In this document: positions 1 through 45,221 of the stretch, one piece after another
How the letters are laid out: the number at the start of each line of letters is the position of its first letter
Position numbering within the stretch: the first letter of the stretch is position 1
Assembly: GCA_046725795.1 (NCBI GenBank)
Contig: JBKOZI010000020.1
Coordinates: forward strand, 1 to 45,221
Direction of reading: 5' to 3'
Length of the DNA: 45,221 bases
From: Actinomycetota bacterium
Lineage (GTDB): Bacteria; Actinomycetota; Thermoleophilia; Solirubrobacterales; JBBDJG01
The notes under the pieces: generated by a model
Told to the model about the DNA's origin: nothing
Seen by the model: only the letters and a program-made list of their open reading frames with translations
Databases searched by the model: none
Made by a program: the position numbers and the translations under genes

Positions 1-34
1 GTCTCGTGGGCTCGGAGATGTGTATAAGAGACAG
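1..34. other. Illumina Nextera/Tn5 read-2 adapter (GTCTCGTGGGCTCGGAGATGTGTATAAGAGACAG). This is a sequencing artefact at the contig end.
   Basis: Exact 34-nt match to the adapter, including the 19-nt mosaic end AGATGTGTATAAGAGACAG. The infB reading frame runs into it. Confidence 0.95.
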
Positions 35-323
35 GGGAGGTTCCACCGCTGGGCTGCTGCTGAGACCCGCCGGAGGGCGCGGCCTTCGACGGCGCGGCCT
101 CGGCGGTCCGATTCTGCGATTGCGGTTTGGGTGGCGCGGACGGCTTCGCGCCGCCCCCGGTGCCCTGGGCCCCGTCACCCGATAGCACTTTCAGCGCGTC
201 CGCCTCTTCAATCGTCGAGGCGGGCGCCTTTGCGTCGATACCGGCTGCCTGGAGCGCAGCCAAAAGCTCCTTGCTGGAGACTCCCTTCTCCTTGGCGATC
301 TCGTAGACACGCTTCTTCGACAT
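35..323 (-). CDS. infB: Translation initiation factor IF-2, N-terminal part. Truncated by the contig end and not listed in the ORF track.
   Basis: My translation of the minus strand from ATG at 323..321 gives MSKKRVYEIAKEKGVSSKELLAALQAAGIDAKAPASTIEEADALKVL..., the typical IF-2 N-terminal domain, followed by a low-complexity linker. It lies 9 nt downstream of the nusA stop, the canonical nusA-infB order. Confidence 0.85.
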
Positions 324-332
324 GAGTGCGGG

Positions 333-1832
333 TTAGCGCTCCTCCCCACTTGCCGCGGGCTGCTCGATCGCGCCGTCCGGCTCCGTCTCGAGCTCCGGCG
401 CGGGTTCGGTCTGCTCGGCTTCGGCAGCGACCACCTCGGTCGCGGGAGCCTCGTCTTCGGTCTCGGACGGCTGCTCGGCCGGCGGCTCGGCCTCGGGCGG
501 CTCCGCCTCGGGCTCTTCGGCCACCGGCTCTTCGGCCACCGGCTCTTCCGCAGGCGGCTCTTCGGCCGGGGCCGCGGGAGTCTCGCCACGCTGCTCGGCC
601 TCCGCCAGCTCCTGGTGCGCGGGCAGGCCGCAGTACCGCGAACCGGGTAACGCGGCGTTCGGGCAGCGCTTGCCCGAGCTCAAGATCGCGTGACAGCGGC
701 CGGAAACGTCCTCCTCCGGCTGGATCCCGAGCTCGGCCTCCTCCTCGGCGAACTCGGTCTCGGACTTGATGTCGACGCGCCAGCCGGTCAGGCGCGCGGC
801 CAGACGCGCGTTCTGCCCCTCCTTGCCGATCGCCAGCGAGAGCTGGTCGTCCGGCACGACCACGGTCGCCTGCTTGTTCTCGTCGTCCACGAGCACCTCG
901 CGCACGCGCGCGGGCGAGAGCGCCTTCGCGACGAAGCGAGCGGGCTCTTCGTTGAACGGGATGATGTCGATCTTCTCGCCGCGCAGCTCGGACACGACCA
1001 TCCGCACCCGAGAGCCACGAGGGCCGACGCAGGCGCCCACCGGGTCGACGCCGTCCGCATGCGAAACGACCGCGATCTTCGATCGGTAGCCCGGCTCACG
1101 CGCGACGTTGACGATCTCAACCAGGCCATCCGCGACCTCGGGCACCTCGAGGTCGAAAAGCTTCTTGATCAGCTCGGGGCTCCGGCGCGAGACGATGATG
1201 CTCGGACCCTTGGTGCTCGAGGAGACCTCCGTGATCACGGCCTTCACGCGGGCGCCGTGGTCATAGCGCTCGCTGTCGACCTGCTCGGACTTGGGAAGGA
1301 GGGCCTCGACACGCTCGCGCAGCTGGACGAGCGTGTAGCGGGAGTCGGACTGCTGGATGATCCCGGTGATCATCTCGCCGACGCGGTCCTGGTACTCCTC
1401 GAACATCATGTCGCGCTCGGCCTCGCGGATTCGCTGCAGGATCACCTGCTTCGCGGTCTGCGCCGCGATCCGGCCGAAGTCGGTCGGGGTGACGTCGCGA
1501 CTGGGAATCTGGTCCTTGTACTCGGCGAGGCGCTCGGGGTCGATCTCGGGCTCCTCGGGCTCGCGCATCTCGCCCGTCTCGGGGTCGATCGTCTGCTCGG
1601 ACTCGATCGCCTCCTTCACGAGCTTCTCCTCGAGCTCGGGGGGAACGAGGAGCTCGAACACGCGGAAGTCCGCCGTCTTCCGGTCCATTTCCACGAACGC
1701 GTATTTGGCGGCTCCCGGCTGCTTCTTGTAGGCGGAGTGGAGCGCGTCCTCGAGCGCCCGCATGAGCCTCTCGGACGAGATGCCCTTCTCCTTCTCGAGC
1801 GTCTGTACTGCTTCTACGATTTCCTTGCTCAC
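333..1832 (-). CDS. nusA: Transcription termination/antitermination factor NusA with an unusual C-terminal Cys/His cluster and acidic tail
   Basis: SKEIVEAVQTLEKEKGIS N-terminus, then S1 and KH regions (GACVGPRGSRV, AIGKEGQNARLAARLTGW). The start is GTG at 1832, preceded by GGAGG, and overlaps the rimP stop as GTGA. The longer track ORF (to 1919) overlaps rimP. Confidence 0.95.
   Translation of the reverse strand: MSKEIVEAVQTLEKEKGISSERLMRALEDALHSAYKKQPGAAKYAFVEMDRKTADFRVFELLVPPELEEKLVKEAIESEQTIDPETGEMREPEEPEIDPERLAEYKDQIPSRDVTPTDFGRIAAQTAKQVILQRIREAERDMMFEEYQDRVGEMITGIIQQSDSRYTLVQLRERVEALLPKSEQVDSERYDHGARVKAVITEVSSSTKGPSIIVSRRSPELIKKLFDLEVPEVADGLVEIVNVAREPGYRSKIAVVSHADGVDPVGACVGPRGSRVRMVVSELRGEKIDIIPFNEEPARFVAKALSPARVREVLVDDENKQATVVVPDDQLSLAIGKEGQNARLAARLTGWRVDIKSETEFAEEEAELGIQPEEDVSGRCHAILSSGKRCPNAALPGSRYCGLPAHQELAEAEQRGETPAAPAEEPPAEEPVAEEPVAEEPEAEPPEAEPPAEQPSETEDEAPATEVVAAEAEQTEPAPELETEPDGAIEQPAASGEER
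512..571. repeat. Four tandem copies of a 15-bp unit (ggctcttcggccacc and variants) inside the nusA 3' end
   Basis: Read directly: 512-526, 527-541, 542-556 and 557-571. It encodes the (A/V)EEP(P/V) acidic repeats of the NusA tail. Confidence 0.8.
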
Positions 1833-2299
1833 TTCTGCCTCCCGGTCTTGCCGGTGGGTGATGGCGCGACGAGGTTCGAGCGCCGGATGCGCTCGTGCGG
1901 GATCGTCACGGTCCCCCACTCGCCGGCGAGCGCGACGCCGCTGTCGTCGGCGCCGATCAGCTCGCCCTTGAAGTCGCTGCGGCCCTCGATCGCCTCGCGT
2001 GTCCGCACGCGGACACGGCGACCCATGAACCGCCGGTAGTGCTCCAGCTTCGTCAACGGACGCTCGGGCCCGGGGGACGAGACCTCGACGGTGAAGTCCA
2101 GGAGCATGTCGCGCAGGTGGCGCGTCACGCGAGCACAGAGGTCGAGGTCGACGCCGCCGGAACGGTCGAGGAAGATCCGCAGGGTAGGCGAACGCCCGCT
2201 GCCGATGACGTCGACGGCCAGTACCTCGACGTCAGGCTCGAGCTCGCCCAAGCGCTGCTCGACGTCCGCCTGAAGGCGGGCAGGGTCGTAAGTCCCCAA
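1829..2299 (-). CDS. rimP: Ribosome maturation factor RimP
   Basis: LRIFLDRSGGVDLDLCARVTRHL...EVSSPGPERPL is RimP-like, and the gene sits directly upstream of nusA. The start is uncertain. TTG at 2299 follows GAAGAGGAG. TTG at 2329 is an alternative. The track start at 2431 lies upstream of an intrinsic terminator and is unlikely. Confidence 0.85.
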   Translation of the reverse strand: MGTYDPARLQADVEQRLGELEPDVEVLAVDVIGSGRSPTLRIFLDRSGGVDLDLCARVTRHLRDMLLDFTVEVSSPGPERPLTKLEHYRRFMGRRVRVRTREAIEGRSDFKGELIGADDSGVALAGEWGTVTIPHERIRRSNLVAPSPTGKTGRQK

Positions 2300-2339
2300 A
2301 AGCTCCTCTTCTATCGCTGCAAGTTTCAACAATTTTCGT

Positions 2340-2366
2340 AAAAAAAGTGGGCTGGAAGGCCCACTT
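2340..2366 (-). terminator. Rho-independent terminator (minus strand) between dtd and rimP
   Basis: The minus strand reads AGTGGGC-CTTCCA-GCCCACT followed by TTTTTTT, a 7-bp GC-rich stem with a U-tract. Confidence 0.75.
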
Positions 2367-2499
2367 CGAAAGAGCGGCTTACGCGCCGCAGGTCTCCCGT
2401 ACGTGTCGGTTGGGCAAGTATAGCGGCGCAAGGCGGGTGCTCCCGGCTCTGAAATCTGAGGAAATTTGGCTTTCGAGAGGCCCCCGGGGCGGCGAGAAC

Positions 2500-2937
2500 C
2501 TATGCCTCGAGCATCAGCGTCACCGGTCCCTCGTTGACGAGCGCGACCGACATCCGCGCGCCGAACCGGCCGCGCTCCACCTGGACACCGCGCGCCTCCA
2601 GTTCCCGGCAGAACTCGTCGTAGAGACGCTCCGCGCGCTCGGGCTCGGCCGCATCCGTGAAGCTCGGGCGGAGCCCTCGCCGCGTGTCGCCGTAGAGCGT
2701 GAACTGGCTGATGCAGAGCGCGCCGGCCCGGAGGTCCAGAACCGACCGGTCCATCCGACCGGTTTCCCCGTCGAAGACGCGCAGCCGGGCGAGCTTGTCG
2801 GCGAGCTTCCGCGCCTGCTCGGAGCCATCGCCGGCGCCGACGCCGAGCAGGATCACGAGGCCCTCGCCGATCTCGCCGACGACCTCGCCGTCGACGGTGA
2901 CCGAGGCGGAGCTGACGCGTTGGACCAGAGCGCGCAC
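2500..2937 (-). CDS. dtd: D-aminoacyl-tRNA deacylase
   Basis: MRALVQRVSSASVTVDGEVVGEIGEGLVILLGV...ISQFTLYGD...NEGPVTL. Full-length Dtd pattern with a GTG start. Confidence 0.95.
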   Translation of the reverse strand: MRALVQRVSSASVTVDGEVVGEIGEGLVILLGVGAGDGSEQARKLADKLARLRVFDGETGRMDRSVLDLRAGALCISQFTLYGDTRRGLRPSFTDAAEPERAERLYDEFCRELEARGVQVERGRFGARMSVALVNEGPVTLMLEA

Positions 2938-2952
2938 CGGACGGCCCGTTAC

Positions 2953-3345
2953 CTAGTCCGAGGCGCGGACTCGATCTCGATAGAGCCTGTAGTCCCTTCG
3001 GTCCGGGCGCATCCCGAAGGCCAGCGACAGGTGGCGGCGAGCAGCCCGGCGGTCGCCGAGCTTCTCGAACGAGCGCCCGAGGCAGAAGTGGGCATAGTCG
3101 TTCGCCGGACTGTGCTCGACCACGGCGGAGAACTCGGTCGCGGCGCGGCCGTAGCGGCCACTCCGAAAGTACGCCCGGCCGAGCGCCTCCCGGATCGACG
3201 TCTTGTCGGGCTCGAGCCGCTTGGCCTTCTCGAGCGAGACGGCCGCCTGTGCCCAGTGACTCTCGGCGAGCAGCGACAGGCCGCGCTGGAAGAGCGCGTA
3301 GGCGTCGTCGGATGCCGGGTCGGGAGGAAGCTGCTGCGAGTTCAT
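2953..3345 (-). CDS. TPR-repeat protein
   Basis: 130 aa with repeated A..A/Y/F 34-residue helical patterns (ALFQRGLSLLAESHWAQAAVSLEKA; EALGRAYFRSGRYGRAATEF; AHFCLGRSFEKLGDRRAA). ATGA overlap with the coaBC stop. Confidence 0.8.
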   Translation of the reverse strand: MNSQQLPPDPASDDAYALFQRGLSLLAESHWAQAAVSLEKAKRLEPDKTSIREALGRAYFRSGRYGRAATEFSAVVEHSPANDYAHFCLGRSFEKLGDRRAARRHLSLAFGMRPDRRDYRLYRDRVRASD

Positions 3346-4595
3346 GTCCGCGTACCGGAGCGAGCGCGAAGCGCCTGGACGAAGTCGAGTACGGCTCTTG
3401 CGATCTCGTGCTTCGAGCCCTGGGAGACGTGCAGCTCGCCGTCCGGGCTGACGATCGTGACCTCGTTCTCCTCGGAGTCGAAGCCGATCTCGGGGCGCGA
3501 GATGTCGTTCACGACGATCGCGTCGAGACCCTTTCGGGCGAGCTTTCCACGGGCACGCGTGACGCCTTCGGGCCCGTGCTCGGCAGCGAAGCCGACCAGC
3601 AACTGTCCGGGACGGCGAAGCGAAGCCGCCTCGGTGAGCACGTCTGCCGTTCGCACGAGCTCGACCGCGAGCGCGTCGTGCTCATCCTTCGGGATCTTTC
3701 CGTCCTGTGGTCGCGCGGGCCGGTAGTCGGCGACCGCCGCTGCCATCAGCAGCACGTCGGAGGACGGGAAGCGCTCGAGCGTCGCGCGCCCGAGCTCCTC
3801 GGCGGTCGAGACCGGGACGATCGTCACTCCCGGTGACGGTGGAAGCGCCGCGTTCGCCGCGACGACGGTGACGGCGGCGCCCCGCCGCGCTGCCTCGGCC
3901 GCGAGCGCAAATCCCATCCGGCCGCTCGAGCGGTTGCCCACGAAACGCACCGAGTCGAGCGGTTCCCGTGTGCCTCCGGCGGTCACCAGCACTCGCAGCC
4001 CGTCCAGCGGACGCGGCGCGCCGGTCCCGGCGGCGAGCTCGATCGCGGCGAGCAGGTCGGCGGGCTCGGCGAGGCGGCCCACGCCCCACTCGCCACGGGA
4101 GGCCAGCGCGCCGGTGCCAGGCTCGACCACGTGCACCCCGCGAGATCGAAGCGTCTCCAGGTTCGCCTCAGTGGCAGGGTGCTCGTACATCCGGTTGTTC
4201 ATCGCCGGGGCGAGCACGACGGGGCTGGGGCAGGCCAGATATGCGGCCGTCAGCATGTTGTCCGCCATGCCGGCCGCGAGCTTTGCGATCGTGTTCGCGC
4301 TCGCGGGCGCGACGCAATACACGTCGCAGCGGGACGCGAGCTCGAGGTGGCCGATCGGATCGTGCTCGGGCACGGGCTCGCCCGGGTACGCCCCGCGCGC
4401 GGGGTCGCGTTCGAACTCCTCCACCAGCACGGGCGCGCCGGTGATGCCCTCGAAGGTCGCGCGCCCTACGAACTCCAGCGAGGCGCGGGTCTGCAGCACC
4501 CGGACGGCGTGGCCCGACCTCGTCGCCAGCCGCGCCAGCTCGACCGCCTTGTACGCGGAGATGCCGCCGCTCACCCCGAGCAGGATCCGTGCCAC
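3342..4595 (-). CDS. coaBC: Bifunctional phosphopantothenoylcysteine decarboxylase / phosphopantothenate-cysteine ligase
   Basis: ILLGVSGGISAYKAVEL flavoprotein N-terminus plus a CoaB-type C-terminal half. 417 aa. Sits in the conserved rpoZ-coaBC context. Confidence 0.95.
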   Translation of the reverse strand: MARILLGVSGGISAYKAVELARLATRSGHAVRVLQTRASLEFVGRATFEGITGAPVLVEEFERDPARGAYPGEPVPEHDPIGHLELASRCDVYCVAPASANTIAKLAAGMADNMLTAAYLACPSPVVLAPAMNNRMYEHPATEANLETLRSRGVHVVEPGTGALASRGEWGVGRLAEPADLLAAIELAAGTGAPRPLDGLRVLVTAGGTREPLDSVRFVGNRSSGRMGFALAAEAARRGAAVTVVAANAALPPSPGVTIVPVSTAEELGRATLERFPSSDVLLMAAAVADYRPARPQDGKIPKDEHDALAVELVRTADVLTEAASLRRPGQLLVGFAAEHGPEGVTRARGKLARKGLDAIVVNDISRPEIGFDSEENEVTIVSPDGELHVSQGSKHEIARAVLDFVQALRARSGTRT

Positions 4596-4618
4596 GAGCC
4601 GGCCGCTCCCGCCGGGCG

Positions 4619-4849
4619 TCAGACGCGGTAGCGCGAGTTGATCTTCCCCTGAGCGACCTCCTCGAGGGCGATCGTCAGGTAGTTCTTCGAGGGAGTGTCG
4701 ACCATCGGCGGGGGAAACTCCTCGAAAACCCCCTCGCCGAGCGTGTGGTAGTAGTTGTTGATCTGGCGGGCCCGCTTCGCCGCCACGATGACCGCCGCGT
4801 AGTGCGAGTCGACGTGTTCGAGCAGGCTGTCGATGCGCGGATAAATCAA
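4619..4849 (-). CDS. rpoZ: DNA-directed RNA polymerase subunit omega
   Basis: 76 aa. IDSLLEHVDSHYAAVIVAAKRARQI is the omega signature. Lies between gmk and coaBC. Confidence 0.9.
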   Translation of the reverse strand: MIYPRIDSLLEHVDSHYAAVIVAAKRARQINNYYHTLGEGVFEEFPPPMVDTPSKNYLTIALEEVAQGKINSRYRV

Positions 4850-4890
4850 GAGTTGCTCCTAATCGGCTTGATGGCCCCTTCCGCAGGGGC

Positions 4891-5460
4891 CTAGGGCGAG
4901 TTTACATCAGGGTCGCTCAGCTTCTGTGTCAACTCGTTCGTGGCCCGGTCGAGGTCGTCGTTCACGACCACATGGGCGAACTCGCTGCGGGCGGCAAGCT
5001 CCTCCTCCGCGGCGGACAGGCGCCGCTCGATCTCCTCGGGCCGATCGGTCGCCCGACTTTCGAGCCGCTGCCGCAGGGAATCTGCCGAGGGCGGGGCGAT
5101 GAAGACCTGCACCGCCTCGGGCATCGCCTCGCGAACCTGGCGGGCGCCCTGGACCTCGATCTCGAGCACGACGTTTCTCCCCGCCTCGAGCAGGGGCTCG
5201 ACCTCCGACCGTGGGGTGCCGTAGCGGTGACCCGAGTACGTGGCGTGCTCGAGCAATTGCCCTTCGCGCGCAAGCCGCTCGAACTCCTCCTCGGACTTGA
5301 AGTGGTAGTCGACCCCCTCTCGCTCGCCGGGCCTCGGGGGCCGCGTGGTGGCCGAGACTGAGAGCTTGAGGCCGGGGAGGCGATAGAGCAATCGGCCGAT
5401 CAGGGTGCCTTTGCCGACGCCCGACGGCCCCGTGATCACGAACAGCCGGCCGCGGCCCAA
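4891..5460 (-). CDS. gmk: Guanylate kinase
   Basis: P-loop ITGPSGVGKGT, then SATTRPPRPGEREGVDYHF. TTG start. Confidence 0.95.
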   Translation of the reverse strand: MGRGRLFVITGPSGVGKGTLIGRLLYRLPGLKLSVSATTRPPRPGEREGVDYHFKSEEEFERLAREGQLLEHATYSGHRYGTPRSEVEPLLEAGRNVVLEIEVQGARQVREAMPEAVQVFIAPPSADSLRQRLESRATDRPEEIERRLSAAEEELAARSEFAHVVVNDDLDRATNELTQKLSDPDVNSP

Positions 5461-5478
5461 GGACTCGCGAGCCCCGCG

Positions 5479-5811
5479 TTACTTGCGGAAGTGGCTGACC
5501 AGCTCCGCGCGCTGGCGCTGCGACAGGCCGCCGATCGTCTTGCTCGGCGAGATCCGGCACTGGGCGAGGATCTTGTTGACCTTGACGTGGCCGTACTTCG
5601 GCACCGAGAGGAGCATGTCCGAGACCTTCGCGCTCTGGATGTAGTCGGGCGGGGAGAGCAGCAGGACGTTGATGTTGGCGCGTCCGGCACGGAGGTCCTT
5701 CTTCAGCTGCGCCCTCTTGGTCCGGATGCGGTTCGCCTCGGTGAGGGCGTCCATCCGTTGCGTCAGGGAGCGCTCCGGCGCACCCGACGGGGACTTGGTG
5801 GCGGCGGGCAT
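5479..5811 (-). CDS. mihF: Integration host factor, actinobacterial type (mIHF)
   Basis: 110 aa. ANRIRTKRAQLKKDL...VKVNKILAQCRISPSKTIGGLSQRQRAEL. Sits upstream of gmk as in Actinomycetota. Confidence 0.85.
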   Translation of the reverse strand: MPAATKSPSGAPERSLTQRMDALTEANRIRTKRAQLKKDLRAGRANINVLLLSPPDYIQSAKVSDMLLSVPKYGHVKVNKILAQCRISPSKTIGGLSQRQRAELVSHFRK

Positions 5812-5819
5812 GGGCGGCG

Positions 5820-5847
5820 ATTATACGCACGGCAAAGCGACGTGCAA
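5820..5847 (-). promoter_or_regulatory. Candidate promoter of mihF: -35 TTGCAC, 16-nt spacer, -10 TATAAT, with the ATG 8 nt after the -10 (leaderless or near-leaderless)
   Basis: The minus strand reads cTTGCACgtcgctttgccgtgcgTATAATcgccgcccATG. No Shine-Dalgarno sequence can fit. Confidence 0.55.
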
Positions 5848-5893
5848 GATGACGCGAGAAAAAAGTTCCGCAAATGATTCACGAAACCGGCTC

Positions 5894-5910
5894 GACCTCC
5901 CCAGGAGGTC
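5894..5910 (-). terminator. Hairpin downstream of pyrD (GACCTCC-TGG-GGAGGTC), a possible operon terminator
   Basis: 7-bp stem, 20 nt after the pyrD stop. Only a weak T-rich tail (GGTTTCGTG) follows, so it is weak. Confidence 0.35.
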
Positions 5911-5929
5911 TAGACGCCTCGAGGCTGCT

Positions 5930-6886
5930 TCACTTTTGGGCTGCAATTACAGCGCTTTTGGGCGCAAGGTGCCCGGCCCCAACGGCGTCCTTGACCTGCG
6001 CGACACCGCATCTCGACAGCAGCTCCGCAAGCTCGTCGCGCACGCGCTCGGCGGCTGCCGGGTCGCGAAAACTCTCGGTTCCGACGGCCACCGCGGTCGC
6101 TCCGGCGGCCATGAAGTCGAGCGCGTCGCGGCCTGAACGGACCCCGCCCATGCCGACCACGGGCAGGGTTGTGCGTGATGCCACGGCGTGAACCTGCTCG
6201 AGCGCGACCGCCCTCACCGCGGGCCCCGAGAGACCCCCGCTGCCGGCACCGAGCCACGGCCGCCCCGTCCCCGGATCGACGGCCATGCTTCGCAGCGTGT
6301 TGATCAGCGAGAGCGCGTCGGCACCGGCTTGCTCGGCCGCTGCGGCGACCGCCCCGACGTCGTTCGCGTTCGGGGTGAGCTTCACGATCAGCGGCTTCGG
6401 GGTGAGGGGCCGGAGGCGCTGCACGAGTGCGAGCGTCTCGTGCGGCTCGGCTCCCATCACGCAGCCGGACTTGACGTTCGGGCAAGAGACGTTGAGCTCG
6501 AGCGCGGCGACGCCTGCCTCGGCTGCGACCACCTCGACCAGCCGCGCGAACTCCTCGTGACCGAAGCCGGCGACGGAGACGACGAGCGGCACCGGGAGCG
6601 TCTCGAGCTGGGGCAGGTCGTGGGCGAGGAACCCCTCAAGGCCCTTGTTCGGCAGCCCGATCGAGTTGATCAGGCCGGCGGGAGCCTCCCACAGCCGTGG
6701 GGGCGGGTTCCCGCCCCGGGGTTCGATCGTGATGGTCTTGGAGACAAAGGCGGAGAACGGGAACAGCCGGCGCAGCTCCGAACCGAAGGTGCGCAGCGCC
6801 GCGATCGCGTCGAAGGTCCCGGAGCCGTTCAGGACGGGGTGGGCGAGCTCGAGACCGGCGAGCTCGGTGGAGAGGTCGGGGGCCAA
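5930..6886 (-). CDS. pyrD: Dihydroorotate dehydrogenase, class 1B catalytic subunit
   Basis: LAGLELAHPVLNGSGTF, LINSIGLPNKG, NVSCPN, GGLSGPA and VGMGGV motifs. The start is ambiguous: TTG 6886 is preferred, TTG 6910 or CTG 6898 are possible. The track start at 7105 overlaps pyrK. Confidence 0.9.
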   Translation of the reverse strand: MAPDLSTELAGLELAHPVLNGSGTFDAIAALRTFGSELRRLFPFSAFVSKTITIEPRGGNPPPRLWEAPAGLINSIGLPNKGLEGFLAHDLPQLETLPVPLVVSVAGFGHEEFARLVEVVAAEAGVAALELNVSCPNVKSGCVMGAEPHETLALVQRLRPLTPKPLIVKLTPNANDVGAVAAAAEQAGADALSLINTLRSMAVDPGTGRPWLGAGSGGLSGPAVRAVALEQVHAVASRTTLPVVGMGGVRSGRDALDFMAAGATAVAVGTESFRDPAAAERVRDELAELLSRCGVAQVKDAVGAGHLAPKSAVIAAQK

Positions 6887-6894
6887 GTGAGACG

Positions 6895-7709
6895 TCAGCG
6901 TTCCAGCCAAAACTCGTCCAGTTCCGCGGCCGCGAGCACCGGGCCGTCCACGCAGATCCGCCGGTAGCCGCTCCGCGTCAGCACCACGCACCCGAAGCAC
7001 GCTCCAAAGCCGCACGCCATCGCCTCCTCGAGCGCGAGCTGCGCGGTGACCGACCGCTCCACGCACAGCTGCCGCACCCGTTCGAGCATCGCGGGCGGGC
7101 CGCATGCGTAGACCGTCGCGTCTTCCTGGAGCGCTGCGGAGAGGAGATCGGTCACAAGCCCGTGGTGCCCGATCGAGCCGTCATCGGTCGCCAGCGCGAC
7201 GCCCGGCCCGACCAGGGCAGCCGACTGCGCGTGAGCGGCGGAGCGAAATCCCATCAACACATGCGGCTCGCGGCCGGCCTCGCGAAGCGACTCCGCGAGG
7301 ATCACGAGCGGCGCAAGGCCCACCCCGCCGCCGACCAGGAGCGGGCGCGCGATTCCCTCGGGCATCGCGAAACCAATCCCGAGCGGCCCCACGAGCCAGA
7401 GCTGCTCGCCGGGCTCGAGCTCTGCAAGCCGTGCCGTCCCCGGCCCGATCGCGTCGACGAGGAAGCCAAGCCGCTCTCCGCGGACGCGGCAGACCGAGAA
7501 CGCGCGCGCCAGATGGGGGCGTCCGTCCTCCCCGCCCCAGTGGCGCGCGGCCGCGAGCATGTAGAACTGCCCCGGGAGCGGCGTCGGGCCACTGGGATCC
7601 GCCGCCTCGACCAGCCGGTAGAGGCCGGAGGGCTCGTTCGAGACCACCTCGCAGCGCCGCCGCCCGAAAGGCGCGACCGTTCGCCGGGCGGCTTCTACCG
7701 CCTTCAACG

Positions 7710-7713
<4 letters not shown>
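6895..7713 (-). CDS. pyrK: Dihydroorotate dehydrogenase electron-transfer subunit (FAD, 2Fe-2S)
   Basis: C-terminal [11 protein letters not shown] iron-sulfur motif and a ferredoxin-reductase-like body. GTGA overlap with the carB stop. Confidence 0.9.
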
Positions 7714-10943
<3,230 letters not shown>

Positions 10944-10965
10944 TGGTGATGGGCCAGTTTCCTGC

Positions 10966-12075
10966 CTACGAGACCATCTCCACGAACCGGTCGAACAGAT
11001 GCACGGCGTCGTGAGGGCCGGGGCCCGCCTCGGGGTGGTACTGCACGCAGGCGGCGGGCACGTCGTGCAGCACCAGTCCCTCGACCGTGCGGTCGTAGAG
11101 GTTCACGTGGGAGAGCTCCGCGGCGCCAAAGTCCGTCTCCCACCGAACCGGCTCGTCGTGCTCGATCGCGCGTGCACCGCCCGGACCCAGCACCGCGAAG
11201 CCGTGGTTCTGGGCGGTGATCTCGATCTTGCCGGTGGACAGGTCCTTCACCGGGTGGTTCGCGCCGCGATGGCCGAACCGGAGCTTGAACGTCTCGAGTC
11301 CGACGGCTCGGCACAGCAGCTGGTGGCCGAGGCAGATGCCCCAGACCGGGACCCGGCCGACGAGCTCCCGAACGGTCCCGACCACGTGGTCGAGCGCCGC
11401 CGGGTCGCCCGGTCCGTTCGCGAGGAAGACGGCATCCGGCTCCTGAGCGAGTACTTCGTCTGCGGAGCTCCCGCAGGGCATCAGCACGAGGCGGCAGCCC
11501 CGCTGCTGCAGGTTTTTCACGATCGATCGCTTGATGCCCGTGTCGAGCGCGACGACCCTCGGCCCATCGCCCTCCGCTCCGATCACGACCGGCTCCGGAG
11601 GCGAAACGTCACGCGCCAGGTCCCGTCCATCCATCGAGGGCTCGGCCTCGATCAGCTCGCGCGCCTCGCGCTCGCTCACGGCCCCCGGAAAGACCCCGCC
11701 CCGCATCGCGCCCTCGTCGCGAATGTGCCGGACGAGCGCCCGCGTGTCGACGCCGCTGATCCCGGGCACGCCCTCGGCAGCGAGCCAGTCGAGCCAGCCT
11801 TTGGACCCCGCCGGCCGCTCATTCCGCGCTTCGCGCATGATCACAGCGCGGGCGTGAATCTCACTCGACTCGGCGACATCTGGAGAAACGCCGTAGTTGC
11901 CGATCAGCGGGTAGCTGAAGGTGATGATCTGGGCCCCGTAGGAAGGATCGGTGACCGCTTCCTGATAGCCCGTCATGGCCGTGTTGAAGACGACCTCGCC
12001 GACGGCGTGGACGGGCGCGCCGACGGCGACCCCGTCGAGGCGCGTCCCGTCCTCGAGTAGCACGAACGCGCTCAT
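10966..12075 (-). CDS. carA: Carbamoyl-phosphate synthase small (glutaminase) subunit
   Basis: [15 protein letters not shown]...[10 protein letters not shown] and GATase [12 protein letters not shown] at 12075 overlaps the upstream stop as ATGA. The track ORF extension to 12312 is spurious. Confidence 0.95.
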
Positions 12076-12611
12076 TTCACGAGCGCCTGGACTTCTCTGA
12101 ACTCCGGCGCGTCCGCTCCGCGAAGCAGCTCGAAGAGGGCGGTCTCGACGCTCGTCAGCACCGCCCCGCTTCGTTCCATCTTGTGCAGGCCGAGCGCTCG
12201 GTTCTCGGCCGTCCTCGAGCTGACCGCGTCCTGGACGACGTGCACCTCGCGGCCCGTGGCGAGCAGGTCCTCGGCCGTCTGGTTCACGCACACGTGCGCC
12301 TCGATCCCGCACAGCAAGACCTGGTCGCGCTCGTCGTCGAGCGCCGCCGGGAAGCCGTCCGCACCGAGCGCGCTGAAGCTGACCTTCTCGAGCGGAGCGA
12401 CGCCCTCGAGGTACTCAGCCACCTCCGGCACCGTGTGACCCAGGCCCTTGGGGTACTGCTCGGTGACGAGCAGCGGGAGCCCGAGGATCCGCGCACCCTG
12501 TACGAGCACACCGGCGTTGCCTGCGACCCGCTCGAACTCGAGCACCGCCGGGCGGAAGGCCTCCTGCACGTCGATCACCGCGAGCGCGACGCGGCCACGG
12601 TCCAGCTTCAC
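12072..12611 (-). CDS. Isochorismatase-family cysteine hydrolase, embedded in the pyr operon
   Basis: ALAVIDVQEAF (Asp), EKVSFSAL (Lys) and LLCGIEAHVCVNQTA (Cys) match the D-K-C family pattern. The GTG start overlaps the pyrC stop (GTGA) and its stop overlaps the carA ATG (ATGA). Confidence 0.85.
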   Translation of the reverse strand: MKLDRGRVALAVIDVQEAFRPAVLEFERVAGNAGVLVQGARILGLPLLVTEQYPKGLGHTVPEVAEYLEGVAPLEKVSFSALGADGFPAALDDERDQVLLCGIEAHVCVNQTAEDLLATGREVHVVQDAVSSRTAENRALGLHKMERSGAVLTSVETALFELLRGADAPEFREVQALVK

Positions 12612-13984
12612 CGCCGCCCTCCTGGGCCGGCAACCAGGGAGTCCCTCGCGAGCCGGATGGAAAAGGCGCGATCGCGGTATGCGACGACCCCGGCGGCGAC
12701 CGTCATCAGCACTCGGCCCCGAACCTCCCGCCCGGCAAAACAAGAGTTCTCCGAGCGGCTCTCGTAACCGGCTTCCCCCACAGTCCAGGCGGCGTCGAGG
12801 TCGATCAGGCAGAAGTTGGCGCGCGCACCCGGCGTCAGCGTCGGCGGCGCGAGGCCGTACGGCGTGCCGCCCGCCGTCAAGCGCTCGACGAGTAGCCGCA
12901 GGTCGATGACGCCGGGCAGCACGAGGTCCGTGTAGAGCGCGGCGAAGGCCGTCTCGAGCCCCGTGACGCCCATCGGAGCCTGCTCGAACGGGGCCTCCTT
13001 CTCCTCGCGCGAATGGGGGGCGTGGTCGGTCGCGATGCAGTCGATCACGCCGGACCGAAGCCCTTCGATCAATGCGCGGCGGTCGTCCTGCGATCGCAAA
13101 GGTGGATTCATCTTGAATCGCGGGTCCAGCGAACGCACTGCCTCGTCCGTGAGCGCCAGGTGATGCGGAGTGACCTCGCAGGTGAGCTCGATGCCGGCGG
13201 CCCTGGCGTGCTCGACGGCGGCGACGGACTCGGCTGCGGACAGGTGCAAGACGTGGAGCCGCCCGCCCTCGTAGCGCGCGATCTGGGCGTCGCGCTCGAT
13301 CATCGTGCTCTCGGAGATCGACGGGATTCCGGCGAGGCCGAGCAGCGCAGAGACGGCGCCCTCGTGCATGACGCCGTCAGCCGAGAGCGCCGGGTCCTCC
13401 TCGTGCAGGGCAAGTACGCCGCCGGCAAGGCGCTGATACTGGAGCGCCTGCTGCAGGCGCCGCGCATCCGCGACCGGTACGCCGTCGTCGCTGAAGCCGG
13501 CCGCGCCCTCACTGGAGAGCTCGACCATCTCGGTCAGCTCCGCGCCCGCCTGTCCCCTCGTGATCGCAGCGAGGAACCCGACGGGGACGACAGCCTCGAT
13601 GCCGGCCCGCTGCTGAAGCGAGCGAAGCACCGATGCGTTGTCGGTCACGGGTTCGGTGTTGGGCATCGCGAGCACGCAACAGAAGCCGCCCGCGGCGGCC
13701 GCGCGCGTGCCCGATTCGAGGTCTTCCTCGTCCTCCCGTCCCGGTGTGCGGAGGTGGACGTGGGGATCGACGAAGGCCGGGAAGAGATGCAGACCCTCCC
13801 CCTCGATCGACTCCGTCACATCGTCGGGATCCAGCGTGCCGGGCGGCGCGAGCTCGGCGATCTGCCCGTCGCGCAGGAGCACGTCGTGCCTGCCGTCGAG
13901 CCCGGCCCGCGGATCGAGTGTGTGCACGCTCTTCACGACGAGCGACGCGGGGGCACCCGTGCGCGCCGAGAGGCGCACCCTCAT
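12608..13984 (-). CDS. pyrC: Dihydroorotase
   Basis: FVDPHVHLRTPG, ATDHAPH and an amidohydrolase fold. ATG at 13984 overlaps the pyrB stop (ATGA). The track ORF extension to 14344 overlaps pyrB. Confidence 0.93.
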   Translation of the reverse strand: MRVRLSARTGAPASLVVKSVHTLDPRAGLDGRHDVLLRDGQIAELAPPGTLDPDDVTESIEGEGLHLFPAFVDPHVHLRTPGREDEEDLESGTRAAAAGGFCCVLAMPNTEPVTDNASVLRSLQQRAGIEAVVPVGFLAAITRGQAGAELTEMVELSSEGAAGFSDDGVPVADARRLQQALQYQRLAGGVLALHEEDPALSADGVMHEGAVSALLGLAGIPSISESTMIERDAQIARYEGGRLHVLHLSAAESVAAVEHARAAGIELTCEVTPHHLALTDEAVRSLDPRFKMNPPLRSQDDRRALIEGLRSGVIDCIATDHAPHSREEKEAPFEQAPMGVTGLETAFAALYTDLVLPGVIDLRLLVERLTAGGTPYGLAPPTLTPGARANFCLIDLDAAWTVGEAGYESRSENSCFAGREVRGRVLMTVAAGVVAYRDRAFSIRLARDSLVAGPGGRR

Positions 13985-14937
13985 GCCGGCTGCTCCACGA
14001 TGGGAGCCGGGGAGCCGCTTCGCGGCGCACCGGCCGGCGCGGCGGTCAGGAGCTCGTAGAGGATCGCCATGCGCACCACGACGCCGCTTGCGACCTGGTC
14101 GGCGATCAGCGTCTGGGGCGAATCGATCACCTCGGCCGAGAGCTCGACTCCGCGATTGACCGGCCCTGGGTGCATCAGGAGCTGCCGTGGCTGGAGCCGG
14201 CGAGAGTCGATCTGGAAGCAGGAGACGTACTCCCGAAGTGAAGGCACGTAGTAGGCGTGGTCGGCCATACGCTCGTGCTGCATTCGCAGCGCGTAGATGA
14301 CGTCCGCCTCGCCGAGCCGCTCGAGGTCGTAGGCGATCTCGCATCCGAGCGTCTCGAAGTCCCGGGGAATCAGCGTCGGCGGGCCGGCGACCGTGACACG
14401 GGCGCCCATCCGAGCGAACGCGAGCACGTTCGACCGCGCGACCCGACTGTGCATGACGTCCCCAACGATCCAGATCTCGCGTCCCTCGATCGTCTTGACG
14501 TGACGCAGGAGCGTGAAGAGATCGAGCAGTGCCTGACTGGGATGCTCGCGCTTGCCGTCGCCGGCGTTAACGACCGAAGCCGATGAGTTGCGGGCGACGA
14601 TCTCGGCCGCTCCCGCCCATGGGGATCGGATGACGATCGCGGCGGGATCGTAGGCGGAGAGCGTCGCGACGGTGTCCTTGAGCGACTCGCCCTTGTCGAC
14701 GGCCGAGCCCGCGGAGCGGATGCTGATCAGGTCCGCCGAGAGTCGCTTCGCCGCGAGCTCGAACGACGAGCTGGTGCGCGTGCTCGCCTCGTAGAAGAGG
14801 TTCACGACCGTGCGGCCGCGAAGCGTCGGGACCTTCTTGATGTCGCGGTCGGCGACCGCGGCGAAGCTTTCGGCGACTCCGAGGATCCGCTCGATGTCCC
14901 CTCGTTCCAGATCGGCGATCGAGAGCAGGTGCTTCAT
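13981..14937 (-). CDS. pyrB: Aspartate carbamoyltransferase catalytic subunit
   Basis: LFYEASTRTSSSFE, HPSQALLD and HPGPVNRGVE motifs. 318 aa. Confidence 0.96.
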   Translation of the reverse strand: MKHLLSIADLERGDIERILGVAESFAAVADRDIKKVPTLRGRTVVNLFYEASTRTSSSFELAAKRLSADLISIRSAGSAVDKGESLKDTVATLSAYDPAAIVIRSPWAGAAEIVARNSSASVVNAGDGKREHPSQALLDLFTLLRHVKTIEGREIWIVGDVMHSRVARSNVLAFARMGARVTVAGPPTLIPRDFETLGCEIAYDLERLGEADVIYALRMQHERMADHAYYVPSLREYVSCFQIDSRRLQPRQLLMHPGPVNRGVELSAEVIDSPQTLIADQVASGVVVRMAILYELLTAAPAGAPRSGSPAPIVEQPA

Positions 14938-15509
14938 GGTCCCTCCCGCAACCCGGCGGTCGGCTTGCCGACCGCCGGCAGTTGTTCGATTTCCACTTCG
15001 TCGACCCCGTCGAGCTCGTCGACGCGTACGTACACGCGCTCGGAGCGCGATGTCGGCAGGTTCTTCCCGACGTAGTCGGGCCGGATCGGGAGCTCGCGGT
15101 GGCCGCGATCGACAAGCACTGCGAGCTGCACGCAGGCGGGGCGGCCGTAGTCGAACAGAGCCTCGATCCCGGCACGGGCGGTGCGGCCCGTGTAGAGGAC
15201 GTCGTCGACGAGCACCACCGTCGTCTCCGCGAGCGGGAAGTCGATCCGCGAAGAGTGCACGACCGGCTGAGCCCCCAGCGGGCGTGCTCCCACGTCGTCC
15301 CGGTAGAAGCTGATGTCGATCTCACCGAGTGGCACGGGCTTGTCGAGAAGCTCCGCGATCAGCACCTGCAGCCGTCCCGCGATCACGGCGCCGCGGGTAT
15401 GGATGCCGACGATCGCGACCTGGTCGTCGCCGTTGCGCTCGATGATCTCGTGCGCAATTCGCACGAGCGTACGTCTGAGGTCCTCGCGATCGAGGACTGG
15501 GTGGCTCAA
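14934..15509 (-). CDS. pyrR: Bifunctional pyr operon regulator / uracil phosphoribosyltransferase PyrR
   Basis: LVRIAHEIIERNG and the PRPP motif VVLVDDVLYTGRTARA. TTG at 15509 is preceded by GGAAGGGG. The 622-aa track ORF is an artefactual upstream extension across rnz in another frame. Confidence 0.9.
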   Translation of the reverse strand: MSHPVLDREDLRRTLVRIAHEIIERNGDDQVAIVGIHTRGAVIAGRLQVLIAELLDKPVPLGEIDISFYRDDVGARPLGAQPVVHSSRIDFPLAETTVVLVDDVLYTGRTARAGIEALFDYGRPACVQLAVLVDRGHRELPIRPDYVGKNLPTSRSERVYVRVDELDGVDEVEIEQLPAVGKPTAGLREGP

Positions 15510-15518
15510 GGGTTTGCG

Positions 15519-15555
15519 TGCCCCTTCCTGGCCTCGCTGGACCGGGTTAAAGGAA
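15519..15555 (-). promoter_or_regulatory. PyrR-binding RNA element in the pyrR leader, overlapping the Shine-Dalgarno sequence
   Basis: The minus strand reads UCCUUUAACCCGGUCCAGCGAGGCCAGGAAGGGGCA. It resembles the conserved PyrR binding loop (UUUAA...GUCCAGAGAGGC...AAGG). CCUU can pair with AAGG, which is part of the SD. Confidence 0.6.
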
Positions 15556-15595
15556 CCGACGGGGCGAGTGTAACAGCGGCCCGGGACGAGCCTGC

Positions 15596-16588
15596 TCAGG
15601 ACGCGTCCGGGAACGACTGAGAGGCCGCCTCCGGACGCGTCCGCTCCCGGTGCTCGCGCAGGCTCATCGCGACGGGCAGGCCGCGCTCGGGATACGGCAC
15701 TTCGATCACGTCGAAATCGCGGGGAACGACCACCGGCTGGAAGGCGGACTCTGCCTCCTTCTCGATCACGGGCGCGAAGTACCTCGACGAGAGGTGCGTG
15801 AGCGCCAGCAGCGAGACCTCGGCGGCCCGCGCGACCTCGGCCGCCTGGCGCGCGGTCGAGTGTCCCGTCTGGCGCGCGCGCTCGACCTCCTCCTCGGCGA
15901 ACGTGGCGTCGTGAACGAGCAGTTGCGCGTGGTGGGCGATCGCGATCGTCGACTCGCAGGGTTCCGTGTCGCCGCTGAAGACCAGCTTGCGACCCGGCCG
16001 AGGCTCGCCCATCACGTCGCGCGGCGCGATCGTCCGAGCGCCGGCCTGGACCGGCTCGCCGCGCTGGAGGAGCCCGAACTGCGGCCCGGGCTCGACGCCG
16101 AGCTCGGCCGCGCGTGCCGGGTCGAACCGACCGGGACGGTCGTCCTCGACGAGCGCGTACCCGAGTGCCTCGGTGCGGTGCGCGACCGCGTATGCGCCCA
16201 CCCGGTACGCGTCGAGCTCGACCGCCTCGGTGGGCGCCAGCTCCACGAGCCGGACCTCGTAGCTGAGCTTCCCGTAGATCCGGCGCAGGTCCGCCATCAA
16301 CGCTCGCAATCCGCGCGGTCCGTAGATCGTGAGCGGCACGCTTCGCCCGCGGAGCGCGAACGTCTTCATCATGCCGGGAAGGCCGAGAAAGTGGTCGGCG
16401 TGGAAATGCGTGAGGAAGACGTGCTCGATGTCGGGAAGGCCGACTGACCGCAGCAGCTGGCGCTGCGTGCCCTCGCCGCAGTCGATGAGCAAGCGGTCTC
16501 CGCCGCGCCTGATCAGCAAGCTTGTCGGAGCGCGCTGGACGGTCGGCATCGAGCCGGCCGTGCCGAGGAAGAGAACGGACAGGTCCAT
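15596..16588 (-). CDS. rnz: Ribonuclease Z (MBL-fold tRNA 3' endonuclease)
   Basis: MDLSVLFLGTAGSMPT, LIDCGEGTQRQL and FLTHFHADHFLGLPG motifs. 330 aa. Confidence 0.9.
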   Translation of the reverse strand: MDLSVLFLGTAGSMPTVQRAPTSLLIRRGGDRLLIDCGEGTQRQLLRSVGLPDIEHVFLTHFHADHFLGLPGMMKTFALRGRSVPLTIYGPRGLRALMADLRRIYGKLSYEVRLVELAPTEAVELDAYRVGAYAVAHRTEALGYALVEDDRPGRFDPARAAELGVEPGPQFGLLQRGEPVQAGARTIAPRDVMGEPRPGRKLVFSGDTEPCESTIAIAHHAQLLVHDATFAEEEVERARQTGHSTARQAAEVARAAEVSLLALTHLSSRYFAPVIEKEAESAFQPVVVPRDFDVIEVPYPERGLPVAMSLREHRERTRPEAASQSFPDAS

Positions 16589-16621
16589 GGCCGCGCGTAT
16601 CTTCGCGGAAGCGGCGCTGGG

Positions 16622-17809
16622 CTACGGGGAGAACTGAAGTGGAAGTCGCAGCAGGTCGCGGTCCCACGTCAGCTGGCAGGCGGCGTTGTAGTGAAGCCGC
16701 ACGTAGTAGAGGTAGGCAGTCGCGTCCGTGATCCTGAAGTTGCGGTCCGAGCTGTCGTGGTCGATCAGGGACGGATACGCAAGGGCATCCGGGCCGCCGC
16801 ACTGATGGCTGATCAGGCTGGGCGCCTCCATGATCAGCTGCCGCATCGACCAGTGCACGAGGTCATCGGACGTCGAGAAGAAGAATCCGTAGACGTACCG
16901 GCTCTGCGACGGCTCGAACTTGACCGCTGAGCCGGTGAGGACGTACTTGCCGAGAGCCGTGTTGTAGGTGACCGACCGCGACATCCCGAGGATGTTCTCG
17001 TACGAGGCCGCCTCACAGGTATGCGTTCGCAACGGGGTCACGTTCTCATAGAACGCGTTCCGGAAGCGCACGCTGAAGGCGCTTCCGTCCCAGCCTCGCC
17101 AGCTTTGCGGATCGGCGATGTCGCGTGTTCGCATGACACATACACCGACATCCTGCTTGTCGGATTGGATCAGCGACAGGTGGTAGTAGTAGCTGCCCTT
17201 CTTGATCGGATTGCTGGGCGCGGCGAGGCCGGTGCGCGAGTCGTCGATCGTCGGCCGCGGCGGCACGGCCGAGACGAGGTTGTCCGGCGGCGCGGGGGCC
17301 GAGTAGGTGTCGCCGCCATCGTGCGAGACCGCGAACGTGTTGGCGACGAAGCCGCATCGGCGTTGGCCGGATCCGGCCGGGCAAGCGCCCGGGATCTCCC
17401 ATCCGTGCCACTCGTGGTGGACGATCGCGTACACGTCGCGGCCGTTCTCCGTGTAGAGCCCGTTCAGCCAGTGTTGGTAGTTGAAATGAGCGGGGTTGGG
17501 GTCGAATTGCGAGGGAAAAATAGGCTGGCACTCGCGCGTGAGGTGCTGGAAGTCCGGGCCCACCATCCGCCGGGTGGCCGCATTCGGCGTGACGAGCTGA
17601 ATGCGGTTCGTGAAGTCCCTCAGGACCTGCGTCGTCCCGTCCGGGATGTCGAAGTCGTCGCAGCGCGCCGTGGTCCAGTCGAAGACCATCTCCTCCGGCC
17701 CGGTGACGCTCACGCTCACCGCCTGCGCCGCGCCGGAAAAAAACGAAAGACACTGCAGCCCCGCCGCGATGCAGATCGCGAGCGTCACCCTGAGGATGCG
17801 GCCGCTCAT
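16622..17809 (-). CDS. Secreted hypothetical protein, Asp-box / beta-propeller glycosidase-like
   Basis: ATG at 17809 follows GAGGGGGTGAGGGA. Signal peptide MSGRILRVTLAICIAAGLQCLSFFSGAAQA. One Asp-box SHDGGDTY, an STSDDLVHWS motif and several Cys. GC is lower than in the flanks. Confidence 0.7.
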   Translation of the reverse strand: MSGRILRVTLAICIAAGLQCLSFFSGAAQAVSVSVTGPEEMVFDWTTARCDDFDIPDGTTQVLRDFTNRIQLVTPNAATRRMVGPDFQHLTRECQPIFPSQFDPNPAHFNYQHWLNGLYTENGRDVYAIVHHEWHGWEIPGACPAGSGQRRCGFVANTFAVSHDGGDTYSAPAPPDNLVSAVPPRPTIDDSRTGLAAPSNPIKKGSYYYHLSLIQSDKQDVGVCVMRTRDIADPQSWRGWDGSAFSVRFRNAFYENVTPLRTHTCEAASYENILGMSRSVTYNTALGKYVLTGSAVKFEPSQSRYVYGFFFSTSDDLVHWSMRQLIMEAPSLISHQCGGPDALAYPSLIDHDSSDRNFRITDATAYLYYVRLHYNAACQLTWDRDLLRLPLQFSP

Positions 17810-17916
17810 CTGTCCCTCACCCCCTCGCTCGAACCCTAGCACCGCCTTGTACCGTTGCCTGCATGGTGACGGCCTGGCCCACGTTCCCACCGGGACATAC
17901 GCCGCGGCTCGAGCGG

Positions 17917-18570
17917 ATGCTGATCACGAAGTACTTCGTCTTCGTCCACGTTCCCCGAACCGGTGGCAACTTCATCCGCGATGCCTGTTTTGAGCAGCTT
18001 CCGAGCGAGTGGCTCATCCGCAACGCCCTGCCGCTGCACACTCCCTACGACGAGCTTGCCCACGACTTCTTCGACCTGCCGATGATCTGCTTCGTGCGGA
18101 ACCCCTGGGATTGGTACGTGTCGTGGTACCACCATCAAACCCAGCACTATCCAGGGGATCGCAGGGGCGCGATGTGGACATCCGCGTTCGGCAGCGGTCG
18201 AAACGACTTCCGGCAAACGGTCTACAACTGCTGCACGGGCGAGAACTTCGAGAGCCCGGTCACGGCTCCGATCATGAAAGAGCTCGACGTCGACCACTAC
18301 ACGGCCCGCTTCATCCAGATCACGGGTTCCGGCATCGAGTCGGGGCAACTCGAGACGGGCCGCTACGAGGCGCTCCAGGGTGACTTCCAAGCGTTTCTCG
18401 AGCGACACGACGTACCTGTCGGCGACGCCTTCTTCAAGCGGCTGGAGAAATCGGCGCCGAAGCACACGACGGATCGGGGACCGTACCGCGACTACTACGA
18501 CGAAGAGCTGCGCGATCTGGTCGGGAGCAAGGCGCGGCTCCTGATCGAGCGCTACGGGTACGAGTTCTGA
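17917..18570 (+). CDS. Sulfotransferase (family-2-like)
   Basis: The 5'-PSB-like FVHVPRTGGNF and the 3'-PB-like CFVRNPWDWYVSWY. The start is taken at the internal ATG 17917 (MLITKYFVFVHVP). The track start at 17863 is possible. Confidence 0.75.
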   Translation: MLITKYFVFVHVPRTGGNFIRDACFEQLPSEWLIRNALPLHTPYDELAHDFFDLPMICFVRNPWDWYVSWYHHQTQHYPGDRRGAMWTSAFGSGRNDFRQTVYNCCTGENFESPVTAPIMKELDVDHYTARFIQITGSGIESGQLETGRYEALQGDFQAFLERHDVPVGDAFFKRLEKSAPKHTTDRGPYRDYYDEELRDLVGSKARLLIERYGYEF

Positions 18571-19301
18571 GGGCGGGCTCGAGTGAAGAGCGCGTCGACG
18601 AAGTCCACTCCATCGTTACCGCGCTTGAGGCCGTCCAGCAGGTCGTACAGCGCGAAACCGTGGCTGTCCATAAGTGCGATGAACTCGGCGAACGAGGCAC
18701 CGTCTGCGAAGGGACGCGTGATCGAGACCTCGGCGATCACGAACTCGGTGTCTCGAAGGAGCGCCGCGGCGCCCTCGATCACGCGGTACTCGTAGCCTTC
18801 GGCGTCGATCTTCAGGCCGAACGGGCCCTTCCAGCCCCGCTCGGACCGTAACGCGTCGAGCGTCGTCACTTCGATCTCGCGCCGCTCGAGCGCCTCACGT
18901 TGCTCGGCGCCGCGCCATTCGTTCACGAGCAGCGAGCTCTCGTAGAGCATCGCCGGATTGATGTGGATCTCGGCTCGCCCGGGTGCCGCCCCGACAGCCG
19001 CAAGCACGTACTCGCCACCCCGCCGCCTGCAGATTCGCTGAAGGTCCTCCTCGAACTCGGCGAGCGGCTCGATCAGCACGAAATGCGCGTCGGAGAACGC
19101 GTCGTAGAGGTTCGGCGTGCCCCGGGCGGCGCCCACGTCGATCACCGTGGCCGGCGCGAATCCCGGCTTGCGGAGGTTCTCGGGGCGCCAGCCTGTCTCG
19201 CGCCTCCACTCCTCCTCGTTGTCGGCTCGACGGCCGACCCGCCACAGCATGAAGGCAAATTCGTCCGGCGGCCCCACGCGGGGCGAGTGTACGTCATTCA
19301 T
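18552..19301 (-). CDS. FkbM-family SAM-dependent methyltransferase
   Basis: VIDVGAARGT SAM motif and LKIDAEGYEYRVIEGA, the FkbM signature. The start is uncertain: ATG 19301, GTG 19316 or ATG 19250. The 3' end overlaps the convergent sulfotransferase by 19 nt. Confidence 0.8.
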   Translation of the reverse strand: MNDVHSPRVGPPDEFAFMLWRVGRRADNEEEWRRETGWRPENLRKPGFAPATVIDVGAARGTPNLYDAFSDAHFVLIEPLAEFEEDLQRICRRRGGEYVLAAVGAAPGRAEIHINPAMLYESSLLVNEWRGAEQREALERREIEVTTLDALRSERGWKGPFGLKIDAEGYEYRVIEGAAALLRDTEFVIAEVSITRPFADGASFAEFIALMDSHGFALYDLLDGLKRGNDGVDFVDALFTRARPQNSYP

Positions 19302-19316
19302 TCGTATGCTGAGCAC

Positions 19317-20408
19317 ATGGATTCACAGGCGCTGGAACGCGAGCTGATACGCCTGGGACCGTGGCACATCGAGGTCGACGTGGTGCCCGGTCTGACGACC
19401 AGGGCGGGCTTCGATGTTTCGCCCGGGATGAATTCAGATTCGTTCGATGGCTTGACGTTCAAGTCGCCGAAGAAGCGCTTCCTCGGGCTGCTCGAACGCG
19501 CCTATCCGAATGGTCTCGAGGGTCGCAGTGTGCTCGACTGCGCCTGTAACTGCGGCGCCTTTTCCTTCTTTGCGAAGGAAGCCGGAGCGGGCGAATGCCT
19601 TTCCTTCGACGCTCGCGAGCACTGGATCGAGCAGGCGCGCTTCCTTGCCGAGCATCGCACCGCACCGACGGATCGCATGCGCTTCGAGGTCTGCGAGCTC
19701 GATGCCCTTCCGGCACTGGGCGCGGGGCCATTCGACTTGACGATCTTCAATGGGATCTTCTACCACCTCCCCGATCCGGTGCGTGGACTGAAAATCGCCG
19801 CCGACCAGACGAGCGAGCTGCTGATTCTCAACACGGCGGCGAAGATCGGCTACCCGGAGGGGGCGTTGGTCGCTGCGCGCGAGCCGCCCGAGCACGTCCT
19901 CTCAGGCGTCCACGGGCTCAACTGGTTCCCGAGCGGCCCAGCGGTACTGGCGAGCATCCTCGAATGGCTGGGGTTCCCGGCGACCCGCTGCACGGTCTGG
20001 CGTGCCACGCGGGTCGGCCTGGGACAGCTCGAGATCCTGGCCGCCCGCGATCCAGGCACCTTCGACGCGTTCGACTCCACCCGCGTGGGCGCCAAGGGAG
20101 TGCGGGAGGTCGTCACGACATCGACGCCTCCCGGCGCGACGGTCCTGGTCGTGAGCCGCGGGCGCGAGCGCCTGCTCGATCTCCCGGGCCGCGAAGCAGT
20201 GGATTTCGAACTCGATTCGGGCAACGACCCGATCAAGCGCTTGACGGAGCAGCACGCCGCCGGTGCCGACTATCTGCTGGTCCCCGACGCGGCCCTCGCG
20301 CCCGAGGACGCGCGCGTGCTGGGGGCAATCGAGGGCCGGTTCCTGCTCTACTCGCGCGCGGACGGCCTTTGCCGCATATTCGCTCTGTGGGGCGAGCCGG
20401 AGGCCTAA
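19317..20408 (+). CDS. Class I SAM methyltransferase (DUF1698/CmoB-like N-terminal region) with an extra C-terminal domain of about 130 aa
   Basis: LGPWHIEVDVVPGL, VLDCACNCGAFSF and FNGIFYHLPDP. ATG at 19317 lies 6 nt after TATGCT. The track ORF start at 18900 is spurious. Confidence 0.8.
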   Translation: MDSQALERELIRLGPWHIEVDVVPGLTTRAGFDVSPGMNSDSFDGLTFKSPKKRFLGLLERAYPNGLEGRSVLDCACNCGAFSFFAKEAGAGECLSFDAREHWIEQARFLAEHRTAPTDRMRFEVCELDALPALGAGPFDLTIFNGIFYHLPDPVRGLKIAADQTSELLILNTAAKIGYPEGALVAAREPPEHVLSGVHGLNWFPSGPAVLASILEWLGFPATRCTVWRATRVGLGQLEILAARDPGTFDAFDSTRVGAKGVREVVTTSTPPGATVLVVSRGRERLLDLPGREAVDFELDSGNDPIKRLTEQHAAGADYLLVPDAALAPEDARVLGAIEGRFLLYSRADGLCRIFALWGEPEA

Positions 20409-21130
20409 TCCTCGAGGCGGGACGTGCTCGCAGGTTCGGCGAGCATCTCTTCACCGAGAGGCGTCAGCCGCCAGCGACCAGGCGCAACCTTCTCCACCCA
20501 TTCGGCGTTGAGGGCCCGCAACATCACGCTGCGCACGGTCGAGTAGCAGTATCCCCTCTCCCGGAGGTCCGCCGCGGCTGCCTTCGCCGGGCTTCTCGCG
20601 CCCTCCGCGGAGTGAAGCACGCACGACCAGACGACCGCCGCGTGCCGCCGCAGGTCGCGACGCTGGCGAGCAACCGGGGCTGTCGCCAAGTCGATCTTGA
20701 ACCCAAATTGCTCCAGGACTTCGCCGTGGCCTGCGGCCTCCATCAACTCGGCGTTCTGGCGAAATGCCCGGAGCACTCTCGCCTCCGACACCCTGCGGGC
20801 GGCCGGCTCGTCCATTGGCGCCTCAGGCATCGCTCGGGAATCGAGGCGGTTCGGGACGACCTCGATACTCTCGACCATCGGCTCCCCATCGCGCTCCCGA
20901 ACCGTGCCGCGAAGGAGTCGCCCCGGTGGCTCGGGGTCCGACCGTTCCGCGTCGAGCGGAAGCTCGACCACCGCCACCGGGACTCGCTCACCGTCCCTCT
21001 CCTCGTGGAGGAAGTGTGCAGTCGGGGCCCGGTCCGGCCTTTGCACTTTCACTTGTTCGACTTCCGCGTTCACAATCGAAACACGCCTTGAATCCGCCAC
21101 GATGACAACGTGGGCGGACACTCGGGTCAC
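20405..21130 (-). CDS. Hypothetical protein with a C-terminal winged-helix-like segment
   Basis: The codon pattern is consistent with coding but atypical. The C-terminus, AAAADLRERGYCYSTVRSVMLRALNAEWVEKVAPGRWRLTPLGEEML, looks like a wHTH. The N-terminal two-thirds has no motif I recognise, and the start is uncertain. Confidence 0.5.
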   Translation of the reverse strand: MTRVSAHVVIVADSRRVSIVNAEVEQVKVQRPDRAPTAHFLHEERDGERVPVAVVELPLDAERSDPEPPGRLLRGTVRERDGEPMVESIEVVPNRLDSRAMPEAPMDEPAARRVSEARVLRAFRQNAELMEAAGHGEVLEQFGFKIDLATAPVARQRRDLRRHAAVVWSCVLHSAEGARSPAKAAAADLRERGYCYSTVRSVMLRALNAEWVEKVAPGRWRLTPLGEEMLAEPASTSRLED

Positions 21131-21195
21131 GAAATCGGGTCACAATTCGCCCGAATCCGTTCCTCCCCCGCTCCAGGCCGAAACCCATTCCGCTC

Positions 21196-21201
21196 TAGAA
21201 T
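21196..21201 (+). promoter_or_regulatory. Candidate -10 box (TAGAAT) 9 nt upstream of tRNA-Arg
   Basis: ctcTAGAATgcgccgcgaGCGCGCA. No convincing -35. Confidence 0.35.
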
Positions 21202-21210
21202 GCGCCGCGA

Positions 21211-21283
21211 GCGCGCATAGCTCAGTGGATAGAGCGCTGGCCTCCGGAGCCAGAGGTCGCAGGTTCGAATCCTGCTGCGCGCG
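21211..21283 (+). tRNA. tRNA-Arg (anticodon CCG), 73 nt, CCA not encoded
   Basis: Folded by hand. Acceptor GCGCGCA/TGCGCGC, D stem GCTC/GAGC, anticodon stem CTGGC/GCCAG with loop CTCCGGA, variable AGGTC, T arm GCAGG-TTCGAAT-CCTGC, discriminator G. Confidence 0.95.
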
Positions 21284-21288
21284 TGGCT

Positions 21289-21990
21289 CTACAGCGCGAG
21301 CGCGCGCAGTTCCGCGTAGAGCGCCTCGATCTCCGACGGGAGCGAACCGCCGTCGACGCCCGCGTTCCGCAGCTCGTCCGTGAAGAACGGCTCGCCGGGC
21401 GGCGCGGCCGGCAGGCCCACCAGCTCGCCAGCTTCCCGTAGCTTCGCCTCCAGGACCGGTGCGTCGTCGTCGAAGGAGACCACCGGAAACGGCCCCTCGG
21501 CGTGCACTGCCACGAGGCGCCGGTTGTACGTTCGCCACAGCGCGAGGCTCGTGTCGAAGTCGAGCTTGTTGCGGTGCGCGAGCGATTGTGCGACCCGCAG
21601 CGGATGCCGGAATATCCCGACCGGCTGCAAGTCGGGCACGAGCTGCCGCCAGCCGTCGAGCGTGAGCAGGGTGCGCGGGTCCTTGAACCCCCAGACCGGG
21701 CACCCGGCGTGCTCGGCAAGGATCGTCCGGGCTCTTTCCAGGTGCTCGGGCTGCCACTCCACCACGGCCGGCGGCCTGTCCCAGGCTCCACCGTTCGCCT
21801 CGAGAATGTCGCCCTGCAGATCCATGATGTCGAAGCGCTCGCGGTTGCCGCGGGGGTTGAACGGCCCCTTCGTGTTGACCTCTCCCAAGAACAGCCCCTG
21901 CTGCTCCAGGGAGCCGGCGAGACAGCTCGTGCCGCTTCTGTGCATCCCGAGCACGCAGATCACGCGCTCGGGCCGGGCTCCGTCAGCCAT
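21289..21990 (-). CDS. Sulfotransferase (Stf0-like P-loop)
   Basis: ICVLGMHRSGTSCLAG is a PAPS 5'-phosphosulfate loop, followed by WGFKDPRT. 233 aa. The stop lies 5 nt from the tRNA 3' end. Confidence 0.8.
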   Translation of the reverse strand: MADGARPERVICVLGMHRSGTSCLAGSLEQQGLFLGEVNTKGPFNPRGNRERFDIMDLQGDILEANGGAWDRPPAVVEWQPEHLERARTILAEHAGCPVWGFKDPRTLLTLDGWRQLVPDLQPVGIFRHPLRVAQSLAHRNKLDFDTSLALWRTYNRRLVAVHAEGPFPVVSFDDDAPVLEAKLREAGELVGLPAAPPGEPFFTDELRNAGVDGGSLPSEIEALYAELRALAL

Positions 21991-22735
21991 CGAGGTAGCC
22001 GAAGCGCGTCAGCGCCGGGGTCGCAATCTCCTCGAGCCGGCGGACGAGCTCCCGGTCGGCTTTGCGCCAGCGCCCCAACGTCGGCGGCGGCTCCACCTCC
22101 TGGGCGAGTTCGGCGGCGTCGCCCCGGAGCTCGAGGAAGTCGAGCACGCGCGCGACGGCCGCTTCGGGCTCGGCGCACAGGTCCTCAAACCGGATCCGGA
22201 GGTATCGCTCGCCGAGCTCGCTCTCGCCCGCGTCGGCAGCGGCCAGGTTGGCGGCGTTCCATAGCGCGATCGAGCGCGGCGGCGAGATGTCGGGCTCCGC
22301 CGGCGCGGGGCCGAGCACCGCCCACGCATGCTTTCGGACCTGGTTCTGGTTCTTCGAGAAGGCGAGGTCGCGCCCGTCGCGCACCACGTGCACGAAGCGC
22401 AGTCCCGGCAGCACGCGCGCTAGAAACGGGATCAGGAAGATGCTGCGCGGTTCCTTCCAGCCCCAGCGGGTGCCGTCGTCGCCGGCGCGGTGCTCACGGA
22501 GCAGCGTGAGGAGCTCCTCGGACATTTGCGTCTCGATGCCGGCCTGCTGTTGGAGAAACGGGTTGATCCATCGGTCGTAGTACGCCGCCACGTCCAGCCA
22601 GTCCTCAGCCGGGTTCAGGTTCGTGCCGATGAAGAGCCCTGCGCGACGAGCGACACGCGCCACGACACGTGTGCCCGAGCCGCCGGTCGCGCCCATGATG
22701 CTGGGGGGCGGGGCGGTCGGATCCGGTACTCCCAT
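21983..22735 (-). CDS. Sulfotransferase
   Basis: IMGATGGSGTRVV, WGWKEPRS and HVVRDGRDLAFS (3'-PB-like). Overlaps the downstream sulfotransferase by 8 nt. Confidence 0.8.
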   Translation of the reverse strand: MGVPDPTAPPPSIMGATGGSGTRVVARVARRAGLFIGTNLNPAEDWLDVAAYYDRWINPFLQQQAGIETQMSEELLTLLREHRAGDDGTRWGWKEPRSIFLIPFLARVLPGLRFVHVVRDGRDLAFSKNQNQVRKHAWAVLGPAPAEPDISPPRSIALWNAANLAAADAGESELGERYLRIRFEDLCAEPEAAVARVLDFLELRGDAAELAQEVEPPPTLGRWRKADRELVRRLEEIATPALTRFGYLDG

Positions 22736-22743
22736 CGCGGTTG

Positions 22744-22790
22744 ATCATAGGCGGCGGTCTCCTGCTACCGAGCACGTAGCTCACTAAAAT
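22744..22790. promoter_or_regulatory. Divergent promoter pair with -10 boxes positioned for leaderless mRNAs
   Basis: On the minus strand, TATGAT (22749..22744) lies 8 nt before ATG 22735. On the plus strand, TAAAAT (22785..22790) lies 7 nt before GTG 22798. Confidence 0.45.
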
Positions 22791-22797
22791 CGCCGGC

Positions 22798-23784
22798 GTG
22801 GAGAGCGGCGAAGTCGACGTCTGCGACTTGATCGCCGCGCCCGAGCGCTTCGGCGAGCGGGGCGAGGCTGCCGAATCGATGACGCTCGAGCAGCTCGTCG
22901 CGCTCGCGCACCGGATCGACGACGGAAAGGTCGAGGAGGCCTCGTGGAGGCGAGTAGGACTCGACCCGGCTACCAAGCTCGGCGCGCTCGATGCGGATGA
23001 CCGCGAGTGGTTCGCGGACATATTGCGTTTCTGGCAGACGAAGCCGCACGGCGTGAGCGAGGCCGTCTCGCCCGCCGACTGGATTCATAGCCGGGCACCC
23101 GAGCGGTACTACTCGACGGGCCGCATGACGATCCGCCGGGTACGACTGGCGCAGCTCCAGACCCGCAAAACGGCGGTGCGACGGATCCTCGACTTCGGCT
23201 CGGGGTACGGGCGCATCCTGCGCCAGTTCAAGGCCGCCTTTCCAGAAGCGCGACTCGCGGCCTGCGATATCCACCAGGAGGCGGTCGACTTCTGCGCCGA
23301 AACTTTCGGGGCCGAGCCGATCTATGCAGCGGACGATCCCGGTGAGACGAAAGTGGAGGGCGAGTTCGACCTGATCTTCGTCGGGTCCCTCTTCACGCAC
23401 CTCGACGCGCCGCGTTGGAAGAGCCTGTTCGACCTGCTCGAGCGGGTGCTCGAGCGCGACGGACTGCTCCTGTTCACGACGCAGGGCCGCTTCATCCGCG
23501 ACCAGGTTGCCGAGCGGACCTGGCGCGACGCTTTTGATCGCCCGATCTGGGTCAATTGGGGCGTGACCGAGGAGCAGCTCGACCAGATGGTGTCGGACTA
23601 CGACCGGGACGGTTTTGGCTACCTCGAGTGGTCCGCCCTCGATCGGCAGTACGGCACGTCGATCGCAACGCCGGCGTGGGTGCTCGGGCAGCTCCAGACC
23701 AGGCCGGGATTCGAGATCGTGTCCTACTGGGAGCGGGGCTGGAAGCCTCAGGACCTCGTAGTCTGCGTCGGAACCCGTTCCTAG
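22798..23784 (+). CDS. Class I SAM-dependent methyltransferase
   Basis: ILDFGSGYGRIL (motif I), ACDIHQEAV and FDLIFVGSLFTHL. 328 aa. Confidence 0.8.
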   Translation: MESGEVDVCDLIAAPERFGERGEAAESMTLEQLVALAHRIDDGKVEEASWRRVGLDPATKLGALDADDREWFADILRFWQTKPHGVSEAVSPADWIHSRAPERYYSTGRMTIRRVRLAQLQTRKTAVRRILDFGSGYGRILRQFKAAFPEARLAACDIHQEAVDFCAETFGAEPIYAADDPGETKVEGEFDLIFVGSLFTHLDAPRWKSLFDLLERVLERDGLLLFTTQGRFIRDQVAERTWRDAFDRPIWVNWGVTEEQLDQMVSDYDRDGFGYLEWSALDRQYGTSIATPAWVLGQLQTRPGFEIVSYWERGWKPQDLVVCVGTRS

Positions 23785-24581
23785 CCCGACGCGCGCTCGA
23801 GCGCTTCCCGGGACTTGCGCTCGCGCTCTGCCGCCTGCTCGACGGACCTCCTCGCCTGCCGCGCCGCCGCTTCGGCACGCCGGACCTCACGGGTCGCTGC
23901 ATCGGCGGCCTTCCGGGTCTCGGCCAGACGGTGCTCGGCCTCGCCGGCCTTCTGGCGCGCCTCGTCCGCCGCGGAACGCGCAGCTTCGAGGCGCCGTCGC
24001 GCGTTCGTCAGGCGTGTCGGCGCCTTGCTCGAAGCGGCTTTCGGGCCCGCCCCCGCAGGGCGGCTTCCGGTTGCGGTCGTGCCGAGCCCGAACCCGATCG
24101 CCCGCCGCTCCTTGGTCAGCCGGCCGCTGCCGACCGCGGCAGCTGCCTCCTCGTCCACGGCTGCGGCATGCAAGGTGTCGCGGATCTCCTCGAGCGTGGC
24201 CTCGCTTGGCCTCGCGCCGCTCTGCTCCAGGATCCGCCCGGCGTCCGCGAGCAGTTGCTCCACCAGCCGGCGTTCGCGCTCCGACAGCGCGAGGGTGTCG
24301 CCTCTGTCGCCGCCGGCGACCAGGCTTGCCTGCGCCTCGCGCAGCTGTTCGCCGATCTCGAGAAGCTCTCGAACACGATCGGGCTCCTGCCGCAGGAGCT
24401 GGTTGACGGCCCACGCCGCGGTGGTCGGCTTCCTCGCGGCTGCGACCTCCTTGCCGGCCTCCGGGTCGCCCTCGCCCCTTAGCCGCTTTGCGAGCGCATT
24501 CCTCGCCGCCGTGAAATCGCCGAGCGGGAGGCCATAGAGATCCTCGAGTCCCGCAATTTCCGCATTTTTCGGCCCGGCCAT
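23781..24581 (-). CDS. Conserved hypothetical protein with a charged coiled-coil C-terminus
   Basis: The N-terminus is LYGLPLGDFTAARNALAKRLRGEGDPEAGKEVAAARKPTTAAWAVNQLL. The C-terminal 70 aa are R/E/A-rich heptad-like. Confidence 0.65.
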   Translation of the reverse strand: MAGPKNAEIAGLEDLYGLPLGDFTAARNALAKRLRGEGDPEAGKEVAAARKPTTAAWAVNQLLRQEPDRVRELLEIGEQLREAQASLVAGGDRGDTLALSERERRLVEQLLADAGRILEQSGARPSEATLEEIRDTLHAAAVDEEAAAAVGSGRLTKERRAIGFGLGTTATGSRPAGAGPKAASSKAPTRLTNARRRLEAARSAADEARQKAGEAEHRLAETRKAADAATREVRRAEAAARQARRSVEQAAERERKSREALERASG

Positions 24582-24683
24582 CTAGATGATCGACTCCGGA
24601 TGTTTAGAAGCCCACGCCCGGGGCACAACGGGTACACAACCTCTCAGTGCGCCTCTGCACCCCAGGGGCGACCATCCGTCTTG

Positions 24684-24710
24684 AAGCGCCCGGTCATTGA
24701 CTGGGCGCTT
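24684..24710. terminator. 8-bp GC-rich hairpin (AAGCGCCC-N11-GGGCGCTT), a possible bidirectional terminator
   Basis: Read directly. The plus-strand side is followed by TTGAGTTCT. On the minus strand it lies 17 nt after the small-ORF stop and has no U-tract. Confidence 0.35.
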
Positions 24711-24726
24711 TGAGTTCTGGCCTCGC

Positions 24727-24894
24727 CTATCCAGCGTCGAGGGCGGCCATCAGCGCGACGAGCGCCACCACCGTGCCGATCGCGTGGATCGCGAGCGCGA
24801 TCACGAGCTCCGTCGTGCCGCCGCCGGCCAGCACCGCGCCGATTCCAGCGACGCTCGCGATGACGGCCACGGAGAATGTGATCAGGAGCCCCAA
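24727..24894 (-). CDS. Possible small membrane protein with two TM segments (55 aa, below the ORF-track cutoff)
   Basis: My translation is (TTG)GLLITFSVAVIASVAGIGAVLAGGGTTELVIALAIHAIGTVVALVALMAALDAG*. High GC3, two hydrophobic helices and no clear SD. Confidence 0.3.
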   Translation of the reverse strand: MGLLITFSVAVIASVAGIGAVLAGGGTTELVIALAIHAIGTVVALVALMAALDAG

Positions 24895-24906
24895 GGCGCG
24901 TCAATA

Positions 24907-25191
24907 CTATGCGACGCGGCTGCGGGATCGGAGTGGCGTTTGATCGAGGTTGTCCAGCAGCTCTTCGAGCGACTCGAACACGACGGTTGCGCCGGCCTCG
25001 AGCAGCTCCATCTCGGAGAACCCGCCGGTGAGGAGCGCAATGGTCTCGATCCCACAGCGTTTCGCCGCCTCGCAATCCCAGGTCGAGTCCCCCACCATCA
25101 CGGCCTCTCCCCCGCCCGCCTTCTCGATCGCACCGGCCACGAGGTCGGGTTGCGGTTTGGTTCTCTTCACGTCCCCCGAGGTCGTTACCCG
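24907..25191 (-). pseudogene. 5'-truncated HAD-superfamily phosphatase remnant (motifs III and IV only)
   Basis: It retains SGDVKRTKPQPDL (motif III Lys) and VMVGDSTWDCEAAKRCG (motif IV). The DxD nucleophile and motif II are missing, and the space where they should be is occupied by the DUF72 gene on the other strand. Confidence 0.6.
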
Positions 25192-25197
25192 TTTTGG

Positions 25198-25965
25198 GTG
25201 GTGCGACGCTCGGGTATCAATGAAAGCGTCCACCTGAAGCCTGTCCACATCGGCTGCTCGGGCTGGAACTACGCCCACTGGCGCGAGGTCGTCTACCCGA
25301 AGGGGCTACCGCAGAAGCGCTGGCTCGAGCACTACGCGACGCTGTTCGGCACGGTCGAGATCAACAGCACCTTCTACCGGCTGCCCAAACGCTCGGCGGT
25401 GGCGGGATGGGCCGAGCGCAGCCCGCCCGGCTTTCTGTTCGCGGTCAAGGCGAGCCGCTACCTGACGCACATCAAGCGGTTGACCGAGATGCGCAGCGGC
25501 ATCGAGCTGTTCTACGAGCGGATCGAGCCGCTGATCGAGGCGGGAAAGCTTGGCCCGGTGCTCTGGCAGCTCCCGCCGAGCTTCCGGCGCGACGACGAGC
25601 GCCTCGCGTCCGCGCTCGCCGAGCTCCCCGCGGGACACCACGCTTTCGAGTTCCGGCACGAGAGCTGGTTCGTGCCCGGGGTCTACGAGCTGCTCCGGAG
25701 CCACGGCGTTGCGCTCGTGATCGGCGACACGCCCCAACGCCGCTTTCAGAGCCATGAGCTCACGGCCGACTGGACCTTCGTGCGCCATCACTATGGGTCG
25801 CGCGGGCGTAACGGCAACTACTCCGACCGCGAGCTCGCCGAGTGGGCTGAGCGGATCCGAGAATGGCGCAAGAAGGTTGAGGTGTACGCCTACTTCAACA
25901 ACGACTGGAACGGCTTCGCGGTGCGCAACGGGCTCGCACTCAAGCGCCTTCTAGAGCTTCGGTAG
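25198..25965 (+). CDS. DUF72 (YecE/UPF0759) family protein
   Basis: HIGCSGWNYAHWREVVYP...YATLFGTVEINSTFYRLP...YAYFNND. The start is taken at GTG 25198 or 25201. The track ORF start at 24697 is spurious. Confidence 0.85.
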   Translation: MVRRSGINESVHLKPVHIGCSGWNYAHWREVVYPKGLPQKRWLEHYATLFGTVEINSTFYRLPKRSAVAGWAERSPPGFLFAVKASRYLTHIKRLTEMRSGIELFYERIEPLIEAGKLGPVLWQLPPSFRRDDERLASALAELPAGHHAFEFRHESWFVPGVYELLRSHGVALVIGDTPQRRFQSHELTADWTFVRHHYGSRGRNGNYSDRELAEWAERIREWRKKVEVYAYFNNDWNGFAVRNGLALKRLLELR

Positions 25966-26862
25966 CTTCTGCTTCTGGTCGAGCACCGGCGCGAACAGGT
26001 CGCCGTGCTGCTCGACGCGGTTGACTACTGCGTCGGCCTCGAACACGAGCGGCTCGGCCCTTCCAGTCTCCAGCGCCTCCTCGACCTCGTCCCACCCGAC
26101 AGGCATGGAGACCGTCGGGCGCTCCCGTGCCCGAAGGGAGTACACGCACACGGTGGTCTTGTGATCGTCGTTCTGGCTCCAGTCCACAAATACCTTGCCG
26201 CCTCGGATCGATTTCTTCATGCTCGACACGACCAGGTCGGGAATCTGCTTCTCGAGCAGCATCGCGATCGCGTGCGCGAAAGGCTTCGTCTCGTCGTATG
26301 TGACCGGGGTGTTCAGCGGCACGTAGACCTGGAGGCCCTTCGATCCCGAGGTCTTCGCATAGCAGTCCAGCCCGAGGCCCTTGAAGAGGTCCCGCAGCGC
26401 GATCCCGACCCGCGTGCACTCGACGATCGTGGCCGGCTCGCCGGGATCGAGGTCGAACACCAGCATCGTCGGGCGCATGATGTCCTTCGCACGCGAGAGC
26501 GACGTGTGCAGCTCCAGGTCGGCGAGGTTGGCAAGCCAGATCAGGGTCGCGAGGTCGTTCGCAAGGCAGTAGTGGATCTCGCGCTTGTTCCGCACGGTGA
26601 CGGTTTGGATCCAGTCCGGCCGGTAGGACGGACACTGCTTCTCGTAGAAGAACTGGCCCTCGACCCCGTCCGGGTAGCGCTTGAGCGTCAGCGGCCGGTC
26701 GCGCAGGTGAGGAAGCAGCGCCGGGGCGACGCGCCGGTAGTAGTCGATCACCTGGCCCTTCGTGAAGCCGACGGCCGGGTAGAAGACCTTGTCGAGGTTG
26801 GAGAGCTTGAGGCGGCGGCGGTCGACTTCCACCTCGACGGCCTTTGCGGCCTTTTGCGTCAA
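25951..26862 (-). CDS. ligD: NHEJ DNA polymerase/primase domain protein (stand-alone LigD PolDom)
   Basis: LSNLDKVFYP, RYPDGVEGQFFYEK, VFDLDPG and SGSKGLQVYVPL. The TTG start overlaps the ku stop (TTGA). Confidence 0.92.
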   Translation of the reverse strand: MTQKAAKAVEVEVDRRRLKLSNLDKVFYPAVGFTKGQVIDYYRRVAPALLPHLRDRPLTLKRYPDGVEGQFFYEKQCPSYRPDWIQTVTVRNKREIHYCLANDLATLIWLANLADLELHTSLSRAKDIMRPTMLVFDLDPGEPATIVECTRVGIALRDLFKGLGLDCYAKTSGSKGLQVYVPLNTPVTYDETKPFAHAIAMLLEKQIPDLVVSSMKKSIRGGKVFVDWSQNDDHKTTVCVYSLRARERPTVSMPVGWDEVEEALETGRAEPLVFEADAVVNRVEQHGDLFAPVLDQKQKLPKL

Positions 26863-27746
26863 GCGCGCGTCTTGGCCCTGGGCTTCTTCGTGGTCGTGCG
26901 CTTCGCGGCGGGCTTCTTCTTCGGAGCGGCCTTCTTGGCGCCGTTCGCGCCCGCGGCTACCTTCTTTCCGCCCTTGGCGGCGGAGAGGGACGCCTCGAGT
27001 GCGGCCATCAGGTCGGGCACCGCAGTCGGGGCCTCGGGCTCGGGCGTGATCGCGACCTCCTGGCCCTCGGCCTTCCGCTCGATCAGGTCGAGCACGCGCT
27101 CGCGGTACTCGTCGTGGTACTTGGTCGGCTCGAAGTCGGTCGCAAGCGACTCGATCAGCTGCCGCGCCATGTCGACTTCGCGTTCGGTTGCGCGCGTGTC
27201 CTCGTCCGGGAGCTCGTCGATGTCGTTCGGGTCGATCAGCTCGTCCGCGAACAGCATCGTCTCCATCGTGAGCACGTCGCCCGCCGGCCGGATCGCCGTC
27301 AGGTACTCCTTGGAGCGGATCACGACGCGCGCGATCGCGACTTTGTTCGTCTCCTTCAAAGCCTCGAGCAGGAGCTTGTAGGGCTTGGTCGCGCCGGTGT
27401 CGGGCGCGAGGTAGTACGGGTGCTCGTAGAAGAGCGGGTCGATCTCGTCGAGGTCGACGAAGTCCTCGATGTCGATCGTGCGCGTCTTCTTCGGGTCGAG
27501 CGCCTCGAGCTCCTCCGGCGTGATCACGACGTACCGGCCCGGGCTGATCTCGTACCCCTTGACGATCTCCTCGTAGGGAACCTCAATGTCCTCGTCCCCG
27601 CAGAACCGCTTGAGCTGGATCCGCGAGTTGTCCTTCTCGTGCAACTGGTTGAACCGCACGGTCTTCTTCGAAACCGCGCTGTAGAGCTTCACGGGCACGT
27701 TCACGAGCCCGAAGCTGATTGCGCCCCTCCAGATCGATCTAGCCAT
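26859..27746 (-). CDS. ku: Ku protein (NHEJ DNA-end binding) with a Lys-rich C-terminal tail
   Basis: MARSIWRGAISFGLVNVPVKLYSA and YYLAPD. The tail is KKVAAGANGAKKAAPKKKPAAKRTTTKKPRAK. Confidence 0.95.
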   Translation of the reverse strand: MARSIWRGAISFGLVNVPVKLYSAVSKKTVRFNQLHEKDNSRIQLKRFCGDEDIEVPYEEIVKGYEISPGRYVVITPEELEALDPKKTRTIDIEDFVDLDEIDPLFYEHPYYLAPDTGATKPYKLLLEALKETNKVAIARVVIRSKEYLTAIRPAGDVLTMETMLFADELIDPNDIDELPDEDTRATEREVDMARQLIESLATDFEPTKYHDEYRERVLDLIERKAEGQEVAITPEPEAPTAVPDLMAALEASLSAAKGGKKVAAGANGAKKAAPKKKPAAKRTTTKKPRAKTRA

Positions 27747-27817
27747 CGTTCAAGTTCACCTCTGCCTTTGGATACTTCATTAGACCTTCCTGCTGGTCTT
27801 TTCTAATCGGCATTCGT

Positions 27818-29293
27818 CTATGCATCGACGTCGCCCTCAATCCCTTCAAATATGACATCTCGCGGATCTTTGTCGTCCCTGATGCCCTTGAATGAAGGCT
27901 GCCTGAGCGTGCGGGCGCGGGTCCAGCCCCTGAATTCGACCTCGACCACCACTCGCGGCTCGACGAAGATCGTCCCCTTGGGCGGCTGGCGCCCGTCGAA
28001 GGGGCTCTTGTCCGTTCGGAGCGGCTCGAGCAGCTCCTGCAGCTCCTCGAGCATGCGCGCCGTGAATCCCGTTCCGACGTTGCCGGCGTACTTCAGGCGC
28101 TGCGGCTCTCCATGCGTCTCGACCTCGGCGGGCGTCCTGTCGTAGTAGCCGACCGCGAGGGACCCGATTCGCTCCGTGCGCGATCCCTGACCCGGGAGCC
28201 AGCCCCCCACGACGAGCTCCTGGCTCATGTGGTTCTTGATCTTCAGCCAGGCCCCGCTGCGGCTGCCCGGCTCGTACCGGCTGTCGAGTCTCTTCGCGAC
28301 CACGCCCTCGAGCCCCCGGTCGGCGCTCGCCCTCAACATCGCCTCGCCGTCGCCCACGTGGTAGCTCGGCGTGCGCCAGTTCGGGCCTTCGAGCGAGAGC
28401 TCCTCGAGCCGCCGGCGGCGCTCGGTGTAGGGCAGCGCCATCGTCAGGCGCCCTTCGAGCCAGAGCACATCGAAGATCATGTAGACGACCGGGGTGTCGG
28501 CCATGCGGCGCCGGATCGTCGCCTCGGAGGTCACGTGCATCCGCGGCTGAAGGCGCTGGAAGTCGGGACGACCCTGCTCGTCGAACGCGACGATCTCGCC
28601 GTCGAGCACGGCGCGCCGGGAGCCGAGCTCCCGCCCGAGCTTGCGCAGCTCGGGGTATTGCCTCGTGACATCGCGCAGGTTGCGGCTCTCGAGCCGGATG
28701 CGCCCCTCTTCGCAGTACGCGATCGCGCGGACCCCGTCCCACTTGACCTCGAAGCCGTAGTCCTGGTCGTTGCGCGGAAGACGGGAGAGGCGCGCCATCA
28801 TCGGGACGACGTGCTCGGGCATCGGATCCTCGCCCGGGTCCGCGGGTGGATCCATGCGGTGGATCATCCAGTTCTTGCCCTTGGTCTGGAACAGCACGTA
28901 CTTGCCCTCGAGGCGCTCGCCGTGGAAGGTCACGATCACCTCGTCGTCGCGCCACTTCTCGCACTCGTACGTGCCCTGGTCCCAGATCTTCACCTCGCCG
29001 GCCCCGTACTCGCCCTCGGGGATCTCGCCGGCGAAGTCGATGTAGTCCAGCGGATGGTCCTCGACGTGGACCGCGAGGTGGTTGCGTTTCGGATCTGTCG
29101 GGATCCCCTTGGGGATGGCCCACGACACCAGCACCCCGTCCCGCTCCAGCCTCAGGTCCCAGTGCAGGCTCCGCGCGTGGTGCTCCTGGACGACGAAGCG
29201 CTCGCCGCGCTTGCGCCGCCGGCCGTCTCCGGCCGGCTCCGCGGTCTTCCGGAAGTCTCGCTTCCGCTTGTATTCGCTTAGCTTCTGGGTCAC
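27818..29293 (-). CDS. ligD: ATP-dependent DNA ligase LigD, a fusion of the 3'-phosphoesterase and ligase domains
   Basis: The PE domain has FVVQEHHARSLHWDLRLE. The ligase has motif I EVKWDGVR and an OB domain. The GTG start overlaps the upstream stop (GTGA). Confidence 0.93.
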   Translation of the reverse strand: MTQKLSEYKRKRDFRKTAEPAGDGRRRKRGERFVVQEHHARSLHWDLRLERDGVLVSWAIPKGIPTDPKRNHLAVHVEDHPLDYIDFAGEIPEGEYGAGEVKIWDQGTYECEKWRDDEVIVTFHGERLEGKYVLFQTKGKNWMIHRMDPPADPGEDPMPEHVVPMMARLSRLPRNDQDYGFEVKWDGVRAIAYCEEGRIRLESRNLRDVTRQYPELRKLGRELGSRRAVLDGEIVAFDEQGRPDFQRLQPRMHVTSEATIRRRMADTPVVYMIFDVLWLEGRLTMALPYTERRRRLEELSLEGPNWRTPSYHVGDGEAMLRASADRGLEGVVAKRLDSRYEPGSRSGAWLKIKNHMSQELVVGGWLPGQGSRTERIGSLAVGYYDRTPAEVETHGEPQRLKYAGNVGTGFTARMLEELQELLEPLRTDKSPFDGRQPPKGTIFVEPRVVVEVEFRGWTRARTLRQPSFKGIRDDKDPRDVIFEGIEGDVDA

Positions 29294-29946
29294 CTGATCT
29301 TGAAGCTGTCGCCTCCGCTGCTCCGACCGGCGACGCGTCCCGTGGCCGCGGCGATCGCGCCCTGCGCAAGCTGACTTTCCGAGACCACGCCGATCACGTG
29401 TGCGACCACCCGCCCACGACGGTCTATGAAGTAGGTCTCCGGTATACCCGTTGCGCCGTAACTGTTCGCAATCTCGCGACCGGGCTCGCGGACGCTCGGA
29501 TAGGTGGCGCCGTGCTTACGGATGAAGGCAAGGCCGTCGCTGCGAACGTCCTGGATGTCGAGCCCGAGGAACAGCACCCCTCGGCGCCCGAGAGAGCTCC
29601 ATCCCTCCTCGAGCCGGCCTGCCTCCTCGCGGCAGGGGCTGCACCAGGAAGCCCACAGGTTGAGGACGACCGGCACCCCGCGAAGCTCGGCGAGCGACAG
29701 GCGCTTGTCCGCGATCGCGGGACCGACCGACCGCTCGATCCGCGGTGGGAGCGTGCCCCGGTCGAGCACCTCGAGGGAGAACGACGGCGCCGCGGCGGCC
29801 CGTCCGGACGCGAGCGCCTCGTCGATGCGGTCGTCCGTTCCCTTCGAGAGCAAGCCGTATGCGAGCAGCGCGAGAAACGCCGCGACGAGCACCACCACGA
29901 TCCAGCGGCCGACGTGAAAGCGGCGTCCGGCGGTTGCGAGGAGCAT
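29290..29946 (-). CDS. Membrane-anchored TlpA/ResA/DsbE-like thiol:disulfide oxidoreductase
   Basis: N-terminal TM segment WIVVVLVAAFLALLAYGLL and thioredoxin motif LWASWCSPCREE. Confidence 0.85.
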   Translation of the reverse strand: MLLATAGRRFHVGRWIVVVLVAAFLALLAYGLLSKGTDDRIDEALASGRAAAAPSFSLEVLDRGTLPPRIERSVGPAIADKRLSLAELRGVPVVLNLWASWCSPCREEAGRLEEGWSSLGRRGVLFLGLDIQDVRSDGLAFIRKHGATYPSVREPGREIANSYGATGIPETYFIDRRGRVVAHVIGVVSESQLAQGAIAAATGRVAGRSSGGDSFKIR

Positions 29947-30010
29947 GGTTCAAGGATGACGCACTTCCGTCCTGCGCCGGCCGTACGTTTGTGCGGTTCG
30001 CAGGCGAGCG

Positions 30011-30373
30011 GTGGCTATCGAACCCACATCAGGGACGCCCGCGGCGGGACCCCCCGGAACGTCGCTGCCGCCGCTCGCCCGCTGCTCTACGTGCGGATCC
30101 TCGTTCGTCCATCCCCGGGCCTGGTGCCAGCGGCCCGACGGGCGGTTGTGGCTCACGCTTCGCTGCGGCGAGTGCAGCGGCGAAACCGCGGGCGACTACG
30201 ACCCCGCGCAGGTCGCAGACTACGACCGCGAGCTTGTCGCGGCCAGGCTCGAGATTACGGCGCTGTACCGGGCGGTCGTCCGCTCGAACCTCCGCGATGA
30301 AGCGGACCGGCTGCACGTCGCACTTGCGCTCGACCTCGTGAGCGCCGACGACTTCGCTGGTTACAATCGATGA
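30011..30373 (+). CDS. Hypothetical zinc-ribbon protein
   Basis: CSTCGSS...N23...CGECSG gives a CxxC...CxxC arrangement, followed by a helical C-terminus. GTG start. Confidence 0.5.
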   Translation: MAIEPTSGTPAAGPPGTSLPPLARCSTCGSSFVHPRAWCQRPDGRLWLTLRCGECSGETAGDYDPAQVADYDRELVAARLEITALYRAVVRSNLRDEADRLHVALALDLVSADDFAGYNR

Positions 30374-30417
30374 GCGCTCCGGTGGAGCAGCTCAGATGAC
30401 TGCAGAAGAACCTTTCA

Positions 30418-31422
30418 ATGCCAATCGCCTTCCGACCACGACTGCCCCGACGGGCGCGCGCGCGGCGTGCCGCGTCCGTGGTCGCACAGGCGACTGAGCG
30501 CACCCAGCCACACGTCGAGCGGATCTCCCACGGAGGTCTGGAATGGATTCACATCGAGCAGCCGGGGCCGCTCGAGCGTGCATGGCTCGCCGAGCACTAT
30601 GACTTCCACGCGCTGGACCTCGAGGACGTCATGTCGCGCAACCAGCGGCCGAAGATCGACGAGTATCCGGACTATCTCTTCATCGTCCTGCACCTTCCGG
30701 TGTTCGACAAGCAGGTCGGTCGGCTGAACGCAGGCGAGCTCGACCTCTTCGTCGGCCAGAACTACGTCATCACGCTGCCGAACCAGCCGCTGAAGCCGGT
30801 CGAGTACCTGTTCGAGCGTTGCCGCACCAGCGAAGAGACACGCGAGCAGCTGTTCTCGAAGGGGACCGGCTACCTGCTGTACCAGATCCTCGACCAGTCC
30901 TTCGACTACTGCTTTCCGATGCTGCGCAAGATCGGGAACAAGCTCGAGCAGCTCGAGGAAGAGATCTTCAGCGGTCGCTCAGAGGAAGTGGTGCGGGACA
31001 TCTCCAACGTGAAGCAGGAGATCATCAACTTCCGCAAGACGATCAGGCCCGAGCGCACGGTGCTGCGCGACCTCGAGCGGACCAAGCAGCGCTACATGCG
31101 CGAGGACCTGGAGGTCTACTTCGACGACATCGTCGACGCCTCCGAGCGCATCTGGGACATGCTCGAGAACTACAAGGAGGTCGTCGAGGCGCTCGAGGAC
31201 ACGAACGAGTCCGTGCTGTCACACCGGGTCAACGACGTCCTGCGCGTGCTGACCGCGATCAGCGTGATCGTGCTTCCGCTCACTTTCGTCGCCAGCCTCT
31301 GGGGCATGAACGTAGGCGTCCCGGGCGAGGGCAGCGCCGCGGCGTTCTGGATCATCGTGGGCGCAATGCTGGCGATGCTGGCCGGGATGATCGGCTGGTT
31401 CCGCCATCGTGGCTTGCTGTAG
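30418..31422 (+). CDS. corA: Magnesium/cobalt transporter CorA
   Basis: The LWGMNV (GMN) motif precedes the last TM segment. Two C-terminal TM helices. 334 aa. Confidence 0.9.
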   Translation: MPIAFRPRLPRRARARRAASVVAQATERTQPHVERISHGGLEWIHIEQPGPLERAWLAEHYDFHALDLEDVMSRNQRPKIDEYPDYLFIVLHLPVFDKQVGRLNAGELDLFVGQNYVITLPNQPLKPVEYLFERCRTSEETREQLFSKGTGYLLYQILDQSFDYCFPMLRKIGNKLEQLEEEIFSGRSEEVVRDISNVKQEIINFRKTIRPERTVLRDLERTKQRYMREDLEVYFDDIVDASERIWDMLENYKEVVEALEDTNESVLSHRVNDVLRVLTAISVIVLPLTFVASLWGMNVGVPGEGSAAAFWIIVGAMLAMLAGMIGWFRHRGLL

Positions 31423-31746
31423 CTACTGCCGCTCCCGCGCGCCGGCGAGCCGCCCCTCGAGCGCCCAGTAGCGCCCGAACGCGCGCCTGGCGTGCTCGTC
31501 GGTGAGTTGGATGCAGGTTTCGGTGCGCAGCCGCGCGCCGCCCCCGGTCGGGCTCGCGCTGAGGTCCATCACCACCTTCGCGTAGCCGGGCTCGTCGAAG
31601 GCAGCGAATTGCTCGGCGGGCACTTCCCGTCCCTCCGCCGCCGGCTTCCACGGCCGGCCGACGTAGCCGAAGGCGATGTTGGCCTGGACGGCCTCCGAGT
31701 AATCGACGCTCGTCAGGAACTCGTCTACTGAAGAAAGCGCAAAAGC
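31423..31746 (-). pseudogene. Possible remnant of an SRPBCC/DUF2867-like gene
   Basis: The open frame runs from 31746, but the first start codon is GTG 31623. The frame reads ...VDEFLTSVDYSEAVQANIAFGYVGRPWKPAAEGREVPAEQFAAFDEPGYAKVVMDLSASPTGGGARLRTETCI...FGRYWALEGRL. It appears to lack the N-terminal half and the usual C-terminal end. Confidence 0.3.
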
Positions 31747-31784
31747 TCACGGGACCCACCTTCCTGAAGACACCGACACAGCCC

Positions 31785-31801
31785 CGTTCTAGAACGGTTC
31801 T
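31785..31801. promoter_or_regulatory. Overlapping perfect palindromes, CGTTCTAGAACG and AGAACGGTTCT, a candidate operator
   Basis: Read directly. Half-sites are GTTCT/AGAAC/GTTCT, then an imperfect GGAAG. It lies 20 nt upstream of the 31821 ORF. Confidence 0.3.
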
Positions 31802-31820
31802 GGAAGCCTGGATCCGGGCG

Positions 31821-32261
31821 GTGCGGCGCTTCCAGGACGGCTTCCTCGCCGCGCTTGCCATACATCCGCCCACAGAGGCGGCGGTCGCCGCGGCCCTCTG
31901 GACTCCCCGCTTCGCCGACTCGCACCCGCCGGACGCCGCGTTGCTCCTCCAGTACCGCCGCGAGGACCTCCTCCGCTCCCCGATCACCGATCTCGACCTC
32001 TTCGAGCAGGTCGAGGGGTTGAACGATCCGGTCGAGAAGGCGCTCCGGCGGCTCGCCGGCCGGCTGTACGGCGCCGTTGGCCGGGCAGGCTACGAGACCG
32101 TGACGCTCGCCGTCGTCGACCTACCGGTCGGAGCCGTGCGCAGGTACCTGAGCCGCCGAGCACCGCTGCCCGAGGCGCTCGCCACCCAACTCGAGGCAGC
32201 CGTCAGAGCGGCGCTCGCCGCCGGCCCTAAGCGCCGCCGGCGACGGCCGGGAGAATCGTGA
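31821..32261 (+). CDS. Hypothetical protein
   Basis: High GC3 is consistent with coding. I recognise no motif. The 3' end overlaps the convergent moaD-like gene by 35 nt. Confidence 0.4.
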   Translation: MRRFQDGFLAALAIHPPTEAAVAAALWTPRFADSHPPDAALLLQYRREDLLRSPITDLDLFEQVEGLNDPVEKALRRLAGRLYGAVGRAGYETVTLAVVDLPVGAVRRYLSRRAPLPEALATQLEAAVRAALAAGPKRRRRRPGES

Positions 32262-32502
32262 TCTCGTCGCCGTCGCTCACCGGCGTCTCGAGACCCTGGC
32301 CGAACCGAATGTCCTCGCCGCCCACGTAGACGTTCACGAAGCGGCGCAGCTCGCCGTCCTCGGTGATGCGGTCACGAAGGCCGTCGTAGCGCTGGTAGAG
32401 CGCGTCGAGGGCCTCCCCCACCGACGATCCCTCGACCTGCGTCTCCGCCTCGTTCCCGGTCAGGGTTCGAAGCTGGGCCGGAATCTTGATCGTCACGCCC
32501 AC
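32227..32502 (-). CDS. MoaD/ThiS-family sulfur-carrier protein (CysO/MetO-like), C-terminus ...AGGA
   Basis: TIKIPAQLRTLTGNEAETQVEGSSVGEALDAL...VNVYVGGEDIRF...VSDGDEITILPAVAGGA. The GTG start (32502 or 32496) follows AAGGAA, 10 nt after the ThrC-like stop. Confidence 0.85.
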   Translation of the reverse strand: MGVTIKIPAQLRTLTGNEAETQVEGSSVGEALDALYQRYDGLRDRITEDGELRRFVNVYVGGEDIRFGQGLETPVSDGDEITILPAVAGGA

Positions 32503-32512
32503 AGATGGTTCC

Positions 32513-33748
32513 TTAGGCGATTTGCGCGGGCTCCAGCACGGACTCCGCAAAGCTCGCCGCGCTCGGCTCGACCTGCACAACGTTGACGATGCCGCGCACC
32601 GCATCGAGCGTCTTCAGGCCTTCGCCGGTGATCACCAGCACGACGCGCTCATCGGGACCGATGTCCCCTCGCGCGGCGAGCTTGCTCAACACGGCTGTGG
32701 TCACGCCGCCTGCGGTCTCGGTGAAGATGCCCGTCGTCTCCGCGAGCAGGCGAATGCCCTCGACCACCTCCTCGTCCGTCACGGCGTCGATCGATCCGCC
32801 GGTGCGACGCGCCAGGTCGAGCGCGAACACGCCGTCGGCTGGATTCCCGATTGCAAGCGATTTTGCAATCGTCTCCGGCTTGACCGGCCGGCAGATGTCC
32901 TGGCCCGCCGCGAACGCCTGGGCGACCGGCGAGCAGCCCTCTGCCTGGGCGCCGTTGAAGGTCGGGAGGTCGCCCTCCAGGATTCCGACCTCGAGCCACT
33001 CCTCGAACCCACGAGCGATCCTCGTGAAGAGGGAGCCCGACGCGACCGGCACGACCACGCGGTCCGGCAGCTCGAACCCGAGCTGCTCGGCGATCTCGAA
33101 GCCGAGCGTCTTCGAGCCCTCGGCGTAGTAGGGGCGGAGGTTCACATTGACGAACGCCCATGGCTGCTCCGCCGACAGCTCCGTGCAGAGGCGGTTCACG
33201 TCGTCGTAGTTGCCCTCGACCGCGACGAGGCGCGTGCCGTAGACGCCGGTCGCGAGGATCTTCTGCTCCTCGAGGTCGGCGGGCACGAACACGTAGGAAT
33301 CGAGGCCGGCGGCGGCCGCATGCGCGGCGACGGCGTTCGCGAGATTCCCGGTCGAGGCGCACGCGACAACCTCGTAGCCGAGCTCCTTGGCCTTGGCGAT
33401 CGCGACGTTCACGACCCGGTCCTTGAAGGAGTGGGTGGGGTTCGCGGCGTCGTTTTTCACGTAGACCTCGCCGATGCCGAGCCGCTCGGCGAGCTGCTCC
33501 GAGCGAACGAGCGGCGTGAAGCCGGCGTCGAGCGCCGTCCTGGGACGCCGCGCGAAGGGCAGGAAGTCCGCGTAGCGCCAGATCGAGGGCGGCCCGGCTT
33601 GGATCTTTCGCCGGAGCTCAGCCGGATCGTCGAGCGCCGAATGGTCGTAGCTGACCTCGAGCGGTCCGAAGCACTGTTCGCATACGTAGCTCGCATCGAG
33701 CTCGTACGTTGAGTGGCATTCCTTACATTGCAGTGCTTCTGCGGGCAT
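32513..33748 (-). CDS. Threonine-synthase-family PLP enzyme with an N-terminal zinc ribbon (ThrC paralog / MetM-like)
   Basis: CKECHSTYELDASYVCEQC ribbon, PLP lysine motif NPTHSFKDR and ACASTGN. ATG at 33748 follows AAGGAGACAAAG. The track start at 33823 lies inside the riboswitch. Confidence 0.93.
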   Translation of the reverse strand: MPAEALQCKECHSTYELDASYVCEQCFGPLEVSYDHSALDDPAELRRKIQAGPPSIWRYADFLPFARRPRTALDAGFTPLVRSEQLAERLGIGEVYVKNDAANPTHSFKDRVVNVAIAKAKELGYEVVACASTGNLANAVAAHAAAAGLDSYVFVPADLEEQKILATGVYGTRLVAVEGNYDDVNRLCTELSAEQPWAFVNVNLRPYYAEGSKTLGFEIAEQLGFELPDRVVVPVASGSLFTRIARGFEEWLEVGILEGDLPTFNGAQAEGCSPVAQAFAAGQDICRPVKPETIAKSLAIGNPADGVFALDLARRTGGSIDAVTDEEVVEGIRLLAETTGIFTETAGGVTTAVLSKLAARGDIGPDERVVLVITGEGLKTLDAVRGIVNVVQVEPSAASFAESVLEPAQIA

Positions 33749-33765
33749 CTTTGTCTCCTTAAATG

Positions 33766-33793
33766 AAAAACCTCTGCCCGGGTGTGGCAGAGG
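33766..33793 (-). terminator. Intrinsic terminator forming the expression platform of the SAM riboswitch
   Basis: The minus strand reads CCTCTGCC-ACACCCG-GGCAGAGG followed by TTTTT, 18 nt upstream of the start codon. Confidence 0.8.
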
Positions 33794-33814
33794 TCTCATT
33801 GGGAGATGATCCCT

Positions 33815-33948
33815 CCCCCACATCTCCCAGGCTTGAACATGGAGCCTGCTGGAATTGGCACCGTTTCTCGCCGCGGGAAATTCCCTTGGCTCAGAATGGT
33901 TGCCGGGGCTTCAAAGGGCCAGTCCCTCCACCCCTCTGGATGCAAGAG
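33815..33948 (-). promoter_or_regulatory. SAM-I (S-box) riboswitch aptamer
   Basis: The minus strand reads CUCUUGCAUCCAGAGGGGUGGAGGGACUGGCCCUUUGAAGCCCCGGCAACC...GGUGCCAAUUCCAGCAGG...CCUGGGAGAUG. All conserved SAM-I cores are present: GGUGGAGGGACUGGCCC, GAAxCCCGGCAACC and GGUGCxAAUUCC. Confidence 0.9.
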
Positions 33949-33961
33949 CTATTGGCCGCGC

Positions 33962-33991
33962 ATTATACGCATGCGGCCGACGAATCGGCAA
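33962..33991 (-). promoter_or_regulatory. Candidate promoter for the riboswitch transcript: -35 TTGCCG, 18-nt spacer, -10 TATAAT
   Basis: The minus strand reads TTGCCGattcgtcggccgcatgcgTATAAT, about 13 nt upstream of the aptamer 5' end. Confidence 0.6.
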
Positions 33992-34027
33992 CGAGGCCCG
34001 GGGGCTGGTTTGTAGGATGCCTGCGCT

Positions 34028-34513
34028 TTGGCCGCTGAGCGACTCTGGGCCCCCTGGAGACTCGAGTACATCAAGGGCGACAAGTCAGACGACTGCATTT
34101 TCTGCACGAAGCCGCCGCTGGACGATGAGGAGGCGTTGATCGTCCGTCGCGGCGAGCGTTGCTTCGTGATGCTGAACGCCTACCCCTACACGAGCGGCCA
34201 CGTGATGGTCGCGCCCTACGCCCACACCCCCGACCTGGCGGTGCTGGATGAGGCCACCTCGCTCGAGCTCATGTCGCTCACACAGGAATCGCTTCGAGCG
34301 ATCGGCGAGGTGTATCGCCCGGAGGGCTTCAACGTGGGCGTGAACCTCGGCACCGTCGCGGGTGCCGGCGTCGCCGACCACGTGCACATGCACGTCGTGC
34401 CGCGCTGGGAGGGCGACACGAACTTCATGACCGCGCTCGCCGACACGCGTGTCCTGCCCGAGAGCCTCGTGGACACCCAACGAAACCTGAAGGAGGCGTT
34501 CGCGCGACTGTGA
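34028..34513 (+). CDS. HIT-family nucleotide hydrolase/transferase (Ap4A-phosphorylase-like)
   Basis: LWAPWRLEYIKG, CIFC and the histidine triad HVHMHVVPRW. The TTG start lies 9 nt after TAGGAT. Confidence 0.9.
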   Translation: MAAERLWAPWRLEYIKGDKSDDCIFCTKPPLDDEEALIVRRGERCFVMLNAYPYTSGHVMVAPYAHTPDLAVLDEATSLELMSLTQESLRAIGEVYRPEGFNVGVNLGTVAGAGVADHVHMHVVPRWEGDTNFMTALADTRVLPESLVDTQRNLKEAFARL

Positions 34514-35880
34514 GCCTCGATCCCAGCATCTTCAAGGCATATGACGTTCGCGGGCTCTATCCGAGCCAGATCGACGAGGAGGTCGCCCACCGGGTCGGGC
34601 GTGCCTTCGCACGGGCGCTCGTGCAGCTGCGCGGCGGCGCCCCGCAGGGCGGCCTGCGGCTCGCGCTCGGGCACGACATGCGGCTTCACTCCCCCGCGCT
34701 CGCCGACGCCTTCACCCGCGGCCTCGTGGACGAGGGCTGCCACGTGCTCGACATCGGCATGGTCGGAACCGAGATGGTCTATAACGCGATCGGCTCGCGT
34801 GAGCTCGACGGCGGGGTGTCGGTCACCGCCTCTCACAACCCCAAGGCATGGGCCGGCTTCAAGCTCCTGCGCGAGGGGGCGCTCGCCCTCTCCGGTGACA
34901 GCGGCATCCCGGAGGTGCAGCAGGAGGCCGAGTCCGGAGACTTCTCGAGTCCCTCCGGTGAGGGCTCCGTCGAGCACGCGGACATCTACGAGGAGTTCCA
35001 GCGCTACGTGTTGGGCTTCATCGAGCCGGAGGTGATCCGGCCGATGGAGCTCGTCCTGGACGGCGGCAACGGCATGGCCGGGCCGATGATCGGCCCGATC
35101 ATCGATTCGTTCCCGGTGGTCGCGCACCGGCTCTACTTCGAGCCGAACGGCGAGTTCCCGGGCCACGAGCCGAACCCGCTCCTGCCGGAGAACCGCAAGC
35201 TCATCATCGACACGGTGCTGGAGCGCCGGGCAGGGCTCGGGATCGCCTGGGACGGCGATGGCGACCGGTGCTTCTTCGTCGACGACAACGGGGAGTTCGT
35301 GCCCGGTGACTTCATGACGGCTTTGCTCGCCCAGGCGATCCTCGCCAAGGAGCCGGGCGCCGCGATCCTGTACGACGTGCGCGCGAGCCGCGCCGTGAAG
35401 GACACCGTCGAGGCCGCGGGCGGGAAAGCTCTCGTCAACCGCGTCGGCCATGCCTTCTTCAAGACGCGCATGCGCGAGACCGGGGCCGCCTTCGGCGGCG
35501 AGGTATCGGGTCATTACTACTTCCGCGACTTCTGGTGCGCAGACTCGGGCGTGATACCGGCCCTGCTGGTGCTGGAGCTCTTGTCGGTGAGGTCGAAGAC
35601 GATGTCCGAGCTGCTCCAGCCCTATCGCGACAAATACTTCATCTCCGGTGAGATCAATTCCGAGGTCTCCGACCAGGAAGGGAAGATGCGCGAGCTCGCC
35701 GAGCGCTACTCGGACTGCCAAGTGAGTTGGCTCGACGGCGTCTCGGTCGACTGCGGCACGTGGCATTTCAACGTGCGCCCATCCAACACAGAGCCGCTGC
35801 TGCGACTCAACCTCGAGGCCTTCACGAAAGAGGAGATGGAGGCGCGCACCGAGGAGATCCTGAGCATCATCCGGTCGTGA
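34510..35880 (+). CDS. Phosphomannomutase/phosphoglucomutase (alpha-D-phosphohexomutase)
   Basis: Catalytic loop VTASHNPKAWAGFK and metal loop GIAWDGDGDR. The GTG start overlaps the HIT stop (GTGA). Confidence 0.93.
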   Translation: MSLDPSIFKAYDVRGLYPSQIDEEVAHRVGRAFARALVQLRGGAPQGGLRLALGHDMRLHSPALADAFTRGLVDEGCHVLDIGMVGTEMVYNAIGSRELDGGVSVTASHNPKAWAGFKLLREGALALSGDSGIPEVQQEAESGDFSSPSGEGSVEHADIYEEFQRYVLGFIEPEVIRPMELVLDGGNGMAGPMIGPIIDSFPVVAHRLYFEPNGEFPGHEPNPLLPENRKLIIDTVLERRAGLGIAWDGDGDRCFFVDDNGEFVPGDFMTALLAQAILAKEPGAAILYDVRASRAVKDTVEAAGGKALVNRVGHAFFKTRMRETGAAFGGEVSGHYYFRDFWCADSGVIPALLVLELLSVRSKTMSELLQPYRDKYFISGEINSEVSDQEGKMRELAERYSDCQVSWLDGVSVDCGTWHFNVRPSNTEPLLRLNLEAFTKEEMEARTEEILSIIRS

Positions 35881-36908
35881 AAGGAGGGGCCGGCTCGACG
35901 CTCTCCGGCGACGACGCGCTCGTGCGCGCAGCCGATGCGGGAATCCACGTCCTGCGGATCCCGACGCCTTTCGCGGTCGGGCGGGTCAACGCCTACCTGA
36001 TCGAGGACGAGCCGCTGACGCTCGTCGACTCGGGGCCGAACTCCGGCCGGGCGCTCGACGAGCTGCAACACCAGCTCGCCGAGCATGGCCGCTCGATCGA
36101 CGACATCGAGCTGATCGTGCTGACCCATCAGCACATGGACCATCTCGGCCTTGTCGACATCATCGCCGGGCACTCCGGGGCCGAGGTGGCGGCGATCGAC
36201 AAGCTGGCCGGCTACGTCGGCGACTTCTCGCACGCCGCCGCCCGCGACGACGAGTTCGCCGCCGGCGTGATGCTGCGCAACGGCATCTCCGAGGACGTGG
36301 TCCAGGCGCTGCGGCAGGTCTCATCCGCATTTCGGGCCTGGGGCAGCAAAGCGAGCGTGACGCGCCCGCTCGCCGACGGCGAGGTGTTGAAGCTTCGCGA
36401 CCGGGAGCTACGTGTCTTTCACCGGCCCGGGCACAGTCCATCCGACACGATCTTCTGGGACGAGCGGCGGCGGATCCTGATCGCGGCCGACCACCTGATC
36501 AAGCACATCTCGTCGAATCCCCTGATCTCGAGGTCGCTCGACGACGCCGAGACCTCACCTCGCGAGCGCCCGCAGGCGCTCGTCACCTACCTCGAGTCGT
36601 TGCGCCGGACGCGCGAGCTGCCCGCGGATATCGTGCTCTCGGGCCACGGCGACCCGATCACCGACCACGTCGCCCTGATCGACGAGCGCTTCGACCTGCA
36701 CCGGCGGCGAGCCGACAAGATCCACGACCTGATCGCGGAGCGGCCGCGCACCGGGTACGAGCTCGCGCAGGCGCTCTTCGGCGACATCGCCGTCACGCAG
36801 GCCTACCTGACGCTCTCCGAGGTGCTGGGCCACGTCGACCTGCTGCTGAACGACGGCCGCGCGCGCGAGGTCGAGCGCGACGGCGTCGCGTACTTCGAGA
36901 CGGCCTAG
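35877..36908 (+). CDS. MBL-fold metallo-hydrolase with a winged-helix-like C-terminus
   Basis: VLTHQHMDHLGL and HRPGHSP. The GTG start overlaps the upstream stop (GTGA). The track start at 35727 is spurious. Confidence 0.85.
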   Translation: MKGGAGSTLSGDDALVRAADAGIHVLRIPTPFAVGRVNAYLIEDEPLTLVDSGPNSGRALDELQHQLAEHGRSIDDIELIVLTHQHMDHLGLVDIIAGHSGAEVAAIDKLAGYVGDFSHAAARDDEFAAGVMLRNGISEDVVQALRQVSSAFRAWGSKASVTRPLADGEVLKLRDRELRVFHRPGHSPSDTIFWDERRRILIAADHLIKHISSNPLISRSLDDAETSPRERPQALVTYLESLRRTRELPADIVLSGHGDPITDHVALIDERFDLHRRRADKIHDLIAERPRTGYELAQALFGDIAVTQAYLTLSEVLGHVDLLLNDGRAREVERDGVAYFETA

Positions 36909-36962
36909 CCTCGCTGTAACCTGCGGTCGCAGCGGGGGTTGTCACCTCCGTAGTCCCTTTTC

Positions 36963-37976
36963 ATGAGCTCGACCATCACCAGTCCAGTCGACGCTGAGCT
37001 CGCGCGGCTCACGACCACGGCGATCGCTCCTCGCTCGGGCGCGTCGAAGCTCCGCATGTTCCTGATCGTGAATCCGCGGGCGACGACCGTCTCCAGCCGT
37101 CTCAAGAACCTGGTCGTGTACGCGCTCCGCGGACGGTACGACGTGGACGCCGTCGAGACCGAAGGCCGCAACCACGCGACCGCGATGGCGCGGGAGGCCG
37201 TCGCGGGCGAATACGACCTGGTGGTCGCATTCGGCGGCGACGGAACCCTGAACGAGGCCGCGAACGGCCTCGCGCGCTCGAACGTCCCGCTGACGATCCT
37301 CCCGGGCGGCTGCACCAACGTGGTCTGCCGCATGCTCGGGATCCCGACCGACATCGTGGATGCGACCGAGCACCTGCTCCAGCTGGCGGACGCGCCCATT
37401 CCCCGCCCGATCGACCTGGGACGCGTGAACGGGCGCTACTTCGTCTTCTCGAGCGGCGCCGGCCTCGACGCCGACGCCACGCGCTGGGTGGACGAGCGCC
37501 AGGCGATCAAGGCGCGTGGCCGGGTGCTCACGTTCGGCTACGCCGCGACCGCCGCCTTCCTTCGCGACTACCGCGGCCGGCCGCCGCGTCTCTGCCTCGA
37601 GGCCGGCGGCGAGCGGGTCATGGGAGTGAGCGCGTTCTGCCAGAACTCGCGGCCGTTCACCTACGCGCGGTCGAAGCCGCTCCACGTCTGCGAAGACGTC
37701 GCCTTCGACAGCGGCACGATCTCGACGATGGTGATGGAGCGGGCGGGAATGCGGGAAGTGCCCGGTGCCCTGTGGCGCCTTTTCCGGGAAGGCAAGAGCC
37801 TCGCCGAGCACCCCAAGGCCCGCAGCTTTCCCCGCCTCACCGAAGCGCGCGTGACGTCGCTGGAGGCCGGCGGCGAGCCGATTCCGTTCCCGCTCGAGGT
37901 CGACGGCGACTATCTCGGGGAGCACACGGAAGCGCTGTACGGCGTGGCGCCCCGAGCCCTTCGGATTGTCGCGTAA
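36963..37976 (+). CDS. Diacylglycerol-kinase-family lipid kinase (YegS/DagK-like)
   Basis: MFLIVNPRA and VVAFGGDGTLNEAANGL. 337 aa. Confidence 0.88.
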   Translation: MSSTITSPVDAELARLTTTAIAPRSGASKLRMFLIVNPRATTVSSRLKNLVVYALRGRYDVDAVETEGRNHATAMAREAVAGEYDLVVAFGGDGTLNEAANGLARSNVPLTILPGGCTNVVCRMLGIPTDIVDATEHLLQLADAPIPRPIDLGRVNGRYFVFSSGAGLDADATRWVDERQAIKARGRVLTFGYAATAAFLRDYRGRPPRLCLEAGGERVMGVSAFCQNSRPFTYARSKPLHVCEDVAFDSGTISTMVMERAGMREVPGALWRLFREGKSLAEHPKARSFPRLTEARVTSLEAGGEPIPFPLEVDGDYLGEHTEALYGVAPRALRIVA

Positions 37977-37979
37977 GCC

Positions 37980-40487
37980 CTAGCCGCCCGGAATGACGCG
38001 GTACGCGTCGAACACCGAGTCCACGTTGCGCAGGCGGGCCACGCAGTTCTTCAGTGACGTCGTGTCGCCCACCTCGACCACGAAGCGGTTCTTCACCATC
38101 GGGTGGTCGACGATGCAACGAGCCTCGAGGATGTTGATGCCCGCCTCGGCGAAGGTGCGGGACAGGTCCTCCAGCAGCCGCGTGCGGTCCCAGGCGTCGA
38201 CCTGCAGCTCGACCCGGAACGACGTCTCGTTGACGCCCTCCCAGGAGACCTGCGTGAAGCGCTCGGGGTCGCGCATCAGCTGCACGACGTTCTTGCAGTC
38301 GGTGCGGTGGATCGTGATGCCGCGGCCGAGCGAGATGTAGCCCACGATCTCGTCGCCCGGCACCGGCCGGCAGCACTTCGCAAGTCGCACCATGACGTCG
38401 TCGATGCCTTCGACCCGGATGCCGTAGCCGGTCGCGGTGCCTTCGGGACGGGTACGTTCGTCCCGGCCGCTCACGAGCCCCTCGCCCGGCTGCTCCTCGG
38501 CGACGGCCTCGCCCTGCTTCAACCGCTGGAGCAGCTTGTTGGTGACGACGCGGGCCGAGATCTTGGCCTGGCCAAGAGCGACGTAGAAGTCGTCGGCCTT
38601 CCTGAAGCCCATCTCGCGGATCACGTCTGCGAGCAGCGGCGAGCCCGTGATCTTCTGCGCCGGGAGCCCTTGCTTGCGGAGCGTCTCCTGCAGGAGCTCG
38701 CGACCGCGGTGCTCGGAGTCCTCGCGGCGCTCGCGGGTGAACCACGCGCGGATCTTGTTGCGCGCGCGCGTGGTCTTGACCAGCGAGAGCCAGTCCCGCG
38801 ACGGCCCCCGCTCCTGCTTCGAAGTCAGGATCTCGACGATGTCGCCGGACTGGAGGCGGTAATGGAGCGGCGTGATCTTGCCGTTCACCTTCGCGCCCAC
38901 GCAGCGGTGGCCGACATCCGTGTGGACCGCGTAGGCGAAGTCGAGCGGCGTCGCGCCCGCGGCGAGCGACTTCACCTCACCACGCGGCGTGAACACGAAG
39001 ACCTCGTCCTCGAAGAGGTCGATCTTGAGCGTCTCCATGAACTCGCGCGGGTCCTGGAGCTCCTCCTGCCAGTCGAGCAGGTGCCGCAGCCAGGGCGGCT
39101 TGGCCTCGCCGCCGGCCTCGATGTCGGTGTCGCCGTTCGCATCCTTGGGTGGAGGGACGCTACGCCCGTCCCGCCTGGACGCCACGCTCCTCTTGTAGAT
39201 CCAGTGCGCGGCGACTCCGTACTCGGCGGTGAAGTGCATCTGCCGCGTGCGGATCTGAATCTCGAGCGGTCGCCCCTCGGGCCCGATCACGGTCGTGTGC
39301 AAGGCCTGGTAGAGGTTGAACTTGGGCATCGCGACGTAGTCCTTGAACCGGCCCGGCAGCGGCTTCCACAGAGAGTGGATGATCCCGATCGCGCCGTAGC
39401 AGTCCTTGACCGAGTCGACGATCACGCGCATCGCGGTGAGGTCGTAGATCTCGTTGAACTCGCGGCCCTTCTTGGTCATCTTCGCGTAGATCGAATAGAA
39501 GTGCTTCGCGCGCCCGGAGACGTCGGCCTCGATCCCGACCGCCTCCAGCTCCTGTTTCAGGTACCGGCCGGCGCGCTCGACATAGCTCTCGCGCTCGGTC
39601 CGCTGCTGGCTGACGAGTGACTTGATCTCGCTGTACTTGCGCGGGTGGAGCGAGGAGAAAGCAAGGTCCTCGAGCTCCCACTTGATCGAATGGATGCCGA
39701 GGCGGTGCGCAAGGGGCGCAAAGATGTCGAGCGTCTCCTTGGCCTTTTCGATCTGCTTCTGCTTCGGCAGCCCCTCGAGCGTGCGCATGTTGTGGAGGCG
39801 GTCGGCCAGCTTGATCAGGATCACCCTGATGTCGCTGGCCATCGCGACCATCATCTTCCGGTAGTTCTCGGCCTGTTGCTCGTCGCGACTCTGGAAGGTG
39901 ATGCCGGTCAGCTTCGTGACGCCGTCGACGAGCTGACATACCTCCTCGCCGAAGGCAGACCGCACGTCGTCGAGGCAGGCGCTTGTGTCCTCGACCGTGT
40001 CGTGGAGCAGCGCGGCACAGATCGTGTCGGTGTCGAGCCGCATGCCTGCGCAGATCTTCGCGACGCCGACCGGGTGCGTGATGAAGTCCTCGCCGGACTT
40101 GCGCTGCTGGTCGGCATGGCGCTCGCAGGAGAAGCGGAACGCCTCCGCGACACGTGCCTTGTCGACCGGCTCGATCGCGTCGTGGGCGTGCTCCTCGATC
40201 AGAGCGAAGAGGTCGATCAGGAGCGCCCGTTCCTGCTCGGGCAGGCCCTCCGCGAGCTCGGCGTCCGTGGGCGCCTTTACCAGCGGCGAGTCGATCACGC
40301 CCACACGCACGTGCGCGTCGGGCAGCCTCGTGCCGCGCTCGGCTCCGTTGCCGTCCGCGGCGATGTCGCCGCCGCTTGCCGCTATGCCGCCTGTGGCACC
40401 CGAAGGCTCGTCGTTCGCGCGGCCGTTGGTGGTGTCTGTTCGCTCAGAAATCGAAGCCCCTCTTCGCAGCGGCGGGCGTAAGCGCAA
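37980..40487 (-). CDS. relA: Bifunctional (p)ppGpp synthetase/hydrolase Rel
   Basis: HD domain HPVGVA...LLHDTVEDT, synthetase region ALHTTVIGPEGRPLEIQIRT, and TGS and ACT regions. The only canonical starts are TTG 40487, which overlaps recJ by 106 nt, and GTG 40310. High GC3 in 40311-40381 favours the longer form. Confidence 0.9.
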   Translation of the reverse strand: MRLRPPLRRGASISERTDTTNGRANDEPSGATGGIAASGGDIAADGNGAERGTRLPDAHVRVGVIDSPLVKAPTDAELAEGLPEQERALLIDLFALIEEHAHDAIEPVDKARVAEAFRFSCERHADQQRKSGEDFITHPVGVAKICAGMRLDTDTICAALLHDTVEDTSACLDDVRSAFGEEVCQLVDGVTKLTGITFQSRDEQQAENYRKMMVAMASDIRVILIKLADRLHNMRTLEGLPKQKQIEKAKETLDIFAPLAHRLGIHSIKWELEDLAFSSLHPRKYSEIKSLVSQQRTERESYVERAGRYLKQELEAVGIEADVSGRAKHFYSIYAKMTKKGREFNEIYDLTAMRVIVDSVKDCYGAIGIIHSLWKPLPGRFKDYVAMPKFNLYQALHTTVIGPEGRPLEIQIRTRQMHFTAEYGVAAHWIYKRSVASRRDGRSVPPPKDANGDTDIEAGGEAKPPWLRHLLDWQEELQDPREFMETLKIDLFEDEVFVFTPRGEVKSLAAGATPLDFAYAVHTDVGHRCVGAKVNGKITPLHYRLQSGDIVEILTSKQERGPSRDWLSLVKTTRARNKIRAWFTRERREDSEHRGRELLQETLRKQGLPAQKITGSPLLADVIREMGFRKADDFYVALGQAKISARVVTNKLLQRLKQGEAVAEEQPGEGLVSGRDERTRPEGTATGYGIRVEGIDDVMVRLAKCCRPVPGDEIVGYISLGRGITIHRTDCKNVVQLMRDPERFTQVSWEGVNETSFRVELQVDAWDRTRLLEDLSRTFAEAGINILEARCIVDHPMVKNRFVVEVGDTTSLKNCVARLRNVDSVFDAYRVIPGG

Positions 40488-43015
40488 AATGCGCTCGAGC
40501 GCTGCAGCTCGACCCGCTCTTCACTGGTGATCGTGCATCTAACGGTAGCGCTTGAGCGCTCCAGAGCGACGAGGCCAAGTTCGCCCATCACGCGCAGGCA
40601 ACGTGCGGCGTGGACGGGGCTTCTGGGATGCGCGCCCTCGCCCACGAGCACTGTCTCGAGCGCATCGTCCGAGAGCGTGCCGCCGGCGGCCGAAAGTGCC
40701 CGGTAGAGAGACGCGAGCGAGGGGCGCAATCCGAAGTCGTGCTCCAGGACCTTGCGAGAAAACTCCAACTCAGGGTGTCCCCAGCCCTGGTGCAAGAAGC
40801 TCTCGGTGCCTCCGGACGCTCCCTCGAAGAGAAGCTCCGCGACGCGCGGGAAGGGAGGCGGGTCGAGCACGAACACGTGCCGGAAGCGGGCCGCGAGCCC
40901 GGGGTTGCGCTCGAGCGCGGCGTGCTCGGCGACACAGAGCGCCCCGGCGAAGCCGCCCGGCTCCGCCACGGCTGCGTTCGCACATCGCGCCGAGGCGCAT
41001 GCGAGAGGGGGCCTGCCGAAACGCTCTGCGGACAGCTCGCGCGTGAACAGGGCGCGCCGGCGGGAGACATCCGCGCACGCGACCAGGAGTGCCTCGCCGC
41101 TGCTGAGCAACTCCGACAGTGTGCCCAGCACTCCTTCACCGCGGCGGTCGAGCACCGTCCGCGCATGCTCGGCTCGCGGTGTGGCTGCGGCCGCGTGCTC
41201 GAGCGGCGCCGCCAGCTCCTCGAAAACGGCATCCCACCAGTGCTCTGAACCCGCGCGGCAGGAGCAGCTCGCGCAGCCGCTCCCCGCGTCTCCGTCCGGC
41301 TCTGGAACGGGATGAACTGCGTTCACTACCAGGCGTGGCTCAACCGCGCCGGCCCATTCGTTGACTTCGAGTCGCGCGGTGATGTCGTGCCGCCGCGCCT
41401 CCTCGGGGCTGCCGGCGACCGCCTCGCTCAAGCTGTTCCCGACCCCGAACGCGACCGCGCGCGCGCGGACGCCCGCCGAGCTCACAGTGAAGCGCGCATG
41501 CTTGCCCTCGCCCATCGGGCGAAGCTCGGCGAGTCGCGCACCCGGCAGGAGCAGCCGCACGGGCGGGTTCCCCATCCCGAACGGCCTCATCGCCTGAAGC
41601 TGCTCGGCGAGCTCGAGGCATACGGCGTCGCCGGGGACGATTGCGTCGACCTCCTCGGTTCGAACTAGGTCCTCCGGCTGAAGCGAGGCGCGCGCGTGCT
41701 CGAGCAGCGCGGCGCGGAACGCCTCGAGGTTTTCCTCGGCGATCTCCAGCCCGGCCGCCATCCGATGGCCGCCGAAGCGGTCGAGGTGGTGCGCGGCGCT
41801 CGCCAGTCCCGCGTGCAGGTCGTAGGGAGCAATGCTGCGTGCCGAGCCGCGGCCGCGGCCGGACCCGTCGAGGCCGATCAGCACGAACGGGCGGTGATGA
41901 CGCTCCACCAGCCGTGAGGCGACGATGCCGACGACACCCGGATGCCAGCCTTCGCCCGCGAGCACATGGGCCGGCTCATCGAGCCGCTCGGGGGCGGACG
42001 CGAGCTGCTCCTCGGCCTCGATCAGGATCGCGCTCTCGACGCCCTGCCGCTCGCTGTTCACAGCGTCGAGCTCCCGCGCGATCTCGCGGGCGCGGCCCTC
42101 GTCGTCGGTGAGCATCAGCTCCAGTCCCGCGTCCGCGCGGTAAAGACGGCCGGCCGCGTTGATGCGCGGTGCCAGCCCGAACCCGAGCGTCTGCTCGTTG
42201 ACGCTCTGGGGGTCGACTCCCCCGACTCGCATCAGCTCGCGCAGTCCAGGACGGCGCGCGCCGGAGAGGGCCCGCAAGCCCCGGCGCACCAGCGCCCGGT
42301 TCTCGCCCCGGAGGGGTACGAGGTCGGCGACGGTCGCGAGCGCGACCATGTCGAGCTCGCGCTCGAGTGCCACCGGCTCGCGTCCGGCCGCCGTGAACAG
42401 CGCCTCGGCCAGCTTGTACGCGACCCCGGTCGCGCAGAGCTCCTCACACGGGTATCCGCAGACGACCGGGTGGATCACCGGACAGTCCGGCAGCCGGTCG
42501 CCGGGACGGTGGTGGTCCGTGACGATGACGTCCATCCCGAGCGAGCGCGCGTGCGCGACCTCCTCGACCGCGCCGATTCCGCAGTCCACAGTCACGAGCA
42601 GGCCGGCGCCCCTGGCCCGCAGCTCCTCGACCGTCCGGCGCGAAAGGCCGTAGCCGTCCTCTGAGCGGCTCGGAAGGCGTGCCCGCACGTCGGCGCCGAG
42701 ATCGCGAAGGGTGCGGACGAGCAGCGCGGTCGAGCACACGCCGTCGACGTCGTAGTCCCCGTGCACCGCGATTGGACCGCCCTGTCCGGCGTGAGAGAGC
42801 ATCAGCTCGACTGCGTCCTGCATGCCGTCGAAGGCGAACGGGTCGTGCGCATCGGCCGCGTCCAGGAAGGCGAGCGCCTCAGCGGGCTCGGGTAACCCTC
42901 GCCGCACCAGCACCGTCGCGAGCGTCTCGCTCAACCCGAGCTCCCGCGCGAGTACGAGCGCGTCCGCGTAGGAGTAGGGAGCCGCATGCCAGCGGCCGTC
43001 ACGGCTGACGGTCAC
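40382..43015 (-). CDS. recJ: Single-stranded-DNA-specific exonuclease RecJ with a long C-terminal extension
   Basis: VHGDYDVDGV, VTVDCG, IVTDHHRPG (DHH) and DHHA1 GGHRMAAG motifs. 877 aa. Confidence 0.92.
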   Translation of the reverse strand: MTVSRDGRWHAAPYSYADALVLARELGLSETLATVLVRRGLPEPAEALAFLDAADAHDPFAFDGMQDAVELMLSHAGQGGPIAVHGDYDVDGVCSTALLVRTLRDLGADVRARLPSRSEDGYGLSRRTVEELRARGAGLLVTVDCGIGAVEEVAHARSLGMDVIVTDHHRPGDRLPDCPVIHPVVCGYPCEELCATGVAYKLAEALFTAAGREPVALERELDMVALATVADLVPLRGENRALVRRGLRALSGARRPGLRELMRVGGVDPQSVNEQTLGFGLAPRINAAGRLYRADAGLELMLTDDEGRAREIARELDAVNSERQGVESAILIEAEEQLASAPERLDEPAHVLAGEGWHPGVVGIVASRLVERHHRPFVLIGLDGSGRGRGSARSIAPYDLHAGLASAAHHLDRFGGHRMAAGLEIAEENLEAFRAALLEHARASLQPEDLVRTEEVDAIVPGDAVCLELAEQLQAMRPFGMGNPPVRLLLPGARLAELRPMGEGKHARFTVSSAGVRARAVAFGVGNSLSEAVAGSPEEARRHDITARLEVNEWAGAVEPRLVVNAVHPVPEPDGDAGSGCASCSCRAGSEHWWDAVFEELAAPLEHAAAATPRAEHARTVLDRRGEGVLGTLSELLSSGEALLVACADVSRRRALFTRELSAERFGRPPLACASARCANAAVAEPGGFAGALCVAEHAALERNPGLAARFRHVFVLDPPPFPRVAELLFEGASGGTESFLHQGWGHPELEFSRKVLEHDFGLRPSLASLYRALSAAGGTLSDDALETVLVGEGAHPRSPVHAARCLRVMGELGLVALERSSATVRCTITSEERVELQRSSAFCAYARRCEEGLRFLSEQTPPTAARTTSLRVPQAA

Positions 43016-43099
43016 CGACCGATGCTAGGAAGGCCGGAGGACGGAACCGCTGTGGCGGTCGCGAGCACCGACATCCTCGCGGCCGGCGGAATCGCGCGG

Positions 43100-43369
43100 C
43101 TAGCGCCGGTGGGCCAGGTGCGGGTCTTCGCGCCGCAACCCGATGAAGTAGCAGGCCGCGAGTCCGGCGATCGCCCCGGGGGTCGCCTCGAGCGCCGTGG
43201 CAAGGCTCGGATCGTCGATCTCGCCGGTGGCGAGCGCCAGCCCGATCACGACCGCGCCGACGATCGCGAAGCCGAAGGCCCCGACGATCCCGCCCCAGAA
43301 GTGGTCCGGCACGAAGACCGCGAAGTGCCAGATCGCGATGCCCATCATGACCCAGACGAGGAAGTTCAA
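43100..43369 (-). CDS. GlsB/YeaQ/YmgE-family small membrane protein
   Basis: 89 aa. FLVWVMMGIAIWHFAVFVPDHFWGGIVGAFGFAIVGAVVIG is the typical transglycosylase-associated family pattern. Confidence 0.85.
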   Translation of the reverse strand: MNFLVWVMMGIAIWHFAVFVPDHFWGGIVGAFGFAIVGAVVIGLALATGEIDDPSLATALEATPGAIAGLAACYFIGLRREDPHLAHRR

Positions 43370-43387
43370 CGTCGCCTCACTACGGCC

Positions 43388-45221
43388 TCACCGCCTTCTC
43401 CCGTGCTTGCGCCGGCCGCGCTGGCGCGCGCGCTTCTTGCGCTCGGCGCGCTCGGCTCTGACGGCTTCTACGGCACGCTTGCGCGCCTCCGGGTCAGCCT
43501 CGCGCGCTCCTCCCGGAACGGTCGCGGGCTCGTCCGCTGCCGGAGTCTCGGCCTCGAGCTCCTCGAGCTCGCCGTCGTATTCGCCGTCCCCGTCAGGCAC
43601 CTGCTCGGGCTCGGCCGCCCTGCGCCGCCCGTCACGGCCACCCGTCTCGACGGTCGCCGCTGCCGTGACCGGTTCGGGCGCCTCCTTGGCCGGTCCTGCG
43701 GTCGTGGGCACGCCTTCGCGCGTCAAGACCGCGTACGCGGGCACGAATCCGAATTGCTCGAGGATCCGATGCCGGCGCTGGACATAGCCTGCCTCCCGTT
43801 CCTTCCATTCGGTCAGCACCGGGCTCGCTATGAAGATCGAAGAGTAGGTACCGGAAGCGATTCCGACGAGCAGCGCGAATGCGAAGTCCTTGAGCGTGTC
43901 ACCGCCGAATATGAGCAGTGCCGTGATCGGCAGCAGCTCGCAGAACGACGTCGCGAGCGAACGGGTCAGCACCTCGCTCATCGAGCGGTTGACGATCTGA
44001 GAGAAAGCAGCCCGCGGCATGCGTGGCGCGTTCTCGCGTATTCGGTCGAACACGATCACGGTGTCATAGAGCGAGAATCCGAGAATCGTCAGCAGGGCGG
44101 CGACGGTGGATGTCGTCACCTCCCGGCCGACCAGCGCATATACGCCGGCCGTGATCAGGAGGTCGTGGAAGAGCGCGATCAGCACCGGCACGGCGAACTT
44201 CGGCTCGAACCTGAACGCGACGTAGGCCATGATCAGGAGTAGCGAGGCGATGATCGCGATCACGGCGCTGCGCGCGACGGTCTTGCCGAACGTGGGCCCG
44301 ACGCTCTCGCTCGAAAAGCCCTCCGCCTTCACGCCGAACTTGGACCTCAGGGTGTTCTCGAGCCGCTGCACTCCGCCCGGCCCCAGCTCCTCGGTCGAGA
44401 CCTGAACCGCATTCGGCCCGAGCTCCTTGTTCTTTACCGCCTGGATCTTCGCGTCGGCGAGACCGAGCGGCGTGACCGCCGTTCGCACCTCCTCGACGCT
44501 CGCGGGCTTTTGGAGCGCAGCGGTAACCCGCGTGCCGCTCTCGAAGTCGATGCCGAAGTTGAGGCCCTTCGTTGCAACCGCGAGCGAACCGATCGTGAGG
44601 ATCACGCCAGACATCGCGAAGAAGTAGCGGCTCTTCCCCATGAAGTCGAAGTTCCACCGCAGATGGCGTTCGGTCGCACCGAGCATCGCCGGGCTCCGCA
44701 GCAGGCGCGAGCGACCCATGCTGGCCAGGACTGCCTGGGTGAAGAGCACGGCCGTGAAGAGCGAGACCAGCGTGCCGACGCCGAGCGTGAAGGCGAAGCC
44801 CTTGACGCCCGCTGTCGCCAGCACGAACAGGATGAACGCGGTGATCAGCGTCACGACGTTCGCGTCGATGATCGTCGCGATTCCGCGCGTGTAACCGGTC
44901 GCGATCGACGACATCGCAGAGCGCCCGGCGCGTAACTCTTCCTTGATGCGCTCGAAGATCACGATGTTCGTATCCGCCGCGACTCCGATCGTCAGGATCA
45001 GTCCGGCGATGCCAGGCAGCGTCAGCGTGATCGGGATCAGCTTGATGAGGCCGAAGAAGAGAATCGCGTACGTGAAGAGTGCGACGCCCGCGATCAGGCC
45101 GAGCAGCCGGTAGTAAAGGAGCAGGAAGATCAGCACGAGCGCGAAGCCGACCGTGCCGGCGAGAAGACCCTCGCGCAGGGCCTGCTTTCCGAGCGATGCC
45201 GACACCTGCACCTCGCTGATC
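43388..45221 (-). CDS. secDF: Fused protein-export membrane protein SecDF. The 5' end lies beyond the window edge.
   Basis: A SecD C-terminal TM bundle (GIAGLILTIGVAADTNIVIFERIKEE) runs without a stop into SecF (FDFMGKSRYFF...GIDFESGT...LYDTVIVFDRIRE). A charged tail of about 107 aa follows. Confidence 0.92.
   Translation of the reverse strand, partial: ISEVQVSASLGKQALREGLLAGTVGFALVLIFLLLYYRLLGLIAGVALFTYAILFFGLIKLIPITLTLPGIAGLILTIGVAADTNIVIFERIKEELRAGRSAMSSIATGYTRGIATIIDANVVTLITAFILFVLATAGVKGFAFTLGVGTLVSLFTAVLFTQAVLASMGRSRLLRSPAMLGATERHLRWNFDFMGKSRYFFAMSGVILTIGSLAVATKGLNFGIDFESGTRVTAALQKPASVEEVRTAVTPLGLADAKIQAVKNKELGPNAVQVSTEELGPGGVQRLENTLRSKFGVKAEGFSSESVGPTFGKTVARSAVIAIIASLLLIMAYVAFRFEPKFAVPVLIALFHDLLITAGVYALVGREVTTSTVAALLTILGFSLYDTVIVFDRIRENAPRMPRAAFSQIVNRSMSEVLTRSLATSFCELLPITALLIFGGDTLKDFAFALLVGIASGTYSSIFIASPVLTEWKEREAGYVQRRHRILEQFGFVPAYAVLTREGVPTTAGPAKEAPEPVTAAATVETGGRDGRRRAAEPEQVPDGDGEYDGELEELEAETPAADEPATVPGGAREADPEARKRAVEAVRAERAERKKRARQRGRRKHGRRR

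Follow-up and report, generated by a model that had tools for sequence, protein, structure and literature searches.

The genes adjoining tRNA-Arg in a soil Solirubrobacterales bacterium form a lineage-conserved locus, the products of which most probably modify and trim a surface sugar polymer synthesised by enzymes from other loci; taken as a whole, we hold this explanation to be somewhat better than an even bet. The features concerned, within the window (the entire 45,221 nt stretch of DNA analysed), are as follows, with core denoting genes shared with related contigs:

15596..16588, minus strand: rnz (RNase Z; TIGR02651, 316.7 bits), conserved left flank, 84 % identity in relatives
16622..17809, minus strand: G1, secreted beta-propeller with Asp-box, 395 aa, core
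17863..18570, plus strand: G2, sulfotransferase, Sulfotransfer_1/2-like (PF00685), window-specific extra
18552..19316, minus strand: G3, FkbM-family SAM methyltransferase (TIGR01444, PF05050), core
19317..20408, plus strand: G4, class I SAM methyltransferase (Methyltransf_31; DUF1698/CmoB-like at threshold), window-specific extra
20405..21073, minus strand: G5, near-orphan of 222 aa with C-terminal winged-helix topology, window-specific
21211..21283, plus strand: tRNA-Arg(CCG) (ARAGORN; Rfam, 74.9 bits)
21289..21990, minus strand: G6, divergent Sulfotransfer_3-like protein (PF13469 below cut-off; homologues), core
21983..22735, minus strand: G7, Sulfotransfer_3 sulfotransferase (PF13469), core
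22798..23784, plus strand: G8, class I SAM methyltransferase (Methyltransf_25/12/11/23), core
23781..24581, minus strand: G9, Ala/Arg/Glu-rich coiled-coil protein without a Pfam match, right edge

Gene orientation alternates in exactly the order previously given (- + - + - tRNA - - +), which limits co-transcription to G6 and G7. These two genes overlap by 8 bp, and G7 and G8 are divergent, with 62 bp between them. Amongst the ORFs of the 45-kb window, most of which were scanned against Pfam and the remainder identified through synteny with annotated relatives, no glycosyltransferase, flippase/polymerase, exporter/transporter, PAPS-synthesis gene or PKS/NRPS occurs; the first-pass annotation had made this point for the block, and it holds for the window. 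Precursor peptides and lipid-synthesis genes were likewise not found there.

With regard to conservation, the co-occurrence on which that annotation had made its reading depend extends beyond this contig, as G1, G3, G6, G7 and G8 together occupy the interval from rnz to DUF72/LigD in no fewer than seven related contigs, at 61–84 % protein identity. The order pyrB-rnz-G1-G3-(tRNA)-G6-G7-G8-DUF72-LigD is seen in L001, L002 and L010, where identities are 61–67 % for G1 (adjoining rnz in each), 71–84 % for G3, 69–72 % for G6, 63–74 % for G7 and 72–73 % for G8, with flanking genes at 84–91 %. Partial versions of this order are present in L089, L091, L093 and L096, and eight further contigs, paired by their identical lengths, are common to the match lists of G1 and G6. 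The tRNA-Arg(CCG) lies inside the block in L001 and L002 too, and is a resident tRNA, conserved within the block of relatives. The slot beside it holds G4 and G5 here, whereas relatives may carry a methyltransferase, an AlgX-like O-acetyltransferase or a SnoaL-fold protein there, amongst others; this variable slot suggests combinatorial tailoring. HAD, SnoaL and G9 genes come and go amongst relatives (G9 is present at 63 % in L002 and 44 % in L048, and absent from L001 and L096), and the sole genes peculiar to this window are G2, G4 and G5.

The earlier proposal of glycan tailoring gains support from paralogous loci, and the gene content of these makes a glycan the best-supported candidate substrate. 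Elsewhere in the order, paralogues of G1, G2, G6 and G7 lie amongst GT92/GT4/GT2 genes, methyltransferases, AlgX and APS kinase. Three non-syntenic Solirubrobacterales loci illustrate such arrangements: L017 reads GT92-ST3-ST3-GT92-G1 paralogue, L022 reads ST3-ST3-GT-GT4-MT(G4-like)-MT(G8-like)-x-G1 paralogue, and L025 reads GT2-G1 paralogue-MT(G8-like)-AlgX-x-GT4-MT(G4-like). In cultured A. brasilense Sp7 and Chelatococcus, G1 homologues are found in same-strand GT-MT-GT4-x-GT4-pyruvyltransferase clusters, in Bradyrhizobium one adjoins rfbBACD and GT2 genes, and in L004 one accompanies rmlC/rmlD, glycosyltransferases, a methyltransferase and a pyruvyl transferase.

The glycosidase-like propeller G1 provides further support for the same proposal. 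This protein has no match in the Pfam scan, and its family comprises upwards of 120 clusters, with 374 or more loci amongst GTDB representatives. Its AF2 model is a confident beta-propeller (pLDDT 93.5, pTM 0.89), for which the best Foldseek match is EndoMA1 (8ic1; E 4.7e-9, TM 0.50/0.42, 12 % identity), followed by GH130/62/43/32 enzymes, with nearly all matches being five-bladed glycosidases. G1 does not match PF13810, and its best-scoring relative, at 29.8 bits, falls short of the 39.5-bit cut-off. From the model, G1 would belong to an uncharacterised glycoside-hydrolase-like family that distantly resembles GH183/DUF4185, although G1 is no member of that Pfam family, and hydrolytic activity may be expected of it. 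A signal peptide and Asp-box had been proposed, and both features are apparent: G1 alone amongst the block proteins has an N-terminal hydrophobic signal-like segment, and the Asp-box (S162-H-D-G-G-D-T-Y) is invariant across the family, as are D57/H131/E133 and four Cys. In Flavobacteriales, the methyltransferase adjoining the G1 homologue is spermidine-synthase-like and has a housekeeping neighbourhood.

Three sulfotransferases had been called, of which G7 and G2 score above Pfam cut-offs and G6 falls below, although its homologues support the assignment. G7 scores 59.6 bits against Sulfotransfer_3 (PF13469; cut-off 27) and carries the motif VVRDGRDLAFS with an atypical PSB loop, GGSGTR; in alignment, its orthologues do not have the usual PSB-loop Arg. 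Paralogues of G7 reside within the glycosyltransferase clusters of L017 and L022. G6 reaches 20.6 bits against the same profile and cut-off, and contains HRSGTS and FRHPLRVAQS motifs. It has 2803 homologues, many with PF13469 and one named a sulfotransferase by NCBI, and hhalign relates it to the G7 family (E 4e-5); a 66 % homologue is flanked by two GT92 genes. The match of G2 to Sulfotransfer_1 (PF00685; 26.5 bits, cut-off 22) is partial, covering residues 58–115, and its motifs are HVPRTGG and RNPWDWYVS. Amongst 284 G2 homologues, one of 57 % identity is accompanied by five GT92 genes, YdjC and APS kinase; none was found at the G1–G3 junction in L001, L002, L010, L089 or L091.

The methyltransferase calls made previously are upheld, G3 being FkbM by profile (TIGR01444, 71.1 bits; PF05050, 57.5 bits) and G4 and G8 class I enzymes. 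G3 is the most conserved gene of the block (69–84 % identity in 12 related contigs), and may start at 19301 or later instead of 19316. G4 matches Methyltransf_31, just passes for DUF1698 (24.0 against a cut-off of 23.8) and has a C-terminal extension; it was not found at the syntenic loci of relatives, and the G1 paralogues of L019 and L022 have G4 homologues of 44–48 % nearby. G8 matches Methyltransf_25/12/11/23 behind an N-terminal extension of ~115 aa and shows 72–75 % identity in L001, L002, L093 and L096, and in L025 a 39 % homologue and the G1 paralogue are 42 bp apart. G5, described from the outset as an orphan wHTH protein, has three other representatives amongst 1.84 billion proteins, and its AlphaFold (AF2) model (pLDDT 74) ends in an H-H-H-b-b, winged-helix topology at residues 145–203. 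A fold search against the PDB gave no significant match, and a search of phages and plasmids no match at all. Within the block, G5 ranks last in both GC3 (0.78) and codon likelihood, and it probably stands outside the enzyme set.

The label of accessory island, with atypical GC and codon usage, does not suit the core, and variable extras are limited to G2, G4 and G5. It is scarcely tenable that the block in its entirety was acquired horizontally, as a genomic island integrated at tRNA-Arg. The block does adjoin a tRNA with variable gene content beside it, a G5 homologue has an HTH_3 gene and small uncharacterised ORFs as neighbours, and composition dips slightly, with GC 1.6 points lower (66.7 % vs 68.3 % for the window) and GC3 at 0.849 vs 0.883 (p = 0.026), a difference driven by G5, G4 and G2. 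The GC anomaly is, however, marginal, as sliding 7.2-kb windows span just 66.3 % to 70.3 %. Moreover, 60-nt lines with at most 60 % GC make up 12 % of the block and 11 % of the window, the right half of the block (G6–G8) has 68.7 % GC, and the low GC of G1 and G2 sits at first codon positions, so that it reflects amino-acid composition. For synonymous-codon likelihood there is no difference between block and flanks (p = 0.195), the Pfam scan revealed no integrase or recombinase, and the window contains neither a copy of the tRNA ends nor other bounding repeats. Together with the retention of core and tRNA at one chromosomal position in relatives, amongst orthologues diverged to 61–84 % identity, this indicates that the core is most likely a vertically inherited Solirubrobacterales chromosomal locus rather than an acquired island; at most G2, G4 and G5 are recent arrivals, with related genomes probably their source. 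It is also unlikely, albeit deserving of attention, that a recombination-tolerant gap between housekeeping blocks has simply gathered independent single-gene units with no common substrate or pathway. Such an origin would suit the alternating orientations, without an operon beyond G6–G7, and the varying content, as L090 retains G3 beside rnz, lacks G1 and has no G6–G8 within 2.2 kb, and G9, HAD and SnoaL are variable. It would also suit the 79 % G2 homologue that a close relative carries between relA and DAGK with a methyltransferase alongside, and the 82 non-syntenic G1 loci, where sulfotransferases show no proximity enrichment and occur in Thermoleophilia only. It is harder to reconcile with a five-gene core that stays together in at least seven contigs despite its divergence, with the conserved G7/G8 divergent pair and G6/G7 overlap, or with the regrouping of the same families around G1 paralogues in non-syntenic, glycosyltransferase-containing clusters.

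A substrate other than a glycan is decidedly improbable. Under this alternative, the enzymes would act on a lipid, a small natural product, or a peptide or protein that is secreted (tyrosine sulfation of the RaxST/TPST kind), with G1 either unrelated or the target. Amongst solved structures, those closest to the G7 family are indeed tyrosylprotein sulfotransferases and the CurM polyketide sulfotransferase (family profile: TPST2 2.4e-13, CurM ST 2.5e-12, 2zq5 5.9e-12), alongside the glycopeptide sulfotransferases StaL and Teg; these top matches are nevertheless biased, because no bacterial glycan sulfotransferase from this family is represented in the PDB. Natural-product pathways frequently employ FkbM and class I methyltransferases, and one G6 homologue adjoins an acyl-CoA dehydrogenase and a GDSL lipase. 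Against this, the window has no precursor peptide, PKS/NRPS or lipid-synthesis gene, paralogues sit amongst GT92/GT4/GT2, AlgX and APS-kinase genes, and PF13469 also includes the oligosaccharide sulfotransferase NodH (PMC11625862). Very unlikely, finally, is that G1 is a catabolic glycosidase secreted against exogenous plant, fungal or microbial polysaccharide, and merely a chance neighbour of the transferases. Its fold does resemble degradative GH43/GH62/GH130/GH183 enzymes, and in Flavobacteriales its domain heads a T9SS-secreted protein of ~1000 aa; yet no sugar transporter, regulator or downstream catabolic gene adjoins G1 here, and the G1 loci of Azospirillum, Chelatococcus, Bradyrhizobium, L004 and several Solirubrobacterales are biosynthetic clusters.

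Under the favoured glycan-tailoring explanation, G6 and G7 would form a translationally coupled cytoplasmic sulfotransferase pair, with G3 and G8 as cytoplasmic methyltransferases and PAPS and SAM as the presumed cofactors; this strain would add the extra sulfotransferase G2 and methyltransferase G4. These enzymes may place sulfate and methyl groups onto the sugars of a glycan at the surface or outside the cell, for which glycosyltransferases from other parts of the genome would supply the backbone. G1, putatively Sec-exported and disulfide-rich, would then trim, release or remodel the polymer outside the cell, and gene exchange at the tRNA-Arg(CCG) slot may make decoration strain-specific. 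The cytoplasmic-then-extracellular order, and any biological role, are conjectural. Counted against the glycan reading were the alternating orientation, the exceptions L090 and L009 (the latter with a 65 % G1 homologue in a different genomic context), the weak profile scores of G6 and G2, the want of glycosyltransferase, export and PAPS genes in the window, the G7 PSB loop without Arg, the lack of sulfotransferase enrichment near the 82 non-syntenic G1 loci, and the spermidine-synthase-like nature of the methyltransferase in Flavobacteriales.

Judged on gene content, the locus is a plausible variant of known polysaccharide-modification loci. A statement that no sulfated counterpart had been described is outdated, as wps-1 of the actinomycete Actinoplanes missouriensis likewise unites sulfotransferases (two, of different families), a SAM methyltransferase and a hydrolase at one locus, for a proposed sulfated polysaccharide; unlike the present locus, it has GT2, GT26, Wzx/Wzy/Wzz and a kinase-like gene (PMC13390465). 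The hydrolase is GH26 in wps-1 and the propeller G1 here, both products being putative. The mycobacterial methylmannose polysaccharide (MMP) is cytoplasmic, whereas G1 has an export signal. The MMP cluster similarly combines methyltransferases with a hydrolase dedicated to the methylated polymer, but has its own mannosyltransferase and no sulfotransferase; the analogy had been drawn to a DUF4185 hydrolase, and MmpH is instead an (alpha/alpha)6-barrel (PMC9883506). GH183 (DUF4185) was traced from extracellular endo-D-arabinanase candidates, and the EndoMA1 catalytic domain is a five-bladed beta-propeller (PMC10509167). Unlike EndoMA1, G1 has no CBM domain, and its genomic setting points to biosynthesis instead of degradation. 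In rhizobia, the methyltransferases NodS and NoeI decorate the Nod-factor oligosaccharide. This tailoring likewise pairs a PF13469 sulfotransferase, NodH (PMC11625862), with SAM methyltransferases on a backbone from other enzymes; unlike those here, the enzymes serve other organisms and another substrate, are non-orthologous and come with no secreted propeller. The synechan (xss) cluster of Synechocystis is likewise reported to have sulfotransferases, within a bacterial EPS pathway, and is, unlike this locus, cyanobacterial (PMC8205485); synechan is cited as the best-known bacterial sulfated polysaccharide (in PMC13390465).

The block at 16622–23784 is a lineage-conserved, probable tailoring and processing locus that lacks glycosyltransferases and carries strain-specific extras. 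Nine features lie between rnz and the DUF72/LigD/Ku genes, and for all of these the orientations given in the first-pass annotation match the gene calls and the tRNA call. They are listed here together with the left flank.

15596–16588, left flank: rnz (TIGR02651, 317 bits)
16622–17809, minus strand: G1, secreted propeller-like protein
17863–18570, plus strand: G2, sulfotransferase-like protein
18552–19316, minus strand: G3, FkbM methyltransferase
19317–20408, plus strand: G4, class I methyltransferase
20405–21073, minus strand: G5, protein with winged-helix topology
21211–21283, plus strand: tRNA-Arg(CCG)
21289–21990, minus strand: G6, Sulfotransfer_3-like protein
21983–22735, minus strand: G7, Sulfotransfer_3 protein
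22798–23784, plus strand: G8, class I methyltransferase

These genes are tightly packed, with convergent overlaps of 19 bp (G2/G3), 4 bp (G4/G5) and 4 bp (G8 and the coiled-coil gene on the right edge, G9), a same-strand overlap of 8 bp (G6/G7) and gaps of no more than 62 bp between divergent pairs; a promoter and terminator scan returned no signal beyond shuffled expectation. By Pfam match or synteny with relatives, the remainder of the 45 kb is of a housekeeping nature, comprising nusA, rimP, dtd, coaBC, gmk, the pyr operon and NHEJ genes, as well as CorA, PGM, DAG kinase, relA, recJ and secDF. The lack of glycosyltransferase, polymerase and export genes remarked upon in the first-pass annotation holds for the block and for all other ORFs of the window (Pfam scan or synteny), and the locus does not have the make-up of a self-contained polysaccharide cluster, be it Wzx/Wzy-, ABC- or synthase-dependent.

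With regard to its origin, the block had been taken for an accessory island of atypical GC content and codon usage, a view that its composition does not bear out. The region has a GC content of 66.7 % against 68.3 % for the window, a dip of 1.6 points, low-GC 60-nt lines occur within it at the same frequency as window-wide, and the synonymous-codon likelihood of the block is not distinct from that of its flanks (p = 0.195). GC3 is somewhat lower (0.849 vs 0.883, p = 0.026), an effect that stems from G5, G4 and G2. There is no Pfam match to an integrase or recombinase among the block ORFs, no match of ≥16 nt to either end of the tRNA within the window, and no direct or inverted repeat bounding the block was found. 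The closest relatives of the window are Solirubrobacterales MAGs. Three related loci (L001, L002 and L010) display the order pyrB-rnz-G1-G3-G6-G7-G8-DUF72-LigD, with identities of 84–91 % for the flanks and 61–84 % for the five block proteins, whilst partial versions of the same order are found in four more (L089, L091, L093 and L096); in L001 and L002 the block likewise encloses this tRNA-Arg(CCG). Eight further contigs, judged by their identical lengths, are common to the match lists of G1 and G6, which is suggestive only, and a metagenome scan seeded with G3 yielded only nine loci, mostly short. Given the presence of the core (G1, G3, G6, G7 and G8) at the same site in all seven loci, its near-native composition, and the lack of integrase and repeats, a tRNA-linked acquired island is rejected; it follows that the core is resident and came by vertical descent. 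The island label does not apply to these five genes, for which the suggested co-occurrence in other genomes is seen in relatives, whereas none of the syntenic loci contains G2, G4 or G5, the composition of which deviates only slightly.

Relatives fill the slot by the tRNA in different ways: L001 and L010 have a SnoaL_2 gene there, L093 an AlgX-like SGNH acetyltransferase, L097 another class I methyltransferase and L002 a gene of unknown type. The locus is also not immutable elsewhere, as in L090 G3 stands directly beside rnz without G1. In a close relative (the contig of protein P0122), a homologue of G2 with 79 % identity, accompanied by a 337-aa Methyltransf_31 gene, lies between relA and DAG kinase, a junction that is empty in the window, where the two genes abut (37976–37980). 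The insertion of this pair suggests that sulfotransferase–methyltransferase pairs relocate as small cassettes.

The three sulfotransferases called at first pass differ in their standing against the profile thresholds of the PAPS-dependent sulfotransferase superfamily (PF13469/PF00685/PF03567). G7 is a clear Sulfotransfer_3 member (PF13469, 59.6 bits vs a cut-off of 27), and G2 passes PF00685 (Sulfotransfer_1) marginally and with a partial match (26.5 bits vs a cut-off of 22), whilst G6 taken alone falls under the PF13469 cut-off (20.6 vs 27 bits) and is instead backed by its homologues, a family of ~2800 proteins of which many bear PF13469, and by hhalign against the G7 family (E 4e-5). PF13469 takes in NodH, an oligosaccharide sulfotransferase (PMC11625862). 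A PDB search with the G7 family profile matches TPST2 (2.4e-13), the CurM sulfotransferase and 2zq5; PDB sequence searches with G6 and G2 gave no match, and an exact-sequence look-up of G7 returned no record. Both PAPS-binding motifs, the 5′-phosphosulfate-binding (PSB) loop and the 3′-phosphate R...S element, are present in all three proteins: HVPRTGG and RNPWDWYVS in G2, a canonical HRSGTS with FRHPLRVAQS in G6, and GGSGTR with VVRDGRDLAFS in G7. The loop of G7 (residues 15–23) is atypical, reading GGSGTR in G7 and its orthologues, with Gly replacing the conserved Arg, where paralogues have G-R-T/S-G-T; its VRDGRD...S motif is kept. From these motifs, the overlapping G6 and G7, of which G6 keeps HRSGTS, may form a catalytic/non-catalytic heterodimer. 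With regard to homologues, one of G6 is placed between two GT92 genes, and one of G2 is adjoined by an APS kinase, with five GT92 genes and YdjC; this kinase is the one indirect pointer to PAPS-dependent sulfuryl transfer. A recurrent arrangement in Solirubrobacterales is that of sulfotransferases flanked by GT92-family glycosyltransferases (L017 3902–9942, L099 3780–8836 and L103 9152–11565).

Amongst the remaining enzymes, G3 belongs to the FkbM family (TIGR01444, 71.1 bits vs 37.7; PF05050, 57.5 bits vs 22.7), and profile searches place both G4 and G8 with the class I methyltransferases. G5 has three relatives among 1.84 billion representative proteins, no homologue in any of the loci compared, and no significant match in phage and plasmid collections. 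Its model has a winged-helix topology at the C-terminal end and drew no significant match from Foldseek.

The most original element of the locus is the G1 family, which is large (374 loci or more, spread over many phyla), uncharacterised, and annotated as hypothetical everywhere. A Pfam scan of G1 finds no domain. It is the only block protein with a signal-like N-terminus, and the secreted Asp-box protein described at first pass is upheld by an Asp-box (S162/D164/G166) that is invariant in an alignment of 44 family members, as are C50, D57, C94, H131, E133, C152, C224, W237, R238, W240, S314 and W320. The AlphaFold (AF2) model is confident (pLDDT 93.5, pTM 0.89), and its top Foldseek match is EndoMA1 (8ic1), a GH183/DUF4185 endo-D-arabinanase, at E 4.7e-9 and a TM of only 0.50; five-bladed GH130, GH62, GH43 and GH32 propellers score nearly as well, and the six-bladed sialidase Neu2 is also listed. 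A PDB sequence search with G1 gave nothing significant (best E 0.097). DUF4185 corresponds to GH183, the retaining endo-D-arabinanases (PMC10509167). A GH183 enzyme would be expected to have conserved catalytic acids, of which D51 of EndoMA1 is one, and to hydrolyse with retention; the invariant acidic residues of G1 include D57 and E133. Sequence membership of GH183/DUF4185 was rejected, as G1 has no match to PF13810 and only 3 of the 44 family members match it weakly, the best (P0052) with 29.8 bits where the cut-off is 39.5. Taking the propeller matches of the model together with the failed DUF4185 membership, G1 is placed in a putative new branch within the superfold of glycosidase-like propellers, outside GH183.

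In many Solirubrobacterales loci, G1 homologues are adjoined by a secreted, Pfam-less repeat protein of ~740–820 aa with units of the form DVYERSAGTT..VSTGP..GNG (e.g. L003 11164–13386 and L009 7585–9807), which also lies just downstream of the G1 paralogue in L011, L012, L017 and L019, and has no counterpart in the window. In Flavobacteriales, the G1 domain forms the N-terminus of a ~1000-aa protein ending in a T9SS sorting domain (Por_Secre_tail; L039 10013–13006, also L037, L045, L046, L049 and L051), and its gene is always preceded by a spermidine-synthase-like gene, in a housekeeping context.

As to the glycan substrate proposed at first pass, the window itself is silent, whilst contexts elsewhere do supply glycosyltransferases. 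Paralogues of G1 with 38–45 % identity reside within glycan clusters of other Solirubrobacterales MAGs, with gene orders as follows (GT, glycosyltransferase; ST3, Sulfotransfer_3 protein; MT, methyltransferase).

L017: GT92-ST3-ST3-GT92-G1 paralogue
L022: ST3-ST3-GT-GT4-MT(G4-like, 44 %)-MT(G8-like)-x-G1 paralogue-APH
L025: GT2-G1 paralogue-MT(G8-like, 39 %)-AlgX-x-GT4-MT(G4-like)

The glycosyltransferase and export or polymerisation genes absent from the window locus are present in these paralogous clusters, as well as in L004 and L104. The latter lies on plasmid p2 of Azospirillum brasilense Sp7 (NZ_CP012916.1, 343108–344253), where, as on Chelatococcus pCO-6 (L105), the G1 homologue sits inside a same-strand GT-SAM MT-GT4-x-GT4-pyruvyltransferase cluster, a design shared by L004; both organisms are cultured. 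Members of this conserved alphaproteobacterial cluster are a glycosyltransferase, a SAM methyltransferase, a GT4, a 720-aa unknown protein, a second GT4, the G1 homologue (annotated hypothetical; WP_051140662.1 in Azospirillum) and a pyruvyl transferase. The Bradyrhizobium homologue adjoins rfbBACD and GT2 genes. Sulfotransferases, however, are not enriched near G1 over 82 non-syntenic loci (distance-shell test), and their families fall outside the top 25 in a Pfam census of genes flanking 71 distant G1 homologues, which gave only modest counts of methyltransferase, spermine-synthase, epimerase and pyruvyl-transferase families. The Flavobacteriales setting of the G1 domain, at the head of a T9SS cargo and in a housekeeping context, also counts against the proposal. 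In the distance-shell test, the 500 bp next to G1 homologues show an enrichment of genes with a methyltransferase fold (p = 0.01), a result that was discounted, its Flavobacteriales part being the spermidine-synthase-like gene. Thus, the link of G1 to polysaccharide biosynthesis is well supported, whilst that to sulfation is specific to Thermoleophilia.

Starting from what is shown, namely family, fold, export signal and gene association, a model can be drawn in which substrate, order of action and activity are putative. Cytoplasmic sulfotransferases G6 and G7 (plus G2) would sulfate, and methyltransferases G3 and G8 (plus G4) would methylate, sugar residues of a glycan, the backbone of which would be assembled by glycosyltransferases encoded elsewhere. 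The exported G1 would process the polymer outside the cell, and exchange in the variable slot would alter decoration between strains. The analogy drawn at first pass with the methylmannose-polysaccharide (MMP) cluster and a DUF4185 hydrolase needs amending, as MmpH is an (alpha/alpha)6-barrel (PMC9883506) and DUF4185 is GH183. The closest described system is Actinoplanes wps-1, with two sulfotransferases, a SAM methyltransferase and a GH26; unlike the window locus, it also has glycosyltransferases and Wzx/Wzy (PMC13390465). Among biosynthetic clusters of other bacteria, wps-1 has its own hydrolase in GH26 WpsE and the MMP cluster in MmpH, to which G1 may be likened. The wps-1 paper names cyanobacteria as the only bacteria from which sulfated polysaccharides are so far on record (PMC13390465), so that a case in Thermoleophilia would remain noteworthy. 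Literature searches found none on Solirubrobacterales sulfotransferases, bacterial GT92–sulfotransferase clusters or the Azospirillum cluster.

A broader reading, which we consider rather unlikely as a whole, joins three claims. G1 would represent a new glycoside-hydrolase (or lyase) family, remotely related to GH183 and dedicated to the producer's own methylated, sulfated or pyruvylated polysaccharides; Solirubrobacterales, abundant in soil, would make sulfated and O-methylated glycans via GT92-type transferases; and the exchange of cassettes beside tRNA-Arg, with sulfotransferase, methyltransferase and acetyltransferase genes, would diversify the surface glycan between strains. Should the glycan model drawn above hold, sulfated and methylated polysaccharide biosynthesis would extend to Thermoleophilia, a major soil group of Actinomycetota that is poorly represented in culture, a widespread hypothetical family would be assigned a role, and A. 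brasilense Sp7 and Chelatococcus would be tractable organisms for its genetic testing. The window adds no chemistry itself, its value being that of a lead for glycobiology and CAZyme discovery.

Beyond the block, Rfam matches in the window are confined to the tRNA and a SAM riboswitch (RF00162, 33817–33946, minus strand, 84.9 bits), which is unrelated to the block and sits immediately upstream of the gene for a PLP-dependent enzyme (32513–33823, PF00291). A HAD hydrolase on the minus strand at 24931–25296 retains only its C-terminal portion of 123 residues, which shares 60 % identity with residues 94–216 of an intact 225-aa gene in L001 (5085–5762) and abuts or overlaps the DUF72 start. The N-terminal catalytic part is gone, and the remnant probably represents a truncated pseudogene where the variable region ends on the right. 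Finally, an isochorismatase domain is fused to carA in L001 (15144–16799, 551-aa product), where L002 has two separate genes (15957–17700); the corresponding stretch of the window is ~10966–12743.

Follow-up and report, generated by a model that had tools for sequence, protein, structure and literature searches.

A two-gene locus encoding a threonine synthase-like enzyme and a sulfur carrier

The window analysed here, meaning the whole 45,221-nt stretch (~45 kb, 68% GC) of a Solirubrobacterales-like (Thermoleophilia) actinobacterium, carries a two-gene locus whose features all lie on the minus strand, to which the coordinates below refer. From 5′ to 3′, these are a promoter-like site (33991–33962), a SAM-I aptamer, a GC hairpin followed by U5, an AAGGAG-ATG start, an enzyme gene, and a carrier gene. 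An initial annotation had described a TTGCCG-18 nt-TATAAT promoter, a complete S-box aptamer, the AAGGAG-ATG start, and a 411-aa threonine synthase-family enzyme with an N-terminal ribbon, all of which were recovered; some of its other claims required revision, as set out below.

The enzyme gene (metM-like; 32513–33748) codes for a 411-aa ThrC-family PLP enzyme, predicted to be a MetO-thiocarboxylate-dependent homocysteine synthase. It matches PF00291 (PALP; 255.5 bits) and TIGR00260 (300.9 bits, cut-off 167.1), and because the latter score is above the cut-off, the protein would be named ThrC by sequence alone; its best PDB matches are solved threonine synthases, and threonine synthase is the name given to all of its close relatives in the database. 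We place the start at ATG 33748 because this is favored by the homologues and by the Shine-Dalgarno sequence AAGGAG (33755–33760), which lies 6 nt 5′ of the ATG; a start at ATG 33823 (436 aa), taken from a mechanical ORF list and lying inside aptamer helix P1, was rejected. The four cysteines of the N-terminal ribbon (C8, C11, C23, and C26; 33671–33727) show no or almost no variation among 83 MetM-like proteins, and the segment is missing from four solved ThrC sequences, whose alignment begins at residue 52–56. K109 (codon 33422–33424), which we take to be the PLP-binding residue, falls on the SFKDR lysine in the alignment with solved threonine synthases, and 83/83 MetM-like proteins have a lysine there.

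These matches would fit an ordinary threonine synthase, or a synthase/deaminase as claimed for Microcystis, with the carrier and riboswitch unrelated to the enzyme's chemistry. According to PMC12172450, the Microcystis homologue, 51.6% identical to MetM, acted in vitro as a threonine deaminase without clear MetM activity, and there is no other thrC in the window, although with only 45 kb in view this is uninformative on the genome. We regard this reading as highly improbable. Other threonine synthase equivalogs score below their cut-offs, including the more specific model NF006050 (282.8 versus 303), and the enzyme is 55–80% identical to proteins of a carrier-linked clade (Nonomuraea 55% and Micromonospora 57%, both riboswitch-linked, and cyanobacterial homologues 61–64%) but only 34–40% identical to solved threonine synthases and 38% to Bacillus subtilis ThrC. 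The initial annotation had proposed grouping the enzyme against bona fide ThrC as a check, and a neighbor-joining tree places it inside the carrier-linked clade, with the four solved threonine synthases as the outgroup. Moreover, three ThrC motifs, STGNT, GNAGN, and SxNPxR, which include phosphate-binding residues of ThrC, are replaced by STGNL, ASGSL-type, and N(L/M)RPYY sequences in the window protein and in every one of the 83 clade members; the clade differs throughout from threonine synthases at L136, R205, Y208, C272, and the ASGSL loop. The SAM-I control and carrier linkage, conserved across classes, argue further against an ordinary threonine synthase.

The metO-like gene (32227–32502) begins with a GTG at 32502, 10 nt past the enzyme stop codon and in the same direction, and codes for a 91-aa sulfur carrier of the ThiS/MoaD fold (PF02597 [ThiS], 68.6 bits; NF041918, 74.3 bits). 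Its nearest solved structures are 4n6e_B (87.8 bits) and, over its full length, 3dwg_C (78.3 bits), which was deposited as cfp10A and is Mycobacterium tuberculosis CysO, the closest solved relative of known role. It had been described as a ubiquitin-fold GG protein, and its size, spacing, and fold are as stated, but the C-terminus reads AVAGG-A, with one Ala codon (32232–32230) between the GG codons (32238–32233) and the stop codon (32229–32227); an exact GG end is present in 70 of 75 complete carrier homologues. The GG-Ala end of the window carrier resembles that of HcyS from Wolinella succinogenes, which is reportedly synthesized with an additional Ala behind its C-terminal GG and then trimmed by a metalloprotease. 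A JAMM hydrolase takes part in the M. tuberculosis CysO/CysM system; none of the window ORFs covered by the Pfam scan (45-kb window) is a JAMM/Mec peptidase, MoeZ-type E1, thrB, canonical thrC, or metX/metY, and there is no MoeZ-type E1, Mec-type hydrolase, or homoserine kinase within 10 kb at the syntenic locus L083.

The carrier linkage and the aptamer are conserved

We compared 80 related loci from Thermoleophilia, Acidimicrobiia, Actinomycetes, and cyanobacteria. A metO homologue lies directly 3′ of metM in 78 of them, and in the remaining two the contigs are cut off. Each of the 49 actinobacterial loci has a SAM-I aptamer 5′ of its enzyme gene, as do two cultured Actinomycetes, Nonomuraea and Micromonospora; none was found in the 31 non-actinobacterial loci, almost all of which are cyanobacterial. 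The genomic neighborhood consists of housekeeping genes, without a biosynthetic cluster. In one relative, a MOSC-domain gene directly follows metO.

This conservation, together with the separate enzyme clade, supports the proposal of the initial annotation that the locus is a SAM-repressed, thiocarboxylate-dependent homocysteine synthase system of the MetM/MetO type, and we think it probable that it is a metM-metO operon of this kind. Some cysteine and sulfur genes are likewise under SAM-I control, and the thiocarboxylate might be used for another sulfur compound: cysteine from O-phosphoserine, in the manner of CysM/CysO, or sulfur delivered to a secondary-metabolite or cofactor pathway. The likeness of the carrier to CysO and 4n6e_B, and the MOSC-domain gene behind metO in one relative, would suit this alternative. 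We consider it improbable, however, as the enzyme is a member of the O-phosphohomoserine-binding ThrC family and falls outside the CysK/CysM family (TIGR01139 cysK, 49.6 bits; cut-off, 350.95), and the neighborhood is one of housekeeping genes. The same architecture in Streptomyces albulus is described as experimentally assigned to homocysteine synthesis (PMC12172450; GapMind 2026 preprint). By analogy with that system, the operon most likely yields homocysteine, the precursor of methionine.

The leader contains a predicted SAM-I riboswitch

A promoter scan identified a −35-like hexamer TTGCCG (33986–33991) and a −10 hexamer TATAAT (33962–33967), with 10/12 matches and an 18-nt spacer, as the sole sigma-70-like site within 32000–34300; shuffled sequences average 0.2. 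The TTGCCG hexamer is weakly conserved among the nearest relatives, and TATAAT is kept in four of five aligned leaders (a set including the window, L084, L086, and L087). More broadly, of 38 sequences (the window and 37 related Thermoleophilia loci), 32 have TANNNT 8–30 nt, mostly 21–23 nt, 5′ of the aptamer.

The aptamer (33817–33946) comprises P1 to P4, and its 3′ end lies 68 nt before the enzyme ATG on the same strand. The covariance model RF00162, which had been suggested as a check, matches over its full length (1–108 of 108) with 84.9 bits, well over the gathering score of 44.4 (E = 8.8e-19), and every motif quoted in the initial annotation is present. P1 is formed by 33946–33939 and 33824–33817; P4 (33851–33827) is present in the window and missing from 8 of 12 aptamers in one alignment (A2). 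Across 50 orthologous leaders, pairing holds in 94.1% of cells and both partners have changed in 11 pairs, values that none of 500 shuffles equals; slid controls give 39–50% paired. We thus predict, from the sequence and its covariation, that the 5′ leader of the metM-like gene contains a SAM-I riboswitch.

Predicted terminator, antiterminator, and Shine-Dalgarno sequestration

Downstream of the aptamer, CCUCUGCC (33793–33786) and GGCAGAGG (33778–33771) form a terminator-like hairpin around the loop ACACCCG, followed by U5 (33770–33766; hairpin and U-run together, 33766–33793); our own hairpin scan gives it an energy of −18.1 kcal/mol. On its 5′ side is an anti-Shine-Dalgarno segment, CAUCUCCCAAUGA (33796–33808), in which UCUCC pairs with GGAGA of the Shine-Dalgarno sequence and AAUGA with UCAUU. 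Folded to minimum energy (−91.3 kcal/mol; z = −2.8), the whole leader shows the aptamer and the terminator, with the Shine-Dalgarno sequence base-paired; this is an OFF fold in which the terminator helix extends outward and buries the ribosome-binding site. AAGGAG is invariant among five aligned leaders, and L083 retains the sequestering helix with a different sequence, CUUCUUCGAC/GUUGAAGGAG.

The opposing structure is an antiterminator in which GCCUGGG and UGUGGGGGAGG (33812–33832), made up of the 3′ strands of P4 and P1 and the next 5 nt, pair with CCUCUGCCACA and CCCGGGC (33776–33793), which span the terminator 5′ strand, the loop, and the first bases of the 3′ strand. As it uses the P1 3′ strand, the platform competes with P1. 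When P1 is not imposed, the platform folds at minimum energy into the antiterminator (−39.3 kcal/mol), as does a nascent transcript ending at 33772; the duplex alone has an energy of −22.6 kcal/mol, which is matched by 4 of 200 shuffles. Compensating variants are found in relatives: GUGG/CCAC, GCGG/CCGC (L021), GUGAG/CUCGC (L028 and L032), and GUGGGG/CCCCAC (L025 to L033). The initial annotation had instead pointed to a hairpin of GGGAGAUG (33828–33821) and CAUCUCCC (33808–33801) as the alternative structure. This hairpin exists, CAUCUCCC being part of the anti-Shine-Dalgarno segment and able to pair with GGGAGAUG, but we rejected it as the antiterminator because the terminator hairpin still forms when the pairing is enforced.

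Does the hairpin terminate transcription? The canonical terminator claimed for this site is present in sequence, but a consensus terminator scan did not list the CCUCUGCC/GGCAGAGG hairpin, perhaps because the G-U/A-U extension of the stem consumes the U-run. In the three nearest relatives the hairpin and the anti-Shine-Dalgarno helix are kept and the U-run is interrupted (UUCUUC). Because of the broken U-runs and the silent scan, termination itself is uncertain. Of 39 Thermoleophilia leaders (38 loci and the window), 24 have a hairpin with four or more U behind it, U6 to U8 runs being visible in several, and none of the 11 Acidimicrobiia and Actinomycetes loci has one; in at least 15 related leaders, the Shine-Dalgarno sequence GGAGG is itself the terminator 3′ strand. 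The terminator platform, which had been thought unusual for a high-GC lineage, is thus common for this operon within Thermoleophilia and is a trait of that lineage rather than an oddity of the window.

A translation-only riboswitch, possibly acting with Rho-dependent polarity, would leave the gene functions unchanged and treat the GC hairpin as a spacer that joins the anti-Shine-Dalgarno UCUCC to GGAGA, with U5 incidental. We judge this reading somewhat unlikely. It would account for the broken U-runs beside a retained hairpin and helix, for the compensating changes in the L083 helix, for the 15 of 39 Thermoleophilia leaders and 11 of 11 Acidimicrobiia and Actinomycetes loci without a hairpin and at least four U, and for the absence of the site from the consensus scan; direct translation attenuation is also reported in PMC2258182 as the commonest form in Actinobacteria. 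Against it, the GC-rich stem in the window is 8 bp long and leads into UUUUUCAUUU, and runs of at least five T are rare in this 68% GC DNA, numbering eight over both strands of the 45-kb window, of which the terminator U5 is one. The 24 Thermoleophilia leaders with a hairpin and U-run also speak for termination, as does the antiterminator, which is aimed at the core terminator stem and not at the anti-Shine-Dalgarno segment, and would be superfluous in a purely translational switch. We favor a dual platform that attenuates both transcription and translation.

A proposed model for SAM-repressed homocysteine synthesis

We propose that when SAM is plentiful it is bound by the aptamer, locking helix P1, such that the CCUCUGCC/GGCAGAGG hairpin would form ahead of U5 and extend through AAUGA/UCAUU and UCUCC/GGAGA. 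Transcription would then tend to stop before the gene, and any read-through transcripts would have a buried Shine-Dalgarno sequence. When SAM is scarce, the freed 3′ strands of P1 and P4 (GCCUGGG...UGUGGGGGAGG) would pair with the 5′ half and loop of the terminator (CCUCUGCCACA...CCCGGGC), and the operon would be both transcribed and translated. Its predicted products are MetM, a PLP enzyme of the threonine synthase fold with an extra N-terminal zinc ribbon, and MetO, a CysO-like ubiquitin-fold carrier. Removal of one Ala would expose the MetO Gly-Gly for adenylation and thiocarboxylation by an E1 and a peptidase that are presumably encoded outside the window, and MetM would use MetO-thiocarboxylate to convert O-phosphohomoserine to homocysteine, the precursor of methionine and SAM.

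Comparison with known systems

The initial annotation had mentioned a Streptomyces MetM/MetO report, and this is correct: MetM/MetO was described in S. albulus NBRC 14147 (Hasebe, Adachi, Maruyama, Hamano 2024, Appl Environ Microbiol 90:e01247-24, as quoted in PMC12172450 and the GapMind 2026 preprint), where it is stated to convert O-phosphohomoserine to homocysteine (PMC12172450). The locus is therefore a well-supported further example of a kind that is not itself new, which lowers its novelty. Judged by the published description, both systems have a threonine synthase homologue beside a ThiS/MoaD-type carrier and a SAM riboswitch upstream of metM (PMC12172450; GapMind 2026 preprint); the cyanobacterial MetM homologue is described in PMC12172450 as lacking the riboswitch. 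MetM is said to be frequently misannotated as threonine synthase (preprint 10.1101/2024.10.14.618325), the name also commonly given to the window protein and its relatives, and both are distant from B. subtilis ThrC, to which S. albulus MetM is 33% identical (preprint 10.64898/2026.09.15.751699) and the window protein 38%. The S. albulus carrier is reported to be matured by a Mec-type hydrolase (Hasebe et al. 2024, via citing papers), and the window carrier would likewise need C-terminal trimming. The systems differ in host class, Thermoleophilia rather than Actinomycetes, and the window platform combines a terminator with Shine-Dalgarno sequestration, whereas in the cultured Actinomycetes examined the start codon lies ~10 nt after P1. 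Orthology to S. albulus MetM/MetO is indirect, drawn from shared context and intermediate homologues.

Like the M. tuberculosis CysO/CysM/Mec system (PDB 3DWG), the window pairs a CysO-like carrier, predicted to bear a C-terminal thiocarboxylate, with a PLP enzyme acting on an O-phospho-amino acid, but the partner has the ThrC rather than the CysK/CysM family fold, the predicted reaction is O-phosphohomoserine to homocysteine, and the control element is a SAM riboswitch. Homocysteine and methionine synthesis also relies on a protein thiocarboxylate, as is predicted for the window, in the HcyS/HcyD/HcyF/MetY system of W. succinogenes (Krishnamoorthy and Begley 2011, as cited in PMC5764234); the enzyme there is MetY, a fold-type I PLP O-acetylhomoserine sulfhydrylase and not a ThrC homologue, and the substrate is an acyl-homoserine instead of a phospho-homoserine. 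The window enzyme has the fold-type II PLP scaffold and the lysine motif SFKDR in common with threonine synthases (PDB 6CGQ, 2ZSJ, 1UIM, and 2D1F; core identity 34–40%), and it probably uses the same substrate, O-phosphohomoserine. It differs in its extra 50-residue N-terminal 4-Cys ribbon; in having L136 for Thr, R205 and Y208 for Asn and Arg, and an ASGSL loop in place of GNAGN; in C272, which is invariant; and in being carrier-linked and under predicted SAM control. Finally, the platform resembles the dual-attenuation SAM-I riboswitches described by Barrick and Breaker (2007; PMC2258182), in which either the terminator helix itself or an extension of it takes up the Shine-Dalgarno sequence; in the window this sequence is a separate AAGGAG, 3′ of the U-run and outside the terminator stem, paired by an outer extension of the helix.

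Organization of the metM-metO operon

The operon lies on the minus strand, and a promoter scan places a single sigma-70-like site in 32000-34300 (shuffle mean, 0.2): TTGCCG (33991-33986) and TATAAT (33967-33962), separated by an 18-nt spacer. It is followed by a SAM-I aptamer at 33946-33817, which aligns with the whole of Rfam model RF00162 at 84.9 bits (E = 8.8e-19), far above the gathering score of 44.4. A GC-rich hairpin, CCUCUGCC-ACACCCG-GGCAGAGG (33793-33771), then leads into five U residues (33770-33766) and an AAGGAG Shine-Dalgarno sequence (SD; 33760-33755) upstream of the metM ATG. The metM gene (33748-32513) codes for a 411-aa ThrC-family PLP enzyme and, after a 10-nt gap, metO (32502-32227; GTG start) codes for a 91-aa carrier of the ThiS/MoaD fold. 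Each sequence motif quoted in the initial annotation is found in the window, and its aptamer assignment is confirmed by the covariance score. A mechanical ORF list starts metM at an ATG at 33823 inside aptamer helix P1, giving 436 aa; we prefer the start at 33748 because the homologues, the SD, and the alignment of the nearest leaders all agree.

Between the -10 box and P1, most Thermoleophilia metM leaders (loci L001-L038) share a conserved ACATAGC(A/T)G motif, the window counterpart of which is CCAATAGCT (33947-33955, minus strand); the transcription start may lie here, or the motif may extend P1 on its 5′ side. At the other end, a 146-aa ORF (31821-32261, plus strand) runs towards metO and shares 35 nt with the 3′ end of that gene; the GC3 of this ORF (0.86) is coding-like, and Pfam gives no match to it.

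Conservation of the operon and aptamer

We scanned for related loci using one genome per species, and the best 80, which reach down to 58% identity, above Streptomyces, comprise 38 from Thermoleophilia, 11 from Acidimicrobiia or other Actinomycetota, and 31 that are almost all cyanobacterial. In 78 of these 80, the gene immediately after metM encodes a MetO homologue; the remaining two contigs end before that position. An Rfam search of 14 loci found SAM-I immediately upstream in 11/11 actinobacterial and 0/3 cyanobacterial loci, and a covariance model built from the Rfam-found metM aptamers extended this to 49/49 actinobacterial loci and 0/31 others among the best 80. When 50 aptamers are aligned, 94% of cells are paired and 11 pairs have changes on both sides, values reached by none of 500 shuffles; slid controls are 39-50% paired.

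The P4 hairpin is wholly missing in eight of the 12 aptamers in one alignment of metM leaders (L001, L002, L023, L038, L046, L051, L062, and L076), with RF00162 still the best-scoring family for those without it; the window aptamer retains P4. The riboswitch-metM-metO arrangement in Acidimicrobiia and other Actinomycetota is seen at L046, L051, L060, L070, L072-L074, and L076. Thermoleophilia and Acidimicrobiia are represented here mainly by metagenome-assembled genomes (MAGs).

Two cultured Actinomycetes carry the aptamer and metM. Nonomuraea gerenzanensis, found by a tblastn search of a plasmid collection in a record that is a chromosome filed as a plasmid, also has a metO ending in GG. In Micromonospora coriariae (L081, LT607412.1, 5855-7700) there is no ThiS-like ORF adjacent to metM, and the carrier must come from a gene at another site or from one that also serves a different pathway. 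Searching for homologues with a Micromonosporaceae query returned Micromonosporaceae matches only.

MetM groups apart from solved threonine synthases

Profile searches place MetM in the PF00291 family (255 bits) and above the cut-off of TIGR00260 thrC (300.9 versus 167.1 bits), although it falls below the cut-offs of other threonine-synthase equivalogs (for example, NF006050, 282.8 versus 303). Membership of the CysK family is rejected (49.6 bits against a cut-off of 351), as is cysteate synthase (TIGR03844, 84 bits against 325), whose model match also spans the N-terminal region. Among solved structures, the best matches (6CGQ, 2ZSJ, 1UIM, and 2D1F) are all genuine threonine synthases, which align to MetM only from residue 52-56 onward; the first 50 residues contain a CxxC...CxxC ribbon whose cysteines (C8, C11, C23, and C26) are invariant or nearly so across the family. 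The closest homologues (85-91% identity) come mostly from soil-type metagenomes, Solirubrobacterales MAGs among them, and all named close relatives in the databases are labelled threonine synthase.

The initial annotation had called for a comparison with bona fide ThrC. In a neighbour-joining tree of the catalytic core, MetM groups with the carrier-linked proteins, apart from the four solved threonine synthases. Identity to the window protein is 72-81% in Thermoleophilia, 64-67% in Acidimicrobiia, 61-64% in cyanobacteria, and 55-57% for the Nonomuraea and Micromonospora proteins; the four threonine synthases share 34-40%, and Bacillus subtilis ThrC 38%. For Streptomyces albulus MetM, a preprint (10.64898/2026.09.15.751699) reports 33% identity to B. 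subtilis ThrC. Together with the metO gene adjacent in 78 of 80 loci and SAM-I upstream in all the actinobacterial ones, this separation from ThrC supports the earlier proposal of a SAM-controlled operon of the MetM/MetO type.

All 83 members of the MetM-like clade share fixed differences from the four threonine synthases. The position after STGN is Leu (L136) rather than Thr, R205 and Y208 in the NLRPYY region replace Asn and Arg, and an ASGSL-type loop stands in place of GNAGN; residue 272 is Cys rather than Ala or Ser, residue 296 is Lys rather than Thr, and residues 305-306 are Asp-Gly rather than Ser-Trp. Several of the replaced threonine-synthase residues probably contact the phosphate of substrate or product, which directs the addition of water. 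The N-terminal zinc ribbon, the ASGSL loop, L136, R205, Y208, and C272 may together have converted an enzyme that adds water into one accepting a protein thiocarboxylate. The signature could serve directly as an annotation rule to tell MetM-like proteins from threonine synthases.

MetO has a residue beyond its Gly-Gly terminus

MetO matches PF02597 ThiS (68.6 bits) as well as NCBIfam SAMP1/MoaD models, and among solved structures it comes closest to 4n6e_B (87.8 bits) and Mycobacterium tuberculosis CysO, 3dwg_C (78.3 bits). The ubiquitin-fold GG protein described in the initial annotation is indeed encoded 10 nt after metM, but its C-terminus, LPAVAGG-A, has a single alanine beyond the Gly-Gly. 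The C-terminus is exactly GG in 70 of 75 complete MetO homologues and is extended by one or two residues in the other five; in the lineage of the window the ends are GGA (window and L086), GGAV (L084), GGS (L087), and GG (L083), with L084, L086, and L087 being the nearest relatives. Such residues would have to be removed before adenylation. In Wolinella, HcyS-Ala is trimmed by HcyD. The GapMind 2026 preprint describes Mec as required for MetO maturation in Streptomyces albulus. In the lineage of the window, MetO could be made as a precursor with one or two residues after GG, and its proteolytic trimming could add a further level of control to that of the riboswitch.

Leader folding and probable control of metM

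The minimum-energy fold of the leader (33950-33735; -91.3 kcal/mol, z-score -2.8) has P1 of the aptamer closed and, downstream, a single long helix running through the 8-bp GC stem, AAUGA/UCAUU, and UCUCC/GGAGA, in which the SD is paired. Without P1 imposed, the expression platform adopts a different structure at -39.3 kcal/mol. In the antiterminator, the P4 and P1 3′ strands contribute GCCUGGG and UGUGGGGGAGG, whose partners CCCGGGC and CCUCUGCCACA cover the terminator from its 5′ strand through the loop into the first part of the 3′ strand; this is also the minimum-energy fold for a nascent transcript ending at 33772. The duplex energy of -22.6 kcal/mol is matched by 4/200 shuffles, and relatives are modestly better than shuffled controls, an edge kept small because G-rich and C-rich strands pair readily. 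Support for the antiterminator comes from position-specific compensating changes in relatives rather than from energy: GUGG/CCAC, GCGG/CCGC (L021), GUGAG/CUCGC (L028 and L032), and GUGGGG/CCCCAC (L025 to L033).

Both the alternative and the terminator hairpins of the initial annotation exist, but the alternative, GGGAGAUG/CAUCUCCC, leaves the terminator undisturbed when enforced, and we reject it as the antiterminator. Enforcing it raises the leader to -70.3 kcal/mol (versus -91.3 unconstrained) and the platform to -34.9 (versus -39.3). The three nearest relatives retain it, L083 and loci further away lack it, and it is at best an anti-anti-SD element that frees the SD.

A consensus terminator scan did not flag the GC-rich hairpin of the window, and we replaced it, for the window and the leaders, with our own scan for a hairpin plus U run. 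Two other hairpin-plus-T-run sites, at 2340-2346 and 5859-5864 (both minus strand), fall within or next to ORFs; they are uncommon features in the window because there are just eight runs of at least five T across both strands of its 45 kb. Both the hairpin and the anti-SD helix persist in the three nearest relatives (88-91% protein identity), with UUCUUC in place of the UUUUU of the window, and the slightly more distant L083 has a U7 run and builds its anti-SD helix from different, compensating sequences, CUUCUUCGAC/GUUGAAGGAG. SD sequestration is thus the better-conserved half of the switch, and transcription termination at the window hairpin is plausible.

Three expression-platform designs

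The 50 leaders sort into three platform designs. In the first, a terminator is followed by at least four U residues; of the 39 Thermoleophilia leaders (the window and 38 loci), 24 are built this way. At least 15 of these 24 use the GGAGG of the terminator 3′ strand directly as the SD, at a distance of 11-16 nt from the AUG. The others, the window among them, usually have an outer helix that pairs a separate SD or the start codon; in L028 and L032 this helix ends short of the SD. The second has no U run and an anti-SD helix (for example, GGGCUUC/GAAGGAGCCC). The third, in most Acidimicrobiia and Actinomycetes loci, places the SD GAGGAG inside the 3′ strand of P1, with the start codon no more than ~10 nt further on. 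In the scheme of Barrick and Breaker 2007 (PMC2258182), these match the categories dual, translation, and direct translation, respectively; the same authors found direct translation control to be the most frequent in Actinobacteria. A terminator-type S-box, noted at the outset as unusual for a high-GC lineage, is unusual for Actinomycetota overall but common for the metM operon in Thermoleophilia. One aptamer-gene pair is served by three platforms (SD-containing terminator, separate anti-SD helix, and SD inside P1), and the metM leaders form a compact natural series on riboswitch-platform evolution by lineage.

Genomic surroundings

The window (68% GC) is otherwise largely housekeeping, with nusA, rimP, dtd, coaBC, gmk, pyr and car genes, LigD/Ku, CorA, HIT, phosphomannomutase, RelA, RecJ, SecDF, and tRNA-Arg(CCG), and a syntenic 608-kb contig has the same neighbours. 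The scanned ORFs of the 45-kb window include no canonical thrC, thrB, metX/metY, JAMM/Mec, or ThiF/MoeZ, and none of these is present in a syntenic 21-kb locus either. In syntenic L083, a MOSC-domain gene (Moco sulfurase-related; 11577-12050) directly follows metO; the window has no such gene at that position. A complete NHEJ set lies at 25951-29293 (minus strand), with a LigD primase-polymerase gene, Ku, and LigD phosphoesterase plus ATP-dependent ligase, and the tRNA-Arg gene (21211-21283, plus strand) is near two sulfotransferase-like genes and methyltransferase genes (17.8-23.8 kb).

Comparison with known MetM/MetO systems

MetM/MetO might be the main or only homocysteine route in Thermoleophilia and Acidimicrobiia. 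Price et al. 2018 (PMC5764234) reported no known homocysteine pathway in Acidimicrobium ferrooxidans; if MetM/MetO is indeed the main or sole route, this gap is filled, and the riboswitch-metM-metO operon may be the missing route. Reading the relatives labelled threonine synthase as MetM alters the reconstruction of methionine synthesis for both classes. The joint reading, in which MetM/MetO is the main or only route, the substitutions make a thiocarboxylate enzyme, and carrier trimming adds control, is one we put forward tentatively and consider rather doubtful as a whole.

The operon is of an already known kind, described in 2024 and found here in Thermoleophilia; the source study, Hasebe et al. 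2024 (Appl Environ Microbiol 90:e01247-24), is represented here through papers citing it. The GapMind 2026 preprint sets out MetO, Mec, MoeZ, and MetM as a thiocarboxylate pathway from O-phosphohomoserine, and states that MetM is frequently misannotated as threonine synthase. PMC12172450 describes MetM as a novel homocysteine synthase of Streptomyces with homologues in cyanobacteria, a cyanobacterial homologue showing no clear MetM activity in vitro; the S. albulus metM has an upstream SAM riboswitch and the Microcystis gene does not, and a metO-like gene is adjacent. Compared with S. albulus through such descriptions and intermediate homologues, assignment of the locus as a SAM-I-controlled metM-metO operon is supported. 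The presence of the riboswitch in Actinomycetota and its absence from cyanobacterial loci agree with the contrast described between S. albulus and Microcystis.
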